NCBI GenBank assembly: GCA_964416905.1 | Contig: CAYQFL010000001.1 | Span: 94,647 to 158,646, forward strand | Direction: 5' to 3' | Origin: an uncultured Methanosarcinales archaeon | Lineage (GTDB): Archaea > Nanobdellota > Nanobdellia > Woesearchaeales > JASKKU01 | Length of the DNA: 64,000 nt | In this document: piece after piece, positions 1 through 64,000 of the stretch | Numbering within the stretch: the stretch's first letter is position 1 | Layout of the letters: the number at the start of each line of letters is the position of its first letter | Notes under the pieces: model-generated | Seen by the model: only the letters and a program-made list of their open reading frames with translations | The model's database searches: none | What the model was told of the DNA's origin: nothing | Made by a program: the position numbers and the translations under genes

Positions 1-1
1 A

Positions 2-91
2 GCAAAGAAAACAACCAAAAAGAAGCCTGCAACGAAAAAGACAACTAAGAAAAAAGCAACCACGAAAAAAACAACTAAAAAGAAAAAGTAA
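2..91 (+). CDS. 3' end of an upstream gene; only a Lys/Thr-rich basic tail (…KKTTKKKPATKKTTKKKATTKKTTKKKK*) is in the window
   Basis: Frame 2 is open from the window edge to a TAA stop at 89-91. The low-complexity K/T repeat resembles the tails on other proteins in this window. Confidence 0.35.
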   Translation, partial: AKKTTKKKPATKKTTKKKATTKKTTKKKK

Positions 92-211
92 AACCTTTCT
101 ATTTGTTTTTATTTCTAGATTTATATTTTCTTATTTTTAGGTTATTAACTCAAAATAATTAAAAAATCAAAAAACATAAACATTAAAAACAAATAATACT
201 TATTTGTAAAA

Positions 212-1138
212 ATGAAATTTGATGAAGTTGTTAATAAAATAAAAACATTAGAGATCCAAGGCGCTGAAGTTATTGCTGAGGCAAGCGTAAATGCAATTCT
301 ATCAGTTATTGAAGAAATACACAATTGGGACAAGGAAAAGATTATCGATAAGCTACAATCTTGCAAGGAGATTCTAATAAAAACCAGGCCAACAGAACCA
401 GCAATGGTGCATTCATTAAACTATCTGCTTGACTTCAAGAGCTTCCCTAATTTCAAAAAGATGGATTCTGATGAACTAATTAAAGAACTTGTTAAGAGGT
501 CGAATTTCATAATAAAACACTTTTCAGAGAGTGATGAAATTATTGCTGAAATTGGTTCTAAAAAAATAAAGAAAAATTTTGTTGTTTACATTCACTGCCA
601 TTCTTCAACAGTTATGAGAATACTAAAAAAAGCCTGGGATAAGAACATAAAATTTGAAGTTTATGTAACTGAAACTAGACCACATTATCAAGGAAGAAGA
701 AGTGCAAAGGAGTTAAGCGAACATGGAATTCCTGTCACCTATTTTTTAGACTCTGCTACAAGGTTTGCAATAAAAAAGGCAGACATTATGTTAATAGGCG
801 CAGATGCTATAACAAATGATGGTAAGGTAATAAACAAGATAGGTTCTGAGCTTTTTGCCATAATCGCCAATAAGTACGATGTCCCGGTTTATTCCTGCAC
901 GAATTCTTGGAAGTATGATCCTGAAAGCCGGTTTGGATATGAAACTCCTATTGAAAAAGGAAGGCGAGAAGCAATTTGGGAAGATGCTCCTAAAAAAATA
1001 AGAATACATAGCGATTTATTTGAGAAAGTGGAGCCCAAACTAATCTCAGGCATCATCTCCGAATTAGGCATTTATCCGCCTGAAGTGTTCATTGAAGAAG
1101 TGAAACGAAAATATTCTTGGTTCTTTGAGAAATATTAG
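212..1138 (+). CDS. eIF-2B alpha/beta/delta family protein (aIF-2B subunit, ribose-1,5-bisphosphate isomerase or MTR-1-P isomerase-like)
   Basis: 308 aa. The motif 'LIGADAITNDGKVINKIGSELFAIIA' is typical of the eIF-2B / R15P isomerase family. Length and domain order fit. Confidence 0.7.
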   Translation: MKFDEVVNKIKTLEIQGAEVIAEASVNAILSVIEEIHNWDKEKIIDKLQSCKEILIKTRPTEPAMVHSLNYLLDFKSFPNFKKMDSDELIKELVKRSNFIIKHFSESDEIIAEIGSKKIKKNFVVYIHCHSSTVMRILKKAWDKNIKFEVYVTETRPHYQGRRSAKELSEHGIPVTYFLDSATRFAIKKADIMLIGADAITNDGKVINKIGSELFAIIANKYDVPVYSCTNSWKYDPESRFGYETPIEKGRREAIWEDAPKKIRIHSDLFEKVEPKLISGIISELGIYPPEVFIEEVKRKYSWFFEKY

Positions 1139-1156
1139 AATATCATGATTTTTGTT

Positions 1157-2017
1157 TTATTTTTTAGTTTTGGGTTTTGATTTTCGCTTTTTAGAATCAG
1201 TTTTTGTTGCTTTCTTTACAGCTTTAGCTTTTTTCACTTCTTTTTTCTTAACGCTTTTAGCTTTAGATTTCTTCACTTTATCTTTCTTTTTTGAAGATTG
1301 CTTAGAAGAACTCTTTTGCTTTGCTTTAGTTTCCTTTTTCTTTTTAGAACTTGATGTTTTCTCTTTTTTACCAGAATCTTTTTCTTCCGAATCCGTAGAC
1401 TTTGATCTTCTTTTCTTTGGCAATTCTTTCTCAGGAGCCACAGTTTGCTTACGTTTCCATTCGGGGATTACTTTATTTTCGAACTCATCTATCTCCTTAA
1501 CTAGTTCTTCGCGTTTCTTCTCAAGTTCTTTTATAATGTCCTCATTCTTGACTTCATCCATAATTAAACCACATTCGGGGCAGGTAAAATTAAAATCCAT
1601 AGCTTGTTCAAAACTTAACCTCATACACCGATTTTGGCAGGAGAAAAAAAAATTGTTCTTCTCTCTTTCCAACCTTGACTCAATACGTGCAAGCTGATCC
1701 TTTAAGATTTTAAGATAGAGATAAGGAATATTTGACAAATCAGGAGTCCAGTAGTAAATATACCAACCTTTTTGTTTATCCTTCTTTCGCTTAAATTTAA
1801 GAAGATTATATTGCTGCAACCTATACAATTGATTCCTCATAACATTCAAATCCAGGTTTAGAGCCTCAGCTATCTCAAACTCTGAAACATTATACTTGCC
1901 TTTAAGGAAGTGAATAATTGGCAGAGTATCCTCTCCACATAAATAGGATATTACCTTGTCCTGTAATTTTTCATCGATTTTCATTTCTAATCTAAAATAT
2001 ATGTCTTCTTGGGACAA
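1157..2017 (-). CDS. tfe: Transcription factor E (TFIIE-alpha homologue) with a ~100-aa Lys/Ser-rich C-terminal tail
   Basis: N-terminal winged helix followed by a zinc ribbon 'CQNRC…FTCPECG'. The C-terminal KKAKAVKK… low-complexity tail spans roughly 1157-1456. Confidence 0.75.
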   Translation of the reverse strand: MSQEDIYFRLEMKIDEKLQDKVISYLCGEDTLPIIHFLKGKYNVSEFEIAEALNLDLNVMRNQLYRLQQYNLLKFKRKKDKQKGWYIYYWTPDLSNIPYLYLKILKDQLARIESRLEREKNNFFFSCQNRCMRLSFEQAMDFNFTCPECGLIMDEVKNEDIIKELEKKREELVKEIDEFENKVIPEWKRKQTVAPEKELPKKRRSKSTDSEEKDSGKKEKTSSSKKKKETKAKQKSSSKQSSKKKDKVKKSKAKSVKKKEVKKAKAVKKATKTDSKKRKSKPKTKK

Positions 2018-2171
2018 TAGGCTTTATAAAGCTTATGATAAACTAAAAAGAGATTAAACATAAAGATAAGTACAAAGGCTCGAATGAAGATTTACAAGAA
2101 TATCGTGGATGTTTACTTATGAGGCTTGATAAAAAGAAAAGTTTTATAATAGAAAAAACGTTTAAAAAAGT

Positions 2172-3428
2172 ATGGCAAAGATAATCTCTTTAAACAGATG
2201 CTCTGAATTTAGTTCAGATATTGTTGGGGAAAAAGCTAAGAATTTATCCATAATCTCGAAAGATTATCCGATTCCTGAAGGGTTCGTCCTGCCTTATGAT
2301 TTTATTCAAGAAGCCATTGATAACTCTGGAATTGATAATGATAAGAAAAAAGTTGCTTTAAATAAAGAAACGCTTGACGAACTGGAAAGCATATATTCTG
2401 CATTAAATGTATCTGAGAACGATTTTCTCGGTGAAAAGACAATATCACAATTAGTAATTAGGCCCAGCTGTTTACCTTCACAACTAAACAAGGAGATACC
2501 TACAATAATAAACATTCAAGATTTCAAAAGCCTTGTAGAGTACTTAGAAAAAGAGCTGTTTGCTTTCTATGAGAAAAAAAGCAAAGGCGGAATAATCGTA
2601 CAAAAATTAGTGAAACCAAAGATTTCTGGACTAGTTTCTGCTTCTGAAAAAACAATTGAAATCAAAACCAATTACGGATACAGCAAAAGTATAAGAGAGG
2701 GTTACTTTGATTCGATAACCTTTGATAGAGTGTCAAGAGAAGTAAATACCAGTATAGGGAATAAGAAATTTGCATATATCTTCAACAAAGAAACAAAAGA
2801 CATAGAACAGGCTGAAGTTGTTGAGCATAAGGCTTACGAATTAAGTGCTCCAAAAGAAATTATAAATAGGGCTATACAGATTGCGTTATACTTAGAATCT
2901 CTTGGCTTCACAGAATTTGAGTTTGCTTACACTGAAGACATCATCATCATCTCTGCAAAGAAAGGAGAAATTGCAGACAGAATCATTAGTGAACAAACAA
3001 GTGCAAACGAACAAAATAAAGAAAATAGTACTAATAACGAAAATGACGAGTTCATTGACTTGCTATCTATGGACTTGTTTAGTGAAGATACTGAAAGTGA
3101 AACAAAAACCGAAACTGATAACATTAATTTTAATATTGAAGTGATTGATTTCCAAGAAGATGATTCAAAGCAAGAAACAAATTTCTCTAACTCGTATATC
3201 TTTGATGAAACAACTAATGTGAAAAAAGCTATAACGCAAGCTGAAGCTGCTGCTGAAAATTTCTTTAGGATAATCAACAATACCTCAAATCAACAATACA
3301 ATACTGTAAAGATTAGTGAAATTTTAGACAAACTAATTCAAAAATTTGTGATAATAAATCCAGCATTAGAAGGGCCGTTAAAACTCCTGAAAGAAGAATT
3401 TCTAAGAGAGTTAGAAAACCAGAAATAA
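2172..3428 (+). CDS. PEP-utilising enzyme N-terminal (PPDK_N / ATP-grasp-like) domain protein with an acidic C-terminal tail
   Basis: The N-terminus 'VGEKAKNLSIISKDYPIPEGFVLPYDF' matches the PEP synthase/PPDK N-domain signature (VGGKxANL…vPxGFvi). The C-terminus is D/E/N-rich low complexity. Confidence 0.5.
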   Translation: MAKIISLNRCSEFSSDIVGEKAKNLSIISKDYPIPEGFVLPYDFIQEAIDNSGIDNDKKKVALNKETLDELESIYSALNVSENDFLGEKTISQLVIRPSCLPSQLNKEIPTIINIQDFKSLVEYLEKELFAFYEKKSKGGIIVQKLVKPKISGLVSASEKTIEIKTNYGYSKSIREGYFDSITFDRVSREVNTSIGNKKFAYIFNKETKDIEQAEVVEHKAYELSAPKEIINRAIQIALYLESLGFTEFEFAYTEDIIIISAKKGEIADRIISEQTSANEQNKENSTNNENDEFIDLLSMDLFSEDTESETKTETDNINFNIEVIDFQEDDSKQETNFSNSYIFDETTNVKKAITQAEAAAENFFRIINNTSNQQYNTVKISEILDKLIQKFVIINPALEGPLKLLKEEFLRELENQK

Positions 3429-3440
3429 AAAAATATTTTT

Positions 3441-5267
3441 TTATAGGTCTTTCATTAACTCATTAATCATTTCTATGAAAGTTGCATTGCTCCACGCTTG
3501 GTTAAATGCGCCCTGGCTAGTTTGTTTCCCTGCAGAACTCAATTCACCTGCTACGCCTAGCGAATTTAACCAGAGTATTTCCTTAGTGCTCGCTGCAATG
3601 ATATCTGCAATATAATTCGCGTATCTTGATTTATCAAGCCTGTACATTGCAATTGCCGCCAAGTTGTTTAAGAAATACCATGAGTCGCCTCTGTGATAAC
3701 TTCTTACATCTTCGCCAGTATGCTTTGAACAGAACAATTCTGACTTCTTGTCAATAGTGGCAAAACCTCCCCAAGGCATCCATAATCTTTTAATGGCTTC
3801 GTCAAAAACATTCCGCCATTGCAAATAAGACAGCATCTCTGGATAGAAATAATATGCTATGAACACGTTTGGTCTAAAGAATCTGTTATTTAAGTCATCA
3901 TACAAAAGATTCCCATCGTAAAAATTGTTAACCGTAGCAATCCTCATTTTATTCTCCATGTCTCTATAGTATTCCTTACCTGTCAGGGCATAAGCCAACC
4001 TATGCAGATACATGTACATAGCCTGAACTTCTAAAAGGAAACCTTCTCTTACATCCTTACCAAAACTGGAATCCATCCAAGTTTCCTGTTTATCTGCATA
4101 AATCAAGTCACCTTTAACAAAGTACTTGTCAATCAAATCTAGAACTCTAAGCAAAGTTGTCTCAAATTCTTTAATAAACTTCCTAGAGAAAAGATAAGCC
4201 GATAGATTTTCTTTCTCAGCAAATCTGACTAAAAAGGCAATGCTGTGGAACAACCAAGGCAAAGCATCTATTGAAAAAATGCCCTTCTCACTTAAATTAG
4301 AGTAAATCTTTCCGTTGTAATACACATTCTTCATGAGGTTTTCCATATATTTCCTAGCTTTGTTTAACTCGCCGCTCAAAACCAATGCTTTCAAAGACAA
4401 AGCTTCGTCTCGAGTCCATTCCTGATAGAACCAAGGCAAACCCGCCATTAAGTAATCATGTGTAGCTAAGGACAATAAAGAATGCTGAGCTCTGCTGTAT
4501 GCAAAATTAACTTCCTCAAAGCGACAAACTCTGTTCAAATTAAAAGCAATCTCATCCTTAACAATCTTATCAAAAACCTTAAACCGCGCATTTATCTGAT
4601 TATATCCCTGTTCAAAGTTGTCAGAAACAAGAATCATAAACCTATTAGCTTTCAGCTCAACAGCATTAAAGACATATCTTTCAGTTATTGGGGAATTTCT
4701 TTCCGCATCATAATCATACTTTCTATGTTTCCAGGAATCTGTACGTTTGCAAGAACCATTAAACTTAATGAAAACATATTTCTCGAATTCTTTCCTGCCT
4801 GAATCAGGGTCTTCTTTTTCATCAGTCTTCTTAACAAAATGAATCAAGCAGAGGTTATCTTTGATCATCTTAAAATCATAAATTCTTCCCCACTCCCTGT
4901 CATCAAACATTCTCTTAACATCAAAGTAAAGTTTCATTGTTAACGACGAGTTTGACTCATACAACAAAGAACCTGTATCTGAATCTATGTAAAAAGAATT
5001 ACTTATAAATCCAAAGTATGTTGTAAAAGAATTACCTATTACAACAACCTTATCTGGATGGAAATCTAAACCTTCAAACTCTATGCTGTCAAGAATCTTA
5101 AAAAAATCCTGCTGCTTGACAAAGAAACCATCAAACCTGCTTCTTTTTCCCATAGGTATTGTAAAATAGGCTTTATTAGTAAATATTGACAACCGATAAT
5201 CTGGATCAACAGGTTCAGAACTGATTACTTTATCTTCTCCGCCATAATAAATCTTAGTCATGTTCAA
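3441..5267 (-). CDS. Glycogen debranching enzyme-like protein (amylo-alpha-1,6-glucosidase, GDE_C six-hairpin glycosidase family)
   Basis: 608 aa with a 'GLPWFYQEWTRDEALSL' region typical of archaeal GDE_C proteins. It sits in a glycogen gene cluster. Confidence 0.55.
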   Translation of the reverse strand: MNMTKIYYGGEDKVISSEPVDPDYRLSIFTNKAYFTIPMGKRSRFDGFFVKQQDFFKILDSIEFEGLDFHPDKVVVIGNSFTTYFGFISNSFYIDSDTGSLLYESNSSLTMKLYFDVKRMFDDREWGRIYDFKMIKDNLCLIHFVKKTDEKEDPDSGRKEFEKYVFIKFNGSCKRTDSWKHRKYDYDAERNSPITERYVFNAVELKANRFMILVSDNFEQGYNQINARFKVFDKIVKDEIAFNLNRVCRFEEVNFAYSRAQHSLLSLATHDYLMAGLPWFYQEWTRDEALSLKALVLSGELNKARKYMENLMKNVYYNGKIYSNLSEKGIFSIDALPWLFHSIAFLVRFAEKENLSAYLFSRKFIKEFETTLLRVLDLIDKYFVKGDLIYADKQETWMDSSFGKDVREGFLLEVQAMYMYLHRLAYALTGKEYYRDMENKMRIATVNNFYDGNLLYDDLNNRFFRPNVFIAYYFYPEMLSYLQWRNVFDEAIKRLWMPWGGFATIDKKSELFCSKHTGEDVRSYHRGDSWYFLNNLAAIAMYRLDKSRYANYIADIIAASTKEILWLNSLGVAGELSSAGKQTSQGAFNQAWSNATFIEMINELMKDL

Positions 5268-6217
5268 ACACCCCCTCTATAAAAATGTGCAGCATCTTCT
5301 GGAGCAACAACATTGATATGCGTGCCATAAAACTCGAATCCCCCAGGAGTTGTAATCCGGGGGATAATCCTTATGTGGAAATGCAAATCTTTATCAAAGG
5401 TTGAATTCAGCCATACAATATTATATGAACAATTTAACTCTTTCAATTTTAAAAGAATTTGCCTTAAGTGCAAAGCCAACTCATCAAAATGTTCCCTCAA
5501 ATCATTCAAAAATCTAATATGCTTCTTTGGGAAAATCAAAACTTCAAAAGGATACTGAGAAGCGTAAGGAGTAAAAGTAAGAAAATTGTCTGTTTCTAGA
5601 ATTCTCCTATCAGAATTCTTCTCGCGTTCAATAACCCTACAAAAAGGGCAACCTTCAAATTTAGCAACAGCTTTAATCAATTCCCTAACCCAAAACGGAA
5701 CAACATTGTAAGCTATAATTTGTGAATGGGAATGAATTAAAGAAGTTCCAGCTTTTGGACCATGGTTCTTAAATAAACATACATACTTAATGCCTGGAAT
5801 TCTGCTTAATTCCTCTAATCTGAAATTGTAAACCGAAATCAATTCAGACAATTCATGTTCATCCAGATCCCATAACTGTTTATTGTGCTTAGGAGTTTCT
5901 ACTATAACTTCGTGCTTTCCAAAAGCATTTGCAAAAGTAAAGAACTCATTATCGGTTCTAACAATGTGGTCTCCATTTATGTCCACTGCAGCAAACTTGT
6001 TATCAAACCATCTGAACTTCCATGTTCCGTTATGTTCAACCCTGCCTTTTTCTTCAGGAGTTTTATCCTCGTTTCCCGGGCAGAAAGGACAATTCTCATC
6101 CAATTCAGGAAGGTTGCTTAAACTATCGTCTTCAACCTTAAACTGCGAGGGCCTTTTACCTCTATTTGTAGCTAAAATAACATATCTGTCCAACACATAA
6201 TCTTTTCTTAGTTCCAT
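5264..6217 (-). CDS. GalT-like HIT-family hexose-1-phosphate nucleotidyltransferase (galactose-1-P uridylyltransferase or NDP-glucose phosphorylase family)
   Basis: Zinc motif 'ENCPFCPGNE' and HIT-like 'HSHSQ' (HxHxQ) active-site motif. About 317 aa, as in class I GalT. Confidence 0.7.
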   Translation of the reverse strand: MELRKDYVLDRYVILATNRGKRPSQFKVEDDSLSNLPELDENCPFCPGNEDKTPEEKGRVEHNGTWKFRWFDNKFAAVDINGDHIVRTDNEFFTFANAFGKHEVIVETPKHNKQLWDLDEHELSELISVYNFRLEELSRIPGIKYVCLFKNHGPKAGTSLIHSHSQIIAYNVVPFWVRELIKAVAKFEGCPFCRVIEREKNSDRRILETDNFLTFTPYASQYPFEVLIFPKKHIRFLNDLREHFDELALHLRQILLKLKELNCSYNIVWLNSTFDKDLHFHIRIIPRITTPGGFEFYGTHINVVAPEDAAHFYRGGV

Positions 6218-6235
6218 TTTTTAATATTCAATTTT

Positions 6236-8020
6236 TTATTTCTGACTAACCAAATCTTGTGCTAAGTCATAAGCTTTAAAGTAATTCTCAACCAAATTAT
6301 CCCAACTAAACATCAAAGCGGTTTTATATGATTTTATTTTATAATCTACCCTTTTGTCCCGCTTTAAAGTTGAAAACCTAAACATAAGCTTAGCAAGTTC
6401 ATTCACCTGCTCATCATAACTTTTATTAGCCAACCTCAAAACAAAGATACCATTATCTTCTTTTCCAGAATTAATTAAATATCTTCCAAAACCTGACAAA
6501 TCTGAAGTTACTGCCGGAACAGCTCTCATTGCGGATTCAACAGGAGTATAGCCCCAAGGTTCATAAATCGATGGGAACACGCCAAAGTGAGAACCGATTA
6601 TTGTCTCAGAATAATCCAAGTTAAGCAAGCCATCCTTACCTGTTAGATATATTGGATAGAATATAACTTTAACTTTAGATTCCTTCTGGTTCAACAAGTT
6701 AAGCTGTTTTAACTTGTTTAAAATAGGATCTTTGTCTTCATAATTTATATAATGAGTAATCACTGGCGGATTGCCCTCTTTGTTAAAGTATAGCCTTAAC
6801 TTTTTTAATTCTCTTAAGATTTCTGGAGAAACCAGTTTCGACAAACAGATGTCTTTACCAGCCAAAGCACATTGAAATAGCCTATTTAGAATTTGGTTTT
6901 TTGACGAGAACAACTTATCAGCAAAATCGTTAATCAACTCTCGATTTTCAACAATTTCTTCCCTGATGGCTCGACCGCCTGCGGGCACAAACAGAAACGC
7001 GAAAATCGTTTTTTTACTCTTTTTAGAAATCAACATCTCATTAAGTTTAGCTAAAGCATCAAGATATAAGTCAATGCCTTTAGCCTTAAACTCATACCTT
7101 GCTGCCAAAAAGAAAGTTAAACTTTCATCCAAATCTATTGGATAATACGGGAAAAACATATATGTCAAGAAATACCTCATCTTATCTCTGAATTCCCTAT
7201 GCATCATTAACAATTCTTCAATAGAAGTTTCCAGAGGATTAATACCGTTAGGCAAGATAATGTCAGGTTCCTTACCAAAAAACAACTTTGATTCATAACC
7301 GGTTATTTCGCTAACTGTTGAGAAAACATCAACCAGGTTTGCAACAGCTCTTTCTGTCTGATGTTTGGTATGAACTCCTAATCTATAAGATTCTTCATCA
7401 GGATTAATCTTCTCAATAATATCATACAAATTTACACCAGTACCTGAAACAGCCCTGCCTAAAGTTGTGGCATGAGTTGTGAAAACCAACGGAATTTTAG
7501 AAGAGGTTTTAGAATTATCTAAACGCAAATAAAGTGCTGCACCTGCTGACAACCATTCGTGAAGATGAACAACAAAGTTCTCCTTAGGGTTCTCGTTATA
7601 GAACTCCTCAATTAATATTCCTACTGCAGTTGACCAAAGTATGGGCATATCATAATCGTAAAAATCGCTATTCAAAGAATCAATCTTATATTTATCCCAG
7701 TATTTTCCCTTAAATTCTGGAGCTCTACCCAAAAAAGATTCTGAAAGTTCTATCAAGATAGCATTAGGTCTCCCGGGAATCAACCAATTACCAAACCTGC
7801 AAAAAATTCCTTGCTCTTTCAACCTCTCAAAAACCGTCTTAAAACTATCAGGAACAGGTCTTTGAAGAAACTCGCCTCTACTTTTTTCTTTGAAAAAAGG
7901 TCCAATTAAAAAATAGTCGTCTCCAAATTTCTTCTGTACAAACTCTGACTTCGATTTAAGCACAGTATTTATTCCGCCAACCTTATTACAAACTTCCCAG
8001 GAAACTTCAAACAGCTTCAT
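6236..8020 (-). CDS. Glycogen synthase, GT3 (eukaryote-like) family
   Basis: The N-terminus 'LFEVSWEVCNKVGGINTV' closely matches the GT3 glycogen synthase motif (FEVAWEVANKVGGIYTV). Length is ~594 aa. Confidence 0.8.
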   Translation of the reverse strand: MKLFEVSWEVCNKVGGINTVLKSKSEFVQKKFGDDYFLIGPFFKEKSRGEFLQRPVPDSFKTVFERLKEQGIFCRFGNWLIPGRPNAILIELSESFLGRAPEFKGKYWDKYKIDSLNSDFYDYDMPILWSTAVGILIEEFYNENPKENFVVHLHEWLSAGAALYLRLDNSKTSSKIPLVFTTHATTLGRAVSGTGVNLYDIIEKINPDEESYRLGVHTKHQTERAVANLVDVFSTVSEITGYESKLFFGKEPDIILPNGINPLETSIEELLMMHREFRDKMRYFLTYMFFPYYPIDLDESLTFFLAARYEFKAKGIDLYLDALAKLNEMLISKKSKKTIFAFLFVPAGGRAIREEIVENRELINDFADKLFSSKNQILNRLFQCALAGKDICLSKLVSPEILRELKKLRLYFNKEGNPPVITHYINYEDKDPILNKLKQLNLLNQKESKVKVIFYPIYLTGKDGLLNLDYSETIIGSHFGVFPSIYEPWGYTPVESAMRAVPAVTSDLSGFGRYLINSGKEDNGIFVLRLANKSYDEQVNELAKLMFRFSTLKRDKRVDYKIKSYKTALMFSWDNLVENYFKAYDLAQDLVSQK

Positions 8021-8068
8021 AATAATTTAACCTCGAATATTTTTATCAATTTTTACTTTTTTTAGCAC

Positions 8069-8470
8069 TTATTTTTTTTGAGTTGCCGTACTCTTTTTCT
8101 TTGTTCCAGCCTTCTTTCTCTTTTTCTTTTTCTCGTATAATGGAATCAATCGCCTAACCATCTCTCTTAAAATAACTACCTGGATTTCAGGTTTATTGTT
8201 AGCTGAAAGCACTCTTGTTGCCAACTCTTCTTCATCAAAAACATCCTTTATCCAGTTGTAAAAATCGTTCCTTGCATCATTCACATGATATCTAAAAGTC
8301 TCCTCATCCATAAACTCTAAAGCGTCAACAAGTTCAAGCAAATTCTTCAATACTAAGCCATCTCTAACTAAAAAATAATGTTCTGGATCTATCTCCTTAA
8401 ACAAATTATCTTCGTTCGCCTTAGCCTTAACTGAGGCTTTCGACCTTTTGGCACCTTTTTTGAATAACAT
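8069..8470 (-). CDS. Hypothetical small protein with a Lys-rich C-terminal tail
   Basis: 133-aa ORF between glycogen genes. The tail is 'KKKKRKKAGTKKKSTATQKK'. No family recognised. Confidence 0.4.
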   Translation of the reverse strand: MLFKKGAKRSKASVKAKANEDNLFKEIDPEHYFLVRDGLVLKNLLELVDALEFMDEETFRYHVNDARNDFYNWIKDVFDEEELATRVLSANNKPEIQVVILREMVRRLIPLYEKKKKRKKAGTKKKSTATQKK

Positions 8471-8533
8471 TCTTACCCCCCTCTTTTTTTTTCAAAGTAA
8501 AAAATAAACATAAACAAATAACAAAATCTCAAA

Positions 8534-9820
8534 CTAATTTTTATTTGCCAACTTGACTTTTTTAGTTTCTCTTTGCTTACTTTTCTTTTCAGTTTTACTC
8601 TTTTTTTCCGGGTTTAAATCGGATTTGAACTCTTTTATTGCTTTTTCTCTCTTCAAAGCATTTATTCTTTCTTTTATGTCCTGAAAAATATTCATAAAAA
8701 AAATAAACGCTTCATAAGGACTTTCATAAGGGTTAAAGTATTTATGAACATCTCCATCCGAAAAATATTTAGTGCACATATAATAAAAATGATCTGAAGT
8801 CTGGAGCTTTCTCCAATCTTCAAGTAAACTTTTATCATTCAGTTCTTTAATCTCTTTCTCGATAGAATAAATCTTTTCTAATGCGGAATCCTGCATAGCA
8901 TTACTTCTCCAAGCAGAGATATCTCTTTCTATATCCGCCCAGGAAATTAAATGTGGTACATCAACTTCGCCAACAGGGTTGAATTTTTCGATTGCTAAAG
9001 ATGGTGTAGTAAATGAATGGCCTTCCTCAAGCAATTTTTTAGGTAAATGCTTCATAAAATCAAAAATTCCTGTATCCTTCCATTGATGTTCACCAAAGGT
9101 TTCATAATCCATAAACAAGTTTAGAATCTGACCATCAATAGCATTTACCCAAGCCACATATTTTTCAACTGTTAACGGCCACTCCTTCCAATTCCTATCT
9201 GAAAATCTAAATGCGATATCATCTGAAAGCTGATAATTCTTTAACAGCAAAGGCAGCTTAGAACCTTTCGCATAATAAACATAATTAGGACTACGCCATC
9301 CAAGGATATGATCAGCACCTTCTGTAATGACTGCTTTAAAGCCCATCTTCTTGGCAACTTCAGCAAGATTGTTTTCATAAATTAACTCAGTATTCCTGAA
9401 TACAACAGGTTCTTTACCAAATAAAGATTTAACTTTCTCATAATGCAATTTAACCTGCTCAAAGAATTCAGCTATTGAATAAAGATATGCTAAGGAATGA
9501 TAATATGTTTCCCCAAGAATCTCAACATTCTCGTGAGAGACTAATTTCTTAAAACTATCTAAAGTATGCGGACTGTATTCTTTAAGTTGGTCTAAAAAAA
9601 CACCTGAGAAACTAAAAGTTATCTTAAACTCAGGATACTTTTCTAATAGAGTCAGCAGCAAAGAATTCATTGGTAAATAGCATTTCTTACTAACTTTCTT
9701 AATAATCTCTGCGTTCTTCTTCTTATCAAAATAATCGTGATTCCTGCCTATGTCAAAAACTCTATAATCCCTTACCCTGTAAGGTTGATGAACCTGAAAA
9801 TAAAAATTAACTTCTACCAT
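8534..9820 (-). CDS. Glycoside hydrolase family 57 protein (branching enzyme or alpha-amylase/4-alpha-glucanotransferase type)
   Basis: The N-terminus 'VNFYFQVHQPYR' matches the GH57 signature and the length fits. A Lys-rich tail is also present. Confidence 0.7.
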   Translation of the reverse strand: MVEVNFYFQVHQPYRVRDYRVFDIGRNHDYFDKKKNAEIIKKVSKKCYLPMNSLLLTLLEKYPEFKITFSFSGVFLDQLKEYSPHTLDSFKKLVSHENVEILGETYYHSLAYLYSIAEFFEQVKLHYEKVKSLFGKEPVVFRNTELIYENNLAEVAKKMGFKAVITEGADHILGWRSPNYVYYAKGSKLPLLLKNYQLSDDIAFRFSDRNWKEWPLTVEKYVAWVNAIDGQILNLFMDYETFGEHQWKDTGIFDFMKHLPKKLLEEGHSFTTPSLAIEKFNPVGEVDVPHLISWADIERDISAWRSNAMQDSALEKIYSIEKEIKELNDKSLLEDWRKLQTSDHFYYMCTKYFSDGDVHKYFNPYESPYEAFIFFMNIFQDIKERINALKREKAIKEFKSDLNPEKKSKTEKKSKQRETKKVKLANKN

Positions 9821-11030
9821 TTAACACCTCTTCATAAATCTTATTAAGTTTCTCTGCAGCTCTATCCCAGTTAATGTTGGTAATTTCTAAAAATGCATGT
9901 GTTTTCAAGGTTTCCCTTAATTCTTGATACTTTAAGATAGAAATAATGTAATTTGCCATCTTATTGACATCCCAGTAATCAACCTTTAAGCAGTTATTAA
10001 GAACTTCTGAGACTCCAGATTGTTTTGAGATTATTACTGGAGTTCCATTAGCTATTGCTTCCAGAGGAGTTATCCCAAAAGGTTCAGAAACAGAAGGCAT
10101 AACATAAACATCTGACATCGCATAAATCTTGTCTAACTCCTTCCCTCTCAAAAACCCCGTGAATATAACCTTATCAGATAACCCCAGCTCAGCAACTCGA
10201 TTAATCATTGCAGGCAACATGTCTCCGCTGCCCGTAACCAAAAATTTAACGTTTGGGACATATTCACTTACAATCTTAGCTGCCTCAACAAAATACAAAG
10301 GGCCTTTTTGAATAGTGATTCTTCCTACGAAAGAAACTATGTGGTCTTTTGGAAATATCTTGACATCATAAAACTTTTCCTTGTTATTAAGCAGAACTCC
10401 GTTATGGACAACCTCAACTTTATCTGGATTGATTCCATATTTTTCAATTACAGTTCTCCTTGTAAACTCGCTAACTGCTACAATCAAATCAGCCTCTTCA
10501 AAACCTTTCTTTTCTATGTCATAAACACGTTGATCAATTCCAATAACTCCCCTGTCAAAACTGGTAGCGTGAATGTGCAAAACCAAAGGTTTACCTGTTT
10601 TCTTCTTGAGATTTATTGCCGCAGGATAAGTCATCCAATCGTGCGCATGAATTATATCAAAATCAAAGTTATCTGCAACTAAAAGAACCTTATCAGCAAA
10701 AGCATTGACTTCTTCGAAGATTCTATTACTGTAAAGCTCGAATTTCTTGCCTTTAACCGTATCATTCTTAAACACTGCAAAACTCGGCAAAGATTCATGA
10801 TAAGGCACTATGCCTGAATCAATAGGAATATATTTCTCCAGATGCTCGATATCTATGCCTGCATTGATAACCTTTAAGAAATCATAATCAAATTCCGCTG
10901 GGGCTTTTGGTACAACGAAAATAACCTTAACCCCTAGAGCAGAGAGTGCTTTGGTTAAACCATAGCATGCAGTACCCAATCCACCAACATTATACGGTGG
11001 AAATTCCCATCCAAGCATAAATACCTTCAT
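9807..11030 (-). CDS. GT4/GT5-type glycosyltransferase (glycogen synthase-like)
   Basis: 'MKVFMLGWEFPPYNVGGLGTACYGL' is the classic N-terminal motif of GT4/GlgA-like transferases. There is a C-terminal 'E-x7-E'-like region. Confidence 0.7.
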   Translation of the reverse strand: MKVFMLGWEFPPYNVGGLGTACYGLTKALSALGVKVIFVVPKAPAEFDYDFLKVINAGIDIEHLEKYIPIDSGIVPYHESLPSFAVFKNDTVKGKKFELYSNRIFEEVNAFADKVLLVADNFDFDIIHAHDWMTYPAAINLKKKTGKPLVLHIHATSFDRGVIGIDQRVYDIEKKGFEEADLIVAVSEFTRRTVIEKYGINPDKVEVVHNGVLLNNKEKFYDVKIFPKDHIVSFVGRITIQKGPLYFVEAAKIVSEYVPNVKFLVTGSGDMLPAMINRVAELGLSDKVIFTGFLRGKELDKIYAMSDVYVMPSVSEPFGITPLEAIANGTPVIISKQSGVSEVLNNCLKVDYWDVNKMANYIISILKYQELRETLKTHAFLEITNINWDRAAEKLNKIYEEVLNGRS

Positions 11031-11238
11031 ATGACTACCTCAGCGCCCTCTTTCGAAAGAATCGCAGTTATCCGTTTCACAAAACCCAAGTTTGTTCAAG
11101 CTATTACGACAAAACATTTTATTTAAGGATTACTTATCACTCCAAAGTACAAACTTAAAGAAAATGTTCTAAAGAATGAAACACAAACGAATAAAATATT
11201 CAAAAAATTTAAATAATGAATATAAAGGTTAAAAAATC

Positions 11239-11703
11239 ATGAAGCTCGAGGAACATATTTTATATTCAACAATCTTTGCAGTAATCGTATTTTTAGCAGT
11301 TAAAAACATCATACTAATCATAACCTTTCTGATATCGGCTATATTAATAGATTTAGACCACCTGCTTGACTATTTTATCTTTCACCCCATGGATTTTATT
11401 CATCCAATTCAATTCTTAAGAAAAAGAATAAAATATTTCTTATCATGCAAATGGTACAAAAAGAAAGTGTTTGTGTTCTTACATTCTTTTGAACTTGTTG
11501 GGAGCACCTTAGCTCTAGCAATCCTCTTAAACAACAAAATATTGCTGTTCACAACTCTTGGATTTTCTTTCCATTTACTCCTTGATATCTTAGGAAACGT
11601 ATTAAAAAAACGATCTATAAAAAAGCTCAGGTTCTATTTTTTAACTTATAGAGCATCAAAAAAATTCTTAGTTAACAAACTATTAAACGTAAGAAATATT
11701 TAG
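11239..11703 (+). CDS. Small polytopic membrane protein, possibly YdjM/DUF457-like membrane-bound metal-dependent hydrolase
   Basis: Several hydrophobic helices and an 'IDLDHLLDY' motif. Confidence 0.35.
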   Translation: MKLEEHILYSTIFAVIVFLAVKNIILIITFLISAILIDLDHLLDYFIFHPMDFIHPIQFLRKRIKYFLSCKWYKKKVFVFLHSFELVGSTLALAILLNNKILLFTTLGFSFHLLLDILGNVLKKRSIKKLRFYFLTYRASKKFLVNKLLNVRNI

Positions 11704-11781
11704 ACTATCCATATAAGAAAAATTTGTTCAAAAATTCAAAAGATTTTTAACTGCACTCTTTCTCCAAACAAAACACTTAAG

Positions 11782-12426
11782 ATGAGAATTAAAAAAACTC
11801 TTAAACAAATTAAAAAGGGTTGGGACTTTATCTGGAAGGGCGATTCTATCACTAGTTGGGTTCTGGCTTTTGCTGTTTCATATTTAATTGTTAAATTCAT
11901 TTTCTTTCCAGTACTTGAACTTTCGCTAAATACTGATTTGCCATTGGTAGCAGTTGTTTCAGGAAGCATGGATCATAGGCTAAATGAACAAGGAGTTATC
12001 TGTGGAAAAGCGCCAACAAATTATTCTGATACATTCGATAATTTTTGGAGCGTTTGTGGCGATTGGTATGAGAAAAGAAACATAACAAAAGAAGTGTTCT
12101 GCAACTTTCCATTTAGTGATGGATTCCATAAAGGAGACATTATGATAATATATGATCCAGGAATTGATAACATACAAATTGGTGATGTCGTTGTATTTGA
12201 TTCCTTGTTTTTAAAATATCCAATAATTCACAGAGTTGTAAACAAAACTGTTATTAATAACACTGCATACTTTGAAACTAAAGGCGATCACAACCCAGGT
12301 CAAAATTTTGATGAGCATGAGCTAACTAAAGAGAGAATTCATGGTAAAGCCGTATTCAGAATTCCGTACTTAGGTTATCCAAAGATTTGGTTATTTGAAC
12401 TTTATCAAAAAATGTTCAAAAGGTGA
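11782..12426 (+). CDS. Signal peptidase I, archaeal/eukaryotic Sec11 type (S26B)
   Basis: N-terminal TM segment, the catalytic Ser box 'VVSGSMDHRL', and an 'IIHRVV' His box typical of Ser/His-type SPase I. Confidence 0.75.
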   Translation: MRIKKTLKQIKKGWDFIWKGDSITSWVLAFAVSYLIVKFIFFPVLELSLNTDLPLVAVVSGSMDHRLNEQGVICGKAPTNYSDTFDNFWSVCGDWYEKRNITKEVFCNFPFSDGFHKGDIMIIYDPGIDNIQIGDVVVFDSLFLKYPIIHRVVNKTVINNTAYFETKGDHNPGQNFDEHELTKERIHGKAVFRIPYLGYPKIWLFELYQKMFKR

Positions 12427-12431
12427 TTCTA

Positions 12432-12761
12432 ATGAACATGTTCTGTAAGAAATGTGGCGGATTACTTGTTCCTAAAACTGTGGGGAAAAAAAAGAAACTT
12501 GTTTGTTTAAAATGTGGTTACGAAGTTGATGTTGACAAGAGTTCTGGAACCAAGATTAGCGAATCCCTCAAGAAAAGCAAAGAAATCGAAATTGTTGAGA
12601 AAAACAATGAAGAGAACTTACCAATAACAGATGCAGAATGTCCTAAATGCGGAAATAATAAAGCATACTTCTGGTTAGTACAAACAAGAGCATCTGACGA
12701 AGCTGAAACTAAATTCTTAAAATGCACGAAATGTAGTCATGTTTGGCGGGATTACGAATAA
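12432..12761 (+). CDS. tfs: Transcription factor S / RNA polymerase subunit M (TFIIS-type C-terminal zinc ribbon)
   Basis: Two zinc ribbons (CKKCGG…CLKCG and CPKCGN…CTKCS) and the 'QTRASDE' acidic hairpin motif. The start is uncertain; the tracked ORF begins at a GTG at 12423. Confidence 0.8.
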   Translation: MNMFCKKCGGLLVPKTVGKKKKLVCLKCGYEVDVDKSSGTKISESLKKSKEIEIVEKNNEENLPITDAECPKCGNNKAYFWLVQTRASDEAETKFLKCTKCSHVWRDYE

Positions 12762-12777
12762 AAAACAAAAATCTAAC

Positions 12778-12993
12778 ATGAGAATCACTGTAAAGGTCCG
12801 GACAAACAAGTCACATCAAAAAGTCGCATTTAACAAAGAGTTAGGACTTTATGAAATAGACTTAAAATCCAATCCAGTAAAAGGAAAAGCCAACAAAGAA
12901 CTAATATCGCTTCTAAAAGAGCATTTTAAGAAGAAAGATATAAGAATTGTTAGCGGAAAACTATCTAAAACAAAAATAATTGAAATAAATTAA
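12778..12993 (+). CDS. DUF167 (YggU/UPF0235) family protein
   Basis: 'MRITVKVRTNK…GKANKELISLL…IRIVSGKLSKTKIIEI' matches the DUF167 pattern. The start was chosen at the internal Met. Confidence 0.6.
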   Translation: MRITVKVRTNKSHQKVAFNKELGLYEIDLKSNPVKGKANKELISLLKEHFKKKDIRIVSGKLSKTKIIEIN

Positions 12994-12999
12994 AAAAGC

Positions 13000-14178
13000 T
13001 TATTTTTTAGATTTCTTGATAAACTCCAAAAAAGGCAGAGTTCCTTTTGCAATGTATTCTAAAGCTGCGCCGCCTCCTGTTGAAACGAAATCAAATTTGT
13101 CTAACAAGTTTAGCTGATTTAACAAAGAGAGCGTATCACCACCACCAACAATTTTGTAACATGATTTGGTTAAAGAAAGCAAAGACGCGAATTCTTCTGA
13201 ACCTGTTCTAAATTCAGCAATTTCATATTTTCCAAGCGGACCATTCCAGAAAACAGTCTTTGATTTCAAAACATATTCTAGAAACAAGAGAACAGATTTA
13301 GAACCAATGTCTGCTCCATAAAAAGATTTAGGTATAGCTGCAGCATTAACAGTTCTAAGATTCTTGGCTTCATCTAAGCTCTTTGAAATAACTATATCTT
13401 GAGGCAAAACAATTTTCTTTGATTTAAGCAAAGCATTAGCTTCCTCAACCATCTCAGGTTCCCATAAAGAATTACCAATCTCAAAACCTTTAGCTTTATA
13501 GAACGTAAAAATCATTGCGCCCCCAAGCATGATATAATCAACTTTTTTAATCAAAGACTTAATAACAGGTAGCTTTGTAGAAAGTTTGGAGCCACCGAGC
13601 ACAACAGCTATTGGTTTCTTCTTGTTTGAGAAATCCAGGTTTTCTAACTCTTGTTTAACTAAAAACCCTATGCACGATTTTATATGTTTTGCTATGCCAT
13701 ACGTTGATGCGTGTTTCCTATGCATCGTTGCAAAAGCGTCATTAACAAAAACATCACCCAAGGTTGATAAAAGATAAGCAAAACCCTCATCGTTCTCTGT
13801 TTCTTTCTTATAGAATCTAATGTTTTCTAAAAGAACAATGCCTTTTTTCTCAGGTTTCTCTAATTCATCACTGAGCTTTTTGAAGATTACTTTTCTGTTC
13901 AACAATTCTGATAACCTCTCTGCAACAGGCTTTAAAGATAAAGTTTTGTCAAACCCGGAAGGTCTCCCCAAATGAGATATTATTATCAACTTTTTAGGTT
14001 TTTTACCTAAGATGTAAGTTATTGTTGGTAATGCTGCTCTAATTCTTGTATCATCAACAATCTTTCCATTTTTTAGACCAACGTTAAAATCACATCTTAA
14101 AACAACCCTTTTGTTAGAAATACGAAACCTTGTTATGAAAGGTAGTTTCTCTCTCATTTGAAAACCTCTAAAAATCAA
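13000..14178 (-). CDS. pgk: Phosphoglycerate kinase
   Basis: 392 aa with PGK motifs 'GGGDTL' and 'STGGGAALEYI'. Confidence 0.9.
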   Translation of the reverse strand: MIFRGFQMREKLPFITRFRISNKRVVLRCDFNVGLKNGKIVDDTRIRAALPTITYILGKKPKKLIIISHLGRPSGFDKTLSLKPVAERLSELLNRKVIFKKLSDELEKPEKKGIVLLENIRFYKKETENDEGFAYLLSTLGDVFVNDAFATMHRKHASTYGIAKHIKSCIGFLVKQELENLDFSNKKKPIAVVLGGSKLSTKLPVIKSLIKKVDYIMLGGAMIFTFYKAKGFEIGNSLWEPEMVEEANALLKSKKIVLPQDIVISKSLDEAKNLRTVNAAAIPKSFYGADIGSKSVLLFLEYVLKSKTVFWNGPLGKYEIAEFRTGSEEFASLLSLTKSCYKIVGGGDTLSLLNQLNLLDKFDFVSTGGGAALEYIAKGTLPFLEFIKKSKK

Positions 14179-14271
14179 AATTAGTCATTATAAATCAAGA
14201 GAAGTTTAAATATTTTTAGATTTAAAGATACAAAACAAAATGAAAGTCAAGCAATAAAATAAATACAAAAA

Positions 14272-15387
14272 TCACTCCGAATCAGAAATAATTAATTTGT
14301 TATTATCAACAACAAACTTGTAATTTTTTGCAGGCTTGAACCTACAAGCCTTTGCAATGTACTGTGGTAAGATAACATTGTTCCCTTTAAACTCGAATTC
14401 GGATATAATCTCCACCTTGTTATTGTTTTCTCCATCTAAACTAATACCCAACTCAGAAAATAAATTTGCTTTTTCTTTACTTTGTTTATCCTTGAAACGC
14501 ACAGTATTCCTATACAATTGTTCTGCAATAACTTCTGCGAGATTAACTCCTGTAGCTTGAGTTGCACCCTGTAATCCTGGGCTTAAATTTACTTCAATAA
14601 CCAAAGGGCCCTTATATGTTGGAAGAATATCTATTGCACAGATATCTGCGTTCATTGCTTTGGCTGTTTTGAAAGCTATTTTTTTAAGCTCTTGTGTTAC
14701 CTCAATTCGTCCTACAGAACCGCCAAGGTGTACATTAGCTCTTTTTTCTTCACCATTAGCAATTCGTTTGTAACCAAAAACTTTTTCGCCAATAACCAAA
14801 AGCCTATAATCTATACCGTCAGTTTCAACATATTCTTGTATCAAAAAAGGCTGCTTTAACTGAGCTAAAGCGTCTAAAAAAGAGGATGCTGCAGCAAAAC
14901 TTTCGATGTAAATAACTCCTTTTCCCTGAGTTCCTCGAGGCAATTTTACAATTAACGGATACTGTGCAGTCTTGATAAAAGATTTAACAGATGCATAATT
15001 TGAAAACAAATACGTTTTCGGCATTGGAACGCCTGCTTTTTCTAATACAAGATGAGTTAAAATCTTATCATGACCTATATCAAAAGAAGCGGGATGGATT
15101 GGTTGATAAGCTTGATTAAAAAAAGCTTCAGATAATGCCCTTAAAGCTGTGGAATATCTATACGAACCTTTAATATAAACACAATCAAAATTTTTCTCTA
15201 TGGGTTTACCATCTACAAAAATGTTTGAATCTTTACCACCTAAGGAAATCTCTACACCTTTAAGATTATAATGAATTACCTCATCAAAGAATTTTTTCAA
15301 GGCTTCATAAGTCCATTGAGAACTCTTACTTCCTAAGCTAAAAAAAGCGCATCTCATTTTATCACTTAATTTATTTTTTATCTTCAT
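14272..15387 (-). CDS. RimK-family ATP-grasp alpha-L-glutamate ligase with a ~60-aa C-terminal extension
   Basis: ATP-grasp core ('LIVKLPRGTQGKGVIYIES', 'AIDILPTYKGPLVIEVNLSPGL'). It is paired with a PF05618-like protease gene. The extra C-terminal segment has an AbrB-like look (weak). Confidence 0.7.
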   Translation of the reverse strand: MKIKNKLSDKMRCAFFSLGSKSSQWTYEALKKFFDEVIHYNLKGVEISLGGKDSNIFVDGKPIEKNFDCVYIKGSYRYSTALRALSEAFFNQAYQPIHPASFDIGHDKILTHLVLEKAGVPMPKTYLFSNYASVKSFIKTAQYPLIVKLPRGTQGKGVIYIESFAAASSFLDALAQLKQPFLIQEYVETDGIDYRLLVIGEKVFGYKRIANGEEKRANVHLGGSVGRIEVTQELKKIAFKTAKAMNADICAIDILPTYKGPLVIEVNLSPGLQGATQATGVNLAEVIAEQLYRNTVRFKDKQSKEKANLFSELGISLDGENNNKVEIISEFEFKGNNVILPQYIAKACRFKPAKNYKFVVDNNKLIISDSE

Positions 15388-15727
15388 TTAAATTTGGATC
15401 TATAAGCACAGGCAGTTTCCTTAGAAGATTTCTACCAATAAGAACAGGATACTTCATATGAGCCCTGTCAGCAACAGTAAAATAAGTTGAAACCTCAACA
15501 CCTTTAATCCTTATTTTAGCGCGAACAACCGGCCGTTTATCTTTACCTAAGCTGGATTTAATAGTTTTGACTCTAACAATCGGTCCTAAAAACAAATCAG
15601 ACGCTAAACTAACATCTATAGAAGAGGTTGCTGCACCAGTATCAATCCTTGCTCGCACGGTCTTTGAGTTTTTTTCCCCAACAATTTCTACCTTCTCAGT
15701 CAAACCAATTATCTTACGGTCTTCCAT
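15371..15727 (-). CDS. RimK-associated retropepsin-like aspartic protease (PF05618 'Zn_protease' / RimB-like)
   Basis: 118 aa. 'ARIDTGAATSSIDV' carries the D-T-G-A aspartic protease motif. It overlaps the start of the RimK gene. Confidence 0.65.
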   Translation of the reverse strand: MEDRKIIGLTEKVEIVGEKNSKTVRARIDTGAATSSIDVSLASDLFLGPIVRVKTIKSSLGKDKRPVVRAKIRIKGVEVSTYFTVADRAHMKYPVLIGRNLLRKLPVLIDPNLNEDKK

Positions 15728-15753
15728 TTTGCATCAACTAAATCCATTAAAGT

Positions 15754-17223
15754 TTACTCATTCGACTCCTTTAACACAACAAAAGGAATGACATCTCTTA
15801 TCGAATCTTGTTCAGTTAAAAACATTACTAACCTGTCAATTCCTATACCTAAACCGCCTGTTGGAGGCATACCATGCTCTAAAGCAATTAAGAAATCATC
15901 ATCTTTTGGCGGCGCTTCCTCGTCACCAAGTTTCCTATTTCGTTCCTGTTCTTCAAACCTTTCTCTTTGATCAACAGGATCATTCAATTCTGAGTAAGCA
16001 TTAGCGAACTCCTCGCCTGCAATAAACAACTCAAACCTTTCTGTTAACCCAGGTTTACTCCTGTGAACCTTTGTTAATGGAGACACCTCTTTAGGATAAT
16101 CTAATATAAAGGTAGGCTGTATTAGCTTTTCCTGCACAAGCTCTTCAAAGATAACATTAATCAATAAACCTTTAGTAATCTCTCCAGCAAGCTCGACATC
16201 TAAAGTATCAACAATCTCTTTAAGTTCTTCAAGACTCATCTTTTCTACATCATAACCAGTATATTGCTTTATCGCATCATACATAGTTAATCTGGCAAAA
16301 GGCTTGCTAAGGTCAATCACATGTCCTCTAAATTTAATCTTATCTTTCTTTACCACATCTTTAGCCAAAGCTTTAATCAAAGTTTCAGTTAAATTCATCA
16401 TTTCATTATAATCAACATAAGCCTGATAAAGTTCAATCATGCTGAACTCAGGATTATGCATCGTATCCATTCCTTCGTTCCTAAAATTCTTACCAATCTC
16501 AAATACTTTCTCGTAACCACCAATAATTAACCTTTTTAGATATAATTCTAAAGAAATTCTTAGATAAAGGTCCCTATCTAAAGCATTATGGTGAGTTATA
16601 AACGGTCTGGCATTTGCGCCACCGTAAACCGCTTGTAAAATAGGTGTTTCTAATTCAATAAAACCTCGTTCATACAAGAATTGTCTTATATACTTAATAA
16701 TCTCATGTCTCTTTCTGAAAACTTCTCTTGTAGCAAGGTTCATAATCAAATCGAGGTATCTATATCTCTGCTTCAAATCAGGGTCGTTTATACCGTGATA
16801 CTTTTCTGGCAAACCTCTCAAAGATTTTGAAAGAATCTCAAATTTCTCTACAAAAATGCTCAGCTCTCCAGCTTTGGTTCTGGAAACTTTACCATAGACA
16901 CCACAAAAATCACCAATGTCTAACAAAGAAAGATTATCAAAATCTTTTGTTGTATCTTTCTTGAAAACTACTTGTAAATCGCCAAACTCATCTCTAAGAG
17001 TTAAAAACGCAATTTTTCCCAAAACCCTTCGAGTTATAACTCTGCCAGCAAAACTAACAACTTCTTCAGAAAATCCTCCTTGAGCAATATCTTTGTATTT
17101 CTCTTTAATTTGAGTACTGGAATATTTTTTATCAAAAGTGTATGGAAAAGGATTTATACCTTTTTCACGAAGTGCTTTAATTCTTTCCTTTCCCCTTTCA
17201 ATCAGGTTATCTCCCAAAGCCAT
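15754..17223 (-). CDS. lysS: Lysyl-tRNA synthetase, class II
   Basis: 489 aa with an OB anticodon-binding N-domain and class II motifs ('FRNEG', 'GGLGIGIDRLVM'). Confidence 0.9.
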   Translation of the reverse strand: MALGDNLIERGKERIKALREKGINPFPYTFDKKYSSTQIKEKYKDIAQGGFSEEVVSFAGRVITRRVLGKIAFLTLRDEFGDLQVVFKKDTTKDFDNLSLLDIGDFCGVYGKVSRTKAGELSIFVEKFEILSKSLRGLPEKYHGINDPDLKQRYRYLDLIMNLATREVFRKRHEIIKYIRQFLYERGFIELETPILQAVYGGANARPFITHHNALDRDLYLRISLELYLKRLIIGGYEKVFEIGKNFRNEGMDTMHNPEFSMIELYQAYVDYNEMMNLTETLIKALAKDVVKKDKIKFRGHVIDLSKPFARLTMYDAIKQYTGYDVEKMSLEELKEIVDTLDVELAGEITKGLLINVIFEELVQEKLIQPTFILDYPKEVSPLTKVHRSKPGLTERFELFIAGEEFANAYSELNDPVDQRERFEEQERNRKLGDEEAPPKDDDFLIALEHGMPPTGGLGIGIDRLVMFLTEQDSIRDVIPFVVLKESNE

Positions 17224-17379
17224 TTTCCAAAGACAATTAGCTGTCTATTTTTAAATTTTGCCATAATCTAGCAAAAATCCTGTATTGAATTCTAAAACAT
17301 AAACAAAAATAACTCAAATAAGTTGTTTGATTAATAAAAACTCAAAGCTTTTAAAAACAGAAAATCATCCAATAAGATT

Positions 17380-17946
17380 ATGAGCTTTGATGATATTAAA
17401 AAAGGCATACTTTGGAAGATGCATAATCTAGATAAATCACATAAGAAAAGTATAGATGAAAAGATAAGGAAACTTTGCGAAATCATAAATGAAAAGAACA
17501 ATTATGTTACAACAAGCTCCTGTTCAGGAAGAATTTCTGTAACAAAACATAAAGAAACAAAATCGCCCAATGCTTGGATTTTCAAATCTCACGACAAAAT
17601 TTCTGTTAAAGATCTATTAAACTTAGAGCTACCAGAAGATTTATGTTTACTCAAAATGGAGAGTGCAATCCTTCATGTAGCCTGCGATAGCATAGATAGT
17701 GCAAAAAAGCTTTTGAACATCGCAAGAGAATGCGGATTTAAAAGATCCGGGATAATCTCAATAAAACCAAATAAGAAGGTGATTGAGATTTTGTCAACAG
17801 AAAGCTTAGCTGTGCCATTTTCCAAAGATGGAACGCTTCTAGTAAGCAAAGAATATTTAGAGCTTTGCGTAGATTTAGCAAACAAAAAACTAGAAAGAAC
17901 TCATGAAAAAATTAAAAAACTCGAAGAAGCAGTAAAAACCATATAA
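17380..17946 (+). CDS. taw3: tRNA wybutosine/wyosine biosynthesis methyltransferase Taw3 (TYW3 homologue)
   Basis: 188 aa. The 'YVTTSSCSGRISV' motif is characteristic of TYW3. Confidence 0.7.
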   Translation: MSFDDIKKGILWKMHNLDKSHKKSIDEKIRKLCEIINEKNNYVTTSSCSGRISVTKHKETKSPNAWIFKSHDKISVKDLLNLELPEDLCLLKMESAILHVACDSIDSAKKLLNIARECGFKRSGIISIKPNKKVIEILSTESLAVPFSKDGTLLVSKEYLELCVDLANKKLERTHEKIKKLEEAVKTI

Positions 17947-17975
17947 GTTATAAGAACTTAAGCTAAAAAGATAAT

Positions 17976-18923
17976 TTAATCAAGATTTTTGTCTTTTATG
18001 AACAACCAATCTAAAATTCTACTCAGCTTTACAGGATCGTGTCTTAAAATATCCTTCTCGTTCAAAAGATCAACAAACACATACCTTGGATCTTTGCTTT
18101 TCGCAACCATCAATTCCTGATTTTCTTCTTTGTATTTTTTCAGGATTTCATCGGAAGGCTTGCTTGAGTTAACAATAATATAATCAAGATTAACGTGTTT
18201 TTCAAGAACTTTAACGCAATCTTCTATAGTAAAACCAGAAGTTTCTCCCGGTTCAGTCATAATGTTTGCAATGTATATCTTCTTTGCGCTAGATTCGTTA
18301 ATAAATTTAGCAACATAAGGTACAAGGAAATTAGGAAGAATACTTGTGTACAAACTTCCTGGTCCAAAAATGATAAAATCTGATTTTTTTATTGCAGATA
18401 TCACCTCGGGATTTGGATAAATTGGTGTTGGACTTTCTAAGAAGAATTTTTTAATCTTTTCTGAACGATTCTCATACAGGTAAGTCCTTATTTCAACTTC
18501 TCCTTTCAAAACTTTACCATTCTCAAACTCAACACAAAGGTGAGCGTCATTTAAAGTTACAGGGATCACTCGATGATTAGATATACCTAAGATTTTATGA
18601 GCCACATCTAAAGCTTCTTCAAAAGAACCATAAATTTTAGTCAAAGCGGTAAGAATTAGATTACCTAAGCTGTGATCGTTTAACTTAGTATCAAACCTGT
18701 AATTGAAAAGCTGGTTCCAGACAACAGTATCATCTGATAAGGCAACTAAACAATTTCTAATATCTCCTGGAGGGATGATCCCATAGAGCGTTCTTAAAAT
18801 ACCTGTACTGCCACCATTATCTGTAACAGAAACAACTGCATTAATCTTAACATCTTCCAATCTTTTGAGAGCAAGTAACAAATGAAAAGAACCTGTGCCA
18901 CCACCAAAGGTTGTAACAATCAT
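17976..18923 (-). CDS. CofD/YvcK (UPF0052) family protein (2-phospho-L-lactate transferase-like / gluconeogenesis-factor family)
   Basis: 'TTFGGGTGSFHLLLAL…VVSVTDNGGSTG…PPGDIRNCL' motifs of the CofD/YvcK family. Confidence 0.65.
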   Translation of the reverse strand: MIVTTFGGGTGSFHLLLALKRLEDVKINAVVSVTDNGGSTGILRTLYGIIPPGDIRNCLVALSDDTVVWNQLFNYRFDTKLNDHSLGNLILTALTKIYGSFEEALDVAHKILGISNHRVIPVTLNDAHLCVEFENGKVLKGEVEIRTYLYENRSEKIKKFFLESPTPIYPNPEVISAIKKSDFIIFGPGSLYTSILPNFLVPYVAKFINESSAKKIYIANIMTEPGETSGFTIEDCVKVLEKHVNLDYIIVNSSKPSDEILKKYKEENQELMVAKSKDPRYVFVDLLNEKDILRHDPVKLSRILDWLFIKDKNLD

Positions 18924-19066
18924 AATAGTGCGTTTTCAAACCAACTATTTAAATTTTTATCTAATAAAACTAAAACAATTGAAACCTTCAAAACCAATTC
19001 TATAAACCAGTTTACAAAAAGAACAAAACTCTATAAAAAATAAGAAAAGTTTTAAAATAAAGAAAG

Positions 19067-20188
19067 ATGATAGCTAACTGCATGCATGCAATAAATAAAG
19101 ATAAAGAACAAAAAACTAACAAGAAAGGATTTATACAAAAATCACTAGTAATCATAGCATTTCTAATTATATTAACATTATCCTTTCAACACACAGTCTA
19201 TGCAAAAGAGTTATCCTTCCAGTTAAAAGAATTCAAAACCGGAAGAGATATAAGCCATGGTTTTGTTGAAATATCTGCACAAAGCGAGAAAAATCATAGA
19301 GATTTCAAAATCACTTTAGAAAATCAAAGCATTGTAAAACTTGACTTGGAAGACACAACATGGGATTTTATAATAAGCGTTGATGACGAAAAAACACCAT
19401 CATATGATTATTTTGTAAAACATCACGTTGAGAAAGGATGGAACAGCAATGTTCAAACAATCTATCTTTTTCCAGTTGGTAGCGTAAAAGTCCAAGTCGA
19501 AGATTTAAACGGAGATTTGATTAGCAATGCTGAAGTTAAGATAGAATGTTTAGAAAACCGATTCCTAAAGGTAAACACAAAAACTGATTTCTTTGGAATG
19601 ACTTCAAATCAAATAGTTCCTGTTGGGAATTGTTCTGCTTTTGCATTTTTCAATGATGCTGCAGGAATAACCAGTTTTAACATGATAAAAGGACAAGCAA
19701 AAAATATCATAATAACCTTAGATAAAAAAGTCGTTTCAAAGTATAACACGTTTATGAGGAATAGCACGATTGCATTATCAATCATTGCTGCAGCAGTTGT
19801 TTTTGCACTACTTCTCAAAAAGAAAACAAAATCGAACGAAAACAAAAATAAGTCCTTGAACAAAGATACGAAAGAGGTTTATAGCATAGAAATCGAACAT
19901 GATTTAGATAATAGCGAACTGTATCACAAAGAGAGTGTTGAAACACCAAACGTTATACCTTCGAGATTAAGTGAAGTTATGAAAACCCTAAAGCCAAAGG
20001 AGAAAGCTGTTGTAGAATACCTAATTGCTCACAACTTCTCTCAGAAACAATCCAAGATAAGATATGATTTAGAAATACCTAAGACTACATTCTCCAGAAT
20101 AATCAAAAGCTTGGAATCAAAGCACATCATAATCGTAGAAAAAGACAAAAAACCCGCTAAAGTAAAAATAAACCCTGATTTGTTGTAA
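19067..20188 (+). CDS. Membrane-anchored protein with an extracytoplasmic domain, a single TM and a C-terminal winged-HTH (one-component transmembrane regulator candidate)
   Basis: N-terminal signal/anchor and a second TM around residues 235-255 (STIALSIIAAAVVFALLL). The C-terminus 'EKAVVEYLIAHNFSQKQSKIRYDLEIPKTTFSRIIKSLESKHIIIVEK' looks like a MarR/TrmB-like wHTH. Confidence 0.5.
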   Translation: MIANCMHAINKDKEQKTNKKGFIQKSLVIIAFLIILTLSFQHTVYAKELSFQLKEFKTGRDISHGFVEISAQSEKNHRDFKITLENQSIVKLDLEDTTWDFIISVDDEKTPSYDYFVKHHVEKGWNSNVQTIYLFPVGSVKVQVEDLNGDLISNAEVKIECLENRFLKVNTKTDFFGMTSNQIVPVGNCSAFAFFNDAAGITSFNMIKGQAKNIIITLDKKVVSKYNTFMRNSTIALSIIAAAVVFALLLKKKTKSNENKNKSLNKDTKEVYSIEIEHDLDNSELYHKESVETPNVIPSRLSEVMKTLKPKEKAVVEYLIAHNFSQKQSKIRYDLEIPKTTFSRIIKSLESKHIIIVEKDKKPAKVKINPDLL

Positions 20189-20349
20189 TCTGAAAAAATA
20201 AAATTTTTGAGCATCTTTGGAACAAAAATAAAAAAGAATTTCTGTTTTTGAACAAAAAAACTTGTGTTTGAGTGTTCCGTTCCAGAAAAGATTTATAAAG
20301 GTGTTTGATTTAATAGAGGATAAAAATCAAACGCGCAGAATTCGTTGGT

Positions 20350-20979
20350 TTGGGTTTTTTTATTTTATTCTTTCTTATGCTTTTTTTCTCAGAACTTGTT
20401 TTAATAACAATACTTAATTCTAAAGTTAGCTACACATACTATATTTCAAACCCTAAAATAAACATCAGCTTTGCAAAAAACATAGTTTCTTTTCTTTCTT
20501 ATCATAACAATTCATTAATGCAAATTCTTTCAGATAGAGAAATGTTACACATGTTGGATGTGAGAACGTTAATAAACAAATTGTGGAATGTTAATTTAAC
20601 CATATTAATTATTAGCTTCTCCTCTTTGATCACCCTTAGCATTGTTTTCAAAAAAAGAAGCATATCAAAAAAAGTTATTGTGAAAAGCTCCATACAAAAA
20701 CTTGGATTAATGAGTTTAGTGTTAGGAACAATTTTGCTAACAGTAATAACAATAACCTTTCCATATTCTTTTGAAATATTTCACAGAACGTTCTTTCCGC
20801 AGGGCAATTATCTGTTTCCTAGAGATTCTGTATTAATCTCCAACTTACCAGCATCTTTTTTTAGGAACTTTCTAATCATAAGCATTATAGAAACTATCTT
20901 CGTATTCATAATAAGCGTTGAAGCCATAGATATAATTGCAAAAATAATTTACAAAAAGTTCATAGAAAAAAAACATTAA
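20350..20979 (+). CDS. Integral membrane protein, hypothetical
   Basis: 209 aa with several hydrophobic helices. No recognised motif. Confidence 0.4.
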   Translation: MGFFILFFLMLFFSELVLITILNSKVSYTYYISNPKINISFAKNIVSFLSYHNNSLMQILSDREMLHMLDVRTLINKLWNVNLTILIISFSSLITLSIVFKKRSISKKVIVKSSIQKLGLMSLVLGTILLTVITITFPYSFEIFHRTFFPQGNYLFPRDSVLISNLPASFFRNFLIISIIETIFVFIISVEAIDIIAKIIYKKFIEKKH

Positions 20980-20980
20980 A

Positions 20981-22264
20981 CTATTTTTTGTTCAAGAAAT
21001 CTTGTAAAGACAAGTTTTTGCTTTTAGAAGCCTGATTTTCTGGTTTAATAACTGCATCGTCAAATTCTTTTAAGATTAACTCACCATAAACGCCATCATA
21101 ACCAGGCTTAACGCTAAGCTTTTGTTCTCGATTTAGTATTACTAACTTAGCAAACTTAACATCAGTTCGCTCAGCAATTTCATTAAAATCTGCTTCCAAC
21201 AAAACCCTATTCTCTGTACCGAATCTCGCTATCAACTTTTGATAAACATCCCATGCCTTCCTAGAACTTATAGACACATTATAAAAATGAGAAATTAACT
21301 CCATTAAAGGCAATAGCCTTTTAAATTGTTTAGCATTCTTTGGTACATACCCTTCAGGTCTATCTGCCAAAGACTCAACCCTATTCAAAACCCCAATTGT
21401 TAAAGGTCTACCGCAAACAGGACAATGATTGTTATATTTTCTGGATTCTTTAGGTGACAAGGAAATATTACAATTCCTGTGTCCATCATAATGATACTTG
21501 CCATAAGATGGGTCCACTTCAATAGTGCCTATGAAATTTTCGCCCGTTCTTATAGAATTAATCAATTTATCATAAGTTAACGAGTTTTCATCCAAAGCCA
21601 GCATGTTAGCTTCTCGGCCAATTCTCCAAGGCCAAGCGCTATGCGCATCTGAATTTGAAACCAAGGTGTATCTATCCAAAGAAGATAACCGCCAGTTCAT
21701 AGGCGGGTCAGATGAAAGACCTGTCTCTAAAGCGTAAACTTTCGAAGCTTTATCCCCAAAAGCTTCCTCCAAAGAATCAAATCCTGTTTTTGAACCTAAG
21801 ACACCAAACCACGGAGTCCAGATATGAGCAGGGATAATCTCTATTTTTGGGTCTATCTCTTTGACAAACTCTATAAATGAAGGCGCATCAATCGTTAAAG
21901 TAGGTCTACCATCTGCACTCAAAGAGCCATATCTGCTTAAAAGCTCGTTTATCTGTGAAGCTGTGCTAAAGTCCTTTGCTAAAAGCACTAAATGGATCTT
22001 CCTAAGCTTTTTTCCATCGTTATAAACTAAAGAAACCTCTGTTTGAAGAACAAATTTAAATCCTGTTTTGCTTTTTAGAATACCTGTCTCATCTTCACAA
22101 AGGTTCTGTTTTAGCTCTTTGAACCATAAAGGATGCGTAAAATCTCCGGTGCCTAACAGATTAAGGCCTTTAATTTTGGCATATTTCTCAAGCATCCCCA
22201 AATTCAGATTTTTAGAAGTAGCCCTCGAATACTTGGAATGTATGTGAAGGTCGGCAAAAATCAT
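20981..22264 (-). CDS. PHP-domain metal-dependent phosphoesterase with an internal CxxC zinc ribbon (TIGR00375-like)
   Basis: N-terminal 'MIFADLHIHSKYS' PHP motif, further His/Asp motifs, and 'NHCPVCGRPLTIG'. Confidence 0.5.
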   Translation of the reverse strand: MIFADLHIHSKYSRATSKNLNLGMLEKYAKIKGLNLLGTGDFTHPLWFKELKQNLCEDETGILKSKTGFKFVLQTEVSLVYNDGKKLRKIHLVLLAKDFSTASQINELLSRYGSLSADGRPTLTIDAPSFIEFVKEIDPKIEIIPAHIWTPWFGVLGSKTGFDSLEEAFGDKASKVYALETGLSSDPPMNWRLSSLDRYTLVSNSDAHSAWPWRIGREANMLALDENSLTYDKLINSIRTGENFIGTIEVDPSYGKYHYDGHRNCNISLSPKESRKYNNHCPVCGRPLTIGVLNRVESLADRPEGYVPKNAKQFKRLLPLMELISHFYNVSISSRKAWDVYQKLIARFGTENRVLLEADFNEIAERTDVKFAKLVILNREQKLSVKPGYDGVYGELILKEFDDAVIKPENQASKSKNLSLQDFLNKK

Positions 22265-22277
22265 ATTGAAAAAATAA

Positions 22278-23225
22278 CTACTCTTCGTCTTGATAAGATT
22301 GTCTTTTTCTTCTCTTACCTTTTATCTTCTTGACATCCTCCTCTAAGCCAAGCTCTCTCAATAATTCTTTGTACCTGTTTCTAATTGTAACCTCTGTAAC
22401 ACCAGCAACATCAGCAACCTCCCTTTGTGTTCTCTTCTCACCATTCAACAATGCAGCAACGTACAATGCTGCGGCAGCAATTCCTGTTGGACCTCTACCA
22501 GAAGTTAACTCTTTCTCCTGAGCTTTCGCTAACAATTCTAACGCTTTAGTTTGAGTTTCTGGAGATAATTTCAAAGAAGAAGCGAATCTTGACAAATAAT
22601 CTCTTGGGTTAGAAGGCATTATTCTAATATTCAGCTCTCGGGTAATAAACCTATAAGTCCTACCAATCTCTTTCTTGTCTATCCCGCTCGCTTCACTTAA
22701 CTCTTCTAAGGTCCTAGGAACCTCATGAGCTCTACAAGCAGCATAAAGTGCGCCTGTTACCACAGATTCCATGCTTCTACCTCTAACTAGACCACGTTGA
22801 ACAGCCAATCTATAGATTCTTGAAGCTTCTTCCTGCACAGATTCAGGAAGATTAAGAAAGGAAGTAATCCTCTTAAGTTCAGCCAGAGCAAGCTTAAGGT
22901 TCCTTTCAATAGCTGTGGTTATTCTCTTCTGCCATCGTCTAAGTCTTATGAATTTATTCTTTGAATCCCCTTTCAACCTACTAAGATCTGCCGCCGAACC
23001 TATTGCAGTACCTAAACCCTGATCATACTTGGAATAACTCATAGGTGCGCCAGTACGCCTTCTAGATACAGAATCATCATCAAAATCACGCCATTCCTTG
23101 CCTAAATCAATAACCTTATCATCAATAACTAAACCGCAATCTTTACAGATAATCTCTCCTTTTTCTTTATTATAGAACAAGTTGATACTCCCGCATTCGG
23201 GACATCTTTTGATATAACCATCCAT
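22278..23225 (-). CDS. tfb: Transcription initiation factor IIB (TFB)
   Basis: N-terminal zinc ribbon 'CPECGS…CKDCG', a B-reader, and two cyclin-fold repeats with 'GRSMESVVTGALYAACR'. Length is 315 aa. Confidence 0.95.
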   Translation of the reverse strand: MDGYIKRCPECGSINLFYNKEKGEIICKDCGLVIDDKVIDLGKEWRDFDDDSVSRRRTGAPMSYSKYDQGLGTAIGSAADLSRLKGDSKNKFIRLRRWQKRITTAIERNLKLALAELKRITSFLNLPESVQEEASRIYRLAVQRGLVRGRSMESVVTGALYAACRAHEVPRTLEELSEASGIDKKEIGRTYRFITRELNIRIMPSNPRDYLSRFASSLKLSPETQTKALELLAKAQEKELTSGRGPTGIAAAALYVAALLNGEKRTQREVADVAGVTEVTIRNRYKELLRELGLEEDVKKIKGKRRKRQSYQDEE

Positions 23226-23244
23226 TTAAATCACCTGAGGAAAA

Positions 23245-23290
23245 GAGCAAACTTTATAAATAAGAGGCGCGCTAAATTTATAAAGGTTTC
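23245..23290. promoter_or_regulatory. Divergent archaeal promoter region with two TATA-like boxes (…ctttataaataag… and …aaatttataaagg…) between tfb and the pilin genes
   Basis: TTTATAAA-type boxes lie ~27-37 bp upstream of the tfb start codon (a leaderless-type arrangement) and ~75 bp upstream of the pilin ATG. Adjacent is a 6-bp inverted repeat, ggtttc…gaaacc. Confidence 0.35.
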
Positions 23291-23357
23291 GGTTTTTTAG
23301 AAACCACTCAGGAGTTACTGCACAAACATAAAAAGCTCTTGATTTAATTTCTTTAAG

Positions 23358-23906
23358 ATGACTCTTTCAAAAAAACACTACAAAGCTCAAGCAAGCTTTG
23401 AGTTCTTTATGACTTATGGTTGGATATTTCTTGTAACCATAATAGTGATTTCTGTCTTAATTTATTCAGACATCTTCAATGTTGCTTTGTATTCCCTAAG
23501 TCAAGAATGCGAAATTTATGACCAGTTTGATTGCTTAGCCTCTGCCTGGCATGATTCTGGGAACATAATTTTATCTTTAAGAAGCATTTCTCCCGCAAAT
23601 ATTTATATAAAAAACATAACCTTAATACCCGAACAAACAAACCAACCTGTTAGCTTATTCAACATCTCTTTTGGTGAATGCCGAAAAGATAACCAAACTG
23701 GAGAGTTTTGTGATACTGATATTTTAGCTCAAAGCACTGAATTCCCTACAGCCTCAAAAAGGATTTTTACTCTTGAACCTTTTGGAACATACTTAGAAGG
23801 TAGAAAAAACTTTAAAGCACGGATAATAATAAACTATTATTTTAATGGTAGCGATCCCAATAAGGATTTAAGAACAACGATGGGCCGGTTAAAGATTTCA
23901 AGATAA
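23358..23906 (+). CDS. Archaeal type IV pilin-like protein with a class III signal peptide (DUF361-type)
   Basis: 'KKHYKAQASFEFFMTYGWIFLVTIIVI': a basic stretch, Q-A-S-F-E-F and then a hydrophobic helix, matching the archaeal prepilin peptidase (PibD/EppA) substrate pattern. Confidence 0.7.
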   Translation: MTLSKKHYKAQASFEFFMTYGWIFLVTIIVISVLIYSDIFNVALYSLSQECEIYDQFDCLASAWHDSGNIILSLRSISPANIYIKNITLIPEQTNQPVSLFNISFGECRKDNQTGEFCDTDILAQSTEFPTASKRIFTLEPFGTYLEGRKNFKARIIINYYFNGSDPNKDLRTTMGRLKISR

Positions 23907-23907
23907 A

Positions 23908-24534
23908 ATGATAAGAAAAAAATCTCAGGCAAGCTTTGAATTCATGTTAACATACGGTTGGGTATTCATCTTAGTTCTAGGAGTGATTGCTGCGTTATTA
24001 AGATACAACATAATCAGCTCAGACCTTACCAGCTTAAAGACAGAAACCTGCAAGATTTACTCATCAATGAACTGCTTGGGCGCAGTTTGGCACAATGATG
24101 GTAGCTTAGAGATGGCCATAGCAAACGATGCGCAAACACAGTTACAAATCCATAACATAACTATAAAAGACAAGCTAAACAGGTTTAATCTGTTCTGGTC
24201 CTGGGAACCAAATAATGATGCGCATTATCCCTGTGACCCAACTAAGACTAACTCTGGCTGTACTACAAGTTCTGGAGAGTATTGTGGATATATACCCAAA
24301 GAAACAACAACTATATATGAGCCTGGGGGTCCAATGGTAATAGTCCCAGAATTATGCACGGCAAACTTAACAAAAAACTCCATTTTAAAATTCACCTTGA
24401 CAAACACAAGCCCTGTAGATGACATTAACGAATTCGAAGGAGATATTGAAATAACATACACTTTTCTAGGTTCAAATTTGACAACTGAAACCCATATAGC
24501 CAAAGGTTACATCTACACCAAGAAAGTAGATTAA
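23908..24534 (+). CDS. Archaeal type IV pilin-like protein with a class III signal peptide (second tandem copy)
   Basis: 'MIRKKSQASFEFMLTYGWVFILVLGVIAALL'. It starts 2 nt after the previous pilin and is probably co-transcribed with it. Confidence 0.7.
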   Translation: MIRKKSQASFEFMLTYGWVFILVLGVIAALLRYNIISSDLTSLKTETCKIYSSMNCLGAVWHNDGSLEMAIANDAQTQLQIHNITIKDKLNRFNLFWSWEPNNDAHYPCDPTKTNSGCTTSSGEYCGYIPKETTTIYEPGGPMVIVPELCTANLTKNSILKFTLTNTSPVDDINEFEGDIEITYTFLGSNLTTETHIAKGYIYTKKVD

Positions 24535-24577
24535 ACTTTAGATAAGATTTTTAAAATAACAAAGGATTCTAGAACTT

Positions 24578-25291
24578 ATGAAAAAACCTCGCGAGAAATT
24601 CAAGACATACAACGATGTTTTTGACATTTTCACTTTAAGGAATCTCAACAAGATATTTGAGACATTGCAATTAAGAGAACCAAAAGTAATCCCGATTTCT
24701 ATAGGAAAAGAAGCGAATGTCTTCAAACTTGAAGAGGATGAAAAAGTTTTTGCTCTTAAGATTTACAGGTTAGAAACCTGTGATTTTAACCAGATGGAGT
24801 TTTATCTAAGAAACGACAACAGAATAGCTATAAAAACAAAAAAACGGCGAGAGATAATCTTTTATTGGGCTAAACGCGAGTTCTTAAACCTTCAAAAAGT
24901 CAAAGAACTGAACATTAATGCTCCACTGCCTTTTGCGCAAAAGAACAACATTTTAATTATGAGCTTCATAGGAGACGAATGGTCTGCGCCTAAGCTAAAG
25001 GATTATGCTTTTGAAAACCATGAGGAGTTGAATCAAATATTCACAAAAACATTTGAATTCATTTTGAAATTAAAAAACAACAACCTTGTTCACGGAGACT
25101 TATCAGAATACAACATCTTAATAAAAGACTGTGAACCTTATTTTATAGATTTCTCTCACGCAACACCTTTGAACACTAGTTTAGGCATGGAACTTTTGAA
25201 AAGAGACCTAAAAAACATCGCGAAATTCTTCCTGAAAGCAGGCATTTCTAAAGAAGAAATAGATAAAAAAATAAATCAAATTTTAAACTAA
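24578..25291 (+). CDS. RIO-type serine/threonine protein kinase
   Basis: 'ISIGKEANVFKL…VFALKIYR' and 'LVHGDLSEYNILI…FIDFSHA' are RIO kinase motifs. Confidence 0.8.
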   Translation: MKKPREKFKTYNDVFDIFTLRNLNKIFETLQLREPKVIPISIGKEANVFKLEEDEKVFALKIYRLETCDFNQMEFYLRNDNRIAIKTKKRREIIFYWAKREFLNLQKVKELNINAPLPFAQKNNILIMSFIGDEWSAPKLKDYAFENHEELNQIFTKTFEFILKLKNNNLVHGDLSEYNILIKDCEPYFIDFSHATPLNTSLGMELLKRDLKNIAKFFLKAGISKEEIDKKINQILN

Positions 25292-26098
25292 CGGCGCTTT
25301 ACCACCATACATCGCTTTAAACTTGCCATTCGAGAAGTAAAGCGTATACATATTCAAATCTACATCTGTTGCTCTCATCTTAATTACTTGTATAGACCTA
25401 ATAACTTTCCTGTATTGCTCAGTTCTCTCTAAGTAGATTATACCGTCAGATAAATAATCTTCAACACCATATTCACTAAACCTAGATTTATCCAAAGGCA
25501 TCTCAGAAATCAAGAAAGAAGTTATCTGCGAATCTCTAAAAAACTCAAATATATGGAATAACTCTAATCTAGGGTTTTCAAACCTACTTAATATGTATAA
25601 AGCTGACAACGAGTCTAGAGCAATAATGTCTAGCTTTGCTTCGTTTTTAAACCTTCGAATAATGTTCTTAATAACATTAATCCAATCACCCTGCTCACCA
25701 ATCTTTGTATCCTTAATCTGCTTTCTCAACGCGCCTAAATCAACAATAACAAAATTGCCGCCTTTTGATACCTTGATCTCTTTAATTTTATCATCCAGAT
25801 TATTTATATCATGGATAATCACTGTATTAACCTTAGACATATCAAAATCAAGGTTCACTGCGTGGTTTATCAAAGACCAATAAGACTGTTCCAATGAAAA
25901 ATAGATTGTTGTCTTATTCTCGTGCAGAACGTTGTTATAAAGTATGCTGAAAGATAGAGATGATTTCATACTACCTGAGGTACCTGCAACTAACACAACA
26001 CTACCTTCAGGAATACCATTCTGCATGACTTCATCCAGACCTTCAACATAAGTTCTAATTCTTTTAATTTCATCTTTATTAGATAATATATTAACCAT
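25283..26098 (-). CDS. KaiC/RadA-like RecA-superfamily protein with a degenerate Walker A (FlaH/ArlH-like possibility)
   Basis: 'GLDEVMQNGIPEGSVVLVAGTSGSMKSSL' has the KaiC-like layout, but the P-loop reads G-T-S-G-S-M-K-S (M in place of the conserved G), so it may be catalytically impaired. Confidence 0.55.
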   Translation of the reverse strand: MVNILSNKDEIKRIRTYVEGLDEVMQNGIPEGSVVLVAGTSGSMKSSLSFSILYNNVLHENKTTIYFSLEQSYWSLINHAVNLDFDMSKVNTVIIHDINNLDDKIKEIKVSKGGNFVIVDLGALRKQIKDTKIGEQGDWINVIKNIIRRFKNEAKLDIIALDSLSALYILSRFENPRLELFHIFEFFRDSQITSFLISEMPLDKSRFSEYGVEDYLSDGIIYLERTEQYRKVIRSIQVIKMRATDVDLNMYTLYFSNGKFKAMYGGKAPLV

Positions 26099-26101
26099 GG
26101 T

Positions 26102-27379
26102 TTACACCTCTTTTAACGATAAATTATCAACTTTACCTTGTTTTATTCCAATCAAAAGATATTTTTTATTATCTTTATCAACAAACAAATGGGTACCTAC
26201 AATCAAACCATCTAAAGAATATTTGTAAAGCAGTTTTCCCTTATTCTGAGCAGAAGTCTGTGAAAGGTCTCCATCTCCCATCTGGGATGTTATTGATGAA
26301 ATACCCGGAACATAATTAACAACAAAAGAACCTGAGGAATCTAAAACATACAGCGAATAATCTAAAGAACCAACAACAATCTCAGGTTTCCCATCATCAT
26401 CTAAATCTGTAATAATTGGTGTAGAAACCACCCAGAAATCAGTTTCGAAATCCCATAATAGATTTCCTTTATAATCCAGCGCATAAACTTTGTTATCACA
26501 AGAACCAAAAACAATCTCCATGAACCCGTCTTTGTTTATATCTCCAACTGCTGGAGAAGCAACAATCCTTCCATTAGTCTTAAACTTCCAGAACAAATCT
26601 CCATGAGAATTTAAACAGTAAAGATTCTTGTCATATGAGCCAAAGATGATGAATTTCTCTTTAGAATTAGTAATATGTTCAACTACTGGTCTACATGTTA
26701 TTTTATCGTTAGTTTTAAAATCCCACTTGAAAACGCCATTTTTGTCAACAGCAATTAATCTACCATCATTGGCACCAAAAACAATCAGGTTGCCCTCGAA
26801 ACTATCTAAAAGTTGTGGAGATGATTCAACAGGCGACCTAACATAATATCTCCATAAGACTTGACCAGTGTAATCTACGCAATACAAATAACCTGCAGTG
26901 GTTCCAAAGATGATCTCATCAAAATCATCGTTATTGATATCAGTGATTAGGAAATCTGACATGATTTTACCATCAACCTTAAGCTTCCAAACAACTTTGC
27001 CATCAGAACTTAATACAAAAACTGTACCGCTCTCAGATCCAAAGATAATCTCTTTAGAACCGTCCTTATTTATATCTTTTATAATGGGTTTTGTATAAAT
27101 TGTGTACGATGATGATTCGTCCATAAACAAAGATTCTAGTTTTCCTAATTTTTCCTTCAAATCAAAGAGCCATTTAACCTTTGATTGGTCATTTATAACA
27201 AAAAGTTTGCCATCTTTAGTTCCAAAGACAACAACCATCTCGCTAGATTTAGGATCCAGATTTGCTACAACAGGACCTACAGACAAATCTGAAGGAGAAG
27301 TGAATTCCCAGACTTTTACAAAATTAAATTTTTTCTTTCGTTTGTTCAAGAGATTACCGAATAGAGCCATAAGTTTCAA
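26102..27379 (-). CDS. PQQ-repeat (BamB-like) beta-propeller protein
   Basis: Repeated 'DG.(V/L).W.(F/L)' and 'GS.D..(L/V)Y.(L/V)' blades across 425 aa. Confidence 0.7.
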   Translation of the reverse strand: MKLMALFGNLLNKRKKKFNFVKVWEFTSPSDLSVGPVVANLDPKSSEMVVVFGTKDGKLFVINDQSKVKWLFDLKEKLGKLESLFMDESSSYTIYTKPIIKDINKDGSKEIIFGSESGTVFVLSSDGKVVWKLKVDGKIMSDFLITDINNDDFDEIIFGTTAGYLYCVDYTGQVLWRYYVRSPVESSPQLLDSFEGNLIVFGANDGRLIAVDKNGVFKWDFKTNDKITCRPVVEHITNSKEKFIIFGSYDKNLYCLNSHGDLFWKFKTNGRIVASPAVGDINKDGFMEIVFGSCDNKVYALDYKGNLLWDFETDFWVVSTPIITDLDDDGKPEIVVGSLDYSLYVLDSSGSFVVNYVPGISSITSQMGDGDLSQTSAQNKGKLLYKYSLDGLIVGTHLFVDKDNKKYLLIGIKQGKVDNLSLKEV

Positions 27380-27423
27380 AACTCACTACAATATATTTAA
27401 GGTTTTTTAACTCCTAGAAAGTT

Positions 27424-30400
27424 TTAACTCAACTCTCCTTGGAAGATTATGTTTGAGGTTTTAGTTCCCGAAGGTTCATCTGGCGGAACAGTAACTAAAA
27501 TATCCAAATAAGCTTCATCAGAGCTATCATGATAATCCAAATCTGCAATGACCTTCTTAAGATAGCTAGCCAGATTAATCCAATCAATTGCTGAACCTGA
27601 AATGTTTATTGAATTAGCTTCTAAATTTCTAGTTTTAATTCTAAATGCATCGGTGTCTAAAGCTGCTCGTTGGAATAATTGTGTCGCATTGGCTTTTATA
27701 TCCACCTTAACATTTCCATTATTTCTTATAGAAAATGGCTGCGGACTACCTGATGTCGTATTATAACTTTTGCCGACCTCCAAATTACCAAAAGATATCA
27801 AATCATTAATCAAACTAATGTTTATCAATGCCTCAATGCTAAATGTTCCTAAATCAGAAGAAGCACTATAATTCTCTCCATCATAAGCGCTGACATTCCA
27901 GTTATAAACTGCTATGTCAAGTTCTTGTAAAGGTGTATAACTCAATGTTGTCAATCCTGTTTCATGAATATTTGTTCCGGGACAATATTCAGAATTAACT
28001 GTGTTACATTGGTCGAAAGTAACATCCAAGTTATAAGTTATGCTATCACCATCATCATCTTCAACAGGAGACCATTGGAATTGCGGCTGCCTGTTTGTCA
28101 AGATATCATTCATACCTGGATAAATTAAGCCTGGTTTTGTTGGCGGTGTATTCTGAACCTCAATTTGAGCTGAGGATTTTGTAAGCGAATCTCCGTAACC
28201 ATCATTAACAGTGACATCACAGCTGTAATTGTGATGCTTTGAAGTCATTGTGTAATCTAAAACAAACGGTTGATGATGATTTAATCCAGCTTCGTAATTT
28301 TCTTTAACTTGCTCAGATGTTAAAGCGATGTTGTAGATTTGAAAATCATCAATTCTTCCAACAAAGAACTGAGATAAAGAATCATGTGTACCAATATATG
28401 CAACATTTGTTGCACCATCATCAACAGCACCTGATTGAGCAACCGAATTAGAATTGCTGTTCACGAAAAGGTTTATGCTAGTACCATTATAAACTCCAAC
28501 AACATAGCTCCAGGAGTCTAAAGTAACCGGCAAGCTCACCGATTTCCAACTACCGCCATCATTAGTAGTATCCACATAAAAATACACTCTTCCAGAATTT
28601 ATATACATACCGTAAGTTCCTGAAGCTCTCTGAAATATTCTCCTGCTATTTGCATCTGAAACCGTTGGATAAATCCAAGCAGCTACAGAAAAGGTATCTA
28701 TGTCAAAATCTCCGCCAGCAGTTGTTGGAATAGATATATAATCATTCCCATCAAACTCATAACAACCACCAACCATACAATTATTCCCATTCTTGTATGT
28801 TGGCGCATTATTTGAATTTCCGCCGCCCAAAGTTCCATTATTGCTATAAGAAGAATAATCTCTAACTTTACCAGCAGAAACACTGCTAACATTAGAATCG
28901 AAAGGCATATTTAACACAAGCAAAGAACCTCCATCCTTATACCAATTAACAATATAAGTCAGGTTATCGCCATCAACATCGCTTGCGTTAACAGGAGTAC
29001 AAGTAATGTCATTCTTTGTATAAGCTACTCCGTTATAAAGTTCTTGAACCTCTTTTGAAGTAAGAGTTCTATTGAATATCATTACTTCATCAACACTTCC
29101 ATTAAGATAATATGTTGAAGAAGAACCAAATCTGCCGATTCTTCTATATGAGAAAGAATTAATTAAATTCCCGGTTACAGAAAGATTCCCAACATCAACT
29201 CCGTCAATAAAACTACGTTTGTTTGTTCCATTAAATGTAAAACCTATGAAATGCCAATCACCGTCCGTTAATCCAGAACCATGATTGGAAACAAATCTAC
29301 CATTACTTGTTGTCACTCCAGTCCTTACCTCGCCAGTTGTTGGAACGCTTATTTCTAATTCCTGACCACCTAACACTATATGATAACCGCCAGGTGGAGC
29401 TCCTTCAGCCTTAAACCATGCAAATGCAGAAACTTGATTACTATATCCTAAATCTGCAGGCAAATCTATGTAATCATTACCATCAAAATCAAATGCTCCT
29501 GCTGAATAGCCTAACAAAGTGTTAGTGGCACCATAATTTGTACCATCATTGTTGTAAGTTGAGTCATCATTAACATTATCATCCAAAGTCCAATATCCTA
29601 CCAGATCATCAGTTACTTTCGCATGCAAGAAAATCCTTGGAGTATCATGAGTAGGCAAATGGTCCCATCTTGCATTAAAACAAATAAATCCGTTTTGAAC
29701 GGTTCCTGTAGGAACGCAAGAGTTACTTGAATTAACACAATCTGAGGCATCATCGCAGCACGCAGCATAATAGTTTGAATCCATCGAACTATTTACAAGA
29801 TACTCGCCTGAATCATCGCCACAACACTCCAACTCATTGCCGGCAGAATACTCACCAAAAGAGGAAGTTTCTCCACCATTTATCCAAGTTAAAGCAACAC
29901 AATTCCCGTTTGTCGTTGTACAATAACTTTCACCTTCATCCCTATCATGAGAAATGCAACCATAATCACAATACAAATCAGAATTTTGTCTGCAAGTCAT
30001 GGGCTCAATATCATCACAATCCTCTCCGCCAGGACCTGCACAATCGTACTGACAAAGACTTGTATTCACTGATGAACAAACAAAGTTTCCTGGAGACCCT
30101 GCACATTCTGAACAGTTAAAACAATAGTGTGGGTCAATATCTAAACCATATAAAGGCTCAGTAGTACCATCTTCAGCATCACAGTATCCTTGAGAACAAT
30201 TCGCGTTATAATCACATCCAGCACAACCTAATGGCAATCCGTCCTGCCAATAAGCAGGATCCCCATCAGCATCACAAAACCAGCCTGAAGAATCCGCTTC
30301 GGAACAATCAGCAACATCTGTTTCAAACCCCAAATTAACATTATTGTTACAATCATACAATTCTCCATTCCAGCAGAACAAATATTGATATGAAGAACCG

Positions 30401-31452
30401 TGTAAAATAACCTGGCCATCGTAACAACAACTGTTACCTGCTCCGGGATTCTCAAAATCATCATTTGTGCCATCATCACCACAGCATTGGTCTACTCCAG
30501 AAAGCCAGATGTAAGCAGTACATCCCCTAGAAGACTCTTCACAATAAGTACTGCTTTCATCTCTATCATGATTAGTTGCCTCGCACCCTGATGTAGCATT
30601 ACAGGCAACATCTGTCACATAAGTTGAATCATCAACACAACACCAGGTCCAACCATTTGCACAAGAAAGCTGGCAACTGGTGCTGTTAGCATAAGAACCA
30701 TCATTACAAACCGCATCACCATAATAACAAGTTTGATTATCTACGTAACCCCATCCATAAACGCTTGCATTAGAACCGTTCTGTGCACTATTAACATTAC
30801 AGATAATATCACCATAATAACAATTTCTAACACTGCCAGAACCTAACAAAACACCATTACCTATCAAAGTTATATTTGTAACAAAAGAACCATCTAAACA
30901 CCTTTCACATTGCACATAAGTACTAGTACTTAAACTTGAGTTATAATAATAAGAATCGTCATCAAGCGCATCATCGCCACAACATTGTGTTCCAGAAACA
31001 ACTCCATCCATCCAAGTATACTCACAACCAGTTGCTGTACAATAACTTTCCTGCAAATCAGGATCTTTCCAGGTTCCCTGATCACAATAAAGGACATCTC
31101 CTAAAAACAAACCGCAAACGCCGTCAGGTGAACAAACATCAAACAACTCAAAAAAACCTATGTTTGCTTCAAGCGATGTCCCGAAAGCTAAAGCACCCGG
31201 CTGAAAAACCGTTAAAAGAAATCTCGCTTTAGTTGTTGCTGAATCCAAGTTAGAGCCTTGCAAACCCAAGGTTGTACTTTTAACATTAACATTCGTGCCT
31301 TGAGCTACAAACGCAAAAACAACATTGTTATTGATTAAAAAAACAAAAAACACAAGCAAAATAAGAAATAGAACGAAAAACAAATAAAGATGGGATTTTC
31401 TCTTACGGATTCTAAAATCTCCAAACAAAAAATTTTGGACGCCAAATCTCAT
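27424..31452 (-). CDS. Giant (1342 aa) secreted/surface-anchored Cys-rich protein with repeated 'CCGDD' modules and LamG/concanavalin-like domains
   Basis: N-terminal signal anchor (…HLYLFFVLFLILLVFFVFLI…). A ~500-aa Cys-rich region has recurring 'QCCGDD' motifs. Two Laminin_G_3-like segments follow ('DGDWHFIGFTFNGTNKRSFIDGV', 'DSWSYVVGVYNGTSINLFVN'), then Ig/PKD-like beta-rich repeats. Confidence 0.75.
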   Translation of the reverse strand: MRFGVQNFLFGDFRIRKRKSHLYLFFVLFLILLVFFVFLINNNVVFAFVAQGTNVNVKSTTLGLQGSNLDSATTKARFLLTVFQPGALAFGTSLEANIGFFELFDVCSPDGVCGLFLGDVLYCDQGTWKDPDLQESYCTATGCEYTWMDGVVSGTQCCGDDALDDDSYYYNSSLSTSTYVQCERCLDGSFVTNITLIGNGVLLGSGSVRNCYYGDIICNVNSAQNGSNASVYGWGYVDNQTCYYGDAVCNDGSYANSTSCQLSCANGWTWCCVDDSTYVTDVACNATSGCEATNHDRDESSTYCEESSRGCTAYIWLSGVDQCCGDDGTNDDFENPGAGNSCCYDGQVILHGSSYQYLFCWNGELYDCNNNVNLGFETDVADCSEADSSGWFCDADGDPAYWQDGLPLGCAGCDYNANCSQGYCDAEDGTTEPLYGLDIDPHYCFNCSECAGSPGNFVCSSVNTSLCQYDCAGPGGEDCDDIEPMTCRQNSDLYCDYGCISHDRDEGESYCTTTNGNCVALTWINGGETSSFGEYSAGNELECCGDDSGEYLVNSSMDSNYYAACCDDASDCVNSSNSCVPTGTVQNGFICFNARWDHLPTHDTPRIFLHAKVTDDLVGYWTLDDNVNDDSTYNNDGTNYGATNTLLGYSAGAFDFDGNDYIDLPADLGYSNQVSAFAWFKAEGAPPGGYHIVLGGQELEISVPTTGEVRTGVTTSNGRFVSNHGSGLTDGDWHFIGFTFNGTNKRSFIDGVDVGNLSVTGNLINSFSYRRIGRFGSSSTYYLNGSVDEVMIFNRTLTSKEVQELYNGVAYTKNDITCTPVNASDVDGDNLTYIVNWYKDGGSLLVLNMPFDSNVSSVSAGKVRDYSSYSNNGTLGGGNSNNAPTYKNGNNCMVGGCYEFDGNDYISIPTTAGGDFDIDTFSVAAWIYPTVSDANSRRIFQRASGTYGMYINSGRVYFYVDTTNDGGSWKSVSLPVTLDSWSYVVGVYNGTSINLFVNSNSNSVAQSGAVDDGATNVAYIGTHDSLSQFFVGRIDDFQIYNIALTSEQVKENYEAGLNHHQPFVLDYTMTSKHHNYSCDVTVNDGYGDSLTKSSAQIEVQNTPPTKPGLIYPGMNDILTNRQPQFQWSPVEDDDGDSITYNLDVTFDQCNTVNSEYCPGTNIHETGLTTLSYTPLQELDIAVYNWNVSAYDGENYSASSDLGTFSIEALINISLINDLISFGNLEVGKSYNTTSGSPQPFSIRNNGNVKVDIKANATQLFQRAALDTDAFRIKTRNLEANSINISGSAIDWINLASYLKKVIADLDYHDSSDEAYLDILVTVPPDEPSGTKTSNIIFQGELS

Positions 31453-31477
31453 TTCTCATTCTTAAAAGTTTTTATAT

Positions 31478-31930
31478 CTACTGTTGATTTGTTACACAAG
31501 CTACATCGATTATATTGACTGTATAGTTCTCATAATATAAAGGTACAATGCTACAGTTTTGAGTTCTATTCATAATTGATACAATTGCATAAGTAAACCC
31601 GTTGTTCAACCCTAACTGATAATAAGGCAACACACAATTTGCGTCAATTATATTCAAGGTCTCGTTTCCCGAACTTATATTATAAACACTACAATTCAAA
31701 ATTCCCTGTTTAACTTCATCAAAATAATCCGAAACTTGTTGACCTTCCATAGATGTTTTATTACTTCCTAAAAATATGTAAATTAAAAGTCCCACGATGA
31801 TGACCACTAGAACCAGCTCAAACATCTGTCTTGCTAGAAGATTATTTGGCTGAGCAGAACGCTTAGATTTTGAAACCTTGGCTTTTGTTTTACTTTTTCC
31901 TTTTTTTTGTACCATTAAACCCCACCTCAA
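31478..31930 (-). CDS. Small membrane-anchored Cys-containing protein, possibly pilin-like
   Basis: Basic N-terminus (KKGKSKTKAKVSKSKRS), then 'RQMFELVLVVIIVGLLIYIFLG', which resembles a class III signal/anchor. It lies directly upstream of the giant surface protein and is co-oriented with it. Confidence 0.4.
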   Translation of the reverse strand: MRWGLMVQKKGKSKTKAKVSKSKRSAQPNNLLARQMFELVLVVIIVGLLIYIFLGSNKTSMEGQQVSDYFDEVKQGILNCSVYNISSGNETLNIIDANCVLPYYQLGLNNGFTYAIVSIMNRTQNCSIVPLYYENYTVNIIDVACVTNQQ

Positions 31931-32000
31931 AAAACATTACTATTTTAAAGCCTTTATAAAATTTTCCCCGCTAAAGATATAGTGCTTTTTGCAGGATTCA

Positions 32001-33341
32001 TTACAAAACTTCCGCTCTTAAATCAAAGCAGGTTGTTTTAACGACCTTAACCTTAATTCGTTTACCTAAGAAAGAATTAGCAGTTTCATTAAATGTAACA
32101 TCTTTTAACTCATCAGATTTAAGTTTATCAAAATCTTTAATCACAATCTGCTTATAGTAATCGTTCCTTGCAATGAGAGAGTTGTTTTTACCAACCTCAT
32201 CAATCAGAGCATAACCTTGCCAGCCAAGCCATTTCTTTTGATTTCTGAAGCTGTATTCTCTAAATAGAGTTCTAATTTTTTTCGCTCTTTGTATCGGTAC
32301 TTGATTATACAAAGGCTTAAGCTCAGCAGCTTTAGTTCCAGGTCTTGGCCAAAATCTTGAGATATTCAAAATCTCTGGTTGAAACGTTTCAACAAACTTA
32401 AAGGTTTCATCGAAATCTTCTTCACACTCCGTTGGAAAACCGCAGATAACATCTGTGCTTATAGTTAATTTTTCATCAAAAGCTCTAATCTTTGAGAACA
32501 AATCATAAATTGTCTTTGAATCATAAAGTCTGTTCATATCTCTAAGAACCTTATCGCTAGCTGACTGAATAGGTATGTGCAAAAACCTGAAAATTCTATC
32601 GTCATTAGCCATAAGTTCTAGAATGTCATCAATAATCTTCTCAGCATGATTTGGATTCATCATCCCAAGTCTTATTTTGAAATCTTTTGGAATAGCCAAT
32701 ATATCTTTCAAAAGATGAGGCAAAAGATATTTTTCACCTTTGAGGTCATAACCATAAGCGCCAGAATCTTGAGAAGTAATCCAAATTTCTTTAACGCCTT
32801 TAGACAAAAAATTCTCAATCTGTGAAAGGATTCTATCTGGCGGATAGGAAAGCAAATTTCCTCTCGAGAACTTGGTTTTACAGTAAGTACAGTTACCTAA
32901 ACAACCTTCGTTTATTGGAACTATGCCTATAACACTATCTGGTAGAAGTTCAAAATCGTGATAGCTTTTATTTATGGAATCATTGATTACAAGAACTTTG
33001 CCTTTCGCTAAAGCATCAAGAATTTCAATTACTTTATCAACATCCCTCACGCCTAAAACAGGAATTCCTTGTTCAACAAGTTTTTCTACAGCAAGTTTAT
33101 CAGCTTGTGGAACGCAACCTGCTGCAACGACTTTTTTACCGAGTTTCTTTGATTCCCTTATTGTCTTCCAAAACTTAGTTTCAGCATTCTGCTTTACCGT
33201 GCAAGAATTGATAATAACTACGTCACTATCCTCGATATTGTTTACTAAAGTATAGTTCTTAGAATTATGAATTAAGGTTTCCATAAGATGCGAATCCGCT
33301 AGGTTTGCACTGCATCCAAAAGTCTTAACAAAAACCTTCAT
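32001..33341 (-). CDS. MiaB/MtaB-family radical SAM tRNA methylthiotransferase
   Basis: N-terminal MTTase domain ('TFGCSANLADSHLM'), radical SAM 'CLGNCTYCKT', and a C-terminal TRAM domain. Confidence 0.75.
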   Translation of the reverse strand: MKVFVKTFGCSANLADSHLMETLIHNSKNYTLVNNIEDSDVVIINSCTVKQNAETKFWKTIRESKKLGKKVVAAGCVPQADKLAVEKLVEQGIPVLGVRDVDKVIEILDALAKGKVLVINDSINKSYHDFELLPDSVIGIVPINEGCLGNCTYCKTKFSRGNLLSYPPDRILSQIENFLSKGVKEIWITSQDSGAYGYDLKGEKYLLPHLLKDILAIPKDFKIRLGMMNPNHAEKIIDDILELMANDDRIFRFLHIPIQSASDKVLRDMNRLYDSKTIYDLFSKIRAFDEKLTISTDVICGFPTECEEDFDETFKFVETFQPEILNISRFWPRPGTKAAELKPLYNQVPIQRAKKIRTLFREYSFRNQKKWLGWQGYALIDEVGKNNSLIARNDYYKQIVIKDFDKLKSDELKDVTFNETANSFLGKRIKVKVVKTTCFDLRAEVL

Positions 33342-33438
33342 AAAAACAAAGAAAAGAAGTTAGTTTTTAATCTTTTTTATATATGTAAAAACGTCTAAAA
33401 AGATATGATGATAAAAATAAGATATCTCTAAAAATCAA

Positions 33439-34404
33439 CTAATTAAGTTCAAGAAATCTTTTTGGTAAATCCTCTTCTTTCATCAAAAGAACAACCCTGG
33501 ATTCCTTCTTTTCATCAACAACCTTCCAATCACAGAATTGAGCAATTTTTTCACTAAACTCTTTGACTTCTTCATGTAAGGGCATATTCTCTTTTTTTAA
33601 CCTTTTAACAGAATCACCCACATGCATGTATGCTTTAACCTCAACAAATAGAGGATTCGCTTTCTTAATCAATTCAGCATACTGTTCAGGAAAAACATCG
33701 TTAATACCTTTTATGAGAGTTATCCTTAAACAGGTTCTAACACCTTCATCCCTCTTCTCAGCAATTACTGACAAGGTTTCATTAAAGATAGACCATGCAT
33801 CTTTAACTTTTGGTCTATCAATTTTCAAATAAAGCTCCTCATTTGGCGCGTCAACTGAAACATAGAGCTGTGTTGGTTTTATTTTCTTTAAGACCTCGGG
33901 CCTTAATCCGTTTGTAACAACAAAAGTTGTGATTCCTCTTTTATGCAAATTCTCAATGAATTCATTGAGATATGGATACAAAGTCGGTTCTCCTGTCAAA
34001 GAAATCGCGAAATGTTTAGGATCTTGTGCTTCCTTAAGTTTTTCTCGATTAACCTTTTTATTACCCCCAAATCCTGAAAGCAATTCTCTTTGTTTTAAAA
34101 TAGATTCATCAATTATCTTTTCTGGGTCATCAGCAATATCTTTTGCTATTTCTTGAAATCCTTCAGTATCGGTAAAACTCCTCCAGCAAAAAATGCAGGA
34201 GTTTTGACAGAAATTAACTGATGGACTCATCTGACAGCATCTATGACTTTGAATTCCATAAAACGTCTGCTTATAACAAACATCTTCATCCAAAAGAGAT
34301 TTTTTTGTCCAGGTACATATCTTAACAGCGGTATTTCTACCTGAAAAGCGGTATTGTTGCTTTTCCAATCGTTTCCTGACATTCTCCATATCAAAGTTTT
34401 GCAT
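33439..34404 (-). CDS. taw1: tRNA 4-demethylwyosine synthase Taw1 (TYW1 radical SAM)
   Basis: The 'CQNSCIFCWR' radical SAM cluster motif, an upstream Cys cluster ('HRCCQMSPSVNFC'), and ~320 aa as in archaeal Taw1. Confidence 0.7.
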   Translation of the reverse strand: MQNFDMENVRKRLEKQQYRFSGRNTAVKICTWTKKSLLDEDVCYKQTFYGIQSHRCCQMSPSVNFCQNSCIFCWRSFTDTEGFQEIAKDIADDPEKIIDESILKQRELLSGFGGNKKVNREKLKEAQDPKHFAISLTGEPTLYPYLNEFIENLHKRGITTFVVTNGLRPEVLKKIKPTQLYVSVDAPNEELYLKIDRPKVKDAWSIFNETLSVIAEKRDEGVRTCLRITLIKGINDVFPEQYAELIKKANPLFVEVKAYMHVGDSVKRLKKENMPLHEEVKEFSEKIAQFCDWKVVDEKKESRVVLLMKEEDLPKRFLELN

Positions 34405-34517
34405 AAATCATAAAGGTAGAAGAATCTTATTTAAATGTATTTCCAAAAGTGTGTTAAAAAGTATTATGACACGCATTTCAACTAGTTCTTTTCAAAAAAT
34501 CAAAAATAAAAGTGAAA

Positions 34518-34530
34518 ATTTTATAAATGA
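34518..34530 (+). promoter_or_regulatory. TATA-like box (ttttataaat) upstream of the first Cys-rich paralog
   Basis: A TTTATAAA-type element ~45-55 bp upstream of the ATG at 34573. Confidence 0.3.
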
Positions 34531-34572
34531 AATTCCTCAAATTAAGACTATTCAAAAACTGAGGCTTGTAGA

Positions 34573-37500
34573 ATGAGATTTTCAATTTCCAATCGAACTA
34601 ATAAATTTTTGTTGTTAGCAAGTTCTGTTACACTGCTATTTCTTTTAATAAGCATAATTGGAGATTTAACAATTGTGTCTGCAGCCGATGATAATGAGTG
34701 TGGTTGCCCTGACCCTAAAGAACGTAGTCGATGTAACGAAGATTTTACTATGGTAATTACAGAACATTATTTTTGTGAAGATGGCGAGTGTAAAATGCAG
34801 GAGTTTAGTTCAGTTTGTGCTGATTCAAGTTATTGTGATGATAATGAACTTGTATATGTTGAAAGTGTTTGTGTTGCGCCAGAGTATGGAGTAGCATACT
34901 GTGACCTCAAAGAAACACGAACATCTTGTGGTTCAAATGCAAGATGCATAGTTGATAAATGTATCAAAGAACAAGACTATGAAGATTATGATTGTAAGGG
35001 TGACAATATAATTAAACGTATAGGTGTATGCTATGATGCTAATGAAGATGGTGACTGTAGAGATCCTGGTGAAGTAGATATTGAAAGAGAAGTGTTTGTG
35101 AAGGATTGTAACGACTATAATGGTTGGTACTGTTCTGGGGAAACTGGTCAAGAGTATCGAGATTATACTTGCAAAGCTGGATCCTGTACTTCTTATGAAG
35201 TTACTGACACAAGAAGTTGCCCTTCATCAGCACCTTTCTGTTGCAATAGCGATAACGCTTGTCACCAATGTTGCAAAACAGATGATTGTCATGAGATCTT
35301 TGGACTAAATTACTTCTGCAATTCAATCACAAACCAATGTCAATGCTCTCCTGAAGATAAAGAAGAATTGGGTGCGGAATGTGGCCCTAATGGTTGCGAT
35401 CCGCAAGGGTTTGGACTCTGTGATTCCGGTAAAGAATGTGTTGGAAACTTCTGTGTTGATAAAAAAGACTTTAGAACAATTGTAGGTTATCTAAAAGTCA
35501 TAGGACATAATGATAAGGAAATTCTTGTGGAATTAATCCCTTATGATTCTTATCAAGAATCTACTGCAGGCCAGTACTGCTCAAAATTAAACGAATGGTT
35601 CTTTGGAAACCAAAAATGTAAAGGTAAGGGATACAACGAATGTGGTGGCATTCCAGGCAACGATGATATTGTTAATTTTCAAGTTTCAAATTATGAACTA
35701 AAAGATCAGAGTGTTATAATAAACTGTAATCAGAGAGGCCCAATAGACGGATGGTGTGATGGCTCTTCAAGCACTCCCGATTCTCTAACAATCAAATTGT
35801 GTGACCCAAAAAGCAACGTTCCGTGCGATTCTTCAACATATCATATAAATTTAGAGAAACTAGGACTAGATATAAACTGTGTTTATCTTGACGAGGAAAA
35901 GGAGAGCGACAAAAATTGTGAGTCTGAAAGCAAACTAATTCTAAGAGCAGCTAACAATTATGAAACTTGTGATGATTCTGGAGAAGATGTTTGCATCATG
36001 GGCAGATGCGTGAAATACGTATGCTATCATAATAACAGAATAGATGGCAGCGAAAGCTGTGACCCTGTAGCGCCACAAACATATAACGCTTCTGGAACCA
36101 TAGTCACAGAGGACGACATTACATGCTCATTACTTTGGATGAACCCAAAAGATAACGATCTTTCCTTAAAACCATCGTGCCTAAAAAGTTGCGTGATTAA
36201 CACTCGAAACTGCGAGCAATTATCTAGTTTATGCGGGAACTACAAATTAGATTCAAAGGAGAATTATGACGAACTTTGCGATATAAGAGAAGAACCTTTA
36301 ATAACAAAATACCTAAATGGTAATGAAATTGAAATAACAGCACAATTTAAAGATAAACATAGTTGTGCTGAAAAAGAAGGTTACATTGGTGATGCCAGCC
36401 TGCTTTCATGCAAAGGTTGTTTAGCCATAGATTATGAGAATTGTGAACAAGAAGCCATCAGTGGAGAGGATAAAACTGAAAAAACTTGTAATGATGGTTT
36501 AAACGAAGATTACTGGTATGACCTTTTCATTCCTGAAGGGGCGGATAGATCTGAATATATTATAGATAATTATCTTAATGAATTTGGTTATTTTGATAAG
36601 GAGAAACTTAAGTTTGACACAAGCAAATGTTTTAATGAAACAAATTGCTTTGATTGCTATGATATTGATTGTGATGGCAAAGAGGCTATCGATGGAAAAC
36701 TTTGCAATTTCAAAACTGAAAGAATGTGTAATGATAATTTTGACAACGATGGTGATGGTTTAATAGATAGTGAAGATAACGACTGCAATTCAGAGGGATA
36801 TAACCCCGAATTATCCTTAAAAGGATTTTGTAGTAGTACAAAACAATGTTTTGATGATGATTTCAACGAATGCCTGCCTGAGGGTTATAAACAATCAGTA
36901 AATAATAAAATAGTAATCTGTAGTGCTGGTAGATGGATTTCAGCAATAAAAGCAGAAGCTAACTTACTTTATGAAAACGCCATAAATAAACAAAAGTTCA
37001 CATTATACTGTAATGATTTTGGTGACGCCTTTGAAGATAATCAAGGGTATGTAATTTCATTAGAAAGTAAGCTTCCGAGCGGAGATGTGCAGGTTGGCGA
37101 TTTTATGAAATCTTACGGGAGCTTTTATGGCAAGTTCTGCGCGTTCAAAAGCAATGAAGATTATGCTATTTCAACAAGGATTAAAGGACTAGAAAATGAT
37201 CCTTCAAGATTAGCATTTGCAATGCAGTTGTTCTCAACGAATCCTTCATGTTGCAATGGAATTAATGATGATTCCACAACAAAAATCTCTAAGTGCGATG
37301 AAAACATTTCAATAAACAAGAAGTATGGAATTGTAATAAAAACAAACGAAGATATTGATGGAAAAGAACTTTTAAAGACAGAAGCTATCAATGAAAAGAT
37401 AAAAGCATTAAAAGATTATCTATCAATAATAGGAATTAACAATTTCGCGAGTGATAACCTTTGGAGAGGTTCGTTAACAGAAGCGCTTGCTTGGAAGAAA

Positions 37501-37788
37501 TCTGGTGAAAAAGAATTATTTGGGATCGTTGAAAATATCAACGGCACAATTTATGCAGTGGTCCTACTTACAAATGTAGGTACCAGTTTTGAGGATTCCT
37601 GTAGCATTATAAATTCTGAACAAACAATTAAAATCGGAGAGAATCTTGCAGGAATATGTCAAAATGTAAACGACGATGACTTCATAATTCACTGGGCAAT
37701 TCATAAAGAGGTGCCTAATAAAGAAAACCTTATTAAAATCTCTTTAGACAGGTTTGATACATTAGTAAAATCTATAAAGATAAATTAA
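34573..37788 (+). CDS. Secreted Cys-rich protein, paralog A (1071 aa) of a tandem triplet; carries a DxDxDG calcium-binding-type motif
   Basis: Signal peptide (…LLISIIGDLTIVSA|ADD). A unique ~570-aa Cys-rich N-region is followed by a C-terminal ~500 aa shared with the next two ORFs ('GYIGDASLLSCKGC', 'CNDGLNEDYWYDL', 'KTERMCNDNFDNDGDGLIDSEDNDC', 'FYGKFCAFKSNEDY', C-terminal 'FDTLVKSIKIN'). Confidence 0.8.
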   Translation: MRFSISNRTNKFLLLASSVTLLFLLISIIGDLTIVSAADDNECGCPDPKERSRCNEDFTMVITEHYFCEDGECKMQEFSSVCADSSYCDDNELVYVESVCVAPEYGVAYCDLKETRTSCGSNARCIVDKCIKEQDYEDYDCKGDNIIKRIGVCYDANEDGDCRDPGEVDIEREVFVKDCNDYNGWYCSGETGQEYRDYTCKAGSCTSYEVTDTRSCPSSAPFCCNSDNACHQCCKTDDCHEIFGLNYFCNSITNQCQCSPEDKEELGAECGPNGCDPQGFGLCDSGKECVGNFCVDKKDFRTIVGYLKVIGHNDKEILVELIPYDSYQESTAGQYCSKLNEWFFGNQKCKGKGYNECGGIPGNDDIVNFQVSNYELKDQSVIINCNQRGPIDGWCDGSSSTPDSLTIKLCDPKSNVPCDSSTYHINLEKLGLDINCVYLDEEKESDKNCESESKLILRAANNYETCDDSGEDVCIMGRCVKYVCYHNNRIDGSESCDPVAPQTYNASGTIVTEDDITCSLLWMNPKDNDLSLKPSCLKSCVINTRNCEQLSSLCGNYKLDSKENYDELCDIREEPLITKYLNGNEIEITAQFKDKHSCAEKEGYIGDASLLSCKGCLAIDYENCEQEAISGEDKTEKTCNDGLNEDYWYDLFIPEGADRSEYIIDNYLNEFGYFDKEKLKFDTSKCFNETNCFDCYDIDCDGKEAIDGKLCNFKTERMCNDNFDNDGDGLIDSEDNDCNSEGYNPELSLKGFCSSTKQCFDDDFNECLPEGYKQSVNNKIVICSAGRWISAIKAEANLLYENAINKQKFTLYCNDFGDAFEDNQGYVISLESKLPSGDVQVGDFMKSYGSFYGKFCAFKSNEDYAISTRIKGLENDPSRLAFAMQLFSTNPSCCNGINDDSTTKISKCDENISINKKYGIVIKTNEDIDGKELLKTEAINEKIKALKDYLSIIGINNFASDNLWRGSLTEALAWKKSGEKELFGIVENINGTIYAVVLLTNVGTSFEDSCSIINSEQTIKIGENLAGICQNVNDDDFIIHWAIHKEVPNKENLIKISLDRFDTLVKSIKIN

Positions 37789-37806
37789 AAAAGATGTGGT
37801 GAACCC

Positions 37807-40245
37807 ATGGGATTTTTTGAAAAAAGCTCAATTTTTACAAAAGGTATAATGCCTAAAGTGTTTAAGCTTTCTTTGATTATAGCAATAATTGCTATTAGCT
37901 TGCTAATTACAAGTTGCGGTGATGACGATTCTGATGCCGCCAGTGAACCTGACGAAGACAAGATAAATAAAAACCTGTTTCTAGGTTATATTAATGTCAA
38001 TTCAGATCAAGATAATGCTCTTGTAGATTATTCAATTATTGGTAACAAATACAACCTTGCTTCATCAATTCAATTCTGCAAACTTGCTGACAACATTTAT
38101 CATCGTGGTGCTTGCGCAGGTAAGGCATGGGATGAATGCGGTTTCTGGGATTTTAAAATGAGAGATTTCTTCTACTTCACACAACTTGATAATGAAACGG
38201 CAAAGGTTACTTGCTCTCAACGAGGCATATTTGATACTTGTTCTCCGTCCGATTATTCTTCAATAAATGCAAAAATCCGCTTATGTGATAGCAATGAAAG
38301 CGATAAAAATTGTACTGCAGGTATTAATGAAATTCTTATAGACCTCAATAAACAAGGTTATGATATAGATTGTACACGGCTTTTTGCGTTAACTAGTGGA
38401 GCGGACTGTGCGCCTTCAGACTTCCTTATACTTTACCATGTTAATGACTTCCAACCATGCGATCCTTACAATGATGAACTGGTATGTGTTTGGGGGAAAT
38501 GTACAAAATATGTTTGTATCCCGAATAACAAGTTAGACCCTTACGAGCTTTGTGATCCTAAAGCACAACTCTTTAATTTAAGCGGAAGAGAAGTATCTGG
38601 TACTGCGATTAGTTGCCAAGATTTCTCAGGGGTGCCAAGCACTGAAGGAGGAAAGCCTATTTGCAGAGATGATTGCACACCAGATATCTCTGAATGCACC
38701 CTTGAGCCAGGTCAGGTGCTTTGCCAGAATAATGTGTTAGAAAGCTTTCCAGACGTGGGTTATACTGAAGTGTGTGAGTGGGGTAATGGAGAAGAGTATT
38801 ATCTTCATCCAGATGGAACTCAAAAAGAGAAACAGTATATCTTCAAAACACAGAGTTTCTGTGCTCAACAGGAAGGTTATATCGGCGATGCATCTAATTT
38901 AGAATGCGATGCTTGTACTGAAATAAACTATGACAATTGTCTAAGCGTTCAGCTCACAAAACCAAAAGAAGAAAACTGTGGTAACGGTTTAAATGACGAT
39001 TACTGGTACGATCTTTACATCGAAGGAGACAATAGAACTGAGTATATCGCAGAGAATTATCTTGATGAATATGGTTATTTTGAGGATTACAAGTTTGACA
39101 CAACAAAATGCTTCAGTGAAACAAACTGCTCTGATTGCCATGATGTTGATTGTGATGGCAGAGTTACCTTCGGAAACAATTACTGTAACTTCAAAACTGA
39201 AAGAATGTGTAACGATAACTTTGACAACGATGGCGATGGCTTAATTGATGAACAAGATAGTGATTGCAGTTTTGAAAGATATAATCCAGATTTATCGCTA
39301 AAAGGATTATGCGATGCTGAAGAGAAATGTTTTGATGAAAGTGAACTTGAATGCATAGATGACTCAGCAGTATTTACAAAGAATAATAAGGCATTTATAT
39401 GTAACGAAGGAAACTGGATTAACGAAATAAAACTTATCTCGGCCTTAAGTTATGCTAAATTAAAAAATCAACAATCCCTGGTACTTTATTGTAACGACCC
39501 CGCTGATTTCACAACTGGAAAAAGTTATGTAATCGAACTCAATTCTAAAATACGAGGTACTCAGGAGACGGTTTCCGAGTTCATAGGAACACAAGAACAA
39601 GCTAATGCACTTTATGGAAAGTTCTGCGCTGCAAAAAGTGATGACGAATATCTTCTCGGAACGATTTTAAAAAACAAAAACGAAATACATCACAGCATTT
39701 TACTATTCTACCCACTTGGAACAATATGTGATGGAATTAACAAAGATGCTGAGCAACTTCAAAGATGCAATAACACCCAAATGTTTATGAATTATAAAAC
39801 AGGTATAGTATTAAAAACAAATATCTTTAGTAGTGATCAAGTAGAATTATTTAACGGAATTAATGAAATCGATAACAAGATTAAAGAGTTAAAAAAGGCT
39901 GGCGGACAATACTTGGTGACCAATTCACTTGAAGATTTAGAGAAAACCGGAGATATTGAAGCATTTGCGTTGAAGAAAAATGAAGATAAAGAATTATTAG
40001 GTATTATCGCTAAAGTAAACTCAACTTGGTACTCTATTGTTTACATAAAAAATGTACCTTCATTTGCTGAAATTTGTAAATCTATGACTTTAAACATCGC
40101 AAGCGGAGATATGACCAGAACTGTCACTTGCAAGCAAGAAATAGGTACAAACAACTTTGTGATTGCATGGACAATACCTACAGAACAAACGTTAATCTAT
40201 TCAAAAGCCAAATTCGACGAACTAGTTAAGGAAATAAGGATTTAG
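37807..40245 (+). CDS. Secreted/lipobox-like Cys-rich protein, paralog B (812 aa)
   Basis: N-terminal anchor ending 'LLITSCGDDDSD' (lipobox-like). It aligns colinearly with paralog C along the whole length and with the C-terminal half of A. It contains 'CNDNFDNDGDGLIDEQDSDC'. Confidence 0.8.
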   Translation: MGFFEKSSIFTKGIMPKVFKLSLIIAIIAISLLITSCGDDDSDAASEPDEDKINKNLFLGYINVNSDQDNALVDYSIIGNKYNLASSIQFCKLADNIYHRGACAGKAWDECGFWDFKMRDFFYFTQLDNETAKVTCSQRGIFDTCSPSDYSSINAKIRLCDSNESDKNCTAGINEILIDLNKQGYDIDCTRLFALTSGADCAPSDFLILYHVNDFQPCDPYNDELVCVWGKCTKYVCIPNNKLDPYELCDPKAQLFNLSGREVSGTAISCQDFSGVPSTEGGKPICRDDCTPDISECTLEPGQVLCQNNVLESFPDVGYTEVCEWGNGEEYYLHPDGTQKEKQYIFKTQSFCAQQEGYIGDASNLECDACTEINYDNCLSVQLTKPKEENCGNGLNDDYWYDLYIEGDNRTEYIAENYLDEYGYFEDYKFDTTKCFSETNCSDCHDVDCDGRVTFGNNYCNFKTERMCNDNFDNDGDGLIDEQDSDCSFERYNPDLSLKGLCDAEEKCFDESELECIDDSAVFTKNNKAFICNEGNWINEIKLISALSYAKLKNQQSLVLYCNDPADFTTGKSYVIELNSKIRGTQETVSEFIGTQEQANALYGKFCAAKSDDEYLLGTILKNKNEIHHSILLFYPLGTICDGINKDAEQLQRCNNTQMFMNYKTGIVLKTNIFSSDQVELFNGINEIDNKIKELKKAGGQYLVTNSLEDLEKTGDIEAFALKKNEDKELLGIIAKVNSTWYSIVYIKNVPSFAEICKSMTLNIASGDMTRTVTCKQEIGTNNFVIAWTIPTEQTLIYSKAKFDELVKEIRI

Positions 40246-40270
40246 TCGAAATTTTTAACTGCCTTTTTAG

Positions 40271-42640
40271 GTGAAAAACATGAATTTTTTTGAAAAGAAA
40301 TCCAATTTAAAGGCGAATCTAAATGCGGGTAGATTATTTTTACTGCTTTTAGTAGTGATTGTTGTAAGCTTACTAAATGCAAGTTATGTGAACGCTAGGG
40401 TAATTGGATATGTGAGCATAAACCCTAACCAGTGGAACAATGTAATTGATTATTCTGTTAGCAGCTCGTCTACCCAAGCCACTTCAGCTAAATTTTGCGA
40501 CCTGGCAGACAACCTGTTTAATAATAACGGATGTGGAGACAAAACATGGGGAGAATGTGATTTCTGGGATTTTCAAATGAAGGATTATGTGTATTTTGAA
40601 AATATAAACGACAACGAAGTGGGCCTTACTTGTTCTCAACGGGGACTATTTGATGGCTGTTCAGGTTCTTCTGCTTTTTATCCAACAATAAAATTATGTG
40701 ATAGCAGTTATGAAAATTGTGTTGCTAATAGTGGTGAAATTGTTATAGACCTTAAAAAAGTGGGTTTATCTAAGAAGTGTACAAGGCTTGGTGCTAGCAC
40801 ATCTGGCGACGAATGTTCACCTGACGACACACTCAAACTTTATACAAAGAACAACTATGAAGTATGCGCTGAAACTCCTGAAGGTGCAGATTATGAACTA
40901 AGATGTATAAGTGGAAAATGTGCAAGGTATCAGTGCATAAACGACAACTATCAATTAGACCCGTATGAGCCTTGTGATCCGGGAGTACAAAAATTCAATG
41001 TAGGTGGTGAAATAAAAACTGCGGACGAGATTACATGTTTGGATTTTGATATGTATCCAAATAGTGAGGGAGAAAGACCAATCTGCGGTAATGATTGTAA
41101 ACCTGACCTTAGTATGTGCACATCTCAACCAAGCCTTTGCCCAGATTATAAAATTGAAAAATACAATGTACTGGATTATGTCGAAAAATGCGATTTAGCT
41201 AAAACTCCTGAAAGTTATGTTCATCCTGACGGAACCAAGAAAACAAAACAACATATATTCTCATCAAAAGCATTTTGTGCTCAACAGGAAGGTTATATCG
41301 GTGATGCTTCATATTTAGAATGCGAGGGTTGTACTGAAATCAGCTATGATGCTTGCCCAACAGTTCAACTCACAAAACAAAAAGAGCAAAATTGCGGGAA
41401 TGGTTTAAATGACGATTACTGGTACGATCTTTACATCGAAGGAGACAATAGAACTAAGTATATCGCAGAGAATTATCTTGATGAGCAAGGTTATTTTGAG
41501 AATTATAAGTTTGACACAAGCAGATGTTTTAGTGAAACGAATTGCTCTGATTGTTATGATATTGATTGCGACGGCAAAGTCACTTACGATGGTAAATACT
41601 GTAACTTCAAAACTGAAAGAATGTGTAACGATAACTTTGACAACGATGGTGACGGCTTAATTGATGAACAAGATAGTGATTGCAGTTTTGAAAGATATAA
41701 TCCACATTTATCGCTAAAAGGATTATGCGATGCTGAAGAGAAATGTTTTGATGAAAGTGAACTTGAATGCATAAATGATTCAGAGGTTTTTGTGAAAGAC
41801 AAAACGTTTGTATGTAAAGATGGAAACTGGATTAATGAAATAAAACTCATCTCAGCGCTAACTTATGATAAGCTAAAAGATCAACAATCATTAATACTTT
41901 ATTGTAACGACCCCGCAGATTTCACAAACCAAAGAGGTTACGTAATTGACATCATGAATACTAAAACTGCAACCGGTATGAACACATTTGATTTCATGTC
42001 ATCTCAGAGAGCGTTATATGGAAAATTCTGTGCAGCGAAAACGGATGATTATTATCTCATAGGAACTGTTTTAAAAAGCAAAGAGGCAATAAGTAATGCA
42101 GTACTCTTATTTAATTCAAATGGAACAATATGTGATGAGATTACAAACAACGATAACATATTACATCAATGTAAGAACACTCAAGTTTTCTTAAACTATA
42201 AAACAGGCATACTATTAAAGACAAATATCTTTAATGATGGAGCACAATTATTTAACGGAATTAATGAAATAAATACCAAGATTGAAGAGTTAAAAAGCGC
42301 GGGCGAGCCTTATCTAGGATATAACTCACTTCAAGACCTAGAAAAAAGCGGAGAAATTGAAGCGTTTGCGTTAAAGAAAAGTGGGGAGAAAGAACTACTG
42401 GGTATAATTGCTAAAGTAAACTCAACTTGGTATGCCATTGTTTACATAAAAAATGTGCCATCCTTTACTGAAGTTTGTGACACTATGAACGAAAAAGCAA
42501 CCTTAACGATAGTAGATACGCCAATTAAATGCCAGGAAATTAACAACAATTTTGTAATCGCTTGGAGAATAGCTGATGAATCAGTGTTGGAAGAGTCTAA
42601 GTATAAATTCGACAAACTAGTTAAAGAATTAAAGCTATGA
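40271..42640 (+). CDS. Secreted Cys-rich protein, paralog C (789 aa)
   Basis: Signal peptide (…LLNASYVNA|RV). It is highly similar to paralog B and includes a ~380-bp near-identical nucleotide stretch. Confidence 0.8.
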   Translation: MKNMNFFEKKSNLKANLNAGRLFLLLLVVIVVSLLNASYVNARVIGYVSINPNQWNNVIDYSVSSSSTQATSAKFCDLADNLFNNNGCGDKTWGECDFWDFQMKDYVYFENINDNEVGLTCSQRGLFDGCSGSSAFYPTIKLCDSSYENCVANSGEIVIDLKKVGLSKKCTRLGASTSGDECSPDDTLKLYTKNNYEVCAETPEGADYELRCISGKCARYQCINDNYQLDPYEPCDPGVQKFNVGGEIKTADEITCLDFDMYPNSEGERPICGNDCKPDLSMCTSQPSLCPDYKIEKYNVLDYVEKCDLAKTPESYVHPDGTKKTKQHIFSSKAFCAQQEGYIGDASYLECEGCTEISYDACPTVQLTKQKEQNCGNGLNDDYWYDLYIEGDNRTKYIAENYLDEQGYFENYKFDTSRCFSETNCSDCYDIDCDGKVTYDGKYCNFKTERMCNDNFDNDGDGLIDEQDSDCSFERYNPHLSLKGLCDAEEKCFDESELECINDSEVFVKDKTFVCKDGNWINEIKLISALTYDKLKDQQSLILYCNDPADFTNQRGYVIDIMNTKTATGMNTFDFMSSQRALYGKFCAAKTDDYYLIGTVLKSKEAISNAVLLFNSNGTICDEITNNDNILHQCKNTQVFLNYKTGILLKTNIFNDGAQLFNGINEINTKIEELKSAGEPYLGYNSLQDLEKSGEIEAFALKKSGEKELLGIIAKVNSTWYAIVYIKNVPSFTEVCDTMNEKATLTIVDTPIKCQEINNNFVIAWRIADESVLEESKYKFDKLVKELKL

Positions 42641-42641
42641 T

Positions 42642-43409
42642 TCAAGCTTTTGCGATAAAATAAAATATTTCATTTTTTGTTTTTTTATAATAAAAATCAA
42701 AGCTCAATCTTGACAACATTTTCTCTAACCACGTCCTTCTATGAAACCTCATATATTTACCAGACAAAGTTTTAAGCGGAAAGGAAACAATGAGATGTTT
42801 AACAGCAAGGCTTACAATTAATTCCTCAGCGTGCTTGTGCCCTTTATCTTCAATCAAATCAAGCACCTTAAACAAAAATGCAACATTGGCTTTAGGCAAT
42901 TCATCAAGTTTTGCCAAGAAATCCATCTGAACAGCCTCGCCATTAATCTGGTTCTTCAAGAAGAAATCGTTTACAGCACTAACTATGTCCTCGCGTAAAT
43001 CGCATGCAAAGTAATAATTAACCTTAATTTCGTTAAAAGGGAAATAAATCGGATTTAGCCCGCAGCCTAAATCAATAATTCTCTTTATTTTATGTTCCCT
43101 AAGGAATTCTATCACAAAATCAGGTAAAGAACCTCGCTCTAAAGAAGAAATATGCGTTCCTTTATCTTTAACATACATCACAGACTTCTTATACAATTTC
43201 GCTTTTATAAGCGAGACAAACTCTTTGAAGACCTTAGACCTCTCCAGATTTTTAACATTCAATACCTTTTCATATAGCTTTGGGTTTTTACGGACAACGT
43301 CAAAAAAAACAGATTCTATTGTCTCTTTAGAAAATGAAGAGTATCTCTTTCTCTTAGCAAGCACATTAAAAACCTCGCTAAGTACCCTTTCATCATTTAA
43401 ATGATTCAT
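42642..43409 (-). CDS. 16S rRNA (guanine1405-N7)-methyltransferase-like protein, Rmt/ArmA (FmrO) family SAM-dependent MTase
   Basis: SAM motif I 'IIDLGCGLNPIYF' (cf. RmtB 'LDIACGLNPLAL', ArmA 'ILDFGCGFNPLAL') and C-terminal 'LIVSFPLKTLSGKYMRF' (cf. 'AVSFPTRSLGGRGKGME' / 'FVISFPIKSLSGKEKGME'). The motifs are recalled from memory of the family; no search was run. Confidence 0.6.
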   Translation of the reverse strand: MNHLNDERVLSEVFNVLAKRKRYSSFSKETIESVFFDVVRKNPKLYEKVLNVKNLERSKVFKEFVSLIKAKLYKKSVMYVKDKGTHISSLERGSLPDFVIEFLREHKIKRIIDLGCGLNPIYFPFNEIKVNYYFACDLREDIVSAVNDFFLKNQINGEAVQMDFLAKLDELPKANVAFLFKVLDLIEDKGHKHAEELIVSLAVKHLIVSFPLKTLSGKYMRFHRRTWLEKMLSRLSFDFYYKKTKNEIFYFIAKA

Positions 43410-43490
43410 ACTCCTTACATAAAACTAAACAAAAGATATTTAAAAACTGTTCCATTCATAAATCATAATTTAATAATAATTACTTAAAAG

Positions 43491-45251
43491 GTGCCAAAAA
43501 TGGAAAAAAAGGTTGTCCCTGAGGAAATAAATCAGGAGTTAGAAAAGATGCAAAAGATGCTTGATAAGTTCAAAGAAAAAGTTTTAGAGAAATTCAGCGA
43601 TTATGTTTTAGGCATATCTCTTCTGCCTCCGCAAAAAAACGAAAAAGGAGAGAAAAAAGACAACAAAATTAACCTTCTAATTCTAATAAACGATAACGAT
43701 ACCAAGAAGATGACTCCTCAGGAACTGGAAAAGAAACTTAACACAATCTTTCAAAACATGGCTAAAGAGATAGACGAAAGGTTAAATCCTTCTTGTTTGC
43801 TAATCAGTGAACTATGGCAGAACTGTTATGAAGCCAAGTACGATTTCGTGAAGATGATTGCCACTGGTGCAGCCATTTATGATAAAGGCATGCTTTCTGC
43901 CATAAAAATTGCTGAAGTCCATAAAACCATGGTTCTAAGCAAATTTGAGAGATACATTGTCTCGTATGTTCTATCCGGGTCAATAACTCAAGGAAGAGCC
44001 ACAGAGAAATCTGATGTTGATGTGTTTGTTGTGGTTGACGACACAGATGTAAAAAAGATGACTCGAGGCGAATTGAAAGAGAAATTAAGAGCTATCATTT
44101 TAGGTATGGGCATTGAAGCAGGAGAAGCCACAGGGATACTGAATAAATTGAATATTCAAGTCTACATATTAACTGAGTTCTGGGAATCTCTTAGAGATGC
44201 CAACCCTGTAATATTTACTTTGTTAAGATATGGTGTGCCTTTCTATGACAGAGGTATATTCATGCCCTGGAAGCAGTTATTGCTTATGGGAAAGATAAAG
44301 CCAAGCAGAGAAGCTATTGATATGTTTATGAGCAGCGGTGAGAGAATCATCAAAAACGTTAAAACAAAAATAACTGAGATAGGTATGGAAGATATTTACT
44401 ATGCATTACTAACTCCTTCCCAAGCAGCATTAATGCATTACGGAATTGCGCCACCCACTCCTAAAGAAACGCCTAAACTAATGCGCGAAATCTTTGTGGA
44501 AAAAGAAAAATTATTGAAAGAAGAAGAGATATTAATCTTAGAAAGAGTCATCTCTTTAAGAAAAGCTGTTGAACACAAACAAAAGAGTAGAATCACTGGA
44601 AAAGAAATTGATGAATTGTTGGAAGAGGGCGAGAATTACCTTAAGAACATTGGTAAACTGTTTAGCAAGATCGACAACATAAAAAGCAAAGAATCATTAT
44701 CTCAATTGATTAGTTCAATAAAACTCATCATGCGTAAACTATTATTCTATTTTGGGTTCAAAAAAGTTGACGATAAATCCCTATTAACAACCTTCAAAAA
44801 AGAGCTAATTGACAGCGGCGAGATTGAAGAGAAATACTTCAAGACCATAAAAGAAGTTCTAAGCGCAGAAAATAGTAAAAAACAACTAAAGAAACAGGAT
44901 GTTGAGTTGCTAATTAAGAAAGGTGATTCTGCAATAAAAGCTCTACAAGATTACTTCGAAAAGAAGAGATTCTTTGATATTGAAAGAGCAAAAATCAGAG
45001 TAAGCTATGGAAAAGACAAGGTTGGTGAAGTGTTGTTCACAAAAAACAAAGTTTACATTATCAAAGATATAAAAGAAAAAAATTGTTTTGTCAGCGATTT
45101 GAAAAAATGGGAACTTAAAGAAATTAGCTTCGACCAATTAGATTCAGAAATCAGAGACGAGAAAACTGAGCTAAAGAAAGAAATAAGTGTTGATGAGTTA
45201 AACAAAATAAAAGAGACCTTTGGAAAAACTTGTAAAATAATACTAAAATAA
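43491..45251 (+). CDS. Tandem nucleotidyltransferase-fold protein (one degenerate and one intact pol-beta NTase domain) with a helical C-terminal region, possibly HEPN-like
   Basis: The second repeat has the canonical 'GSITQGRATEKSDVDVFVVVDD' (GS…DxD) motif. The first repeat aligns with it ('KINLLILINDNDTKKM' vs 'DVDVFVVVDDTDVKKM') but has lost the catalytic residues. The C-terminal part contains 'RKAVEH' (R-x4-H). Confidence 0.5.
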   Translation: MPKMEKKVVPEEINQELEKMQKMLDKFKEKVLEKFSDYVLGISLLPPQKNEKGEKKDNKINLLILINDNDTKKMTPQELEKKLNTIFQNMAKEIDERLNPSCLLISELWQNCYEAKYDFVKMIATGAAIYDKGMLSAIKIAEVHKTMVLSKFERYIVSYVLSGSITQGRATEKSDVDVFVVVDDTDVKKMTRGELKEKLRAIILGMGIEAGEATGILNKLNIQVYILTEFWESLRDANPVIFTLLRYGVPFYDRGIFMPWKQLLLMGKIKPSREAIDMFMSSGERIIKNVKTKITEIGMEDIYYALLTPSQAALMHYGIAPPTPKETPKLMREIFVEKEKLLKEEEILILERVISLRKAVEHKQKSRITGKEIDELLEEGENYLKNIGKLFSKIDNIKSKESLSQLISSIKLIMRKLLFYFGFKKVDDKSLLTTFKKELIDSGEIEEKYFKTIKEVLSAENSKKQLKKQDVELLIKKGDSAIKALQDYFEKKRFFDIERAKIRVSYGKDKVGEVLFTKNKVYIIKDIKEKNCFVSDLKKWELKEISFDQLDSEIRDEKTELKKEISVDELNKIKETFGKTCKIILK

Positions 45252-45274
45252 GTTTTATTTCTTAATTTTTTATT

Positions 45275-46360
45275 CTATATTAATGCTGAGAAGAACGAAC
45301 TTAATACCTTTACCAATATTGTAAAAAGTGTGAGAGAAGCTGCTAAAAAAGCAGGGATGTATTTTATACCTGATTTTAGATTACCATCCTTTATCTGAGA
45401 AATAATAAAAGCAGAGAAAATCGATGTTATCGATAAAACTGCATAAGCCAAATTAATGAATTCTTCCGGAGTCATGGTTGGCTCATCTACTTCAGTTATA
45501 CCTTTTAACATCTGTGTAATACCGGAGCCTCCAGCAACACTTAACGAAGACAAGTTCGCCTGACTTATTTTTGAAATAAAACTCTGTAGAATTACTAAGA
45601 ACTGTGTTGATAACGCAAAAAGAAACGGTGCCACAAAAACAACGATTATCACTATGAAAATAACATAACTAAGATTTGTTGCTGCAATATCTTTTTTTAG
45701 CTGAAAAGTATCAACTAATTCAGATGTAATCATATCTACGATAGGTGTTATTTTCGCACCGCTTTCTAAAGATTCTGCTATAATTGAGAAAGTCCTCTTG
45801 ATCTCAGCAGAATCATATTTGTTAGCAAAAGTCATGAGTGCTGACGCAGTATCTTCACCTATAGAAATTCGCTTTACAACCAACTGCATCTCTTTTGCTA
45901 AATCCCCAAACTCTGGCTTGATTGAATTCCACAAAGCTTGCTCTAATGTTGTACCGCCTTTAAGATTTTCAGATAGGGACTTTAGGAAATCTGGCAATAA
46001 TGCTTCCATTCTCCTGGTTCTTTGGAACGCTTGATAATCAAAGAAAAGTAGAATCCCTGAAACAACGATAAAAAAATACAGCGCTAAATACGAGATTGTA
46101 ACTACAAATATAGACAAAGGTTGAAGCACAACCATCGAGGTAACATCATAAAATCCAAAAACAGTTGTCAAATCAACATTATACACAAACCACAAGTCTA
46201 CAAAAATTACAGAAACTAAACCCAAAAGAAATAGTATACCTAGAATAAAATACGGTGGACTATCAAAACCCGCTTTGATAGAATTTTCGATTAATCCTTT
46301 TCTTAAACGAGTCGGAAATAGAGACTCGCCAAAACTTTTGAAAGTTCGTTTAAAATCCAT
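45275..46360 (-). CDS. FlaJ/TadC-like type II secretion system F-domain membrane protein (pilus/archaellum platform, C-terminal half)
   Basis: Polytopic membrane protein with a cytoplasmic helical T2SSF-like segment. It lies in an operon with a FlaI-like ATPase. Confidence 0.55.
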   Translation of the reverse strand: MDFKRTFKSFGESLFPTRLRKGLIENSIKAGFDSPPYFILGILFLLGLVSVIFVDLWFVYNVDLTTVFGFYDVTSMVVLQPLSIFVVTISYLALYFFIVVSGILLFFDYQAFQRTRRMEALLPDFLKSLSENLKGGTTLEQALWNSIKPEFGDLAKEMQLVVKRISIGEDTASALMTFANKYDSAEIKRTFSIIAESLESGAKITPIVDMITSELVDTFQLKKDIAATNLSYVIFIVIIVVFVAPFLFALSTQFLVILQSFISKISQANLSSLSVAGGSGITQMLKGITEVDEPTMTPEEFINLAYAVLSITSIFSAFIISQIKDGNLKSGIKYIPAFLAASLTLFTILVKVLSSFFSALI

Positions 46361-46367
46361 TTTCGCA

Positions 46368-47189
46368 TCATAGATTAATAGTTGGTCTGTTAACTTTTAT
46401 CATAACAATGAAAAAGTATTCAACTAATGCTAAAAACAACAAAATAACGCCATAAAAAAAGGGGCTAATCTCTATTCCAAGGAAAGTAAGGAATATACTT
46501 GATAGTCCAAGACCTAGCGAAGGAAAGACAACCGCTAAAACCAGGTAAAGTAAAACAATAGTGTTCAACTTTTTTCCATAAGCCTTAATTTCTATTGATA
46601 GCTCTTCTTTTATTGAATCAATCGTTTCTTTTAGAGTCTTGCCAATCTCCGCACCGGTTTTTATTGAAACAACTATAGGATACAATATCTTTTTAAACTT
46701 GATTGAAGGCGTAACCTCTCTAGCAGTTTCTAAAGCTTCTTCAACAGGAGTACCTGTATTAATTGCCATCACAATACCTTTAAAAAAATCTCCAGCTACA
46801 CCATAACTCTTAGCTGCATCATAAAGAACCTTCATCAAAGGTTCACCAGCGCTTATTTTCAATAAGATATACCTTCCAGCAAACAGAACTTCTTTATCCA
46901 GTTCTCTGCTTAAACGATAAATCTTCTGGTCTAAAGCTTTAAAATTATATTTAAAAAAAATCAAATAAAACAAAAAAAACGCTAAAGGATATAAGAACAG
47001 ATAATTGAAACTCGTGAAAAAAGCTAATGCTAAAACAATCATCGCAGAAAGCATCAAAGAAGCATTCCTGACCTTTCTTACATACTGCTGCGGAGTTAAA
47101 TCTATTTTAGCTAAAATTAATTTCCTTTTCAGATCTGCATAATTTATGGAAGCCATTTTATTTTCTATTTCGATAATACCTAGAAACAA
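46368..47189 (-). CDS. FlaJ/TadB-like type II secretion system F-domain membrane protein (platform, N-terminal half)
   Basis: '…AGRYILLKISAGEPLMKVLYDAAKSYGVAGDFFKGIVMAINTGTPVEEALETA…' is T2SSF-like. It overlaps the 3' end of the ATPase gene. Confidence 0.55.
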   Translation of the reverse strand: MFLGIIEIENKMASINYADLKRKLILAKIDLTPQQYVRKVRNASLMLSAMIVLALAFFTSFNYLFLYPLAFFLFYLIFFKYNFKALDQKIYRLSRELDKEVLFAGRYILLKISAGEPLMKVLYDAAKSYGVAGDFFKGIVMAINTGTPVEEALETAREVTPSIKFKKILYPIVVSIKTGAEIGKTLKETIDSIKEELSIEIKAYGKKLNTIVLLYLVLAVVFPSLGLGLSSIFLTFLGIEISPFFYGVILLFLALVEYFFIVMIKVNRPTINL

Positions 47190-48603
47190 GCAAACCTACT
47201 TTATTAACATCTGTTATCTTCTTTTCAACCAACCAATCTAAAAATTTCTTTTTTTCCTCTATGTTTTTGTAAACTTCTTCAGGTTTAAGTCCCGCATACA
47301 ATTGCATTGTCTCTAATAATCTTTCAGGTTTATTGAGTTGGACATACTTACCTGTCTTTAAATCATATTGAAAAATCACACGCTCATCTCCTGTTTCTGT
47401 AATTTCTGCTATTTGCAAAGTGACTCTTTTTCCAGTCCGTCTATTCCTATACTGTACCACAAGCATACCTAGTGAAGATAACATAAGTTTGGGAATATCT
47501 ATTGGCGGGTTTGTTAAACGAGATATTGCTTCCTTTGCGTTATTTGCGTGCAAAGTAGCATAAACTGAGTGACCTGTATGCATCGCTTCAAATAAAACCT
47601 CAGCTTCTCTTTTCCTCCTAATTTCTCCAACAATAATTCTGTCAGGACGCATCCTCAAAGAGTTGACAACCAAATCCAGCATCGTAACTTCGCCTTTACC
47701 CTCAGGGTTTGGCAATCTTGTTTCCATAGGCACCCAATGAAGATGTTCTGGCAAAGATAGTTCTCTGGTATCTTCAATGCTAATAATTCTTTGGTTCGCA
47801 GGGAAGAAATTACTCAATGCGTTAAGCATAGATGTCTTACCTGAACCAGTTCCACCTACGATAAGTGTGGAAAGCTCGTATTCCATAGCCAGCCAGATCC
47901 ATGCTGCGATCTCTGAATTGATTGTTTTAGTGAGAATCATATCGGTTATTGTCCAGGGTTTATCAGCAAATTTCCTTATAGTTAAAGTGTTTCCTTTAGT
48001 TGAGATGGGCGCTAAAGTCGCATTAACCCTGTCTCCTGTTTTCAAAGAAGCATCCATTAATGGTTCAAGCACAGTTATATCTTTCCCAACATCTCTACCA
48101 ATTAAAGTTGCGTAATGTCTAATCTTTCTTTCGCTATCCACATATATATTTGTCTTAACCCAACCATACTTCCTATGGTAAGCCCATACTGGCTCTTTAG
48201 CATTGTTAACAACAATTTCTTCTAAATTTTTATCATGAAGAAGGATTTCTATTTTGCCTAAACCTATGCTTTCCTGTATAAGATGATTAACTAAAAAATC
48301 CGAAGTGGGCTTATCTATATGCGGAAAGTATTTCTTTATTAAAACTTTAAGCTCATTAATAAAACTCTCCTCAAGAGATTTATAACCTCCTTCGAATGAA
48401 AAACTTATTGCACCAATATTAACTTTTGATACAAAATCCTCTTTAATTTTCTCAAGAAGCGCCTCAGTTACCTTACTTAAGTTTAGAATAGAAACCAGAT
48501 AAAATGGAACAAACTCATCTTCATAATCAACAATCCTTACACTAACTATCAGTTTGTTAAACTGAATTTCATATTCCTCTAAAAGCTTCTCTCCTCGAAC
48601 CAT
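47158..48603 (-). CDS. FlaI/TadA/VirB11-family type IV pilus/archaellum assembly ATPase
   Basis: Walker A 'GGTGSGKTSMLNAL', Asp box, Walker B and His box ('ATLHANNAKEAISRL') typical of the archaeal FlaI/GspE superfamily. Length is 481 aa. Confidence 0.85.
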   Translation of the reverse strand: MVRGEKLLEEYEIQFNKLIVSVRIVDYEDEFVPFYLVSILNLSKVTEALLEKIKEDFVSKVNIGAISFSFEGGYKSLEESFINELKVLIKKYFPHIDKPTSDFLVNHLIQESIGLGKIEILLHDKNLEEIVVNNAKEPVWAYHRKYGWVKTNIYVDSERKIRHYATLIGRDVGKDITVLEPLMDASLKTGDRVNATLAPISTKGNTLTIRKFADKPWTITDMILTKTINSEIAAWIWLAMEYELSTLIVGGTGSGKTSMLNALSNFFPANQRIISIEDTRELSLPEHLHWVPMETRLPNPEGKGEVTMLDLVVNSLRMRPDRIIVGEIRRKREAEVLFEAMHTGHSVYATLHANNAKEAISRLTNPPIDIPKLMLSSLGMLVVQYRNRRTGKRVTLQIAEITETGDERVIFQYDLKTGKYVQLNKPERLLETMQLYAGLKPEEVYKNIEEKKKFLDWLVEKKITDVNKVGLLVSRYYRNRK

Positions 48604-48604
48604 T

Positions 48605-50719
48605 TTAAACCTTCAATAAACTGTTTTTTATTTTCTCCATTTCCGAGACCATTTTTTGATATAGCTGAGTCATCTGCTCTTTGAGTTTAGCGTTCTCTTC
48701 AAAGAATCCTTGAGGCGACTTTTTCATTAATAGAACCAATTTATGGAATTGTTCACTTGCTGCATCAAACTTTTTCTCAGCAATACTCTTCTCAACATCT
48801 CTAACCAATAACTCAAACAAACGTTTAAACTTTTCATACTCCTTCTTTCTGTCAGATTCAACAGCATTTAAAACTTTAATATAAAGCAAATCTAAGTCCT
48901 TAAGTAGAGCAAGCTTAAACTCGCTGTCTCTTAAAGAATTAACAAGATTTGACATCTTTGAATAAATAAGCATCATCCGTACATAATCCTGCCGTTTCTC
49001 AGAAATCTCAAACAGATTCCTGAGTTTTAAAAACTCAGTTTTTGTTTTGTCTATAATCTGTTGGTTGTTTCTCAACTCTGCCAAGTAGATCTCAATTAGT
49101 TTTTTGAGCAACAAGCTCCTAAGTTGGTTTTTCTCAAAAGAAAACCTATCAGGAATAGAATTCACAAGTTCTTTTAATTTAACATAAAGTTGATTAAACG
49201 AATTTCTATCAGCATTAGCAATAAATTTGTCAAGCTCATTAATGCGATTATAAATATCGCTAAAGATTTTGTTTATTCTTTCTTTATTCTCTTCAAGGTA
49301 TTTTTCTATTAGTTGTGATTCAAGGGAATAAATCTCTTTAGCCAATTCCACCTTCTTTAAAACAAAATATTTGTTACTTATCGAAGACAAGTTTGTTTTT
49401 ACCTGAGAGAGTAAAGCAAGTGCTTCTTCAAGGTTTCCTTCATCATACAAGCGTTGTATTTTAACTAATGAAACTTGGATTTTTTTAAGTGATTCTTGCT
49501 CTTTAGAAAGTTGTTCATCATTTTCATTCTGCAATTCACTTAGGTCTGATTGTGTTTTTGTATCAACACTCATTTTAACTTGAGGATTTCTAGTGGCAGC
49601 ATTATTTTGACTCTTAGAAATTTCTGTATCAAGCTTTTGATTAATTTCCATTAATTCATTAAATAATGCTGCCTTAAGCTGCTCAAGAGTCTTATCATCG
49701 GCTGTTGAGCTACGCTTCTCAAGAGATTTTGTTTCTCCCAAAACTTCCGAACTAAGATCTAACTTGTTAATATCAAACTTTTTTAGCAAATCGTCTTTTT
49801 GTTTCAGGAACTTTTCAAAATACTTGTCAATAGATTTTGTGTCTTCAATTTGATTTTGGAGGACATTTAATGCATCATTAAAATCCTTTTTCTGCTCATC
49901 ACTCATTTGATTAACTTCATAAAAATTCTCGTTCTCAAGAAGTCCAACAATGGCATTATAATTCTCTTCTACAGAATAGGCATCTTCTTTTCTAATACCC
50001 TCAAGCACTTTGTTCACATAATTAAACAAAGATTCTTTTTTAGAATTAATTGACAGATAATTGCGAGTCACTTGAAGTATTAGAGTTAACAGAGAATTCA
50101 AAGAAGATAATCCTTTCTCAGAGAATAATCTATAAAACACTGTAAGAGTTAAATGTATCTTCTTTAAAATTGTAAAATAATTAATCACATCTTGATCTTT
50201 GATTGCTTGCTTGGCTTTCTCAAGCAATGATTCAATCTCATTTGTTAACTCTTTAATCCTAACTTTATCATGCTCCTCTAAAGAAGATGTTGCCTGTGGC
50301 AATACTAAAAGAAATTTTTTGATATAGAGATACAAACTCTTCCACTGGACTAAATCAAGACTGAGTTCTAAAAAAATCAGTTTGTGAACCATTAATTCTA
50401 TTTCCGAGAAATGTTTTTTCAGAGATTCTGAGTCAAATGAAGCAAATTCATAATCGAAATCATTATCCTGCTCATCAGTTTCTGAAGAAGTCGATTTAGG
50501 TTTTTCTTTTTTTACTGAATCGTCAACAAATTTAACAAATGTATTTGTAAGCCTGTAATCAAAAGCGATATAACCCTCTTCTTCAAGGAAATGCAGAATT
50601 TGCTCAAGAATATCCCTTTGTATCCCTGTTTTTTTAGATAATTGATCTACACTAATTTCGCCAGAGTTCTTAATAATGTCTAAAATTGCATCAGCTTCGG
50701 TTTTGACTTCAACAACCAT
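48605..50719 (-). CDS. Winged-helix N-domain plus long coiled-coil protein (704 aa), first gene of the pilus-assembly operon; function unknown
   Basis: N-terminal 'ISVDQLSKKTGIQRDILEQILHFLEEEGYIAF' wHTH-like segment, then ~600 aa of heptad-rich E/K/L/Q sequence. Its stop abuts the FlaI start. Confidence 0.5.
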   Translation of the reverse strand: MVVEVKTEADAILDIIKNSGEISVDQLSKKTGIQRDILEQILHFLEEEGYIAFDYRLTNTFVKFVDDSVKKEKPKSTSSETDEQDNDFDYEFASFDSESLKKHFSEIELMVHKLIFLELSLDLVQWKSLYLYIKKFLLVLPQATSSLEEHDKVRIKELTNEIESLLEKAKQAIKDQDVINYFTILKKIHLTLTVFYRLFSEKGLSSLNSLLTLILQVTRNYLSINSKKESLFNYVNKVLEGIRKEDAYSVEENYNAIVGLLENENFYEVNQMSDEQKKDFNDALNVLQNQIEDTKSIDKYFEKFLKQKDDLLKKFDINKLDLSSEVLGETKSLEKRSSTADDKTLEQLKAALFNELMEINQKLDTEISKSQNNAATRNPQVKMSVDTKTQSDLSELQNENDEQLSKEQESLKKIQVSLVKIQRLYDEGNLEEALALLSQVKTNLSSISNKYFVLKKVELAKEIYSLESQLIEKYLEENKERINKIFSDIYNRINELDKFIANADRNSFNQLYVKLKELVNSIPDRFSFEKNQLRSLLLKKLIEIYLAELRNNQQIIDKTKTEFLKLRNLFEISEKRQDYVRMMLIYSKMSNLVNSLRDSEFKLALLKDLDLLYIKVLNAVESDRKKEYEKFKRLFELLVRDVEKSIAEKKFDAASEQFHKLVLLMKKSPQGFFEENAKLKEQMTQLYQKMVSEMEKIKNSLLKV

Positions 50720-50812
50720 GACGAGAAATAAGTTAAAGAAGTTTAAAAGGGTTTATATTCACTCGCGTGTAAACACAACAAAATAAAAAAGAACGCTTGA
50801 ATAAAAACCTAT

Positions 50813-51490
50813 TTAATTTTTGTTATCCATTGATTCTGTTTTTGGCTTAGAAGAGAACTTTATGTCCTTCTCCTCAAGCTCTGGAACAAGTCGTTTTAAT
50901 TCGTTTGTCAAAAATTTCTTAATTTCATCATTTAATTCTAAATCCAATTCAACATTCACTGTATCATTAGCTAAATCAACTTTTGTTGGCGCTTTTCCTG
51001 TCAAAAGCTCTAAAGAAACATTTACTTTGTCTTTAACATCATCAAAGATTTTTGCAATCTTAAATTTGTACTTTATCTTCCTACCAGCTAAAGGATGATT
51101 AAAATCAACCAAAACTCTTCCACCAGTAACCGATTTCACAACACCAACTTGTCCATTAATCTCCACTTGTAAGCCTACAACAGGATTCAATTTGTATTCG
51201 AAGAACTTTTTCAAAGGAATTAATCTTATTAAATCTCTTGAACGGTTGCCAAATGCTTGCTCAGGTTCCAGTTCAACTTCGTATTCCTTATCAACTTCTT
51301 TATCAACTAAAGCCTCATCAAAACCTTTTACAACAAAACCTTCTCCCAACTTAAACCTTAAAGGTTTAATCCTGGAAGAATCAAAACCTTGCTCTTTTGC
51401 AACAGAAGCTTCATTAGTATCAAATACAGTTCCATCCATCAAATAACCAGTATAAAAAAGCTCAATAAAATCTCCTTTTTTAGCTTTCAT
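50813..51490 (-). CDS. FKBP-type peptidyl-prolyl cis-trans isomerase (long archaeal SlyD/FkpA-like form)
   Basis: The N-terminus 'KGDFIELFYTGYLMDGTVFDTNE' is the FKBP signature. An insert-in-flap/C-terminal extension is present. Confidence 0.75.
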   Translation of the reverse strand: MKAKKGDFIELFYTGYLMDGTVFDTNEASVAKEQGFDSSRIKPLRFKLGEGFVVKGFDEALVDKEVDKEYEVELEPEQAFGNRSRDLIRLIPLKKFFEYKLNPVVGLQVEINGQVGVVKSVTGGRVLVDFNHPLAGRKIKYKFKIAKIFDDVKDKVNVSLELLTGKAPTKVDLANDTVNVELDLELNDEIKKFLTNELKRLVPELEEKDIKFSSKPKTESMDNKN

Positions 51491-51590
51491 GATTTTTAAG
51501 TTGTATTGCTTGCTTTTTAAAAATTTTTTTAACGTAAAACCACTTGAAATCGTAAATAATATAAATAAAACAGAAAAACTTTTTTCATAA

Positions 51591-51663
51591 GCCCTTGTAG
51601 CTCAGTCGGTAGAGCGCATCCTTGGTAAGGATGAGGCCCCGGGTTCAAGTCCCGGCAAGGGCT
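51591..51663 (+). tRNA. tRNA-Thr (anticodon GGU)
   Basis: Cloverleaf folded by eye: acceptor GCCCTTG/CAAGGGC, D-arm GCTC…GAGC, anticodon stem CATCC/GGATG with loop TTGGTAA (anticodon GGT), T-arm CCGGG-TTCAAGT-CCCGG. No CCA is encoded. Confidence 0.85.
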
Positions 51664-51703
51664 TAGCCTTCTTTTTCAAAAAATAGATAAACATATTATC
51701 CTT

Positions 51704-52477
51704 TTGTTAAAGAAAATGTTAACCGATTGTCATGCTCATCTGGATTTTGAAAAAGACAACAAAAACATAGAATTTATTCTAGAAGAGAGCAAAAAACGAA
51801 ATGTTAAGTATATAATTCATGCAGGATTAAATAAAGAAAGCAATTTGTTTGGATTGAAGTTAAACCAAAAAAATAAGATGGTTCTACCGGCCTTAGGACT
51901 TTATCCTGAAGAAGTCGTTAAAAAAACAAATGATGAGATAAAAGAAGAGTTAAAATTTATTGAAGAAAATGTTGATAAAGCTGTAGCTATTAGCGAGGTG
52001 GGTTTAGACAGCACGTATGGTTCTCTAGAAAAACAAAAAGAAGTTTTTGAACAGATCATAAAGATAGCTATAAAGCATAACAAAGCAATGGTTATCCACA
52101 CAAGAAAAGCTGAAAAAGATGTTGTAGAACTCTTAGATAAAGTCATTCCAAACGAAAATCTGTTGTATCGAAAGATTGTTTTTCATTGCTTCACAGGCAA
52201 GAAAAAACTCGTAACTGAAGCACTTAAGCGAGGCTGGTTCTTCTCAGTACCTCCAATAGTTGTAAGAAACCAACAGTTTCAAGAATTAGTCAAGCTTGTC
52301 CCTTTAAACAGACTTTTAACTGAAACAGATTCGCCATTTCTTGGACCAAAAAAAGAAGAGAGAAATTATCCTTGGAACGTTTCTTATTCAATAAAAGAAA
52401 TCGCAAAGATAAAATCAGTAACTGTACAAGAAGCTGAAAACAATATCTTCATGAACTTCACATACCTATTTTTGTAA
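51704..52477 (+). CDS. TatD-family metal-dependent hydrolase/DNase
   Basis: N-terminal 'MLTDCHAHLDFE' and downstream His/Glu/Asp motifs ('VIHTRKAE', 'ETDSPFL'). Confidence 0.75.
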   Translation: MLKKMLTDCHAHLDFEKDNKNIEFILEESKKRNVKYIIHAGLNKESNLFGLKLNQKNKMVLPALGLYPEEVVKKTNDEIKEELKFIEENVDKAVAISEVGLDSTYGSLEKQKEVFEQIIKIAIKHNKAMVIHTRKAEKDVVELLDKVIPNENLLYRKIVFHCFTGKKKLVTEALKRGWFFSVPPIVVRNQQFQELVKLVPLNRLLTETDSPFLGPKKEERNYPWNVSYSIKEIAKIKSVTVQEAENNIFMNFTYLFL

Positions 52478-52497
52478 ATTTCGTTTAAATTAATCCT

Positions 52498-53598
52498 TTA
52501 TTTCTTGTTAAAATACTTAGAATATTTTTTGACGAAATCTTCATACGGGTTTGAAACTGAATCTTTAATCTTTTTCAAAGCTTTCTCTGTATTTCTATCA
52601 AGTTTTATTGAGCCAACAACTTTAACATAGAGGTCTGCACCATTAATACCTTCGCCTTTTATTCTAAACAAGGTGTGTGTTTCTGTGCCTTTAGGTATCT
52701 TTAAAGTGATTTTGTGTTTTGACAGAGTTGGCACTTCAACATGTGTACCTAAAGCTAAATCTATAAAAGAAATTGGTAAAGTAACATAAAGGTCGTTGCC
52801 TTTACGCTTAAACAATTCGTGTTCTTTTACATAAACTCTGATGTAAAGATTTCCTTTAACTCCGGATTTAACTCCAGCGTTGCCTTCTCCTCTAATTCTC
52901 AGAATCTCGCCGTTATTAATCCCTTGAGGAATCTTCACAACAATATGCTTTTCAGTCAACACTCTGCCGGTACCTTTACATTTTTTACAAGGATGTTTTA
53001 TAACCTTGCCTTCGCCATTACATTTCTTACAAACAGTAGTCGTTGAGAATATGCCAAAAACAGTCCTCTTAACGTTCTTTACATAACCATAACCATTACA
53101 CACATCACAGATTTCAGCATCAGAATCATTCACATAACCTTTTCCATTACATGAATCACATACATCGTAGGCCTTAAAAGAAACCTTTTTCTCAGTACCA
53201 TAAAAAACGTCTTCAAGAGTTACTTCTAACTCCATATGAATATCTTCACCGACTTTTCTTGATGAAGAACCTCTCCTTCGATGAGATTCTCCAAAAAACA
53301 TATCAAAAATATCGTCAAAATCAAAGTTAAAACCGAAATCAGAACCAAAATTGCTTCCAGAGAAATCAAAGTCAGCATTTGTACCATATAAATCGTATTG
53401 CCTTCTCTTCTGGTCATCCAGAAGAACAGATGCAGCTTCGTTTATTTCCTTAAACTTCTCACTAGCAGAAGGATCGTCTTTGTTTAAATCAGGATGATAT
53501 TTTTTTGCTAATTTCCTATATGCTTTCTTAATCTCTTCCTTTGTAGCGTCCTTGCTTACACCTAAGATTTTATAATAATCTTTGACCATTTTGAGCAC
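52498..53598 (-). CDS. dnaJ: Chaperone DnaJ (Hsp40)
   Basis: J domain with 'KKYHPDLN', a G/F-rich region, and four CxxCxGxG zinc-finger repeats. Confidence 0.95.
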
Positions 53599-53652
53599 AG
53601 GTTTTGGATATAATATTTAATAAAAACAAAAAATAAATTCTAACAAAAGGAA

Positions 53653-55530
53653 TTACTCTTCCTTTTTAAAATCAGCGTCTTTTACGTTTCCTTCATCATC
53701 TTTGTTTTGGCCTTTGTCATTAGCATTATCACTTTGTTCCTTGTTAGCTTGCTGAGATGCTGCTGCATAAAGTTCTGTTGCTAAATCTGAAACCATCTTG
53801 TTTACTTCCTTGCTTAATTTATCGATTTCGTCAAGCTCGGAATCTGTGATTTCAGCCAAGTTTTTCTTTATGACTGCATCAACCTTTGTTTTCAGTTCGT
53901 TAAGCTTATCTTCAATCTCCTTAACTTTATCATCTTTGCCTTTACCTTTTAAGTCATTTAAGGTCTTACCCAGAGAATAAACTAAAGCATCCGCATTATT
54001 AACGATTTCCGCTTTATGTTTCTTCTTTTCATCCTCCGCGCGATGCTTCTCTGCCTCCTGTCTCATTCTCTCTATTTCCTCTTCACTTAGATTAGTGGTT
54101 GCTGTAATCTTTATCTGCTGTTCTTTACCTGTTGCTTTATCCTTTGCAGAAACATGAGTTATTCCATTGGCATCAATATCAAAGGTCACTTCAATTTGTG
54201 GGACACCTCTCGGTGCTGGCGGTATACCTATCAAATCGAACTGACCTAAAAGTTTGTTGTCTTCAGCCATAGGTCTTTCTCCCTGGAACACTCTAATAGT
54301 TACCGCGGTTTGGTTATCCGCTGCTGTAGTAAATATCTTGCTTTTCCTTGCGGGAATCGTTGTGTTCTTAGGTATGATTACCGTCATAACACCACCAAGA
54401 GTTTCAATACCTAAACTTAAAGGAGTTACATCTAATAGCAACAAATCTTTAATCTCGCCAGATAAAACTCCGCCTTGGATTGCTGCTCCTAAAGCTACAG
54501 CTTCATCAGGGTTAACACCTTTATCAGGTTCTTTACCAAGCACATCTTTTATTAATCTCTGTACTGCTGGTATCCTTGTACTACCACCTACTAAAATAAC
54601 TCTGTCTATATCCTCAGGTTTAAAACCACCGTCTTTCAAGGCTTCTTCCAAAGGTGCTTTCAATCTCTCAAGAATATCCTCAATTAATTTTTCAAACATA
54701 GCTCTTGTGAGTTTCCTGTTTAAATGCAACGGGCCGTTATCTGTAGCTGTGATGAAAGGCAGATTAATCTCTGTCTCCATTTTACTAGATAATTCTTTCT
54801 TAGCTTGTTCTGATGCCTCTTTCAATCTCTGCAAAGCAACTTTATCATTACTTAAATCAACTCCAGTTTCTTTCTTAAACTCTTCAATCAACCAATCCAT
54901 GATAGCTCTATCAACATCATCTCCTCCAAGATGATTGTTACCTGCTGTAGACTTAACCTCAAAGATGCCATCACCCAATTCTAAAATGGAAACATCAAAG
55001 GTTCCTCCACCAAAATCAAACACCAAAATTCTATGGTCTTCGCTTTTATCCAAGCCATAAGCTAACGCAGCTGCTGTAGGCTCGTTAATTATCCTTAAAA
55101 CTTCAAGTCCTGCAATTTTGCCTGCATCTTTGGTAGCCTGTCTCTGGGCATCTGTGAAATAAGCAGGACAGGTAATTATTGCCTTTGTTATTTTCTCTCC
55201 CAAGTACTCTTCAGCATCTCTCTTGAGCTTTTGAAGAATAAATGCTGAGATTTGTTGAGGAGTATACTCTTTACCATCAATATTAACTTTATAATCTTCC
55301 CCCATCTTTCGTTTAATACTCATTACTGTATGATTTGGATCAATAATAGCTTGCCTTCTTGCAGGCGTACCTACTACAATCTCCCCATTCTTAATGTGAA
55401 CTACGCTCGGAGTAGTTCTTTCACCTTCAGCATTTGGTATAATTACTGGCTTTCCTGCTTGAAGGATTGCCATTGCCGAGAAGGTAGTTCCTAAATCAAT
55501 TCCCAATATCTTTTCACTCATGTTTATCAC
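53653..55530 (-). CDS. dnaK: Chaperone DnaK (Hsp70)
   Basis: 'GIDLGTTFS', 'DLGGGTFD' and a 625-aa Hsp70 architecture. Confidence 0.97.
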
Positions 55531-56080
55531 CTCGTTTTACAACAACAACTTTTGCTGGTCTGATCAAAGTATCATTAAGGAAGTAACCTTTTTGGACCAC
55601 ATCAATAATCTTGAGGTCCTCTTCATTATCATCATATTTAACTAAAAGAATCTCACAGGTCTTTGGGTCAAATTTTTCGCCTAAAGGATTATAAGGCTTC
55701 AACCCTTCCTGTTCCAATAAAGATAATAACTGTGAAAATATCAATTCAACCCCTTTAACAAAAGGGTCATCCTCTTTTAGTTTAGAATCCCTAAGCGCCA
55801 ATTCAAAGTTATCTAACACAGGCAATATCTTCTCAATGATTCTCCTGCTTGAATTTTTAATCAAAAGCTCTTTCTCACGCTGAACTGTTTTCCTGTAATT
55901 ATCAAAATCTGCAGCCACTCGTTTGACTAATTGCTCAAGCTCTTTCTTTTCTTTCTCAAGTTCCTGAATCCTTTTTGAAGAATCTTCATTTGTTTGCTTA
56001 GATTCAATTTTATCTTTCTCCTCGTTATTCTTTCCCTGAGTTTTATGTTGAGAATTCTTTTGTTCTAATTTTTTTGTCAT
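55514..56080 (-). CDS. grpE: Nucleotide exchange factor GrpE
   Basis: Coiled-coil N-terminus and GrpE C-domain. It sits immediately upstream of dnaK and overlaps it by 17 nt. Confidence 0.85.
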
Positions 56081-56294
56081 TTTCTTTTCAACCTCTATTT
56101 GCTTTTAGTGGTTTTGTAGCAGTCCCCATTTTCGTTAAATTTAAGTCAACGATGTTGATTTTAGATAGACAGAAACATAAAAGTTATTTAAATGTTTCGT
56201 TAAAAGTTACTTAAGAAATATTTATAAACAGACCGAGTTTACCCTCTCTCGGATGGTCTGGTAGACTATAGCTAGACCATGCCAGGTGAATAAA

Positions 56295-56750
56295 ATGGCA
56301 CGAATGTATTCTAGGAAAAAAGGTAAAGCTAGTTCAAAGAAACCGTTAAAAAAAGAAGCCAAACATTGGCAAAGATATTCTGCTAAAGAAATAGAAAGAT
56401 TGATTGTAAAGCTCGCAAAAGAAGGAAATTCCGCTTCAAAAATTGGTTTAATATTAAGGGATTCTTACGGAATTCCTGATGTTAAGGAAGCTTGCGGAAA
56501 AAAGATAACGCAGATTTTAGATGAAAAAGGAATTAAATCAGAGCTTCCTGAAGATTTATTAAATCTGATGAGAAAAGCAAACGCAATAAGGAAGCATTTA
56601 GAACTAAATCACAAAGATATGACTGCAAAGAGAGGTCTTCAGATAACTGAGTCTAAGATCAGACGACTTGCAAAATACTATATTGCTAAAGGTAAATTAC
56701 CAAAAGGCTGGAAGTATACTCCAGAACTTGCTGAATTGGTTTCAGCATAA
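56295..56750 (+). CDS. rps15: 30S ribosomal protein uS15 (S13e-type archaeal S15)
   Basis: '[17 protein letters not shown]…' is the archaeal/eukaryotic S15/S13e N-terminus. The start was set at the second Met of the tracked ORF. Confidence 0.85.
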
Positions 56751-56919
56751 TTTTTTATTTTTTATCTAATTCTTTTTCTTTTAGAGTATAGTTTTTGAAG
56801 ATTAAAATAGATGCTTAAAGCATAAAAATACTAAAATAAGCTCAACAAAATATAATATTAAAAAGTACTACGAAAGTATAAAAAACCTTTTAAAGTAAAC
56901 AATCGAAAGCATAACTGAA

Positions 56920-58365
56920 ATGATTAGCAGCAACGAAAAAGAGCGGGAATTTCTACAAAGTATTAAAGAAGCGGCGCAAAAGTTCAAAGAGATAAAACCA
57001 CACAGAGTAAGATTAATCTCTCATTTAGATGCTGACGGCATTTCTGCAGCAGCAATTCTTGTAAAGATGTTAAACCGTGAAGGAATCCTTTATAATTTAT
57101 CAATCGTCCAAAAAATAAGTTCTAGATTGTTAAATGTAATTAAAAAAGATAATTCCGAAGTTGTTATTTTCTCTGACCTTGGTTCAGGGAATCTTAATGA
57201 AATAATCTCCTCGTTAAGCTCTAAAAAAGCTGTTTTCATACTAGACCATCACGAAACCGATTTTGAAAGGTCAAAACTTCCAAACAACATCTTCTTCGTA
57301 AATCCGCACAATCACGAAATAGATGGAAATTCCGAAATTTCTGGAAGCGGGGTATCTTATTGGTTCTCGTATTTTATCAGTCCCGAAAACAAAGATTTAT
57401 CCTACTTAGCTATCGTAGGTGCAATTGGAGATATTCAAGAAGAAAATGGTTTCAAAGGGTTAAACAAAGAAATTTGCGAACATGCAATCGAGACAGAAAA
57501 TCTTATAGTTAAACAAGGGCTAAAGTTGTATGGCTCCTACTCAAGACCTTTGCACAAACTACTTGAATTTTCCACAGACCCCTATCTGCCAGGATTAACC
57601 GGTTCAGAAAGCAATTCTATCCAATTCCTCAAGAGTTTGAACATACCTCTAAAAAATAAGGACGGCTCCTGGAGAAAGTTTGTTGACCTAAATGAGGAAG
57701 AGCGTAAAAGGTTAATTTCTGGGTTAGTAATGGTACTCGCAAATACTCAGCAAGCTAATCCCGAAGATATTATTGGTTTAGTTTACGAAATAAGCAAAGA
57801 GCCTGAGGGTTCCCAGCTAAGAGATGCTAGAGAAGTTGCAACATTCTTAAACGCATGCGGTCGTTTAGGAAAAGCATCTGTTGGAATTGCAGTTTGCCTG
57901 GACAATGAAAGGCTAAAGAAGAAATCCAATCAAATCCTTCTTGATTACAAAAAAGAAATCATCCGTATGATGAAATGGTTTAGAGCAAACCAGGATAACC
58001 CGGATGTTGTATTAAAAGGAGACAACTATCTTATCATAAATGGTAGAGAAAATATAAAACACACTATGATCGGCACCTTTGCATCAATACTTTCCAAGTC
58101 ACTAAAATTACCTGAAGAAACTCTAATCTTATCTTTAGCTCATATTCCTGAAGAGAATCTAATAAAAGCTAGTTTGCGTAGCAACTATCCAAAAACAAAC
58201 CTGAAAGAAGTGATTGAAAAAATAAGCGAACGCGTTGATAGCAGTGAATTTGGAGGTCATAAGAACGCTGCAGGTGCATTCATACCAATTGAAAAAGAGC
58301 AAGATTTCATAAAACACGCCCAAGAAGTGCTTTCCTTCATGGCAATTGAAGAACGAATCGATTGA
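56920..58365 (+). CDS. RecJ/Cdc45-like DHH-family nuclease (archaeal GAN/RecJ-like paralog 1)
   Basis: DHH motifs 'ISHLDADGISAAAIL' and 'ILDHHE', and DHHA1 'GGHKNAAGAFIP'. Confidence 0.75.
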   Translation: MISSNEKEREFLQSIKEAAQKFKEIKPHRVRLISHLDADGISAAAILVKMLNREGILYNLSIVQKISSRLLNVIKKDNSEVVIFSDLGSGNLNEIISSLSSKKAVFILDHHETDFERSKLPNNIFFVNPHNHEIDGNSEISGSGVSYWFSYFISPENKDLSYLAIVGAIGDIQEENGFKGLNKEICEHAIETENLIVKQGLKLYGSYSRPLHKLLEFSTDPYLPGLTGSESNSIQFLKSLNIPLKNKDGSWRKFVDLNEEERKRLISGLVMVLANTQQANPEDIIGLVYEISKEPEGSQLRDAREVATFLNACGRLGKASVGIAVCLDNERLKKKSNQILLDYKKEIIRMMKWFRANQDNPDVVLKGDNYLIINGRENIKHTMIGTFASILSKSLKLPEETLILSLAHIPEENLIKASLRSNYPKTNLKEVIEKISERVDSSEFGGHKNAAGAFIPIEKEQDFIKHAQEVLSFMAIEERID

Positions 58366-58415
58366 TTTAAGCGAAGAACAATTAAAGAATAAATAGACAA
58401 GGAAAATATAAGATT

Positions 58416-58709
58416 TTATTCTGACTCTATAACTTCTTTAGCAGCATCTAAAGCCTGTGCTAATTTCTTACCTTTAGGAGTCAGAGAGAGATACTTCAAT
58501 CGTCCCTTCTTAACAAACTCCACAATACCATGTTTTTCAAGAATCTTTAAAAGTTTGACAACATGAGAATAAGTGCAATCAATCTCTTTAGCAACAACAG
58601 ACGCATAAATATTTGATTTTGAGTTCAATAGAACAATCAACAAGTTTGTTGGCTTCTCGCGAAAAATAATGTTAAACAGATCATCTTTTTCCAAATCTAT
58701 CCCCTCCAA
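58416..58709 (-). CDS. Small winged-HTH transcriptional regulator (ArsR/MarR-like)
   Basis: 97 aa. The 'ASVVAKEIDCTYSHVVKLLKILEKHGIVEF' recognition helix and wing are visible. Confidence 0.55.
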   Translation of the reverse strand: MEGIDLEKDDLFNIIFREKPTNLLIVLLNSKSNIYASVVAKEIDCTYSHVVKLLKILEKHGIVEFVKKGRLKYLSLTPKGKKLAQALDAAKEVIESE

Positions 58710-58893
58710 AGCATATTTTATAAAAAAACTATCAAAAAACAGTGTTTATAAAAAAACAGTTATGTTATATAAATGGTGATTATGTGTTCTTTATAAATTT
58801 TTTCAAACATCACTCAACAGTTAAACTCAAACAACAGATAGAAAATAACAAAAATGAGCAAGCTTTTTAAAGTTATCTAAAACAACAAAAGTT

Positions 58894-60420
58894 GTGAAAA
58901 TGAAGAGGAACATTTTAAGCAAAAAACAGAATGACAGAAACTATCCAGCTCCTGCTCCTGAAGAAATACTCGGGAAAGTTTCCGAGATAGTTAGACTAAA
59001 GAATCTAAACATCTTAATTCTTTTTGACGGTGAAAAAGAGTTAGAAATTGTTGATTTCAAAGATTTGTGCAAAAACATAACCTCAGATGATTTTGTAAAA
59101 GCAATCGTTGTTCCTGAGAAAAACAAGGAAAGTTTTAAGCTTATAAGAATTGAAAAGCTAAATGAAAACAATAGTTTCATAGACAAGTTCTCAACAAAAA
59201 TTAATGACATAGCAAAACCAACAAACAACAACTTCATTGTGAAAAGCGATATCTATGAAAAACTAAGACCTTTATTTAATCAAGCCATTGAAGAAATAAA
59301 AAAAGCTGTGTTTGAAAGAAGACCTATCTTAATAAGGCACCATTTTGATTGCGACGGTTATTCTGGAGCAATTGCTGTTGAGAAAGCAATAAACTCTCTT
59401 GCTTTAAAGATTAATCGCAATCAACAATCGATAAGAACCTTTTTAAAAAGGATCCCTTGCACTCTACCTTTTTATGATTTAGACGAAGCTGTTTCAGACA
59501 TAAGCTCTTTCCTGGAGAAACCTGTAGAAAAAGAACCTTTGTTAATACTAATCGATAATGGTTCCACAAGCGAAGATTTGCTTGGATTAAGGAAACTGCA
59601 AATATATGATTTTAAAGTTATTGTGATTGATCACCATGTTCCTGCAATTAAAGATAATGCTTTTGAAGTTGATTCATTAGCTAAAGTGCATATAAACCCT
59701 TACAAAGTTAATGGAGATTCTAACATTACTGCAGGTATGCTTGGCTGCGAATTAGCCAACATGATAAATCCGGATATTGAAAACTTGGATTGTTTGGCAG
59801 CTCTTTCAGGTGTAGCAGACAGATCATCTTCAAAAGAATTCGAGCAGTATTTAAGCCTGGCCCAAAGTAAGAACTGTGACATTATATTCTTGGAAAAACT
59901 ATCGAAAGTCATAGATTACTTAACTTCATCCATTAGAAAAAAGGAATCAAAAACATTCATTGAAAACCTGTTTGATTTCAACAACAAAATACAGAAAAGA
60001 ACTGTTGATTTAATTTACCCAGAACTTGTCGAAATGGAAAGAACAAGGCTCAATACCATAAAGAAGTTCTTAGAAGTTTCTGAAAAAAACAATACAATAA
60101 TTGCAAGATTCAATTTTGAATCAATGATAAAAAGAGGAACATATCCACCAACAGGCAAAAGCACTGGCTTGATTATCGATGAACTCAAGAAAGACCACAA
60201 CAAAGTTGCTGTGATAGCTTATAGCGATGAATCTATGGTAGTAAGAACATCAGGTATTGAAAAAGACATTAATGAGTTTATATCAGAGATGAAAGATAAA
60301 AAACCTTACACGAACATTGAAGGCGGCGGTCATAAAAACGCTGCATCCATTAGATTTATAAAAAAAGTAAAAGAAGAAGTAATGAACGATTTAATTGAAT
60401 GGTTAACTCAAAATGATTGA
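58894..60420 (+). CDS. RecJ/Cdc45-like DHH-family nuclease (paralog 2)
   Basis: 'IRHHFDCDGYSGAIAV', 'VIDHHVP' and DHHA1 'GGGHKNAASIRF'. Confidence 0.75.
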   Translation: MKMKRNILSKKQNDRNYPAPAPEEILGKVSEIVRLKNLNILILFDGEKELEIVDFKDLCKNITSDDFVKAIVVPEKNKESFKLIRIEKLNENNSFIDKFSTKINDIAKPTNNNFIVKSDIYEKLRPLFNQAIEEIKKAVFERRPILIRHHFDCDGYSGAIAVEKAINSLALKINRNQQSIRTFLKRIPCTLPFYDLDEAVSDISSFLEKPVEKEPLLILIDNGSTSEDLLGLRKLQIYDFKVIVIDHHVPAIKDNAFEVDSLAKVHINPYKVNGDSNITAGMLGCELANMINPDIENLDCLAALSGVADRSSSKEFEQYLSLAQSKNCDIIFLEKLSKVIDYLTSSIRKKESKTFIENLFDFNNKIQKRTVDLIYPELVEMERTRLNTIKKFLEVSEKNNTIIARFNFESMIKRGTYPPTGKSTGLIIDELKKDHNKVAVIAYSDESMVVRTSGIEKDINEFISEMKDKKPYTNIEGGGHKNAASIRFIKKVKEEVMNDLIEWLTQND

Positions 60421-60781
60421 AATTTTTGTTTTAATACTCGGTTTTTTTATAGGTTTCATAATCTACAAAGAGAGTCAAGAAGAATTTCCTGCGTTAAATA
60501 AACCGTTAGATTTTATTGAGAAAACATCAGCATTGCTCTTAATACTCTTAATCATTTTCTCAACAATCATTAGTTCAGAGCAGAATATTTTATTCAATTT
60601 AATTTCAATAATTCTGTTAATATTATTCTTAAAAAAAGATTGGTTCTTTTTATTGTTGTTTACTAGCATATTTTTATCTCATAATGACACTTATGCTTGG
60701 ATGTTTGCTGTTCTAATCATTCTCTCGCTTTTACAAGGCAGAAAATACAAGAGCTTAAAAGAGCTGTTCTTGTTAAAATAG
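60413..60781 (+). CDS. Small integral membrane protein, hypothetical
   Basis: Four predicted hydrophobic helices. It overlaps the preceding gene by 8 nt. Confidence 0.4.
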   Translation: MIEIFVLILGFFIGFIIYKESQEEFPALNKPLDFIEKTSALLLILLIIFSTIISSEQNILFNLISIILLILFLKKDWFFLLLFTSIFLSHNDTYAWMFAVLIILSLLQGRKYKSLKELFLLK

Positions 60782-60796
60782 GTTGTATACTAAACG

Positions 60797-61048
60797 TTAC
60801 TTGAACTCTGCGTGCCCAAAATTAACAACAAGATCAAATTCTTTGAAATATAATGGTATATCACAACCGCCGTAATTTGAACCTGCCCAAAGATAAAATT
60901 TGATTTCAGGAAACTTTTTTTTCAAAGAATCAACAATCTGTTTTGCTTTTGGTTTAAGGCCGTCGGGAAATTGAAGACAAACTGTTTTAAACTCACTACT
61001 TTGTAAAGTAGATTCTAAAACATCCAAATTTAATTTAAGCTCAAGCAT
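60797..61048 (-). pseudogene. dph2: Truncated Dph2 (2-(3-amino-3-carboxypropyl)histidine synthase) N-terminal fragment
   Basis: The 83-aa ORF 'KTVCLQFPDGLKPKAKQIVDSLKKKFPEIKFYLWAGSNYGGCDIPLYFKEFDLVVNFGHAEF' aligns with the first ~80 residues of archaeal Dph2 (…IQSPEGL…INYGACD…LIHLGHS) and stops there. The downstream space is occupied by an opposite-strand ORF. Confidence 0.6.
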
Positions 61049-61456
61049 ACAGGGTAGAAATAAAAACTAAAATAAAAAGATATCTAAAAAAATTCAGAAA
61101 TACATATAACCAGGTTTCCACTTATTTGTTTTTTTCCAGGTCTTTCCATCCTCACCTTTTGGAATTTCCTGGAAATATTTAGAATCTGATTTTGAATGCC
61201 TACCCAATTTTATTACCTCCCTCTCAAAATAAGCTAAGATTATCTAAGCAACTTATAAAATTTATAAATAAGTATAAGTATTACTAGTATTTAAATGTTA
61301 CTAAAAAATATATATTTTCAATAGAACTTTTTTGCGAGTTTAAAAGCACAGCTTAAGCAAAGTTTAAAAAGCTTAAAAACAACATACCTAAAACGCCCAG
61401 ATCCTTAAGCCAGATTGACATAAGATGATATCTGGAGAGTAGTCTGGGCGATATTT

Positions 61457-61771
61457 TTACTTTTTACGTTTCTGTTTCTGTTCTTTAATATAAGGATACC
61501 TATAAAGAGTCTTGCATTCTTTACATAAATAAACAGCATGACCTTCGTGCATCCTGACCCTTAAATTAACTCCAGGTATAAGAACAGAAAAACACTTTTT
61601 ACATATAAATCGTTTAACATCTCTTGGGATCTTTGTTTTAGTTTTCCTTGAAAAGAACAGAATGTCTTTCACAATCTCTCGCGAAAGCTCAGGATTTGAA
61701 AAGAAAACTTTGCGAGCAACCTGAAACCATTTCCTGTAAATTTTATCAACATCATACCTTATCTTAGCCAT
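61457..61771 (-). CDS. rnp4: RNase P protein component 4 (Rpp21/Rpr2 family)
   Basis: 104 aa and basic, with a zinc ribbon 'CKKCFS…CKEC' and an Rpr2-like N-terminal helix. Confidence 0.7.
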   Translation of the reverse strand: MAKIRYDVDKIYRKWFQVARKVFFSNPELSREIVKDILFFSRKTKTKIPRDVKRFICKKCFSVLIPGVNLRVRMHEGHAVYLCKECKTLYRYPYIKEQKQKRKK

Positions 61772-61817
61772 AATCTATTTAGAAAACTTTCAACTTTAAT
61801 AAAATTCTGATTTGAAT

Positions 61818-63137
61818 TTAAAACTGGTAGTTGTCACCTTCAGAAGCAGTTATTACTTCTGTATTAAAATTGTGCTCAACAAACTCTTTAAAGATTAACA
61901 CTTTATCTTCTTCACTATGTGCAGGAATAACTGCTTTTGGTAAAAGTAACTCAAGCAACTCTCTATGGTCCTGCCTTGAAGCATGACCTGAAACGTGTAC
62001 ATCTTCGTACACGTTAACATTTTTGTTTTCTAAGGCAACCCTAAGCCTTTCTCTATTCCTAATGTTTTCAGGTCTAGGAATAATATTACTTGAAAAAACA
62101 ACGCTGTCTCGCCTATCAAATGAAAACAGGTTCTGTGAAACAATCCTTGACAGTATTGAGTTGGGCTCGCCCTGATGACCTGTACAGACAATAATGTATT
62201 TGCTTTTATTTTTTTCAACAGTTCTCAGCATTCTAACAAGATGCCTATTAAACCTAATTAACTTATATTTCTTAGAAAAATTAACAAGGTTAATCTGTTC
62301 GGCTGCTTTAATGTACTTAAAAAGGCTTCTACCTATAAAAACAGGTTCTCGTTTAAGCTTTTTAGAAAGGTCTACAATAGTTTTCAACCGTGCAATATGT
62401 GACGAGAATGTTGTAATAAAGATTGCTGAATGCATTGTGTCGACTTCTGTTAAAACATCTTTTAACATTGCTTTTGCAACAGATTCTGAAGGCGTTTTAC
62501 CTAATCTATCAGCATACAGGGAATCAATAATTAGCAACTTTGCATTTCTAAACTTAGCTAATCTTTTAAGGTTGGGTTTTTCTCCTAAAATTGGGGAGAA
62601 ATCTATTTTATAATCGTTAGCATACACGACAGAACCTTCAGGAGTTTCAACAACTATAAAAGCGGTATGCGGAACTGAGTGCGAGCTTGCAATAAAATGC
62701 ACAACAATATTCTTTGATACAACATATTTTGAATTAAGCTTGGCATATTTTATTCTAACTCTCGACCTTGGAGAAATATCTCGTTCAAGCTCTTTTAAAA
62801 CAGATGCAGTATAGGGTGTTGCAACAACTGTTGCATTCTTGAACAGCTTGGCTAGAAAAGGAATCGCACCAACATGATCCAAATGAGCATGAGAAGGGAT
62901 TATCGCTTTAACCTGGTTTAAAAGATGGCTTACTTTGTTAACATTAGGAACTGAACCAGAACTTAACAGAGTATCTATAGCCAGAATTTTTGTATCCTGA
63001 ACCTCATCCATTAAAGGGATATAATTGTCAAGGTGTAAACCCAAATCTAAAACAACGGCTTCATTCTTATACCTAACCAAAGTCATATTCCTTCCAATTT
63101 CCTTAAATCCACCAACAGTGTAAACTTCTAAAACCAT
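61818..63137 (-). CDS. RNase J-like beta-CASP metallo-beta-lactamase ribonuclease (archaeal aRNase J)
   Basis: MBL motif 'HAHLDHVGAIP' and beta-CASP segments. The ~440-aa size is typical of archaeal RNase J. Confidence 0.75.
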   Translation of the reverse strand: MVLEVYTVGGFKEIGRNMTLVRYKNEAVVLDLGLHLDNYIPLMDEVQDTKILAIDTLLSSGSVPNVNKVSHLLNQVKAIIPSHAHLDHVGAIPFLAKLFKNATVVATPYTASVLKELERDISPRSRVRIKYAKLNSKYVVSKNIVVHFIASSHSVPHTAFIVVETPEGSVVYANDYKIDFSPILGEKPNLKRLAKFRNAKLLIIDSLYADRLGKTPSESVAKAMLKDVLTEVDTMHSAIFITTFSSHIARLKTIVDLSKKLKREPVFIGRSLFKYIKAAEQINLVNFSKKYKLIRFNRHLVRMLRTVEKNKSKYIIVCTGHQGEPNSILSRIVSQNLFSFDRRDSVVFSSNIIPRPENIRNRERLRVALENKNVNVYEDVHVSGHASRQDHRELLELLLPKAVIPAHSEEDKVLIFKEFVEHNFNTEVITASEGDNYQF

Positions 63138-63266
63138 TCAAAGTTAGAGAACTCCATTATTTTTAAAACATTCTACAGAAGGTATAATAAAAACTTAACA
63201 AAACGAAATAAATCAAACGAAACAAAAGAAGAAAATTTAAATAATAAAACGTCTCTTTTTAGAAGT

Positions 63267-63998
63267 ATGAAGCTAGACAGGAAAATATTCGTGCAAGTAT
63301 TGCTGTTTTTAACCGTTGCAATTATCATATCTCAAAACGTTTTAGCTACAAATGTAAGCATTGAAAAGATTAAAACCGTTATTCAAGAAAAGGAGTTTGC
63401 TGAGTTTCTTATCTGGATTGAAAACACAGGCAATGTAACTAAGGAATATTCTCTTGATTTTGGGATACAACCTCAATGGAGCATAATATCACAACCATTC
63501 TACACACTAACACTGGAACCTGGCGAAAAAGGAAGCTTTCATGTATATGTAAAAGCCAAAAGCGAAATTCCAGCAGATCATTATGCTATTCCTTTCAAAG
63601 TAAAATCTGGGGATGAGGAGATCCCAGGCAGCATCTATATAACTTATGGTGAAGTAGAAAGTGATGGTGAAGGGTATAAACCTACTGTTAAGATGGCTGT
63701 CAGTTTAGAACCTGATTATTCCATTGACCCACGAGAACCATTTAGGTTTAAAATCCTGTTAAACAATTACAATGTATTAAACCTAAGCAATCTAAGAATC
63801 ATCGTCTTGGGTGCAGGTCTTAACATTCAAAAAAATGTAAGTTTGGGTCCTTTAGAAACTAGAAAAACTTACTTTATTGATGCTAAGTTAGATCCACAAA
63901 TAGAACCTGGACCTAAAAAAATCATGATTGCTTTAGACAAAGATGGAAAGATAATTGCTTCAGTAGATGATATTGAAATTAATGTTTTAGCTTACAAC
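63267..63998 (+). CDS. Secreted protein, 5' partial (continues past the window end)
   Basis: ATG at 63267 and a signal peptide 'MKLDRKIFVQVLLFLTVAIIISQNVLA'. The frame stays open to the window edge. It is beta-rich, with a possible CARDB/Ig-like fold. Confidence 0.5.
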   Translation, partial: MKLDRKIFVQVLLFLTVAIIISQNVLATNVSIEKIKTVIQEKEFAEFLIWIENTGNVTKEYSLDFGIQPQWSIISQPFYTLTLEPGEKGSFHVYVKAKSEIPADHYAIPFKVKSGDEEIPGSIYITYGEVESDGEGYKPTVKMAVSLEPDYSIDPREPFRFKILLNNYNVLNLSNLRIIVLGAGLNIQKNVSLGPLETRKTYFIDAKLDPQIEPGPKKIMIALDKDGKIIASVDDIEINVLAYN

Positions 63999-64000
63999 AA

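Follow-up and report, generated by a model that had tools for sequence, protein, structure and literature searches.

Do four consecutive minus-strand genes in a 64,000-nt stretch of woesearchaeal DNA (the window) encode a single surface system, as their spacing suggests, or do they belong to more than one? The first-pass annotation took them for one operon coding for a pilin-like small protein, a giant lectin-type protein, a PQQ propeller and a degenerate KaiC-like ATPase. The genes themselves are real: the ORF listing contains all four (Table 1), and an independent gene caller applied to the source contig (ENA ERZ27248172 k141_664888, 77.8 kb) finds the same set. They are as closely packed as was described, on one strand with spacers of 25 nt (small gene to giant gene), 53 nt (giant gene to propeller gene) and 3 nt (propeller gene to KaiC gene). 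We propose nonetheless that they probably constitute two functionally separate units, adjacent by chance in one small Woesearchaeota clade.

Table 1. Features of the four-gene region (positions in the window)
Feature	Position	Strand	Basis
Small single-pass membrane protein, 145 aa	31478..31915	-	ORF, gene call, SD-like site
Giant secreted or N-terminally anchored protein (predicted), 1342 aa	27424..31452	-	ORF, Laminin_G_3, hydrophobic N-terminus
Giant protein, Cys-rich region, residues ~100-600	29653..31155	-	Motif positions, Cys density
Giant protein, LamG (Laminin_G_3) domain 1, residues ~630-805	~29038-29565	-	Pfam
Giant protein, LamG (Laminin_G_3) domain 2, residues 901-1050	28303..28752	-	Pfam, best stretch, full-length profile match
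BRE/TATA-like element AAAAAACC-TTAAATATA	27392..27408	-	Sequence and position across loci
Predicted cytoplasmic 8-bladed PQQ/FG-GAP-type beta-propeller, 422 aa	26102..27370	-	Pfam, AF2, homologs
Single-domain KaiC-like RecA-fold ATPase, 271 aa	25283..26098	-	Pfam, homologs, AF2
Variant Walker A GTSGSMKS, KaiC-like residues 39-46	25961..25984	-	Alignment of family members

The product of the fourth gene matches the KaiC family PF06745 (E = 6.6e-38, 130.8 bits), although it reaches the cut-off of no NCBIfam equivalog or curated KaiC-type model. It has 497 homologs at E <= 1e-10, the top matches listed being ~270 aa long. The best matches of its AF2 model (pLDDT 86) are the KaiC CI domain and PH0186, at Foldseek E ~1e-18 and target-normalised TM-scores of 0.8-0.9. 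Its Walker A motif carries a Met in place of the canonical Gly ahead of the Lys, which had been read as degeneration. One might accordingly picture an inactive pseudo-ATPase, with the propeller-KaiC pair acting purely as a structural scaffold, and so bulky a residue at this position does favour that view. However, this Met (M44) is invariant across 26 aligned members spanning 51-89% identity, and so are the Walker Lys (K45), the adjoining Ser/Thr, the catalytic Glu (E70) and the Walker B Asp (D162); loss of nucleotide chemistry is not expected of residues held invariant over that range. Among distinct members, 187 of 188 have the P-loop G-x-x-G-x-M-K-[ST] and 183 of 188 the LEQS motif that includes E70. 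MCM helicases, moreover, are active despite a non-Gly residue at the same P-loop position. We consider a pseudo-ATPase unlikely; the Met-containing P-loop, as the alignment has it, is a family hallmark and not a sign of decay.

The gene directly upstream, which likely starts at ATG 27370, encodes the propeller, and here the earlier PQQ/BamB-like assignment is borne out. Beta-prop_ACSF4, Beta-prop_CGLA, PQQ_2 and FG-GAP all match above their Pfam cut-offs, and the AF2 model (pLDDT 84.7, pTM 0.83) has eight blades. The top fold matches overall are designed 'Cake' propellers, and the nearest natural solved structures are BamB, YxaL and 3hxj of M. maripaludis (Foldseek E 1e-16 to 1e-18), which have the same 8-bladed PQQ-type fold and, like our protein, no sign of enzyme motifs. 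Homologs number 958 at E <= 1e-10, the top matches listed being ~420 aa and ~40% identical. The likeness to BamB is to a scaffold protein; membership of the BamB equivalog was considered and rejected, the score of 70.9 bits lying far under the cut-off of 285. The propeller also differs in that it has no lipoprotein or Sec signal, is archaeal, is paired with an ATPase and is equipped with FG-GAP-type loops (D-x-N-x-D-G-x-x-E). Across 72 propeller orthologs, not one begins with a hydrophobic segment that could serve as signal peptide or TM segment, and we therefore predict that the protein is cytoplasmic and not surface-exposed. Loops of the D-x-N-x-D-G type are more usual in extracellular proteins, an observation that speaks against cytoplasmic placement. 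The KaiC-like protein likewise has no N-terminal hydrophobic segment, whereas the giant and small proteins have strong ones; the pair thus does not look like the surface components it was taken for.

Synteny bears most directly on the question of one unit or two. We compared 80 species-level Woesearchaeota/Nanoarchaeota loci, the 80 best of 379 matching genomes. In 73 of them the propeller gene immediately precedes the KaiC-like gene and has the same orientation, with a median gap of 12 nt, and the two genes overlap or lie within 20 nt of each other in 51 of the 73; the pair is widely conserved across Woesearchaeota/Nanoarchaeota. An MFS-like membrane gene is found near the pair at 50 of the 80 loci, transcribed divergently in 48. 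The giant and small genes, in contrast, occur only in L010, L011, L012 and L013, the closest relatives (KaiC identity at least 75%), while 69 further species loci hold the pair in other contexts, with no LamG gene or small gene within 10 kb. Homologs of the giant protein's Cys-rich region, for their part, occur at loci with neither a KaiC nor a propeller gene.

The alternative is that all four genes are co-transcribed as one surface module, with the KaiC-like protein and the propeller helping to assemble or regulate a giant adhesin and a pilin-like subunit. Besides the common strand and the short gaps, this idea can draw on the arrangement being kept in the four closest relatives; these genomes, however, are collinear over the whole ~20 kb region, so that conservation of the four genes there is not specific to them and is uninformative. 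An export signal is missing from the propeller and a class III motif from the small protein, and a promoter-like motif precedes the propeller gene. Synteny largely refutes the single module, which we regard as very improbable: the picture is essentially one of a separate predicted promoter for the propeller-KaiC pair and of four-gene synteny confined to the closest relatives.

The promoter-like motif is a BRE/TATA-like element in the 53-nt spacer between the giant gene's stop codon and the propeller ATG, centred ~26 nt upstream of the latter. The same element stands at the same distance in all four closest relatives. Of 50 other loci, 33 have their best TATA-like match between -23 and -34 relative to the propeller ATG; uniform placement would put ~8 there. 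We predict that the element is the promoter of a leaderless propeller-KaiC transcript, although read-through transcription starting ahead of the giant gene may also reach the propeller gene. In DNA of 33% G+C, TATA-like strings are common, which weighs against a promoter reading.

For the two-gene unit B (27408-25283), apparently under its own promoter, we suggest the following. The 8-bladed propeller would be a cytoplasmic scaffold, translationally coupled to the single-domain KaiC-like ATPase. The likeliest mechanism, drawn by analogy from KaiC, ArlH and the CirA-type archaeal ATPases, is a switch: the ATPase would assemble into a ring, bind nucleotide and turn it over slowly, and the propeller would offer it a platform for protein interactions on the input or output side. 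The physical complex, the ring and the regulatory role are all putative. The divergently transcribed MFS-like membrane protein, which in most genomes has its promoter region in common with the pair, is a candidate target. The ATPase shares PF06745, the RecA fold, the conserved catalytic Glu and Walker B with PH0186 and PH0284 (Pyrococcus), SSO2452 (Sulfolobus), CirA (Haloferax) and KaiC CI. It differs from them in its fixed G-x-x-G-x-M-K-[ST] Walker A, in an insertion peculiar to the family (about residues 90-150), in a YGGxxPL tail that is invariant at the C-terminus and in an obligate partner, the upstream beta-propeller gene; it shows neither a second domain nor signs of clock partners. Makarova, Galperin and Koonin are said to have proposed in 2017 that such KaiC-like ATPases are signalling hubs with varied partner domains.

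The pair might instead act in DNA or RNA transactions, with the KaiC-like protein as a recombination mediator of the RadA-paralog type and the propeller as its scaffold. The RecA fold, weak matches to DnaB_C and RadA models and recurrent neighbours, namely HerA-like (18 loci), Metallophos/Mre11-like (16 loci) and NFACT-R (23 loci) genes, point that way. Yet only a minority of loci have these neighbours, which are located on the far side of the MFS-like gene or on the opposite strand and could stem from clade-level collinearity. KaiC proper gives by far the best matches, and no DNA-binding domain was detected. We give this reading very little credence.

Most improbable is the idea, foreshadowed by the label 'FlaH-like' in the first-pass annotation, that the protein serves a type IV filament machine as an accessory ATPase of the ArlH/FlaH type, working with the pilin-like genes at 23358-24534 and the T2SSE/T2SSF locus at 45275-48603. 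In its favour, ArlH belongs to the same superfamily and is of similar size, two genes with canonical class III signals are found ~750 nt past the KaiC 3' end, and the window includes a FlaI-like ATPase and two platform genes. The protein, however, scores 38.8 bits against the NCBIfam ArlH cut-off of 215, matches FlaH in the PDB at E = 9e-7 and 6e-4 as against 1.5e-40 for KaiC, has no FlaH among its top 50 fold matches and does not adjoin arlI/arlJ-type genes. The distance to the type IV ATPase is 19 kb. The pilin-like genes, encoded on the opposite strand and separated from the KaiC gene by a RIO1 kinase gene, accompany the pair only in the four close relatives, a pilin-like match occurring at one of 76 other loci, 9 kb off. 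In both sequence and predicted fold the protein is KaiC/PH0186-like, not FlaH/ArlH-like.

Unit A (31915-27424) would be a lineage-specific two-gene surface cassette. Its small gene likely starts at ATG 31915, which has a GAGGTGG Shine-Dalgarno-like site upstream, although the ORF reaches TTG 31930. The protein has a Lys-rich N-terminal tail and a single TM helix; its outer domain, ~95 aa long, contains four conserved Cys and several N-x-S/T sequons. It has no match in Pfam, NCBIfam or PADLOC. The anchor part of the 'class-III-signal-like anchor' first attributed to it stands (Kyte-Doolittle maximum of 2.95 over a 19-residue window, at residue 36), but the [KR][GAS]-cleavage motif is absent and not conserved across its orthologs, and with it goes the pilin-like assignment. 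Those orthologs are limited to L011, L012 and L013 (24-47% identity), with all four Cys invariant; in L012 and L013 the gene is spaced -4 and +2 nt from the giant gene, overlapping or directly adjoining it. Adjacency in the four genomes suggests that the small protein is probably a partner or anchor of the giant protein: co-transcribed with it, it would most likely tether it or aid its maturation.

The giant protein consists of a signal/anchor, a Cys-rich stalk of CCGDD modules, a first LamG domain, a linker domain, a second LamG domain and a C-terminal part of ~290 aa that is mostly Cys-free and has no assigned domain. Its hydrophobicity peaks at residue 22 (3.35), with no such segment later in the chain. 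Both lectin-type domains are confirmed (Laminin_G_3 in two stretches, E = 1.1e-45; Pentaxin and Laminin_G_2 weaker), and most of the other domain calls at this locus hold too; the exception is the 'Ig/PKD-like repeats', since neither the inter-LamG nor the C-terminal segment has a Pfam match at E <= 1 or a PDB sequence match. No S-layer family of Pfam or NCBIfam is matched.

The protein is predicted to be a secreted or anchored adhesin/lectin, exported by way of its N-terminal signal/anchor. It would display a disulfide-rich stalk and two rapidly diverging LamG domains and most likely bind glycans or glycoproteins carried by a host or partner cell or by a substrate. Identity to the L012/L013 orthologs is 75-77% for the KaiC-like protein, 60% for the propeller, 46% for the giant protein and 24-26% for the small protein, and within the giant protein the LamG segments evolve fastest (28-35% identity to L013, against 58-60% for stalk and linker).

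Organism-specific secreted LamG/ConA-like proteins are common in DPANN archaea and have been proposed to mediate host attachment (PMC7443923, PMC5498576). The giant protein fits this class: like those of Ca. Nanohalobium constans and Ca. Mancarchaeum Mia14 it is large, apparently secreted, lineage-specific and fast-evolving, with LamG domains and many N-glycosylation sequons. Unlike them it has a 500-aa CCGDD stalk, a dedicated small membrane protein encoded ahead of it and no PKD domain found by Pfam. A partial match (E = 8.4e-16) to TafC, the haloarchaeal Tat-fimbriae subunit (NF052521; PMC11821415), reflects a LamG-type domain in both; membership was rejected, the score of 58 bits lying under the cut-off of 410 and the LamG part alone aligning, and the giant protein differs further in having no twin-arginine signal and no tafA/tafE-like neighbours identified.

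The Cys-rich region had also been described correctly. It contains 52 Cys (residues ~105-595), with CCGDD at residues 157, 323 and 543 and the variants CCVDD (271) and CCDD (565), and includes three modules of ~40 aa, each closing with W-x(5-10)-CCGDD. It has no Pfam match at E <= 1 and matches 59 of 1.84 billion cluster representatives at E <= 1e-3; judged by these searches, the module is rare and unannotated. We inspected 59 sequences, 53 of those representatives plus six matches from an earlier word-index search. CCG[DN]D occurs in nearly all; the CCGDD motif marks a genuine, though rare, family of repeats. Many of the sequences, by eye, have a hydrophobic, signal-peptide-like N-terminus.

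Four minus-strand open reading frames fill the interval analysed here, and a gene caller run on the source contig (ENA ERZ27248172 k141_664888, 77.8 kb) predicts these four too, as the first-pass annotation had them: from 5' to 3', a small protein, a giant LamG protein, a propeller and a KaiC-like ATPase. For the small and propeller genes the likely start codon is not quite the one given in the ORF list. The window is archaeal, encoding TFB, a RIO1 kinase, and wyosine and methylthiotransferase tRNA-modification enzymes at a G+C content of ~33%, and it is most closely related to MAGs that carry the label Candidatus Woesearchaeota; neither another KaiC nor another propeller paralog turned up in it. 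The earlier description of the genes (LamG, PQQ propeller, KaiC-like, CCGDD, GTSGSMKS) was correct apart from its Ig/PKD and class III items, since the Pfam domains, the positions of the Cys-rich motifs and the Walker A sequence were confirmed.

Features discussed in the text; positions are those of the window unless a relative's locus is named
Feature	Position	Strand	Remarks
Glycogen metabolism cluster	3441-11030	-	GDE_C (debranching-enzyme-like), GalT-like transferase, Glycogen_syn, GH57, GT4/GT5 synthase
Tandem pilin-like genes	23358-23906, 23908-24534	+	182 and 208 aa; canonical class III (type IV pilin-like) signal
RIO1 kinase gene	24578-25291	+	convergent with KaiC-like gene; 9-nt overlap at its 3' end
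Four-gene interval	25283-31930	-	small, giant, propeller and KaiC-like genes
Propeller gene, likely start	ATG 27370	-	422 aa
Giant gene	27424-31452	-
CCGDD module, W-x(5-10)-CCGDD-x-x-[ED][ND][FY]	29653-31155	-	rare Cys-rich repeat, predicted extracellular; also in P0248-P0300 (sequences matching this region)
Small gene, likely start	ATG 31915	-	145 aa; GAGGTGG just 5'
Three consecutive large Cys-rich genes	34573-37788, 37807-40245, 40271-42640	+	1071, 812 and 789 aa
Type IV filament core	45275-50719	-	FlaI/TadA-like ATPase and two T2SSF platform genes
MFS-like gene, example in relative L006	6135-7595
NFACT-R gene, example in relative L019	3327-4112

The consecutive placement of the four genes on one strand had been read as a single surface operon, and the first question is whether relatives keep them together. 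With the KaiC-like protein as the synteny anchor and one genome scanned per species, relatives were found in 379 genomes; the best 80 of these 379 loci were analysed, their ORFs being searched with the window proteins. The KaiC-like family is tight, giving 497 matches at E <= 1e-10, of which the top ones among the matches listed are ~270 aa and 50-89% identical. The propeller gene lies immediately upstream of the KaiC-like gene on all six relatives' contigs with Pfam-annotated neighbourhoods, and directly upstream on the same strand in 73 of the best 80 loci, with a median gap of 12 nt (<= 20 nt or overlapping in 51/73). Giant and small genes were found in only 4 of these 80, the closest relatives L010-L013, where KaiC identity is at least 75%; among the six annotated contigs they occur only where KaiC is 77% identical, on a contig collinear with the window over the whole 20 kb. 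Conversely, the Cys-rich region of the giant has two homologs whose loci lack KaiC, propeller and small upstream gene. This rarity of the giant and small genes beside the pair, together with a promoter-like motif before the propeller gene, largely overturns the single-module claim: the four genes do not make up a system and should not be catalogued as one. What is conserved is an uncharacterised, tightly coupled propeller-KaiC pair, present in those 73 loci; we found no description of it in the literature searched, the main survey of archaeal KaiC-like families lying outside that search. Many pair-carrying MAGs are labelled 'uncultured Methanosarcinales archaeon' and a few Planctomycetia, Alphaproteobacteria or Nitrospiraceae, labels that are probably placeholders or taxonomic errors, or the result of binning contamination.

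In the 53 nt that separate the giant stop codon from the propeller ATG (...gttAAAAAACCTTAAATATAttgtagtgagttttgaaacttATG), a purine-rich BRE-like stretch is accompanied by a TATA-like box centred ~26 nt 5' of the ATG. A BRE and TATA-like box at such a distance is the geometry of an archaeal promoter producing a leaderless mRNA. The element is found at equal distance in 4/4 genomes carrying the giant gene, and of 50 other loci, 33 have their best TATA-like match at -23 to -34 of the propeller ATG, where uniform placement would give ~8. Because this promoter-like element is conserved, the KaiC-like gene has no space for a promoter of its own, and the small and giant genes overlap or abut in L012 and L013, the best reading is of two predicted transcription units, small plus giant and propeller plus KaiC; we consider this division of the interval fairly probable. 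A sigma-70 promoter scan, whose model is not applicable to archaea, returned fewer sites than shuffled sequence.

The PQQ/BamB-like fold assigned earlier to the propeller is upheld by Pfam profiles (PQQ_2, 60.5 vs 27.6 bits; Beta-prop_ACSF4, 162.4 vs 133 bits; FG-GAP is also matched) and by an AF2 model (pLDDT 84.7, pTM 0.83) whose strand pattern gives eight blades, with a disordered loop at residues 349-374. Its orthologs form a family as tight as the KaiC-like one. The top solved fold matches are designed 'Cake' propellers, and the nearest natural ones (BamB, YxaL and M. maripaludis 3hxj) are scaffolds, not enzymes; the PQQ-dependent dehydrogenase model scored far below its cut-off (TIGR03075, 24.9 vs 480 bits). 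Nor is the protein a BamB proper (TIGR03300, 70.9 vs 285 bits; no signal in 72 orthologs), for BamB is a lipoprotein of the Gram-negative outer membrane, whereas this propeller is signal-less and comes from an archaeon. None of the 72 full-length orthologs has a hydrophobic stretch in its first 70 residues; their N-termini are short and basic, and the highest Kyte-Doolittle value over a 19-residue window is 0.58 at the median and never above 1.6. The same scale reveals no hydrophobic N-terminal segment in the KaiC-like protein. Since neither protein has such a segment, both are predicted to be cytoplasmic, and therefore the label 'surface module' fails for the four genes as a whole. One feature of the propeller is oddly out of keeping with a cytoplasmic location: its conserved D-x-N-x-D-G-x-x-E loops resemble FG-GAP cation-binding loops.

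The KaiC-like call for the fourth gene stands, on a PF06745 match (130.8 bits against a cut-off of 26.6, E = 6.6e-38) and a RecA-like fold; the AF2 model (pLDDT 86, pTM 0.87) matches the KaiC CI domain and PH0186 with Foldseek E ~1e-18. Circadian KaiC has two tandem domains (~500 aa) whereas this protein has one (271 aa), and it misses the circadian cut-offs (PRK09302, 98.4 vs 408 bits; TIGR02655, 61.8 vs 546 bits) and reaches no curated KaiC-type equivalog cut-off in NCBIfam. A PADLOC scan for a defence-system reading of the genes was negative, its sole match being the KaiC-like protein at 14 bits (E = 0.006).

A rival reading makes the KaiC-like protein a FlaH-type part of a type IV filament machine; the first-pass annotation had suggested a FlaH-like component, and the window does encode a filament core. 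Its FlaI-like ATPase, however, lies 19 kb from the KaiC-like gene, whereas ArlH adjoins arlI/arlJ in the archaellum operon, and in the six relatives whose neighbouring genes carry Pfam annotation, the 8-10 kb flanking the locus contain neither T2SSE nor T2SSF. The ArlH/FlaH models are matched well below their cut-offs (NF052589, 38.8 vs 215 bits; PRK06067, 38.4 vs 194 bits). Against the PDB, the family profile finds KaiC at 1.5e-40, PH0186 at 1.2e-24, and SSO2452 and PH0284 at ~1e-20, compared with 9e-7 and 6e-4 for FlaH, which is absent from the top 50 fold matches of the AF2 model. We conclude that the protein is not FlaH but a single-domain KaiC-like ATPase from a distinct, uncurated subfamily. 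A RadA-paralog-type role in DNA repair is a further, improbable rival reading for a protein of RecA-like fold.

The P-loop had been called degenerate. The Walker A sequence GTSGSMKS does depart from the canonical G-x-x-x-x-G-K-[ST], with Met where nearly all P-loop NTPases carry Gly, but this Met is not decay, because it is invariant in a 26-member alignment spanning 51-89% identity and present (as G..G.MK[ST]) in 187 of 188 distinct family members. The rival of a pure pseudo-ATPase, which the altered motif might invite, meets a conserved K45, an invariant Walker B D162 (LDSLSAL) and a catalytic Glu, E70 (LEQS), kept in 183/188 members. A C-terminal YGGxxPL tail is likewise conserved in the family.

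An MFS-like gene (~480 aa, 10-11 TM) is found in 50 of the best 80 of the 379 loci (L015-L089 and others), and in 48 it is divergent and upstream of the propeller gene. Its product has a ~75-aa cytoplasmic N-terminal extension and matches MFS_1 at 24.6 bits, below the cut-off. Neither the window nor the four genomes with a giant gene contain it; in giant-carrying genomes the giant/small cassette occupies its place upstream of the pair. HerA-like (18/80) and Metallophos (16/80) genes adjoin the MFS-like gene in a minority of loci. On the other side, 23/80 loci (L019-L032 and others) have an NFACT-R gene (ribosome quality control-type RNA-binding) that directly follows the KaiC-like gene in the same orientation. 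Besides the convergent RIO1 kinase gene of the window, there are eight other loci (L019, L071 and six more) in which a co-oriented RIO/protein-kinase-like gene (~245 aa) directly precedes the propeller gene; such proximity may be coincidental or point to a loose association with kinases.

The pair varies the KaiC-like ATPase theme in a new way, with its fixed Met P-loop, its obligate propeller partner and KaiC-like relatives in 379 species genomes. Its conservation in ~1-Mb genomes suggests an important function, and it lends itself to a clean test of the view that archaeal KaiC-like ATPases are signalling hubs. We infer a physical propeller-KaiC complex with a regulatory role, in which a cytoplasmic ATPase switch would work with a propeller scaffold and the MFS-like protein would be a candidate target. 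Tentatively, and with more doubt than confidence, we propose that the propeller and the Met-P-loop ATPase, accompanied in most genomes by the divergent MFS-like protein, form an undescribed cytoplasmic regulatory complex widespread in Woesearchaeota/Nanoarchaeota: an ATPase ring whose nucleotide cycle is altered and probably slow would dock on the eight-bladed scaffold, perhaps via the invariant YGGxxPL tail, and control a transporter or some other core process of these archaea, which depend on hosts. A separate part of the same tentative proposal is that CCGDD may define a new extracellular disulfide-rich domain family.

As to the cassette, the small protein has a strong N-terminal hydrophobic segment (Kyte-Doolittle 2.95 at residue 36), and four Cys and one TM helix are kept across its orthologs. 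It had been described as pilin-like with a class III-like signal; the [KR][GAS] cleavage motif is absent and not conserved in orthologs, the residues before the helix being ...LLARQ/MFELV in the window and ...KLNQNN/MLIL in L012. Its adjacency to the giant gene suggests that it tethers the giant protein to the membrane or acts as its partner. The region's pilin-like genes, judged by their signal sequences, are instead the two tandem plus-strand genes, whose [KR][SAG]-Q-[AF]-[SA]-x-E-[FT] motif and hydrophobic helix are invariant in orthologs (L011-L013 and L054); two Cys are conserved as well, and no Pfam family is matched. In the filament core, the FlaI/TadA-like ATPase (481 aa) reaches 268 bits where the FlaI cut-off is 550, the T2SSF platform genes are separate and half-size (273 and 361 aa), and for the 704-aa protein encoded upstream the only match is a weak winged-helix one. 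No prepilin peptidase was found among the window ORFs scanned.

The giant protein consists of an N-terminal signal/anchor (Kyte-Doolittle 3.35 at residue 22), a CCGDD stalk, two LamG domains and ~290 C-terminal residues without an assigned domain. Both LamG domains noted at first reading were recovered, Laminin_G_3 matching two stretches (155.9 bits against a cut-off of 27.6, E = 1.1e-45), with the profile aligned full-length at residues 901-1050. The Ig/PKD-like repeats were not: the linker and C-terminal segments have no Pfam match at E <= 1, and residues 600-1342 no PDB sequence match. No S-layer family, the identification that would have told against the earlier reading, is among the Pfam/NCBIfam matches, from which libraries Woesearchaeal S-layer proteins are perhaps missing. 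A reading as TafC, a haloarchaeal Tat-fimbrial subunit (PMC11821415) with LamG-type likeness to the giant, was rejected: the score is 58 vs 410 bits, a LamG-domain resemblance only, and the N-terminus MRFGVQNFLFGDFRIRKRKSH has no RR-x-F-L-K-type twin-arginine motif.

The Cys-rich CCGDD repeats are confirmed by motif positions and Cys count: residues ~105-595 contain 52 Cys, with CCGDD at 157, 323 and 543 and also CCVDD and CCDD. An exhaustive HMMER search of 1.84 billion cluster representatives matched 59, in which as many as 12 stretches of one protein align; an earlier word-index search had given seven partial matches and missed close orthologs. The 59 sequences examined were 53 HMMER representatives and six word-index matches. 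CCG[DN]D after W-x(5-10) occurs in nearly all of them, and many have, by eye, a hydrophobic, signal-peptide-like N-terminus. The giant defines a rare Cys-rich module covered by no domain database, neither Pfam nor NCBIfam having a model for it.

Identity to the L012/L013 orthologs is 75-77% for the KaiC-like protein, 60% for the propeller, 46% for the whole giant and 24-26% for the small protein. Within the giant it is 58-60% for the stalk and inter-LamG linker and 28-35% for the LamG segments; against L013 the stalk is at 58%, the 80-aa inter-LamG segment at 60% and LamG at 28-35%. Because the LamG domains diverge much faster than the stalk and inter-LamG segment, these comparisons suggest diversifying selection on the predicted ligand-binding parts, and such rapid change, focused on the lectin domains, is what an adhesin specific to its partner might show. 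Secreted proteins that are large, organism-specific and equipped with LamG/ConA-like domains have been described as a DPANN trait and proposed as host-attachment factors (PMC7443923, PMC5498576). The giant is a new member of this known class with an unannotated stalk domain, and a concrete candidate for host attachment in Woesearchaeota.

Elsewhere in the window, the three consecutive large Cys-rich genes have no Pfam family and no homology to the CCGDD region by phmmer; they match the NCBIfam 'acidic double-disulfide repeat' at 31-33 bits against a cut-off of 41, and form a putative second block of unannotated surface proteins. The glycogen cluster, whose Glycogen_syn is eukaryote-type (E = 1.4e-132), is typical DPANN storage metabolism.

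Follow-up and report, generated by a model that had tools for sequence, protein, structure and literature searches.

Evidence for recurrent, module-restricted gene conversion among tandem paralogs of a putatively secreted, Cys-rich protein family in Woesearchaeota

Non-reciprocal recombination among surface-protein paralogs underlies cassette systems such as Neisseria pilE/pilS, Borrelia vlsE and Anaplasma msp2, in which a single expression site receives variable segments from truncated, silent donors, for diversification. In methanogenic archaea, the paralogs mtrA-1 and mtrA-2 undergo gene conversion that is restricted to one domain and has lasted a long time (PMC4632066), and concerted evolution is recurrent across a wider set of prokaryotic cases (PMC6053082). 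Concerted evolution is also described for the babA/babB/babC adhesins of Helicobacter pylori, where intragenomic gene conversion produces chimeras (Pride & Blaser 2002, as presented in PMC4552749).

The locus described here, with its three tandem paralogs A, B and C, combines features of these systems. As with mtrA-1/mtrA-2, adjacent archaeal paralogs have one domain that is homogenised recurrently in separate lineages while the remainder differs, and genes resemble their paralogs in the same genome more than their orthologues in another. Unlike A/B/C, the mtrA cases concern genes of a core metabolic complex and very long time spans (PMC4632066, PMC6053082); the present family is narrow, fast-evolving, secreted, Cys-rich and found in DPANN archaea, with up to three copies and tracts of 84-330 nt. 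The likeness to bab, as that account presents it, lies in surface-protein paralogs with diverged ligand-facing parts whose conserved segments are exchanged within the genome to give mosaic genes. The bab loci it describes are dispersed, whereas A/B/C are in tandem, and the bab conversions it reports exchange entire 5' or 3' segments and affect both phase variation and expression, whereas here an internal module is homogenised. No phase-variation repeat was seen at the A/B/C genes. They also differ from cassette systems, since A, B and C are all full-length with signal sequences and it is the conserved segment that is copied.

The three genes lie in a 64,000-nucleotide stretch of woesearchaeal DNA, the whole of which was analysed and is called the window:

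34573-37788, plus strand: paralog A, 1071 aa, with a signal peptide and a long Cys-rich N-terminal extension (from the open reading frame list and its translation)
37807-40245, plus strand: paralog B, 812 aa, with an N-terminal hydrophobic segment ending in a lipobox-like LLITSCG
40271-42640, plus strand: paralog C, 789 aa counted from the GTG at 40271

Public gene calls give C 786 aa, implying a start at the ATG at 40280. The genes are tightly packed: B starts 18 nt past the stop codon of A, and the intergenic gaps are 18 and 25-34 nt. All are complete open reading frames with an N-terminal signal or anchor sequence; these tandem genes are probably co-transcribed and code for Cys-rich proteins that are secreted or anchored at the surface. 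A Pfam scan of A, B and C returned no matches. The family is small and confined almost exclusively to Woesearchaeota (DPANN archaea); a scan of metagenome contigs yielded no relatives, and a homologue search with an 11-sequence profile recovered the same four proteins again and nothing further. It evolves fast, orthologues being 43-49% identical in amino acid sequence compared with 88% for a neighbouring ATPase. The locus is in conserved synteny and adjoins a type-IV-pilus-like assembly system, and the family is a candidate cell-surface or host-contact factor.

A preliminary description of this DNA had proposed recent gene conversion between B and C, marked by a near-identical patch of about 380 bp. 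The identical runs that it quoted are real: each string occurs exactly twice in the window, and the three exact B/C runs, at 38986/41402 (54 nt), 39181/41597 (53 nt) and 39290/41706 (68 nt), keep a constant offset of 2416 nt. Near-identity over the full 380 bp is a little generous, because positions 38990-39370 agree at only 346 of 381 nt (90.8%); what remains is two tracts of about 98%, split by a diverged stretch:

38986-39069, plus strand: conversion tract T1 in B (partner in C 41402-41485), 82 of 84 nt identical (97.6%)
39070-39180, plus strand: unconverted middle stretch in B (41486-41596 in C), 85 of 111 nt identical (76.6%)
39181-39357, plus strand: conversion tract T2 in B (partner in C 41597-41773), 174 of 177 nt identical (98.3%)
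41402-41773, plus strand: whole patch in C (T1, middle stretch and T2)
36496-36876, plus strand: homologous patch in A, 75-76% identical in nucleotides to B/C and 66% to its orthologue X in a related genome

T1 codes for GLNDDYWYDLYIEGDNRTEYIAENYLDE, and T2 comprises exact B/C runs of 53, 51 and 68 nt. The flanks are more diverged, about as the preliminary description had it (roughly 60% at the protein level): B and C are 69% identical in nucleotides and 60% in amino acids over the whole genes, 76-77% and 70-73% immediately beside the patch, and 58-68% and 43-59% in the distal parts. A is indeed more diverged over the segment, at 72-80% nucleotide identity to B/C. Beyond A, B and C, no further copies or donors of the patch were found in the window. 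B and C are intact and collinear. Each tract is internal, with diverged sequence to its left and right, and the number of copies is unchanged, which is why unequal crossover was rejected. A search for a GC bias left by conversion showed none (GC3 of 0.25-0.36 in the tracts, 0.29 in the gene).

Homogenisation of the tracts in B and C reaches synonymous sites. Among codons that specify the same amino acid in both genes, 3 of 83 differ within the tracts (1/26 in T1, where about 0.5 is expected at saturation, and 2/57 in T2), against 44 of 111 in adjacent conserved sequence (Fisher 7e-10) and 150 of 373 in the rest of the gene (Fisher 1e-12). Outside the patch, synonymous differences are approximately saturated (0.43-0.59 observed, 0.53-0.56 expected); inside the tracts, they stand at 0.04 against a saturation expectation of 0.51. 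Selection at the protein level therefore does not explain the homogenisation. The Fisher P values are optimistic, since the tract boundaries were picked after inspection, but the permutation and phylogenetic tests are independent of the boundaries chosen. Among degenerate codons for identical amino acids, up to 39 in a row are identical between B and C, while 20,000 permutations reach 35 at most (P < 5e-5), and a third-position scan puts 38986-39360 at P<0.0002. The same run test is not significant for A-B and A-C (P ~0.06).

Comparison with a syntenic woesearchaeotal genome settles the matter. Its locus (genome 2, L002) carries X, the orthologue of A (49% aa), and Y, the orthologue of B/C. 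In neighbour-joining (NJ) trees, the flanks group by orthology, with (A,X) in 200/200 and (B,C,S,Y) in 199/200 bootstraps of the upstream partition, while the patch groups by genome, with (A,B,C) and (X,Y) each in 200/200. In the patch, 45 site patterns support grouping by genome and 1 supports orthology; for the flanks the counts are 24 and 105 (Fisher 6e-23). Nucleotide identities in the patch are 0.753 for A-B, 0.762 for A-C and 0.886 for X-Y, compared with 0.659 for A-X and 0.661 for Y-B, and the flanks show the reverse; paralogs are closer than orthologues between genomes in the patch alone. X and Y are about 45% identical in nucleotides overall, yet 97-100% over L002 1372-1580 and 3757-3965. 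In the more distant genome 4 (L008), the tandem paralogs P and Q share tracts of 95-98% on a background of about 55%, with synonymous differences at 11 of 90 codons in the tracts vs 186 of 399 elsewhere (p = 2e-10); a second tract lies outside the motif discussed below, at B residues 533-585. P and Q group together in all tree partitions, so genome 4 contributes the mosaic and the synonymous-site evidence and no topology switch. In genome 3, two contigs (JASKKU01 scaffolds 11 and 2827) terminate within the patch and overlap exactly over 99 nt. Between its Y' and the Y of genome 2, the patch has more differing sites than between X and Y within genome 2, and the two genomes (97% identical) differ in the extent of X-like sequence in Y, the sole hint here of individual conversion events. 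The informative paralog pairs come from three lineages, genome 3 not being independent of genome 2, and all compared sequences are metagenome assemblies.

Together, these observations argue, at a probability of about 0.9, for recurrent, module-restricted interlocus gene conversion among tandem paralogs. The proposal of recent B-C conversion in a secreted or surface family thus stands, since synonymous sites are homogenised in the tracts only and the patch tree switches to grouping by genome. It needs qualifying in that the patch consists of two tracts, of 84 and 177 nt, in place of a single one of 380 bp, and in that A is involved as well. The patch of A is nearer to B/C (75-76%) than to X (66%), so A joined an older round of conversion, before the B-C events. 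The middle stretch was considered as a recent A-to-C conversion, which was rejected because A-C identity (82%) barely exceeds A-B (77%) and B-C (about 78%); three copies that are roughly equidistant (about 77-82%) fit an old three-way homogenisation better. The diverged stretch between T1 and T2 may reflect two separate events or patchy repair of a heteroduplex.

How would conversion be confined to one module? In the proposed sequence of events, neighbouring copies repeatedly overwrite a central module, about 125 codons long, through non-reciprocal homologous recombination in short tracts, presumably by a recombinase (RadA) pathway. An older round homogenised the module in A, B and C, whose copies are now about 75-82% identical, and later events copied the 84- and 177-nt tracts between B and C, now about 98% identical. 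The same module is homogenised independently elsewhere, in X/Y of the related genome and in P/Q of the more distant one. Constraint on the protein may keep only this module similar enough in DNA to pair, which would limit conversion to it, and every conversion event would restore the homology that lets the next one occur. Selection for matching modules may contribute as well. Because conversion falls on the module that is most conserved, its effect here is to homogenise and not to diversify, and the link to antigenic or host-range diversification in the preliminary description is conjectural. Diversification of the DGR or cassette type was rejected, the copied part being the conserved one.

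Could the pattern arise without recombination? Very strong purifying selection on the protein, helped by the codon bias of an AT-rich genome, might be suspected, as the patch is the best-conserved segment of the family, has many invariant Cys, Asp and Asn, and consists mostly of residues that have just two codons. Random choice under the family's codon usage nevertheless predicts differences at about 51% of identical-residue codons where 4% differ, adjacent codons that are equally conserved differ at 40%, the orthologues A-X and B-Y differ at 28-51% in the same patch, and genes cluster by genome in the patch tree, all of which makes this reading extremely improbable. Just as improbable is a very recent B/C duplication whose flanks diverged extremely fast while the patch alone stayed unchanged. 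B and C are mutual closest relatives throughout, and the fast evolution of the family (43-49% aa between orthologues against 88% for the ATPase) would suit it; flank synonymous sites, however, are near saturation (0.38-0.43 vs 0.54), which adaptive protein change cannot bring about, and neither the 111-nt diverged stretch between near-identical tracts nor the joining of A with B/C and X with Y in the patch only is explained.

A functional nucleotide element within the coding sequence, whether RNA structure, internal promoter or overlapping gene, finds its support in a pair of alternate-frame reading frames:

38993-39244, plus strand: spurious alternate-frame open reading frame of 83 aa, with a twin at 41409-41660

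The twins do translate almost identically, as first described, and were rightly called spurious, because stop codons interrupt that frame in A, X and Y. RNA folding of the patch is no better than shuffled (z = +1.03), and Rfam on the whole window finds a tRNA-Thr only, with nothing in the patch. Promoter-like matches are fewer than the shuffle expectation, in a promoter/terminator scan that used a bacterial model and is uninformative here. Identity across genomes in the patch is only 66-67% for orthologues (A-X, B-Y, C-Y) and at most 71% for other pairs. Such an element is extremely improbable. Marginally less remote, and still very improbable, is a fault of assembly or polishing by which the B/C copies were collapsed or homogenised. 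These are metagenome assemblies, and such repeats do break assembly, as the genome 3 contigs that end in the patch illustrate. However, a separately deposited assembly of the present genome, genome 1 (k141_664888), has B and C identical to those of the window while it differs at 14 other positions in 22.4 kb (0.06%), although the two assemblies may share reads. The longest exact repeat, 68 nt, is far under k = 141, and the assembly graph is therefore unambiguous at the patch. Misassembly at repeats deletes, duplicates or swaps flanks and does not place internal patches between diverged sequence, and the same pattern appears in independent assemblies of other genomes.

Within T2 lies an acidic, Cys-rich motif whose residues are invariant across the family, in the protein's best-conserved segment, with its many invariant Cys, Asp and Asn:

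39199-39267, plus strand: Ca-binding-like motif ERMCNDNFDNDGDGLIDEQDSDC, B residues 465-487
41615-41683, plus strand: copy in C
about 36715-36792, plus strand: copy in A

The motif matches NCBIfam NF033662 (acid_disulf_rpt) with E 3e-8, under the family cutoff of 41 bits, which proteins usually attain with several repeats in tandem: A, B and C score 31.2, 33.2 and 33.3 bits with one unit each, and the isolated patch 40.8 bits. A marginal match to the teneurin-4 C-rich domain (PDB 7plp) has E 0.0016 over about 25 residues. When this alignment is mapped, by our own correspondence, onto the published ligand list (PMC9058538), all nine side-chain Ca ligands of teneurin (E835, D840, D843, N844, D845, D847, D851, D854 and D856) are identical in the motif. 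The cysteine pair C838-C857 is also matched, while C852, within the six-Cys disulfide pattern, is replaced by Glu. Unlike the teneurin C-rich domain, the thrombospondin type-3 repeat and NF033662, the motif is a single unit and not a repeat array. The converted ranges in the three lineages, in B residues, are 394-421 plus 459-517, 389-498 and 440-489, and the segment converted in all three probably codes, judging from these matches, for an acidic, disulfide-bonded Ca2+-binding loop of the teneurin C-rich/TSP3-like kind. AF2 models (pLDDT 41 for full-length B from 4 sequences; pLDDT 63 and pTM 0.37 for a 245-aa central segment from 11) are too poor to confirm the fold.

A further alternative to residual homology as a neutral cause concerns why the module is homogenised and not the mechanism: conversion may be retained by selection because the paralogs need matching Ca-binding modules, co-assembling or binding one common partner. 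Conversion has struck this motif in three lineages though the tract ends differ, the paralogs of each genome share a module variant private to that genome (TERMCNDNFDNDGDG, [QH]ERFCNDGFDNDGDG and MEELYCNDGFDNNGNG), and the genes are tightly packed (gaps of 18 and 25-34 nt). Against this, the module is the most conserved part of the protein, which by itself predicts that recombination starts there, and the second P/Q tract (B residues 533-585) lies outside the motif; such selection is a tentative and rather unlikely explanation. More doubtful still is a speculative extension in which the tandem proteins would form one surface machine, or bind one shared host ligand, in an episymbiotic DPANN archaeon, the module being a common interface that conversion is selected to co-evolve while the flanks diversify for host range. 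If so, the private module variant of each lineage would act as a lineage-specific compatibility tag.

As a process, gene conversion is well known, and A/B/C are a clear new example of it, not a new mechanism. For DPANN archaea, no account of recurrent concerted evolution confined to a module turned up in the literature searches, and the locus offers a statistically strong and clean case. It shows that homologous recombination operates in reduced DPANN genomes and brings to notice a small, unannotated, fast-evolving secreted protein family. It also bears on practice: conversion patches break MAG assemblies, as in genome 3, and unless the module is masked, the patch misleads attempts to infer orthologues and phylogeny in this family. 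A marginal candidate for an older B-C exchange lies downstream of the patch:

39817-39894, plus strand: candidate older B-C tract (about 42218-42295 in C)

Its amino acid identity is about 73% only, in overlapping 30-codon windows, and third positions agree at 24 of 25 sites (P = 0.017 against the whole-gene maximum).

Three tandem paralogs in the window, A, B and C, share a homologous central segment of about 125 codons (the patch, or module) that carries the traces of gene conversion. The window is AT-rich (GC 31-38%) and contains archaeal markers: a Taw1/wyosine radical-SAM gene, a MiaB-like gene, an FmrO-like methyltransferase and a T2SSE/T2SSF pilus-type assembly system. The array and its immediate neighbours are:

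33439-34404, minus strand, Taw1, left-hand neighbour of the array
34573-37788, plus strand, paralog A, ORF of 1071 aa
37807-40245, plus strand, paralog B, ORF of 812 aa
40271-42640, plus strand, paralog C, mechanical ORF from GTG 40271, 789 aa
42642-43409, minus strand, FmrO-like gene, right-hand neighbour of the array

Public gene calls give paralog C 786 aa, which places its start at ATG 40280 (MNFFEKK...), resembling the B start MGFFEK. The spacers within the array are only 18 nt and 25-34 nt long, so the three genes are probably co-transcribed. All three proteins are Cys-rich, and each has a hydrophobic signal or anchor segment at its N-terminus, which in B terminates in a lipobox-like LLITSCG; a Pfam scan finds no domain in any of them.

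The preliminary description reported a ~380-bp near-identical B/C patch at 38990-39370 and ascribed it to recent gene conversion. The three strings it quoted match exactly in both genes where it placed them, at a constant B-C offset of 2416 nt, and the near-identity holds, but protein-guided codon alignment resolves the single block into two tracts, T1 and T2, around a diverged middle:

38986-39069, plus strand, T1, B-C nucleotide identity 82/84 (97.6%)
39070-39180, plus strand, middle, 85/111 (76.6%)
39181-39357, plus strand, T2, 174/177 (98.3%)
37807-40245, plus strand, whole genes B vs C, 69% nucleotide and 60% amino acid identity

Is this protein constraint or recombination? When the comparison is confined to degenerate codons specifying the identical amino acid in both genes, B and C differ at 3/83 inside the tracts versus 44/111 in the equally conserved neighbouring 300 codons (Fisher 7e-10). 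Because tract boundaries were picked by eye, the informative codons were also permuted: the longest identical-codon run is 39, a length that none of 20,000 permutations reached (maximum 35). Random codon choice with the family's own codon usage would give ~51% differing codons, the saturation level at which A-B and A-C stand outside the patch, as do X-Y, A-X and B-Y, X and Y being the orthologues of A and of B/C in a second genome. B-C is near saturation outside the patch (0.38-0.43) and at 0.04 inside the tracts. A separate 25-codon stretch at 39817-39894 (C about 42218-42295) has a third-position identity of 24/25 (P = 0.017), with amino acid identity of only ~73% in overlapping sliding windows; chance could account for it, as could an older conversion tract that has since taken up non-synonymous changes.

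X and Y are tandem copies at the syntenic locus L002 (GCA_030445965.1, genome 2), which holds the Woesearchaeota homologue. X, interrupted by the contig end, has 49% amino acid identity to A, and Y 43-46% to B and C. The two are ~45% identical in nucleotides over most of their length and 97-100% identical at L002 1372-1580 / 3757-3965, the module also converted in B/C.

Nucleotide identity and site patterns in flanks and patch
A vs orthologue X: flanks 0.53-0.62, patch 0.659
A vs paralogs B/C: flanks 0.45-0.52, patch 0.753 / 0.762
X vs paralog Y: flanks 0.44-0.53, patch 0.886
Sites favouring {A,B,C / X,Y}: flanks 24, patch 45
Sites favouring {A,X / B,C,Y}: flanks 105, patch 1

Across these five genes the contrast in site patterns between patch and flanks is strong (Fisher 6e-23). 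Neighbour-joining bootstraps upstream of the patch recover (A,X) in 200/200 and (B,C,S,Y) in 199/200, and within it (A,B,C) and (X,Y) each in 200/200. Flanks grouped by orthology and a patch grouped by genome are the defining signature of concerted evolution, and together with the homogenised synonymous sites this grouping bears out the proposed B-C conversion. The module was exchanged between A and B/C as well, since conversion in genome 2 alone, whether X or Y was the donor, cannot give a patch identity to B/C of 0.75 for A vs 0.66 for Y.

Two further genomes carry similar traces. In genome 4, whose 94-kb contig L008 has the synteny of the window, the tandem paralogs P and Q (~55% nucleotide identity) share tracts of 95-98% identity at 11720-11869 and 12020-12169, with synonymous differences at 11/90 inside versus 186/399 outside (p = 2e-10); P and Q group together in every partition, so this genome yields no topology test. 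Genome 3 (JASKKU01), 97% identical to genome 2, has its A-type and Y-type genes, X' and Y', on separate contigs that both terminate inside the patch with an exact 99-nt overlap (L004:7961-8059 and L003:1-99; JASKKU010000025.1 / JASKKU010000001.1); in public data the two truncated genes appear as the fragments P0009 and P0006. De Bruijn assemblers give such overlapping contig breaks at repeats at least k long, and this assembly is broken by the patch repeat. Y' differs from Y in the patch more than X does from Y within genome 2, and the X-like stretch is longer in Y' than in Y, which suggests that conversion went on after genomes 2 and 3 split, on evidence lying partly in the shared 99-nt overlap.

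The converted tracts, in B residues, are:

394-421 and 459-517, B/C
389-498, X/Y
440-489 and 533-585, P/Q

Residues 459-489 are converted in all three pairs. A single-unit match, scoring below the family cutoff, links the module core ERMCNDNFDNDGDGLIDEQDSDC to NCBIfam NF033662 'acidic double-disulfide repeat'; the core also matches the Ca-binding C-rich domain of teneurin-4 (crystal structure 7PLP, E 0.0016), whose Ca motif matches thrombospondin type-3 repeats (PMC9058538). AF2 models are of low confidence, with pLDDT 41 for full-length B and 63 for the central segment. Mapping the 7PLP alignment onto the ligand list of that paper shows all nine Ca-coordinating side chains kept in the module; these residues are invariant across the family, and the module would be predicted to bind Ca.

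Several other origins of the patch can be weighed. A nucleotide-level element would be conserved as DNA, yet the patch is only 66-67% identical between orthologues of different genomes, with 28-51% of synonymous sites different; its predicted RNA fold is ordinary, Rfam has no match in it, and the alternate-frame ORFs, already called spurious, are interrupted by stops in the other genes A, X and Y. An assembly artefact is very unlikely on the evidence of the assemblies: a separately deposited assembly of the locus (k141_664888) has identical B and C, yet 14 differences elsewhere in 22.4 kb, exact B-C repeats are at most 68 nt, and internal patches would not be a product of misassembly. Within the array the two assemblies are distinguished by a single SNP in A (window 35985), which corresponds to the variant protein P0153 (ENA/Logan assembly). 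A recent B-C duplication with fast flank divergence is contradicted by near-saturated synonymous sites in the flanks, and unequal crossover by diverged sequence on both sides of each tract and intact copy number. Nor is this cassette-type antigenic variation: every copy is complete, and the copied segment is the conserved one.

The most likely mechanism is short-tract, non-reciprocal homologous recombination between the tandem genes. It most likely starts in the sole segment whose DNA stays alike enough under protein constraint, each conversion restoring the homology required by the next. An older round homogenised A, B and C over the whole module, where copies are today 72-82% identical, and later B-C events produced T1 and T2, with ~1.5% divergence since; these events predate the split between the two assemblies (0.06%). 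Selection for matched modules among paralogs may also contribute, though this is less likely than not. The pattern agrees with the published domain-restricted conversion of archaeal mtrA paralogs (PMC4632066), with the concerted evolution that recurs in prokaryotes (PMC6053082) and with mosaic surface-adhesin paralogs such as Helicobacter pylori bab (Pride & Blaser 2002, cited in PMC4552749). The array is a well-supported further instance of it, offers evidence of active recombination in DPANN archaea and points to an uncharacterised surface-protein family there.

That family is small. A search of a 90%-clustered protein collection (5.8 billion representatives) yields just A, B, C and one protein annotated 'Candidatus Woesearchaeota archaeon'. 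When 1.84 billion representatives are scanned exhaustively with HMMER, about ten relatives match over their full length, and the remaining matches cover the short acidic motif only. A-type proteins have a long extra Cys-rich N-terminal extension (window 34573-35480, A residues ~40-300), also found in X', P, Q and P0008 and missing from B, C and Y. The synteny block recurs in at least four Woesearchaeota genomes (window 33439-50719; L002, L003, L006/L007, L008) and comprises Taw1, the paralog array, the FmrO-like methyltransferase, an NTP_transf_2 protein, two T2SSF genes with T2SSE, and a protein of ~700-820 aa to which no domain can be assigned confidently; the window has three array copies, L002 at least two, L008 two and L006 apparently a single one. 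The paralogs diverge far more than their neighbours, with 43-49% amino acid identity for A-X and B/C-Y, and the adjacent T2SSE ATPase (47158-48603) is 88% identical in genome 2 vs 70% in genome 4. Another B/C-type homologue, P0005 (814 aa, lipobox-like LLLSSCGC), is the sole gene on a 2691-bp contig (L005, ERZ27248172 k141_717729) from the ENA sample that also yielded the second assembly of the locus, implying that the sample contains a second related population whose assembly is fragmented around the gene. Just upstream of the array lies a protein of 1342 aa (27424-31452, minus strand) that bears two Laminin_G_3 (concanavalin-like lectin) domains; also kept in L008 (1319 aa), it is likely another surface protein.

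Follow-up and report, generated by a model that had tools for sequence, protein, structure and literature searches.

A chromosomal FmrO/Arm-family methyltransferase gene in a DPANN archaeon, related to the Rmt/ArmA 16S rRNA methyltransferases

The window, that is the whole 64,000-nucleotide stretch of DNA analysed here, carries at 42642..43409 of the minus strand an open reading frame (ORF) with an ATG start that encodes 255 aa followed by a stop codon. It represents a gene for a SAM-dependent methyltransferase of the FmrO/Arm family, on the basis of the ORF list of the window, the protein families PF07091 and NF000466, PDB matches, an AlphaFold model and Foldseek comparisons. A TATA-like element, TTTTTAAATA, can be read directly at 43437..43446 on the same strand, 28–37 nt upstream of the ATG and within an 81-nt divergent intergenic region, a position that would suit an archaeal transcript with no leader or almost none. 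A scan for sigma-70 promoters and terminators returned sites no commoner than in shuffled sequence; the sigma-70 model is not applicable to archaea.

Across the intergenic region a divergent gene on the plus strand (43491..45251) encodes a protein of 586 aa (583 aa if translation starts at the ATG at 43500) that contains a nucleotidyltransferase core of minimal Pol-beta type (PF01909 at 26.5 bits). At 4 of 80 GTDB loci (L004, L005, L040, and L041), as in the window, a homologue of this protein is encoded no more than 1.5 kb away from the FmrO gene. Its scores against NCBIfam models were 23 bits for ANT(9), which has a cutoff of 340, and 20.8 bits for MntA. Its interpretation as an aminoglycoside nucleotidyltransferase forming a "resistance island" was considered and rejected, as the match is to a generic Pol-beta core alone and the PDB holds no meaningful relative. 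Further upstream of the methyltransferase gene and on its strand are two genes for T2SSF/TadC-like membrane platform proteins (45275–46360 and 46368–47189; PF00482) and one for a T2SSE/VirB11-type ATPase (47158–48603; PF00437), which together (45275..48603) belong to an archaeal type IV pilus-like system. The downstream side is occupied by three tandem paralogous genes for large Cys-rich secreted proteins (1071, 812, and 789 aa; 34573..42640, plus strand), convergent with the methyltransferase gene, the last of which stops 1 nt short of the stop codon of the methyltransferase gene. These three proteins matched no Pfam family and showed a weak match to an acidic double-disulfide repeat; in L004 and L005, too, their homologues occupy the downstream side of the FmrO gene.

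Most of the scanned neighbours are housekeeping genes of the core chromosome (Taw1, a MiaB-like enzyme, DnaK/DnaJ/GrpE, TatD, an AspRS-type synthetase and PGK), and the host is marked as archaeal by the Taw1 wyosine synthase, FKBP26, a GAN-like DHH protein and the archaeal-type pilus genes. The methyltransferase gene has a GC content of 0.332 and a GC3 of 0.344, values that match those of the window (GC 0.339) and of the neighbouring genes (GC3 0.24–0.36), in keeping with the native look of its codon usage noted in an earlier sequence-only reading of this DNA. No transposase, integrase or other mobile-element family was found in the 30 large ORFs scanned with Pfam (61 ORFs of at least 100 aa occur in the window), and no efflux or aminoglycoside-modifying gene among the Pfam-scanned neighbours of the methyltransferase gene. 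The gene is native to its host, and the suggestion that it is a long-standing resident agrees with its composition, its core chromosomal setting and the lack of mobile-element genes in the scanned ORFs. A search with Rfam detected a single tRNA-Thr and no rRNA gene in the window, and the universal 1392–1406 region of 16S rRNA was not found in the window or in loci L001–L083; we take the G1405 target to be conserved in the 16S rRNA of the host.

The sequence-only reading had assigned the protein to the Rmt/ArmA/FmrO family, and the searches sustain this assignment. PF07091 (FmrO) was matched at 46.4 bits (E=4.3e-12), above its gathering score of 27, and all 120 of the 120 listed homologues of the 255-aa protein also carry this domain. 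The NCBIfam model NF000466 ("Rmt family 16S rRNA (guanine(1405)-N(7))-methyltransferase") aligned end to end (residues 12–252 of the protein, positions 2–253 of the 254 of the model) with E=7.2e-30. Its score of 104.2 bits does not reach the equivalog cutoff of 250 bits, so that the protein is a homologue for which, judging from the score, an equivalog call by NCBIfam curation would fail. A sequence search of the PDB gave eight matches (E 2.5e-11 to 2.2e-7), all of them chains described by their depositors as 16S rRNA methylases, and the only relatives of solved structure were RmtF, RmtB, ArmA, RmtC and Sgm, the next match having E=1.8. Neither a missing PF07091 match nor a best match in another Rossmann-fold family, the two results named beforehand as contrary to the assignment, was obtained; the best sequence and fold matches are all G1405 methyltransferases. 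Identity to the characterised enzymes RmtB, RmtC, RmtE, RmtF and ArmA, whose reference sequences are authentic and derive from plasmid records, is just 21–26%, and tblastn comparisons with the acquired bacterial enzymes yielded E-values from 1e-10 to 2e-2.

The protein carries two signature motifs. Motif I, IIDLGCGLNPIYF (aa 111–123, nt 43041..43079, minus strand), is the glycine-rich SAM-binding loop and aligns with the bacterial D(I/L/A)(A/G)CG(L/F)NP, and its residues D113, G117, and P120 are invariant in 42 archaeal homologues. The second, LIVSFPLKTLSGKYMRF (aa 206–222, nt 42744..42794, minus strand), corresponds by alignment and residue map to strand beta-6 plus the equivalent of RmtC Loop237–246, and includes K213, K218, and M220, the counterparts of RmtC K236, R241, and M245. 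The family signatures to which the sequence-only reading had compared them, GCGxNPL and VSFPxxSLxG..GME, align with RmtB, ArmA, RmtC, RmtE and RmtF. The similarity goes far beyond chance, and the gene at 42642..43409 is confirmed as a real archaeal homologue of the Rmt/ArmA/FmrO family of m7G1405 methyltransferases.

The AlphaFold model of the protein (pLDDT 91.7, pTM 0.87) shows the two-domain build of the family. When it was compared with the PDB by Foldseek, ranks 1–16 were all RmtB, Sgm, RmtC, RmtF or ArmA (E 6.5e-13 to 3.9e-8, TM up to 0.72, about 270–290 aligned columns), and generic methyltransferases appeared from E=3.6e-7 on, the first being BchU, about five orders of magnitude weaker than the top match. 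The N-terminal helical docking domain, delimited from the model and the alignment (aa 1–84, nt 43158..43409, minus strand), comprises helices at residues 3–18, 21–24, 28–41, 43–50, and 59–76 and is basic (20 K+R vs. 10 D+E, pI 9.95). Within it the N1 subdomain is present with an archaeal-specific insertion that forms an extra helix. The N2 subdomain is missing: about eight residues separate the equivalents of Tyr60 and Ser107 vs. 26–46 in the bacterial enzymes, and the linker that takes its place (residues 80–84) is modelled with pLDDT <50. The C-terminal portion (aa 85–255, nt 42645..43157, minus strand) is a class I (Rossmann-fold) methyltransferase domain with the alternating strand/helix topology in the model.

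Residue equivalences were examined on the basis of the roles described for RmtC at the 30S subunit (PMC10288597) and of the SAM-binding residues Arg108, Asp156, and Asp182 of Sgm (Husain et al., 2010; PMC2896518). Conservation of the SAM-binding and G1405-contacting residues holds for S88, R92, D137, K181, K213, K218, M220, and Y79. Among the SAM-binding positions, S88 corresponds to RmtC S107, R92 to Sgm R108, and D137 to RmtC D160 and Sgm D156, D113 and G117 belong to motif I, and D163 is also aligned and conserved (Sgm Asp182 in the reference set). The residues that position the flipped G1405 are kept as Y79 (RmtC Y60), K181 (K204) and K213 (K236). RmtC Lys204 is universally conserved and contacts N7 of the flipped G1405 (PMC10288597); its equivalent by alignment, K181 (codon at 42867..42869, minus strand), is invariant in 18 of 18 sequences of alignment A2 and present in 79 of 81 DPANN sequences (80 GTDB loci plus the window). 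The Tyr60 equivalent in the DPANN sequences is always Y or F. In the loop that distorts h44, both K218 (in the place of RmtC Arg241; K also in ArmA and RmtE) and M220 are present, and the loop itself has six residues in all archaeal members vs. eight in the bacterial enzymes.

The docking domain shows remodelling. In the N1 region, where the alignment is less certain, R22-Y23 would correspond to RmtC K20-Y21 and K69 to R50, and the positions of RmtC R39 and K47 are Ser. This K20-Y21 pair is E-L in most other DPANN members, and K/R-Y is kept in the subclade to which the window protein belongs. At two nearly universally conserved positions of the family the window protein differs, RmtC His54 being Y73 (R, H or N in other DPANN members) and Arg211 being D188 (Q or A in ArmA, RmtE, and RmtF); in RmtC the substitutions H54A and R211E abolish activity. 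The double mutants K67E/K71E and R68E/K72E in N2 of RmtC likewise abolish resistance (PMC10288597).

Clustered at 90%, the homologues number 183, and at 50% there are 989 representatives; among relatives that carry a name, the closest are Woesearchaeota, Pacearchaeota, and Nanoarchaeota. No close relative turned up when 185,579 species genomes were scanned with the single protein; an alignment-based rescan recovered relatives in no fewer than 282 GTDB species genomes, a lower bound because the scan pattern [IV][LI]D[LI]GCGLN favours the archaeal motif I, which also makes the scan uninformative on bacterial relatives. The best 80 relatives are all from archaeal metagenome-assembled genomes of DPANN type, those with informative names being Woese-, Pace-, Nano- or Parvarchaeota, and the DPANN carriers come from groundwater, sediment, marine and hot-spring metagenomes. 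A BLOSUM62-distance neighbour-joining tree, which carries no support values and whose deep branching order is not to be over-read, separates the DPANN sequences, as a deep and diverse clade of their own, from the five acquired bacterial enzymes. The window protein falls in a small basal subclade (only three representatives at 50% identity score better than E=1e-38) in which N2 is deleted. The gene looks like an ordinary gene of the DPANN lineage rather than an acquired resistance gene.

The sequence-only reading had called a homologue in an archaeon unexpected. The assignment to the family stood, and the surprise was overstated given the relatives detected by the genome scan and an orthologue published in 2010, NEQ545 of Nanoarchaeum equitans, the first archaeal member of the Arm family to be described, for which the orthodox function was stated to be unclear (Husain et al., 2010; PMC2896518). 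NEQ545 was later listed among the signature genes of Nanoarchaeota (Podar et al., 2013; PMC3655853). Literature searches on FmrO in Woesearchaeota, on the follow-up of NEQ545, on DPANN pili together with rRNA methyltransferases and on Woesearchaeota together with aminoglycosides returned nothing relevant beyond these two papers. The occurrence of the family in archaea has been on record since 2010, and what is added here is its breadth in DPANN, the comparison of its residues with the 2023 RmtC–30S structure, the subclade devoid of N2 and the placement in pilus clusters.

With regard to the latter, homologues of the T2SSF and T2SSE genes adjoin the FmrO-family gene in 46 of 81 DPANN loci. An antisense methyltransferase gene, alone, inside a conserved type IV pilus cluster is seen in about half of the DPANN species. 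In 43 of the 76 loci that could be assessed the gene is wedged antisense between two pilus operons: at one end its stop and that of a T2SSF gene overlap (median 8 nt), and at the other roughly 50 nt separate its start from the start of a pilin-like gene. The subclade of the window protein retains the linkage to T2SSE/F in a different, rearranged arrangement. HMMs built from the genes of the pilus cluster detected no pilus genes nearby in about 33 of the 81 loci, which rules out an obligatory coupling to pili. The pilus-linked genes belong mainly to one crown clade, a pattern expected from inherited gene order, and tight wedging alone can preserve the synteny passively.

Judging from the sequence, the most likely function of the protein would be the constitutive m7G methylation of the equivalent of G1405. 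The enzyme is envisaged to bind the small ribosomal subunit after assembly, close to h44/h45, through its basic helical domain, upon which the guanine equivalent to Escherichia coli G1405 would be flipped out and methylated at N7 by the class I SAM-dependent domain. The protein keeps the RmtC-type residues for binding SAM, for stacking on and contacting the flipped guanine and for wedging into helix 44. Docking must differ in detail from that of the bacterial enzymes, since the h24-contacting N2 is missing, N1 has an extra helix, RmtC His54 is replaced by Tyr and the loop is two residues shorter. The resulting m7G would be placed constitutively, as a housekeeping modification, in the decoding centre of the organism itself, and a ribosome insensitive to 4,6-disubstituted deoxystreptamine aminoglycosides would follow as a by-product or a secondary gain. 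The retention of the gene in genome-reduced lineages argues for a function that the cell itself needs. We lean, at somewhat better than even chances, towards a vertically inherited, chromosomal FmrO/Arm member that is characteristic of the DPANN lineages Nanoarchaeota, Woesearchaeota, and Pacearchaeota and that methylates the G1405 equivalent as a housekeeping modification. Counting against this role are the score below the equivalog cutoff, the low identity to the characterised enzymes, the loss of N2, Y73 and D188 in place of His54 and Arg211, and the shorter loop; in addition, a ribosomal role leaves the position in pilus clusters not explained.

Alternatively, the DPANN clade may keep the fold and the family but act on another rRNA or tRNA nucleotide, or even on a non-RNA target tied to the type IV pilus system, an option that we regard as unlikely. 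The remodelling of the docking domain (deletion of N2 in the subclade, E-L for K20-Y21 in most of the other members, R or Y for His54, a loop shortened by two residues), the antisense wedging between pilus operons and the preservation of T2SSE/F linkage by the window's subclade in another arrangement speak in its favour. However, conservation falls exactly on the residues in contact with the flipped guanine and h44 (K181, K213, K218, M220, and Y79), the strong basicity of the N-terminal domain is what RNA binding would call for, and the association with pili is missing from many loci, concentrates in one crown clade and may be passive. Fainter still is the prospect of a lineage-wide constitutive enzyme, not a resistance factor, for which the antisense position in the pilus/adhesin cluster (a divergent promoter region of about 50 nt shared with the pilin operon, the 3' overlap with T2SSF, and a linkage that persists in a second arrangement in the window's subclade) stems from a genuine functional or regulatory coupling. 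Ribosome modification and host-attachment pili might then be controlled together, for instance, or the substrate might be other than G1405.

A genuine resistance determinant, in which m7G1405 would shield the archaeal ribosome from the aminoglycosides of neighbouring organisms in the manner of the self-protection conferred by sgm, grmA and fmrO, involves the same chemistry as the housekeeping modification, and all of the family evidence applies to it equally. Some archaea have aminoglycoside-sensitive ribosomes, and the nucleotidyltransferase core of the divergent neighbour has, nominally, ANT(9) as its best NCBIfam match. Nevertheless, this match lies far below its cutoff and MntA is about as good, mobile elements and other resistance-related genes were not seen in the scanned surroundings, and the family occurs in hundreds of DPANN species across varied habitats with a fixed chromosomal position in about half of them, which fits an ancestral lineage gene and not a resistance gene dependent on the environment; shielding from aminoglycosides as the primary role appears quite improbable. 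As for a recent horizontal gain of a bacterial Rmt/ArmA-type gene, or a direct origin of the clinical low-GC armA/rmt genes from a DPANN reservoir, armA is AT-rich too and the best NCBIfam model is the "Rmt" model of pathogens. NEQ545 was, moreover, placed nearer to the pathogen-derived than to the producer enzymes (Husain et al., 2010; PMC2896518). Against these points stand the 21–26% identity and the deep and diverse DPANN clade, and native GC/GC3 together with the absence of mobile-element families in the scanned ORFs led to the rejection of a mobile element or recent gene transfer. A recent transfer from bacteria is effectively refuted, and only a vanishing likelihood is left to this scenario or to that of a direct reservoir.

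Should m7G at the G1405 equivalent prove constitutive, a "resistance" modification would for the first time be known as an ordinary component of the decoding centre in a lineage, the DPANN archaea, and the Rmt/ArmA family would have an old housekeeping branch. Resistome surveys would then be affected as well, as they would otherwise score these archaeal genes as aminoglycoside resistance; some of the genes are already labelled "16S rRNA (guanine(1405)-N(7))-methyltransferase" in IMG.

Several known systems allow the protein to be put into context. The m1A1408 methyltransferases NpmA/KamB share the 30S docking surface and confer a comparable resistance phenotype (PMC10288597). They constitute a different family from that of the window protein, and no NpmA or Kam chain occurs among the PDB sequence matches at E≤10 or the top 50 fold matches. 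The acquired enzymes RmtB, RmtC, RmtE, RmtF and ArmA (PDB 3frh, 6pqb/8ghu, 6pi9, and 3fzg) have in common with it the N1 helical domain followed by the Rossmann catalytic domain, the SAM-binding residues, the equivalents of Lys204, Lys236, and Tyr60 and the Arg/Lys241 and Met245 loop residues, whereas the window protein lacks N2, has the extra N1 helix, carries Tyr for His54 and Asp for Arg211 and has the shorter loop in addition to its low identity; also, rmtB, rmtC, rmtE and armA are plasmid-borne and flanked by IS26 or IS91, unlike the native chromosomal gene described here. Sgm, GrmA and FmrO of actinomycetes (PDB 3lcu/3lcv) share with it the family, the fold (Foldseek E=6.5e-13, TM 0.72) and the condition of an intrinsic chromosomal gene; however, the sequence relationship to Sgm is more distant (E=2.2e-7 in the PDB search), and the genes of the producers lie in or near biosynthetic clusters, whereas the window offers no context of aminoglycoside biosynthesis. 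Compared by its published description, NEQ545 is likewise a chromosomal member of the family from a DPANN archaeon, and its perfectly conserved C-terminal catalytic motifs and strongly diverged N-terminal domain with one helix fewer (PMC2896518) have their parallel in the window protein, which differs in coming from a mesophile-type, AT-rich DPANN lineage and in its place within the small basal subclade, where the docking motif K/R-Y is kept as in bacteria.

The methyltransferase gene is an ORF of 255 codons with an ATG start on the minus strand (42642..43409), and its product contains both peptides cited in the sequence-only reading, IIDLGCGLNPIYF (residues 111–123) and LIVSFPLKTLSGKYMRF (residues 206–222). 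Pfam FmrO (PF07091) matches the protein with 46.4 bits (E = 4.3e-12; gathering score 27), the runners-up being generic methyltransferase domains far under their thresholds. The NCBIfam model "Rmt family 16S rRNA (guanine(1405)-N(7))-methyltransferase" yields an end-to-end alignment (residues 12–252 of the protein, positions 2–253 of the 254 in the model) with 104 bits (E = 7.2e-30), well below its equivalog cutoff of 250. Only eight chains among all PDB sequences match significantly (E = 2.5e-11 to 2.2e-7), all deposited as 16S rRNA methylases and including RmtB (3b89, 3frh), Sgm (3lcu), RmtC (8ghu, 6pqb) and, as named from PDB entry titles, RmtF (6pi9), ArmA (3fzg) and 6cn0. From 42 aligned sequences AlphaFold2 gave a confident model (pLDDT 91.7, pTM 0.87; sole weak segment, residues 80–84), whose Foldseek PDB ranks 1–16 are occupied only by RmtB, Sgm, RmtC, RmtF and ArmA (TM ≤0.72; alignments of ~270–290 columns), with unrelated class I methyltransferases listed only from E = 3.6e-7 onward. 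No NpmA/KamB-type A1408 enzyme occurs among the PDB sequence matches or the best Foldseek PDB matches. With PF07091 present and G1405 enzymes, not another Rossmann family, leading both PDB comparisons, the earlier assignment to the Rmt/ArmA/FmrO family is correct by Pfam, NCBIfam, PDB sequence and Foldseek.

A word-indexed search returned 183 homologues; among the 120 listed, PF07091 is present in all and every organism name is Woesearchaeota or Nanoarchaeota. Among 1.84 billion representatives compared exhaustively with HMMER, 989 belong to the family at E ≤1e-3, of which 409 reach E ≤1e-10, and the window's own subclade is judged small because only three representatives besides the query scored better than 1e-38. 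Scanning a single genome for each GTDB species from a seed pattern confirmed at least 282 relatives, a lower bound since the seed pattern prefers the archaeal form of motif I; the scan covers archaeal-type motif I and is not informative on bacterial relatives. The best 80 of these are all archaeal MAGs, labeled Woese-, Pace-, Nano- or Parvarchaeota or, for example, "uncultured Methanosarcinales." The last label, found on GTDB species-representative MAGs from binchicken/SRP co-assemblies (loci L004, L005, L006, L011, L020, L025, L040-L042, L044, L059, L065), looks like a placeholder and not real taxonomy, as those loci carry the same DPANN-type FmrO genes; neighbor genes in L004 and L005 are 51–88% identical to the window's. 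In a neighbor-joining tree without support values, the 81 DPANN sequences (80 loci and the window) separate from five acquired bacterial enzymes. A basal subclade made up of the window protein, L004 and L005 is devoid of the N2 docking subdomain and has the bacterial-type K/R-Y motif, most remaining DPANN members having E-L at this site and Arg at the position of RmtC His54.

The gene had been considered unexpected in an archaeon, a view which earlier work contradicts. NEQ545 of Nanoarchaeum equitans was reported as "the first archaeal ortholog" of the Arm family, with perfect conservation of the C-terminal motifs, an N-terminal domain that has diverged and is one helix short, and an uncertain function (Husain et al., 2010; PMC2896518). 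The NEQ545-type gene was later singled out among Nanoarchaeota-specific signature genes as the only one with a functional annotation (Podar et al., 2013; PMC3655853). As these reports precede ours, the identification is right but not unexpected; no subsequent work on the archaeal gene was found in the literature searched. The methyltransferase gene is an ordinary lineage gene, a further member of a known family from a small N2-less subclade.

By gene content the window is archaeal core chromosome, encoding Taw1 (wyosine), a class II aminoacyl-tRNA synthetase, a radical SAM enzyme of the MiaB/CDKAL type, a member of the aIF-2B family, FKBP26, TatD, DnaJ/DnaK/GrpE, GAN-like DHH proteins, PGK and a glycogen-metabolism cluster. 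No transposase, integrase or other mobile-element family was matched by Pfam among the 30 larger window ORFs scanned, and the window and related loci contain no rRNA gene. The glycogen cluster (3441-11030, minus strand), in a host that is presumably a genome-reduced DPANN archaeon, includes a synthase matching Glycogen_syn PF05693 (444 bits), the eukaryote-type glycogen synthase family, together with GH57, GDE_C amylo-1,6-glucosidase, GT4/GT5 glycosyltransferase and a GalT-like HIT protein. Two Laminin_G_3/pentraxin-like (concanavalin-type lectin) domains occur in a 1342-aa protein (27424-31452, minus strand) that adjoins a beta-propeller (PQQ/FG-GAP) protein (26102-27379) and a KaiC-like ATPase (25283-26098); these may represent further cell-surface or host-interaction machinery. 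Two paralogue-like DHH/DHHA1 proteins (56920-58365 and 58894-60420, plus strand) lie ~500 nt apart, the former being GAN/RecJ-Cdc45-like on account of its DHH-CID domain and weak CDC45 match.

The native composition claimed for the methyltransferase gene is borne out by its GC (0.332) and GC3 (0.344), close to the window GC (0.339) and to its neighbors. Metagenomic contigs as long as 181.7 kb encode the identical protein. Between the methyltransferase gene and the next one lies a divergent intergenic region of 81 nt, which contains, by direct reading, a TATA-like TTTTTAAATA 28–37 nt upstream of the methyltransferase ATG, a placement that would suit a leaderless archaeal mRNA. The next gene (43491-45251, plus strand) encodes a protein of 586 aa whose sole recognizable domain is a minimal Pol-beta nucleotidyltransferase core; publicly it is called as 583 aa, and translation more likely begins at the ATG at 43500. 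Homologues (L004 4158-5891, L005 4191-5930, L040 6811-8649, L041 8029-9657) lie no more than 1.5 kb from the FmrO-family gene, as in the window, in more than one orientation and directly adjoining it everywhere except in L041; L040 and L041 have no pilus genes. On the other side, three tandem, very Cys-rich secreted paralogues of 1071, 812 and 789 aa (34573-37788, 37807-40245 and 40271-42640, plus strand) have long near-identical C-terminal stretches in common; they match no Pfam family, show only a weak "acidic double-disulfide repeat" match and are probably surface or adhesin proteins of the pilus locus.

ORF clustering across the 80 loci and the window placed the methyltransferase as the lone plus-strand gene in an otherwise co-directional cluster in 43 of the 76 loci whose upstream sequence was sufficient and in 38 of the 71 with sufficient downstream sequence (L007, L009, L010, L012-L014, L017-L019, L021-L024, L026, L027, L029-L035, L038, L039, L043, L045, L048, L050, L055, L057, L058, L060, L066, L067, L070-L075, L078, L081, L082), at ~5700-6500 in most of them and covering about half of the DPANN species. 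This stereotyped 11-gene type IV pilus/adhesin cluster comprises, in this order, the ORF families sec522, sec191, pil141 and pil248, the methyltransferase, and T2SSF, T2SSF', T2SSE, pil183, pil195 and pil152. Pfam confirms T2SSF and T2SSE; one small protein weakly matches archaeal Pilin_N and the remaining ones have pilin-like hydrophobic N-termini. The genes are packed very tightly: the methyltransferase and T2SSF stops overlap (median 8 nt), and the pil248 and methyltransferase starts lie close together (median distance 50 nt). The window subclade has a rearranged order (T2SSE, T2SSF, T2SSF, the antisense nucleotidyltransferase-domain gene, the methyltransferase and the three Cys-rich proteins; 34573-48603). 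HMMs of the cluster genes detected no pilus genes in ~33 of the loci, and in the same tree without support values the pilus-linked enzymes belong either to the window's subclade or to a single crown clade. The linkage is not mentioned in the archaeal type IV pilus census (PMC4858521) or in any report found by text search, and it is the sole feature of the gene that might reward more work. The likeliest reason for it is a gene order passed down by descent and kept in place by the gene's tight position between two operons; a functional or regulatory coupling is conceivable.

The data directly support the family and fold of this methyltransferase, the conservation of its catalytic and h44-contacting residues, its status as a native chromosomal gene and its broad spread among DPANN archaea. 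Substrate, site and housekeeping role we infer, leaning slightly toward a vertically inherited, constitutive SAM-dependent enzyme that would dock on the small subunit, flip the G1405-equivalent guanine out of h44 and methylate its N7, with aminoglycoside insensitivity as a by-product. The same chemistry could instead serve dedicated aminoglycoside resistance, which is distinctly improbable given the lineage-wide distribution, the fixed gene position and the lack of a resistance context: the neighboring nucleotidyltransferase, considered as an ANT-type enzyme, was rejected since its resemblance to ANT(9) is confined to the generic Pol-beta core and scores 23 bits where the cutoff is 340. A shifted substrate, possibly tied to the pilus system, would fit the remodeled docking domain and the synteny, but precisely the guanine- and h44-contacting residues are conserved, and we regard it as possible though unlikely. 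Recent gene exchange with clinical bacteria, in either direction, is extremely improbable in view of the 21–26% identity to acquired enzymes and the native composition.

The window protein and archaeal homologues were aligned with authentic RmtC, RmtB, ArmA, RmtE and RmtF from plasmid records, with key residues taken from the RmtC-30S cryo-EM and mutagenesis study (PMC10288597) and Sgm SAM-site residues from PMC2896518. The residues for SAM binding and for contact with G1405 and h44 are conserved: those binding the SAM carboxyl (RmtC Ser107, S88 in the window protein), SAM (Sgm Arg108, R92) and its ribose (Asp160, D137), the Tyr stacking between SAM and G1405 (Tyr60, Y79), the universally conserved N7-contacting Lys (Lys204, K181), the G1405 contact (Lys236, K213), the U1495 contact (Arg241, K218; Lys also in ArmA and RmtE) and the Met wedging into h44 (Met245, M220) are all retained. 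The window protein differs at His54, whose H54A mutation abolishes RmtC activity (Y73), and at Arg211, which stabilizes A1408 (D188; ArmA, RmtE and RmtF likewise depart from Arg, having Q or A). In the N-terminal domain, where alignment with the bacterial enzymes (~20% identity) is uncertain, the N1 docking residues Lys20-Tyr21 and Arg50 have counterparts (R22-Y23, K69), Arg39 and Lys47 are Ser, and the N2 subdomain contacting h24 is essentially deleted (~8 residues vs. 26–46); despite these docking differences the domain is helical and strongly basic (pI 9.95). Loop237-246, which distorts h44 in RmtC, is two residues shorter, and differs in every archaeal member. Compared with RmtC and Sgm, the window protein thus has its catalytic and base-flipping machinery intact and its docking module remodeled.

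Follow-up and report, generated by a model that had tools for sequence, protein, structure and literature searches.

Nucleotidyltransferase (NTase) domains joined to helical HEPN-like domains are known from several described systems. The aminoglycoside and lincosamide enzymes ANT(4'), ANT(9), AadA and LinB consist of an NTase followed by a helical HEPN-like C-terminal domain. They are mobile resistance genes, their helical domains lack the Rx4H motif, and kanamycin nucleotidyltransferase (KNTase) forms a homodimer with composite sites. In the type VII toxin–antitoxin (TA) system MntA/HepT, which is patchy or mobile, the minimal nucleotidyltransferase (MNT) and HEPN components are encoded by two genes, and HepT carries an Rx4HxY motif with an acceptor Tyr. 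Protein adenylyl- and uridylyltransferases of the GlnE/GlnD/DrrA type combine an NTase with a HEPN-derived helical domain, in an N-H-N-H order, and in GlnE each direction of the reaction has its own NTase module, making two. Fused MNT-HEPN proteins have been read as domesticated TA modules that yielded protein-modifying enzymes, with the fused HEPN domains said to 'typically lack' RNase residues (PMC3710099). Among archaeal gene clusters, Makarova, Wolf & Koonin (2019; PMC6393860) flagged the DPANN-specific cls.004259 (representative NEQ050), in their words 'MNT fused to HEPN ... typically in house-keeping context'.

We analysed a protein encoded in the window (the whole stretch of DNA under analysis, 64,000 nucleotides) that arranges these elements differently (Table 1). 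It shares the NTase and helical domains with the ANT enzymes and with the GlnE/GlnD/DrrA type, but its order is N-N-H-H in one polypeptide and one of its two NTase sites is dead. Compared with MntA/HepT, the domains are fused and duplicated within one ORF. Unlike the ANT and GlnE/GlnD/DrrA-type helical domains, its HEPN retains Rx4H, and the motif is invariant across the Woesearchaeota clade, in contrast to the usual state of fused HEPN domains. The family lacks the HepT Tyr at H+2 and is neither patchy nor mobile; the gene is archaeal, lineage-wide and housekeeping, whereas ANT genes are mobile. No GlnE- or GlnD-specific Pfam domain was detected in the protein. With cls.004259, to which we liken it by description, the family shares the MNT-HEPN fusion, unusual conservation and a housekeeping context. 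It is likewise DPANN-restricted, although bacterial relatives labelled Planctomycetota, bearing TPR arms of ~750 aa, were also found. A DPANN housekeeping cluster of MNT-HEPN fusions is already known, but its description (PMC6393860) mentions neither the duplication into a dead and a live NTase nor a second HEPN or a C-terminal domain.

Table 1. Features of the locus (positions in the window; residues numbered on the 586-aa product).
Feature	Position	Strand	Basis
FmrO/Rmt-like SAM methyltransferase gene	42642..43409	-	PF07091 and NCBIfam
A+T-rich divergent intergenic region, 81 bp	43410..43490	.	sequence; TATA-like TTTAAAA and TTTAATA
Tandem NTase / tandem HEPN gene	43491..45251	+	ORF list; 586 aa from GTG 43491
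NTase repeat 1, dead, aa ~11-140	43521..43910	+	BLASTP self-alignment; residue alignment
NTase repeat 2, predicted active MNT type, aa ~141-262	43911..44276	+	
Catalytic motif G163-S164...D175-x-D177...D183-D184-x-D186 (GSITQGRATEKSDVDVFVVVDDTD)	43977..44048	+	residue counts
HEPN domain 1, UPF0332-like four-helix bundle, aa ~263-366	44277..44588	+	
R357-K358-A-V-E361-H362 (Rx4H)	44559..44576	+	residue counts
HEPN-like domain 2, degenerate, long helices, aa ~367-500	44589..44990	+	
Small C-terminal beta-rich alpha/beta domain, aa ~501-586	44991..45248	+	AF2

The 586-aa ORF with two NTase repeats, as annotated in the first pass, was confirmed. A database protein of 583 aa is 100% identical to its product, and ATG 43500 has a GGTG 6 nt in front of it; together these favour ATG 43500 as the probable true start, giving 583 aa. 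The divergent gap to the methyltransferase gene, put earlier at about 80 bp, measured 81 bp, and its TTTAAAA and TTTAATA elements are putative promoter elements.

The two NTase repeats were recognisable from a BLASTP self-alignment (aa 28-135 versus aa 146-260, E = 6e-9, 27% identity over 114 aa), and their secondary structures ran in parallel in the AF2 model. Repeat 2 matched Pfam NTP_transf_2 (PF01909) at aa 150-194 with 26.5 bits (cut-off 21), and it has both the pol-beta motif and the MNT alpha/beta fold. Its residues G163, S164, D175, D177, D183, D184 and D186 were invariant in 120/120 close homologues. Of the 88 cluster representatives that could be scored across the wider family, 82 have kept the GSDD tetrad. 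Repeat 1 lacks the pol-beta G[SG]...DxD motif. There L44-x-P46-P47 (LLPP) replaces GS and K59-x-N61 replaces DxD, replacements seen in all homologues, while D68 is kept; L44, P46, P47 and D68 were each invariant in the same 120 close homologues. The earlier observation that only the second repeat retains its catalytic residues was confirmed. A Pfam 'SAP' match in 9 of 30 members was rejected as spurious, as it consisted of 16-residue partial matches to the NTase helix MTRxELKxKL.

For the N- and C-terminal parts, Pfam scans with a single sequence as query returned noise only. In the AF2 model (pLDDT 83 and 87), HEPN1 forms a four-helix up-down bundle with Rx4H in its last helix, where catalytic HEPN versions carry their Rx4-6H motif. 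The suggested HEPN-like tail with the R-x4-H sequence RKAVEH was supported, and the motif (aa 357-362) was unchanged in all 120 close homologues examined. Across the wider family it reads [R/Y/F/W/H]-K-x-x-E-H: about half of the representatives have Y, F, W or H in place of R357, while K358, E361 and H362 persist. Position 364 (H+2) is Q in the window protein and T/E/V/S/Q or K in homologues. Matches to HEPN profiles were weak, with AF0298 at the top (E = 0.3) and Pfam HEPN families found in 2-4 of 30 members (E = 0.004-0.05); the JGI name for the family is the COG-style 'UPF0332 family'. HEPN2 was recognised by the fold search, whereas the sequence profile search missed it; hhalign indicated a moderate relation to HEPN1 (E = 2e-5, probability 77%). 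It has no Rx4H, so that there is one such motif per chain. In the C-terminal domain, AF2 predicted strands at aa 501-545 with two helices after them (pLDDT 83-90); the domain had no Pfam or PDB sequence match, and a profile of aa 366-586 retrieved only coiled-coil noise from PDB sequences. Both HEPN2 and the C-terminal domain had been overlooked in the first-pass annotation.

That annotation had likened the protein to kanamycin-type enzymes and had put forward, as a speculation, a possible resistance- or defence-like pair, in which an aminoglycoside-modifying nucleotidyltransferase would work beside a divergently transcribed, ArmA-like homologue of the 16S rRNA G1405 methyltransferases. The likeness stood at the level of the fold, an NTase plus a helical C-terminal domain, but not at the level of family membership. 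Against NCBIfam cut-offs of 340 bits for ANT_9 and 60 bits for MntA, the protein scored 23 and 20.8 bits, which rules out membership of both families, and profile searches gave no KNTase_C or DUF4037 match, even at E <= 10. The methyltransferase scored 46 bits against PF07091 (cut-off 27) and 104 bits against NCBIfam Rmt_gen (cut-off 250), the model of the resistance enzymes. By these scores, it is a distant chromosomal homologue of the acquired m7G1405 enzymes (ArmA/Rmt), and it is itself widespread in Woesearchaeota at 30-45% identity.

The conservation of the pair was assessed in 70 species-representative loci with at least 900 bp of upstream DNA. The methyltransferase gene was found upstream in three of them. 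These are the closest relatives (79, 79 and 57% identity), and their entire block is syntenic, pilus genes included; more distant members had other neighbours. The methyltransferase adjoins the gene but is no conserved partner of the family, and the apparent resistance-like pair reflects a chance arrangement of genes at this locus. The family is also distributed lineage-wide and highly conserved, unlike resistance genes, and had no homologue among 72,556 plasmids. We therefore regard an aminoglycoside or lincosamide resistance function coupled to the methyltransferase as highly improbable. A false lead is thereby removed, as the 'aminoglycoside-resistance-like' pair is no resistance or defence locus.

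The family proved to be large and stable. It comprised >3580 database proteins, with 50-58% identity across the lineage. Species-level genomes that carry it number at least 569, and essentially all of them bear a Woesearchaeota/Nanoarchaeota label. A search started from the divergent member P0204 retrieved 'Nanoarchaeota archaeon' relatives and no Nanoarchaeum equitans protein. Within the local syntenic block, the gene was the second most conserved, behind the pilus ATPase: in two relatives, identities were 80% and 58% for the family, 88% and 70% for the pilus ATPase, and 54% and 43% for FmrO. Housekeeping genes in the window encode DnaK/DnaJ, FKBP, TatD, tRNA-modification and pilus proteins. 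In other genomes, genes for RpS2, NFACT-R, RIO kinase, Dus and HisRS lie beside homologues, and these translation-related neighbours were inconsistent between genomes. More recurrent were partners downstream: a CBS-pair protein, directly downstream in 30 of 62 loci, and two paralogues of ~170 aa in 22-23 of 62. The paralogues had no Pfam or PDB match and so give no functional clue; they and the CBS-pair protein are absent from the window. The phage search, like that of plasmids, gave no match. The family behaves as a housekeeping gene, lineage-wide and chromosomally stable. DPANN genomes are tiny, and nearly every strongly conserved gene in them can be expected to matter; this protein of ~600 aa ranks with the best conserved of the genes specific to the Woesearchaeota lineage.

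The same data bear on whether the protein is a self-contained TA or defence module, in which HEPN1 would be an active Rx4H RNase toxin, restrained by the fused MNT through AMPylation or sterically, and freed under stress or virus infection. As Rx4H is invariant in the Woesearchaeota clade despite the fusion, an RNase or RNA-binding role is conceivable. HEPN RNases, however, require two juxtaposed motifs, and each chain offers one. The wider family has lost R357 in about half of its representatives while retaining the NTase site, and the acceptor Tyr of HepT is missing, with Q, T, E or K at position 364. In PADLOC-DB 2.0, matches were confined to aa ~141-220 (PDC-S09 and PDC-M05A, E = 5e-7 to 1e-3); they covered the NTase core of ~50-80 aa alone, and no full-length defence component with partner genes was found. 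Presence in so many species genomes at such identity, in a housekeeping context and away from plasmids and phages, also differs from the patchy distribution of TA systems. A TA or defence module is thus quite unlikely. The widely retained tetrad (82/88), the frequent loss of R357 and the single Rx4H per chain argue for NTase-based action and against a classical HEPN RNase.

The protein is probably a housekeeping enzyme derived from a TA module, and its most likely function is that of a domesticated nucleotidyl(adenylyl)transferase with an endogenous macromolecular acceptor. On balance, and with modest confidence, we favour reading the entire family as an MNT-HEPN module that was fused, duplicated and domesticated to modify such a macromolecule, and that is neither a resistance enzyme nor a methyltransferase-coupled unit. 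Along the chain, the dead NTase is followed by the live NTase, the HEPN domain with [R]KxxEH, the degenerate HEPN domain and the small C-terminal domain. The two NTases and two HEPN domains may pack as an intramolecular pseudo-dimer resembling the KNTase homodimer or the MNT2-HEPN2 complex, with a single active site. NTase2 would bind Mg-NTP, probably ATP, via G163 and S164, D175/D177 and the D183/D184 cluster, and would transfer NMP to an acceptor's hydroxyl group, the acceptor itself being gripped by HEPN1. E361 and H362 are expected near the NTase2 site. There K358, E361 and H362, together with R357, would not cleave RNA but would bind the acceptor, or its phosphate, and activate it. Scaffolding or substrate binding could fall to the dead NTase1 and the degenerate HEPN2.

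We considered two classes of acceptor, and favoured regulatory protein AMPylation (GlnE/MntA/DrrA-like) over tailing of RNA 3' ends. In sequence, the NTase core came closest to DrrA (PDB, E = 0.006) and MntA, and in family members also to SidM_N, Adenyl_cycl_N and DUF294, although the resemblance to DrrA, GlnE and MntA was sub-threshold and limited to that core. These signals, the TPR arms of the bacterial relatives and the downstream CBS-pair protein lean towards a protein AMPylase. A nucleotidyltransferase acting on RNA 3' ends, in tailing, repair or CCA-like addition, would instead extend a 3'-OH, with the RNA bound by both HEPN domains and by the C-terminal domain. Binding or cleaving RNA is typical of the HEPN fold (PMC3710099), and HalB, a template-independent oligo-dA synthase, was among the top fold matches. 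Many homologues have Lys-rich N-terminal tails in the alignment, and the translation-related neighbours named above fit RNA as well, but in small genomes neighbours of this kind are to be expected frequently, and here they varied between genomes. MTPAP-like palm matches occurred in 27 of 30 members, but were weak, sub-threshold and restricted to the NTase core. The tRNA-Thr gene in the window has no encoded CCA, so that CCA-adding activity is required somewhere in the genome; the protein, however, showed no similarity to the neck, body and tail of archaeal CCA-adding enzymes or to RNA-binding domains of poly(A) polymerases. We consider RNA 3'-end activity unlikely.

More speculatively, the family may be an essential, DPANN-specific regulator that arose from a fused, duplicated and domesticated TA module, in which the live NTase and a functional HEPN would nucleotidylate or process the ribosome, a tRNA or a translation factor according to adenylate status sensed by the CBS protein. 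CBS pairs typically bind adenosine nucleotides. This version is a tentative one that we think unlikely; if true, symbiotic archaea with reduced genomes would have a housekeeping control of a new type. The anatomy of the protein suggests a passage from TA module to housekeeping enzyme, which makes it a testable case of 'domestication' of a conflict system and makes the family a good target for biochemistry in archaeal dark matter. The Lys-rich N-terminal tails and the translation neighbours suit an RNA or a ribosome substrate equally well.

A database copy of the tandem nucleotidyltransferase (NTase)/HEPN protein, hereafter the family protein, was 100% identical, 583 aa long and began at ATG 43500. 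Given this copy and a GGTG Shine-Dalgarno-like element 6 nt 5' of the ATG, the true start is probably 43500; the GTG taken by the ORF finder (43491) overlaps that element (window positions 43491-43502). Aligned with itself by BLASTP, the protein matched between aa 28-135 and aa 146-260 (E 6e-9, 27% identity), so the two mutually alignable NTase repeats reported in the first-pass annotation stand. The same applies to its account of their active sites: the first repeat has L-x-P-P where GS is expected and K-x-N where DxD is expected, and the second, which matched Pfam NTP_transf_2 (26.5 bits versus a cut-off of 21), keeps the catalytic residues as G163-S164, D175-x-D177 and a D183-D184-x-D186 cluster. 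The R-x4-H motif RKAVEH, also noted earlier, lies at aa 357-362 and is the sole Rx4H of the protein. Because an Rx4H was present in 8% of shuffled sequences, the lone motif says little; R357, K358, E361 and H362, together with the NTase residues, were identical in all 120 close homologues.

Coordinates of the family gene, its neighbours and loci of family members in other genomes (L-numbers; positions within the locus)
Feature	Position	Strand	Remark
Family-protein ORF	43491..45251	+	586 aa counted from GTG
FmrO-like methyltransferase gene	42642..43409	-	
Archaeal type IV pilus/Tad-like cluster	45275-50719	-	collinear in closest relatives
Two adjacent paralogous Cys-rich ~800-aa proteins	37807-42640	+	beside type IV pilus genes
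1071-aa ORF	34573-37788		precedes the paired ~800-aa proteins
tRNA-Thr(GGT)	51590-51664	+	3' CCA not encoded in gene
~170-aa paralogue pairs	L005 8120-9156; L007 7905-8941		~22 more loci (e.g., L013, L018, L021, L033, L077, L082)
wHTH-NTase and 154-aa protein	L006 8028-9034 (= L053 6989-7992)		OY970338.1
Loci labelled Phycisphaerae/Planctomycetota	L090 8001-12600; L091 8001-10785		

The structure of the family protein was modelled with AlphaFold2 from 30 homologues (mean pLDDT 83). Foldseek comparison of the model with the PDB matched ANT(9), ANT(4')/KNTase, Hailong HalB, AadA and LinB (E 9e-5 to 1e-2), as well as the HEPN protein AF0298 (TM 0.79). The two HEPN regions matched each other in profile-profile comparison (E 2.1e-5, probability 77%), with RKxxEH facing a degenerate AKKDYD. 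From the model folds and this match, the predicted order is NTase(dead)-NTase(live)-HEPN(Rx4H)-HEPN(degenerate)-small beta-rich C-terminal domain, and one chain is predicted to hold two MNT-like and two HEPN domains. The earlier description as an NTase with a HEPN-like tail was right about the architecture but overlooked the second HEPN and the C-terminal domain. By motif and fold, the protein belongs to the Pol-beta/MNT and HEPN superfamilies; one NTase site is intact and one dead, and one HEPN domain has a conserved polar motif and one is degenerate.

The family protein would work like ANT/KNTase, MntA-HepT and GlnE/DrrA enzymes but is a member of none of these groups, as it fails their sequence cut-offs and defining contexts (23 bits versus 340 for ANT_9, 20.8 bits versus 60 for MntA). 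No match to KNTase_C was found in the protein, and matches to PADLOC defence models were confined to aa ~141-220, around the NTase core. Fused MNT-HEPN proteins have been viewed as domesticated TA modules, whose HEPN domains usually lack the RNase residues (PMC3710099). A DPANN-specific cluster described as 'MNT fused to HEPN' was reported in a housekeeping context, where it 'plays some important role' (PMC6393860). The family protein matches the domestication view and, by description alone, this cluster; the existence of such a DPANN family has been flagged since 2019. The description that fits the protein best is that of an MNT-HEPN enzyme of DPANN archaea, internally duplicated within a single chain and distributed like a housekeeping gene. 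What is new is a clearer anatomy of conserved archaeal dark matter, with testable predictions; specialists will not be surprised, and the mechanism discussed below is a proposal.

The window comes from a DPANN archaeon of Woesearchaeota type: the nearest named homologues (80% identity) came from 'Candidatus Woesearchaeota archaeon' MAGs, and the G+C content is ~33%. A word-indexed search returned >3580 proteins, each about 600 aa long; the 120 best matches were 50-80% identical to the family protein, and those with names were mostly from Woesearchaeota, Nanoarchaeota or DPANN. The JGI name for homologues is 'UPF0332 family / predicted nucleotidyltransferase'. An exhaustive profile search against 50%-identity cluster representatives yielded 880 clusters (274 of them <1e-30), indicating a compact family. 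Among GTDB species representatives, the gene was present in at least 569 genomes, with record titles of Woesearchaeota, Nanoarchaeota or Nanoarchaeia; tblastn searches of 72,556 plasmids and 50,697 phage records gave no match. In two relatives sharing the syntenic block, identities were 80% and 58% for the family protein, 88% and 70% for the pilus ATPase, 73-79% and 48-58% for the pilus membrane proteins, 54% and 43% for the FmrO-like protein, and 43-46% and 28-29% for the large secreted proteins. The family gene is under lineage-wide purifying selection in a housekeeping context. Co-assembly MAGs ('binchicken'/SRP; L011, L012, L017, L019 and others) are titled 'uncultured Methanosarcinales archaeon'; these and similar loci were collinear with Woesearchaeota genomes and 50-79% identical, and we infer that the labels are probably wrong or unreliable.

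The proposal that the family gene and its divergent methyltransferase neighbour, 81 bp away, form a resistance or defence pair was not borne out. The methyltransferase is a member of the Pfam family FmrO (46 bits versus a cut-off of 27), scored 104 bits against the NCBI Rmt 16S m7G1405 model, below the cut-off of 250, and gave a weak match to PADLOC 'mad2' (E 1e-4). Its approximately 180 homologues were mostly from Woesearchaeota/Nanoarchaeota, on contigs of up to 831 kb, which suggests an rRNA methyltransferase native to the chromosomes of the lineage, not an acquired resistance gene. The pair was conserved only in the closest relatives (80%, 79%, 79%, 58% and 57% identity), and there collinearity extends over the whole block, pilus genes included. 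The FmrO-like gene was upstream in three of the 70 species-representative loci that include 900 bp or more of upstream sequence; in more distant members, that place is taken by an NFACT-R protein, RpS2, DUF378 or unknown genes. Since other partners recur, and the methyltransferase is itself widespread on Woesearchaeota chromosomes and far less conserved (30-45% identity) than the family protein, the adjacency is a chance arrangement of genes particular to this lineage and does not mark a conserved functional pair.

Recurrent partners were found downstream, on the same strand, in loci with at least 1.5 kb of downstream sequence (n = 62): a CBS-pair protein in 30 and two mutually paralogous ~170-aa proteins in 22-23, with at least one of the three in 40. 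These genes look like a possible conserved operon. None of the three occurs within the 64-kb window, and the ~170-aa paralogues had no Pfam or PDB match. In many Woesearchaeota, the paralogues lie directly 3' of the family gene, often after a ~185-aa CBS-pair protein. In one Woesearchaeota genome (chromosome OY970338.1, 1.84 Mb), genes for a separate wHTH-NTase (PF01909, E 1e-9) and for a protein of 154 aa come after the family gene and resemble a classical MNT-type module of two genes next to the fused protein.

Across the wider family, the NTase2 tetrad G-S-D-D was intact in 82 of 88 scorable 50%-identity representatives. About half of the representatives have Y, F, W or H in place of R357, but K358, E361 and H362 are mostly retained, giving a family-wide motif [R/Y]-K-x-x-E-H. 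In some relatives, 1100-1340 aa long, TPR repeats occupy ~750 aa at the N-terminus. MAGs labelled Phycisphaerae/Planctomycetota yielded one such long protein and a shorter relative of 598 aa (L090 and L091), and in both loci the next gene encodes a calcineurin-like metallophosphoesterase. The L090 vicinity (integrase, D12 DNA methyltransferase, large helicase, DUF6088) resembles a mobile or defence island. Both proteins carry a degenerate HEPN motif (RKxxEY, CKxxEA). As the first NTase is already dead in these bacterial relatives, the N-N-H-H core is older than the archaeal clade.

By analogy with the KNTase homodimer or the MNT-HEPN complex, the four domains would fold as an intramolecular pseudo-dimer with a single composite active site, in which NTase2 would bind Mg-NTP, probably ATP, and K358, E361 and H362 of HEPN1 would bind and activate the acceptor. 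HEPN1 may instead keep an RNase or RNA-binding function, as the Woesearchaeota clade retains its Rx4H without exception, whereas most fused HEPN domains lack the RNase residues. A classical HEPN RNase is, however, at odds with one Rx4H per chain and the loss of R357 in about half of the wider family; these features, the NTase site being indispensable where the arginine is not, and the absence of a HepT-type tyrosine argue that the motif serves a transferase. The nearest sequence signals of the NTase core, all sub-threshold, were DrrA, SidM_N, Adenyl_cycl_N, DUF294 and MntA. CBS pairs typically bind adenosine nucleotides. For the transferase, we favour GlnE- or MntA-like AMPylation of an endogenous protein target, given the DrrA/SidM_N/MntA-type signals, the bacterial TPR arms and the CBS-pair protein as commonest partner; RNA 3'-end modification is the main alternative.

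The DNA round the family gene is ordinary chromosome, with genes for DnaK, DnaJ, FKBP, TatD, Taw1-like and MiaB-like radical-SAM enzymes, tRNA-Thr and a type IV pilus cluster. The latter encodes two T2SSF membrane proteins, a T2SSE ATPase and a 704-aa coiled-coil-rich protein without a Pfam match. No Pfam match was found for the paired Cys-rich proteins or the 1071-aa ORF before them. The paired proteins have hydrophobic N-terminal segments and a common 'CNDNFDNDGDGLIDEQDSDC' motif, and are fast-evolving (28-46% identity in relatives).
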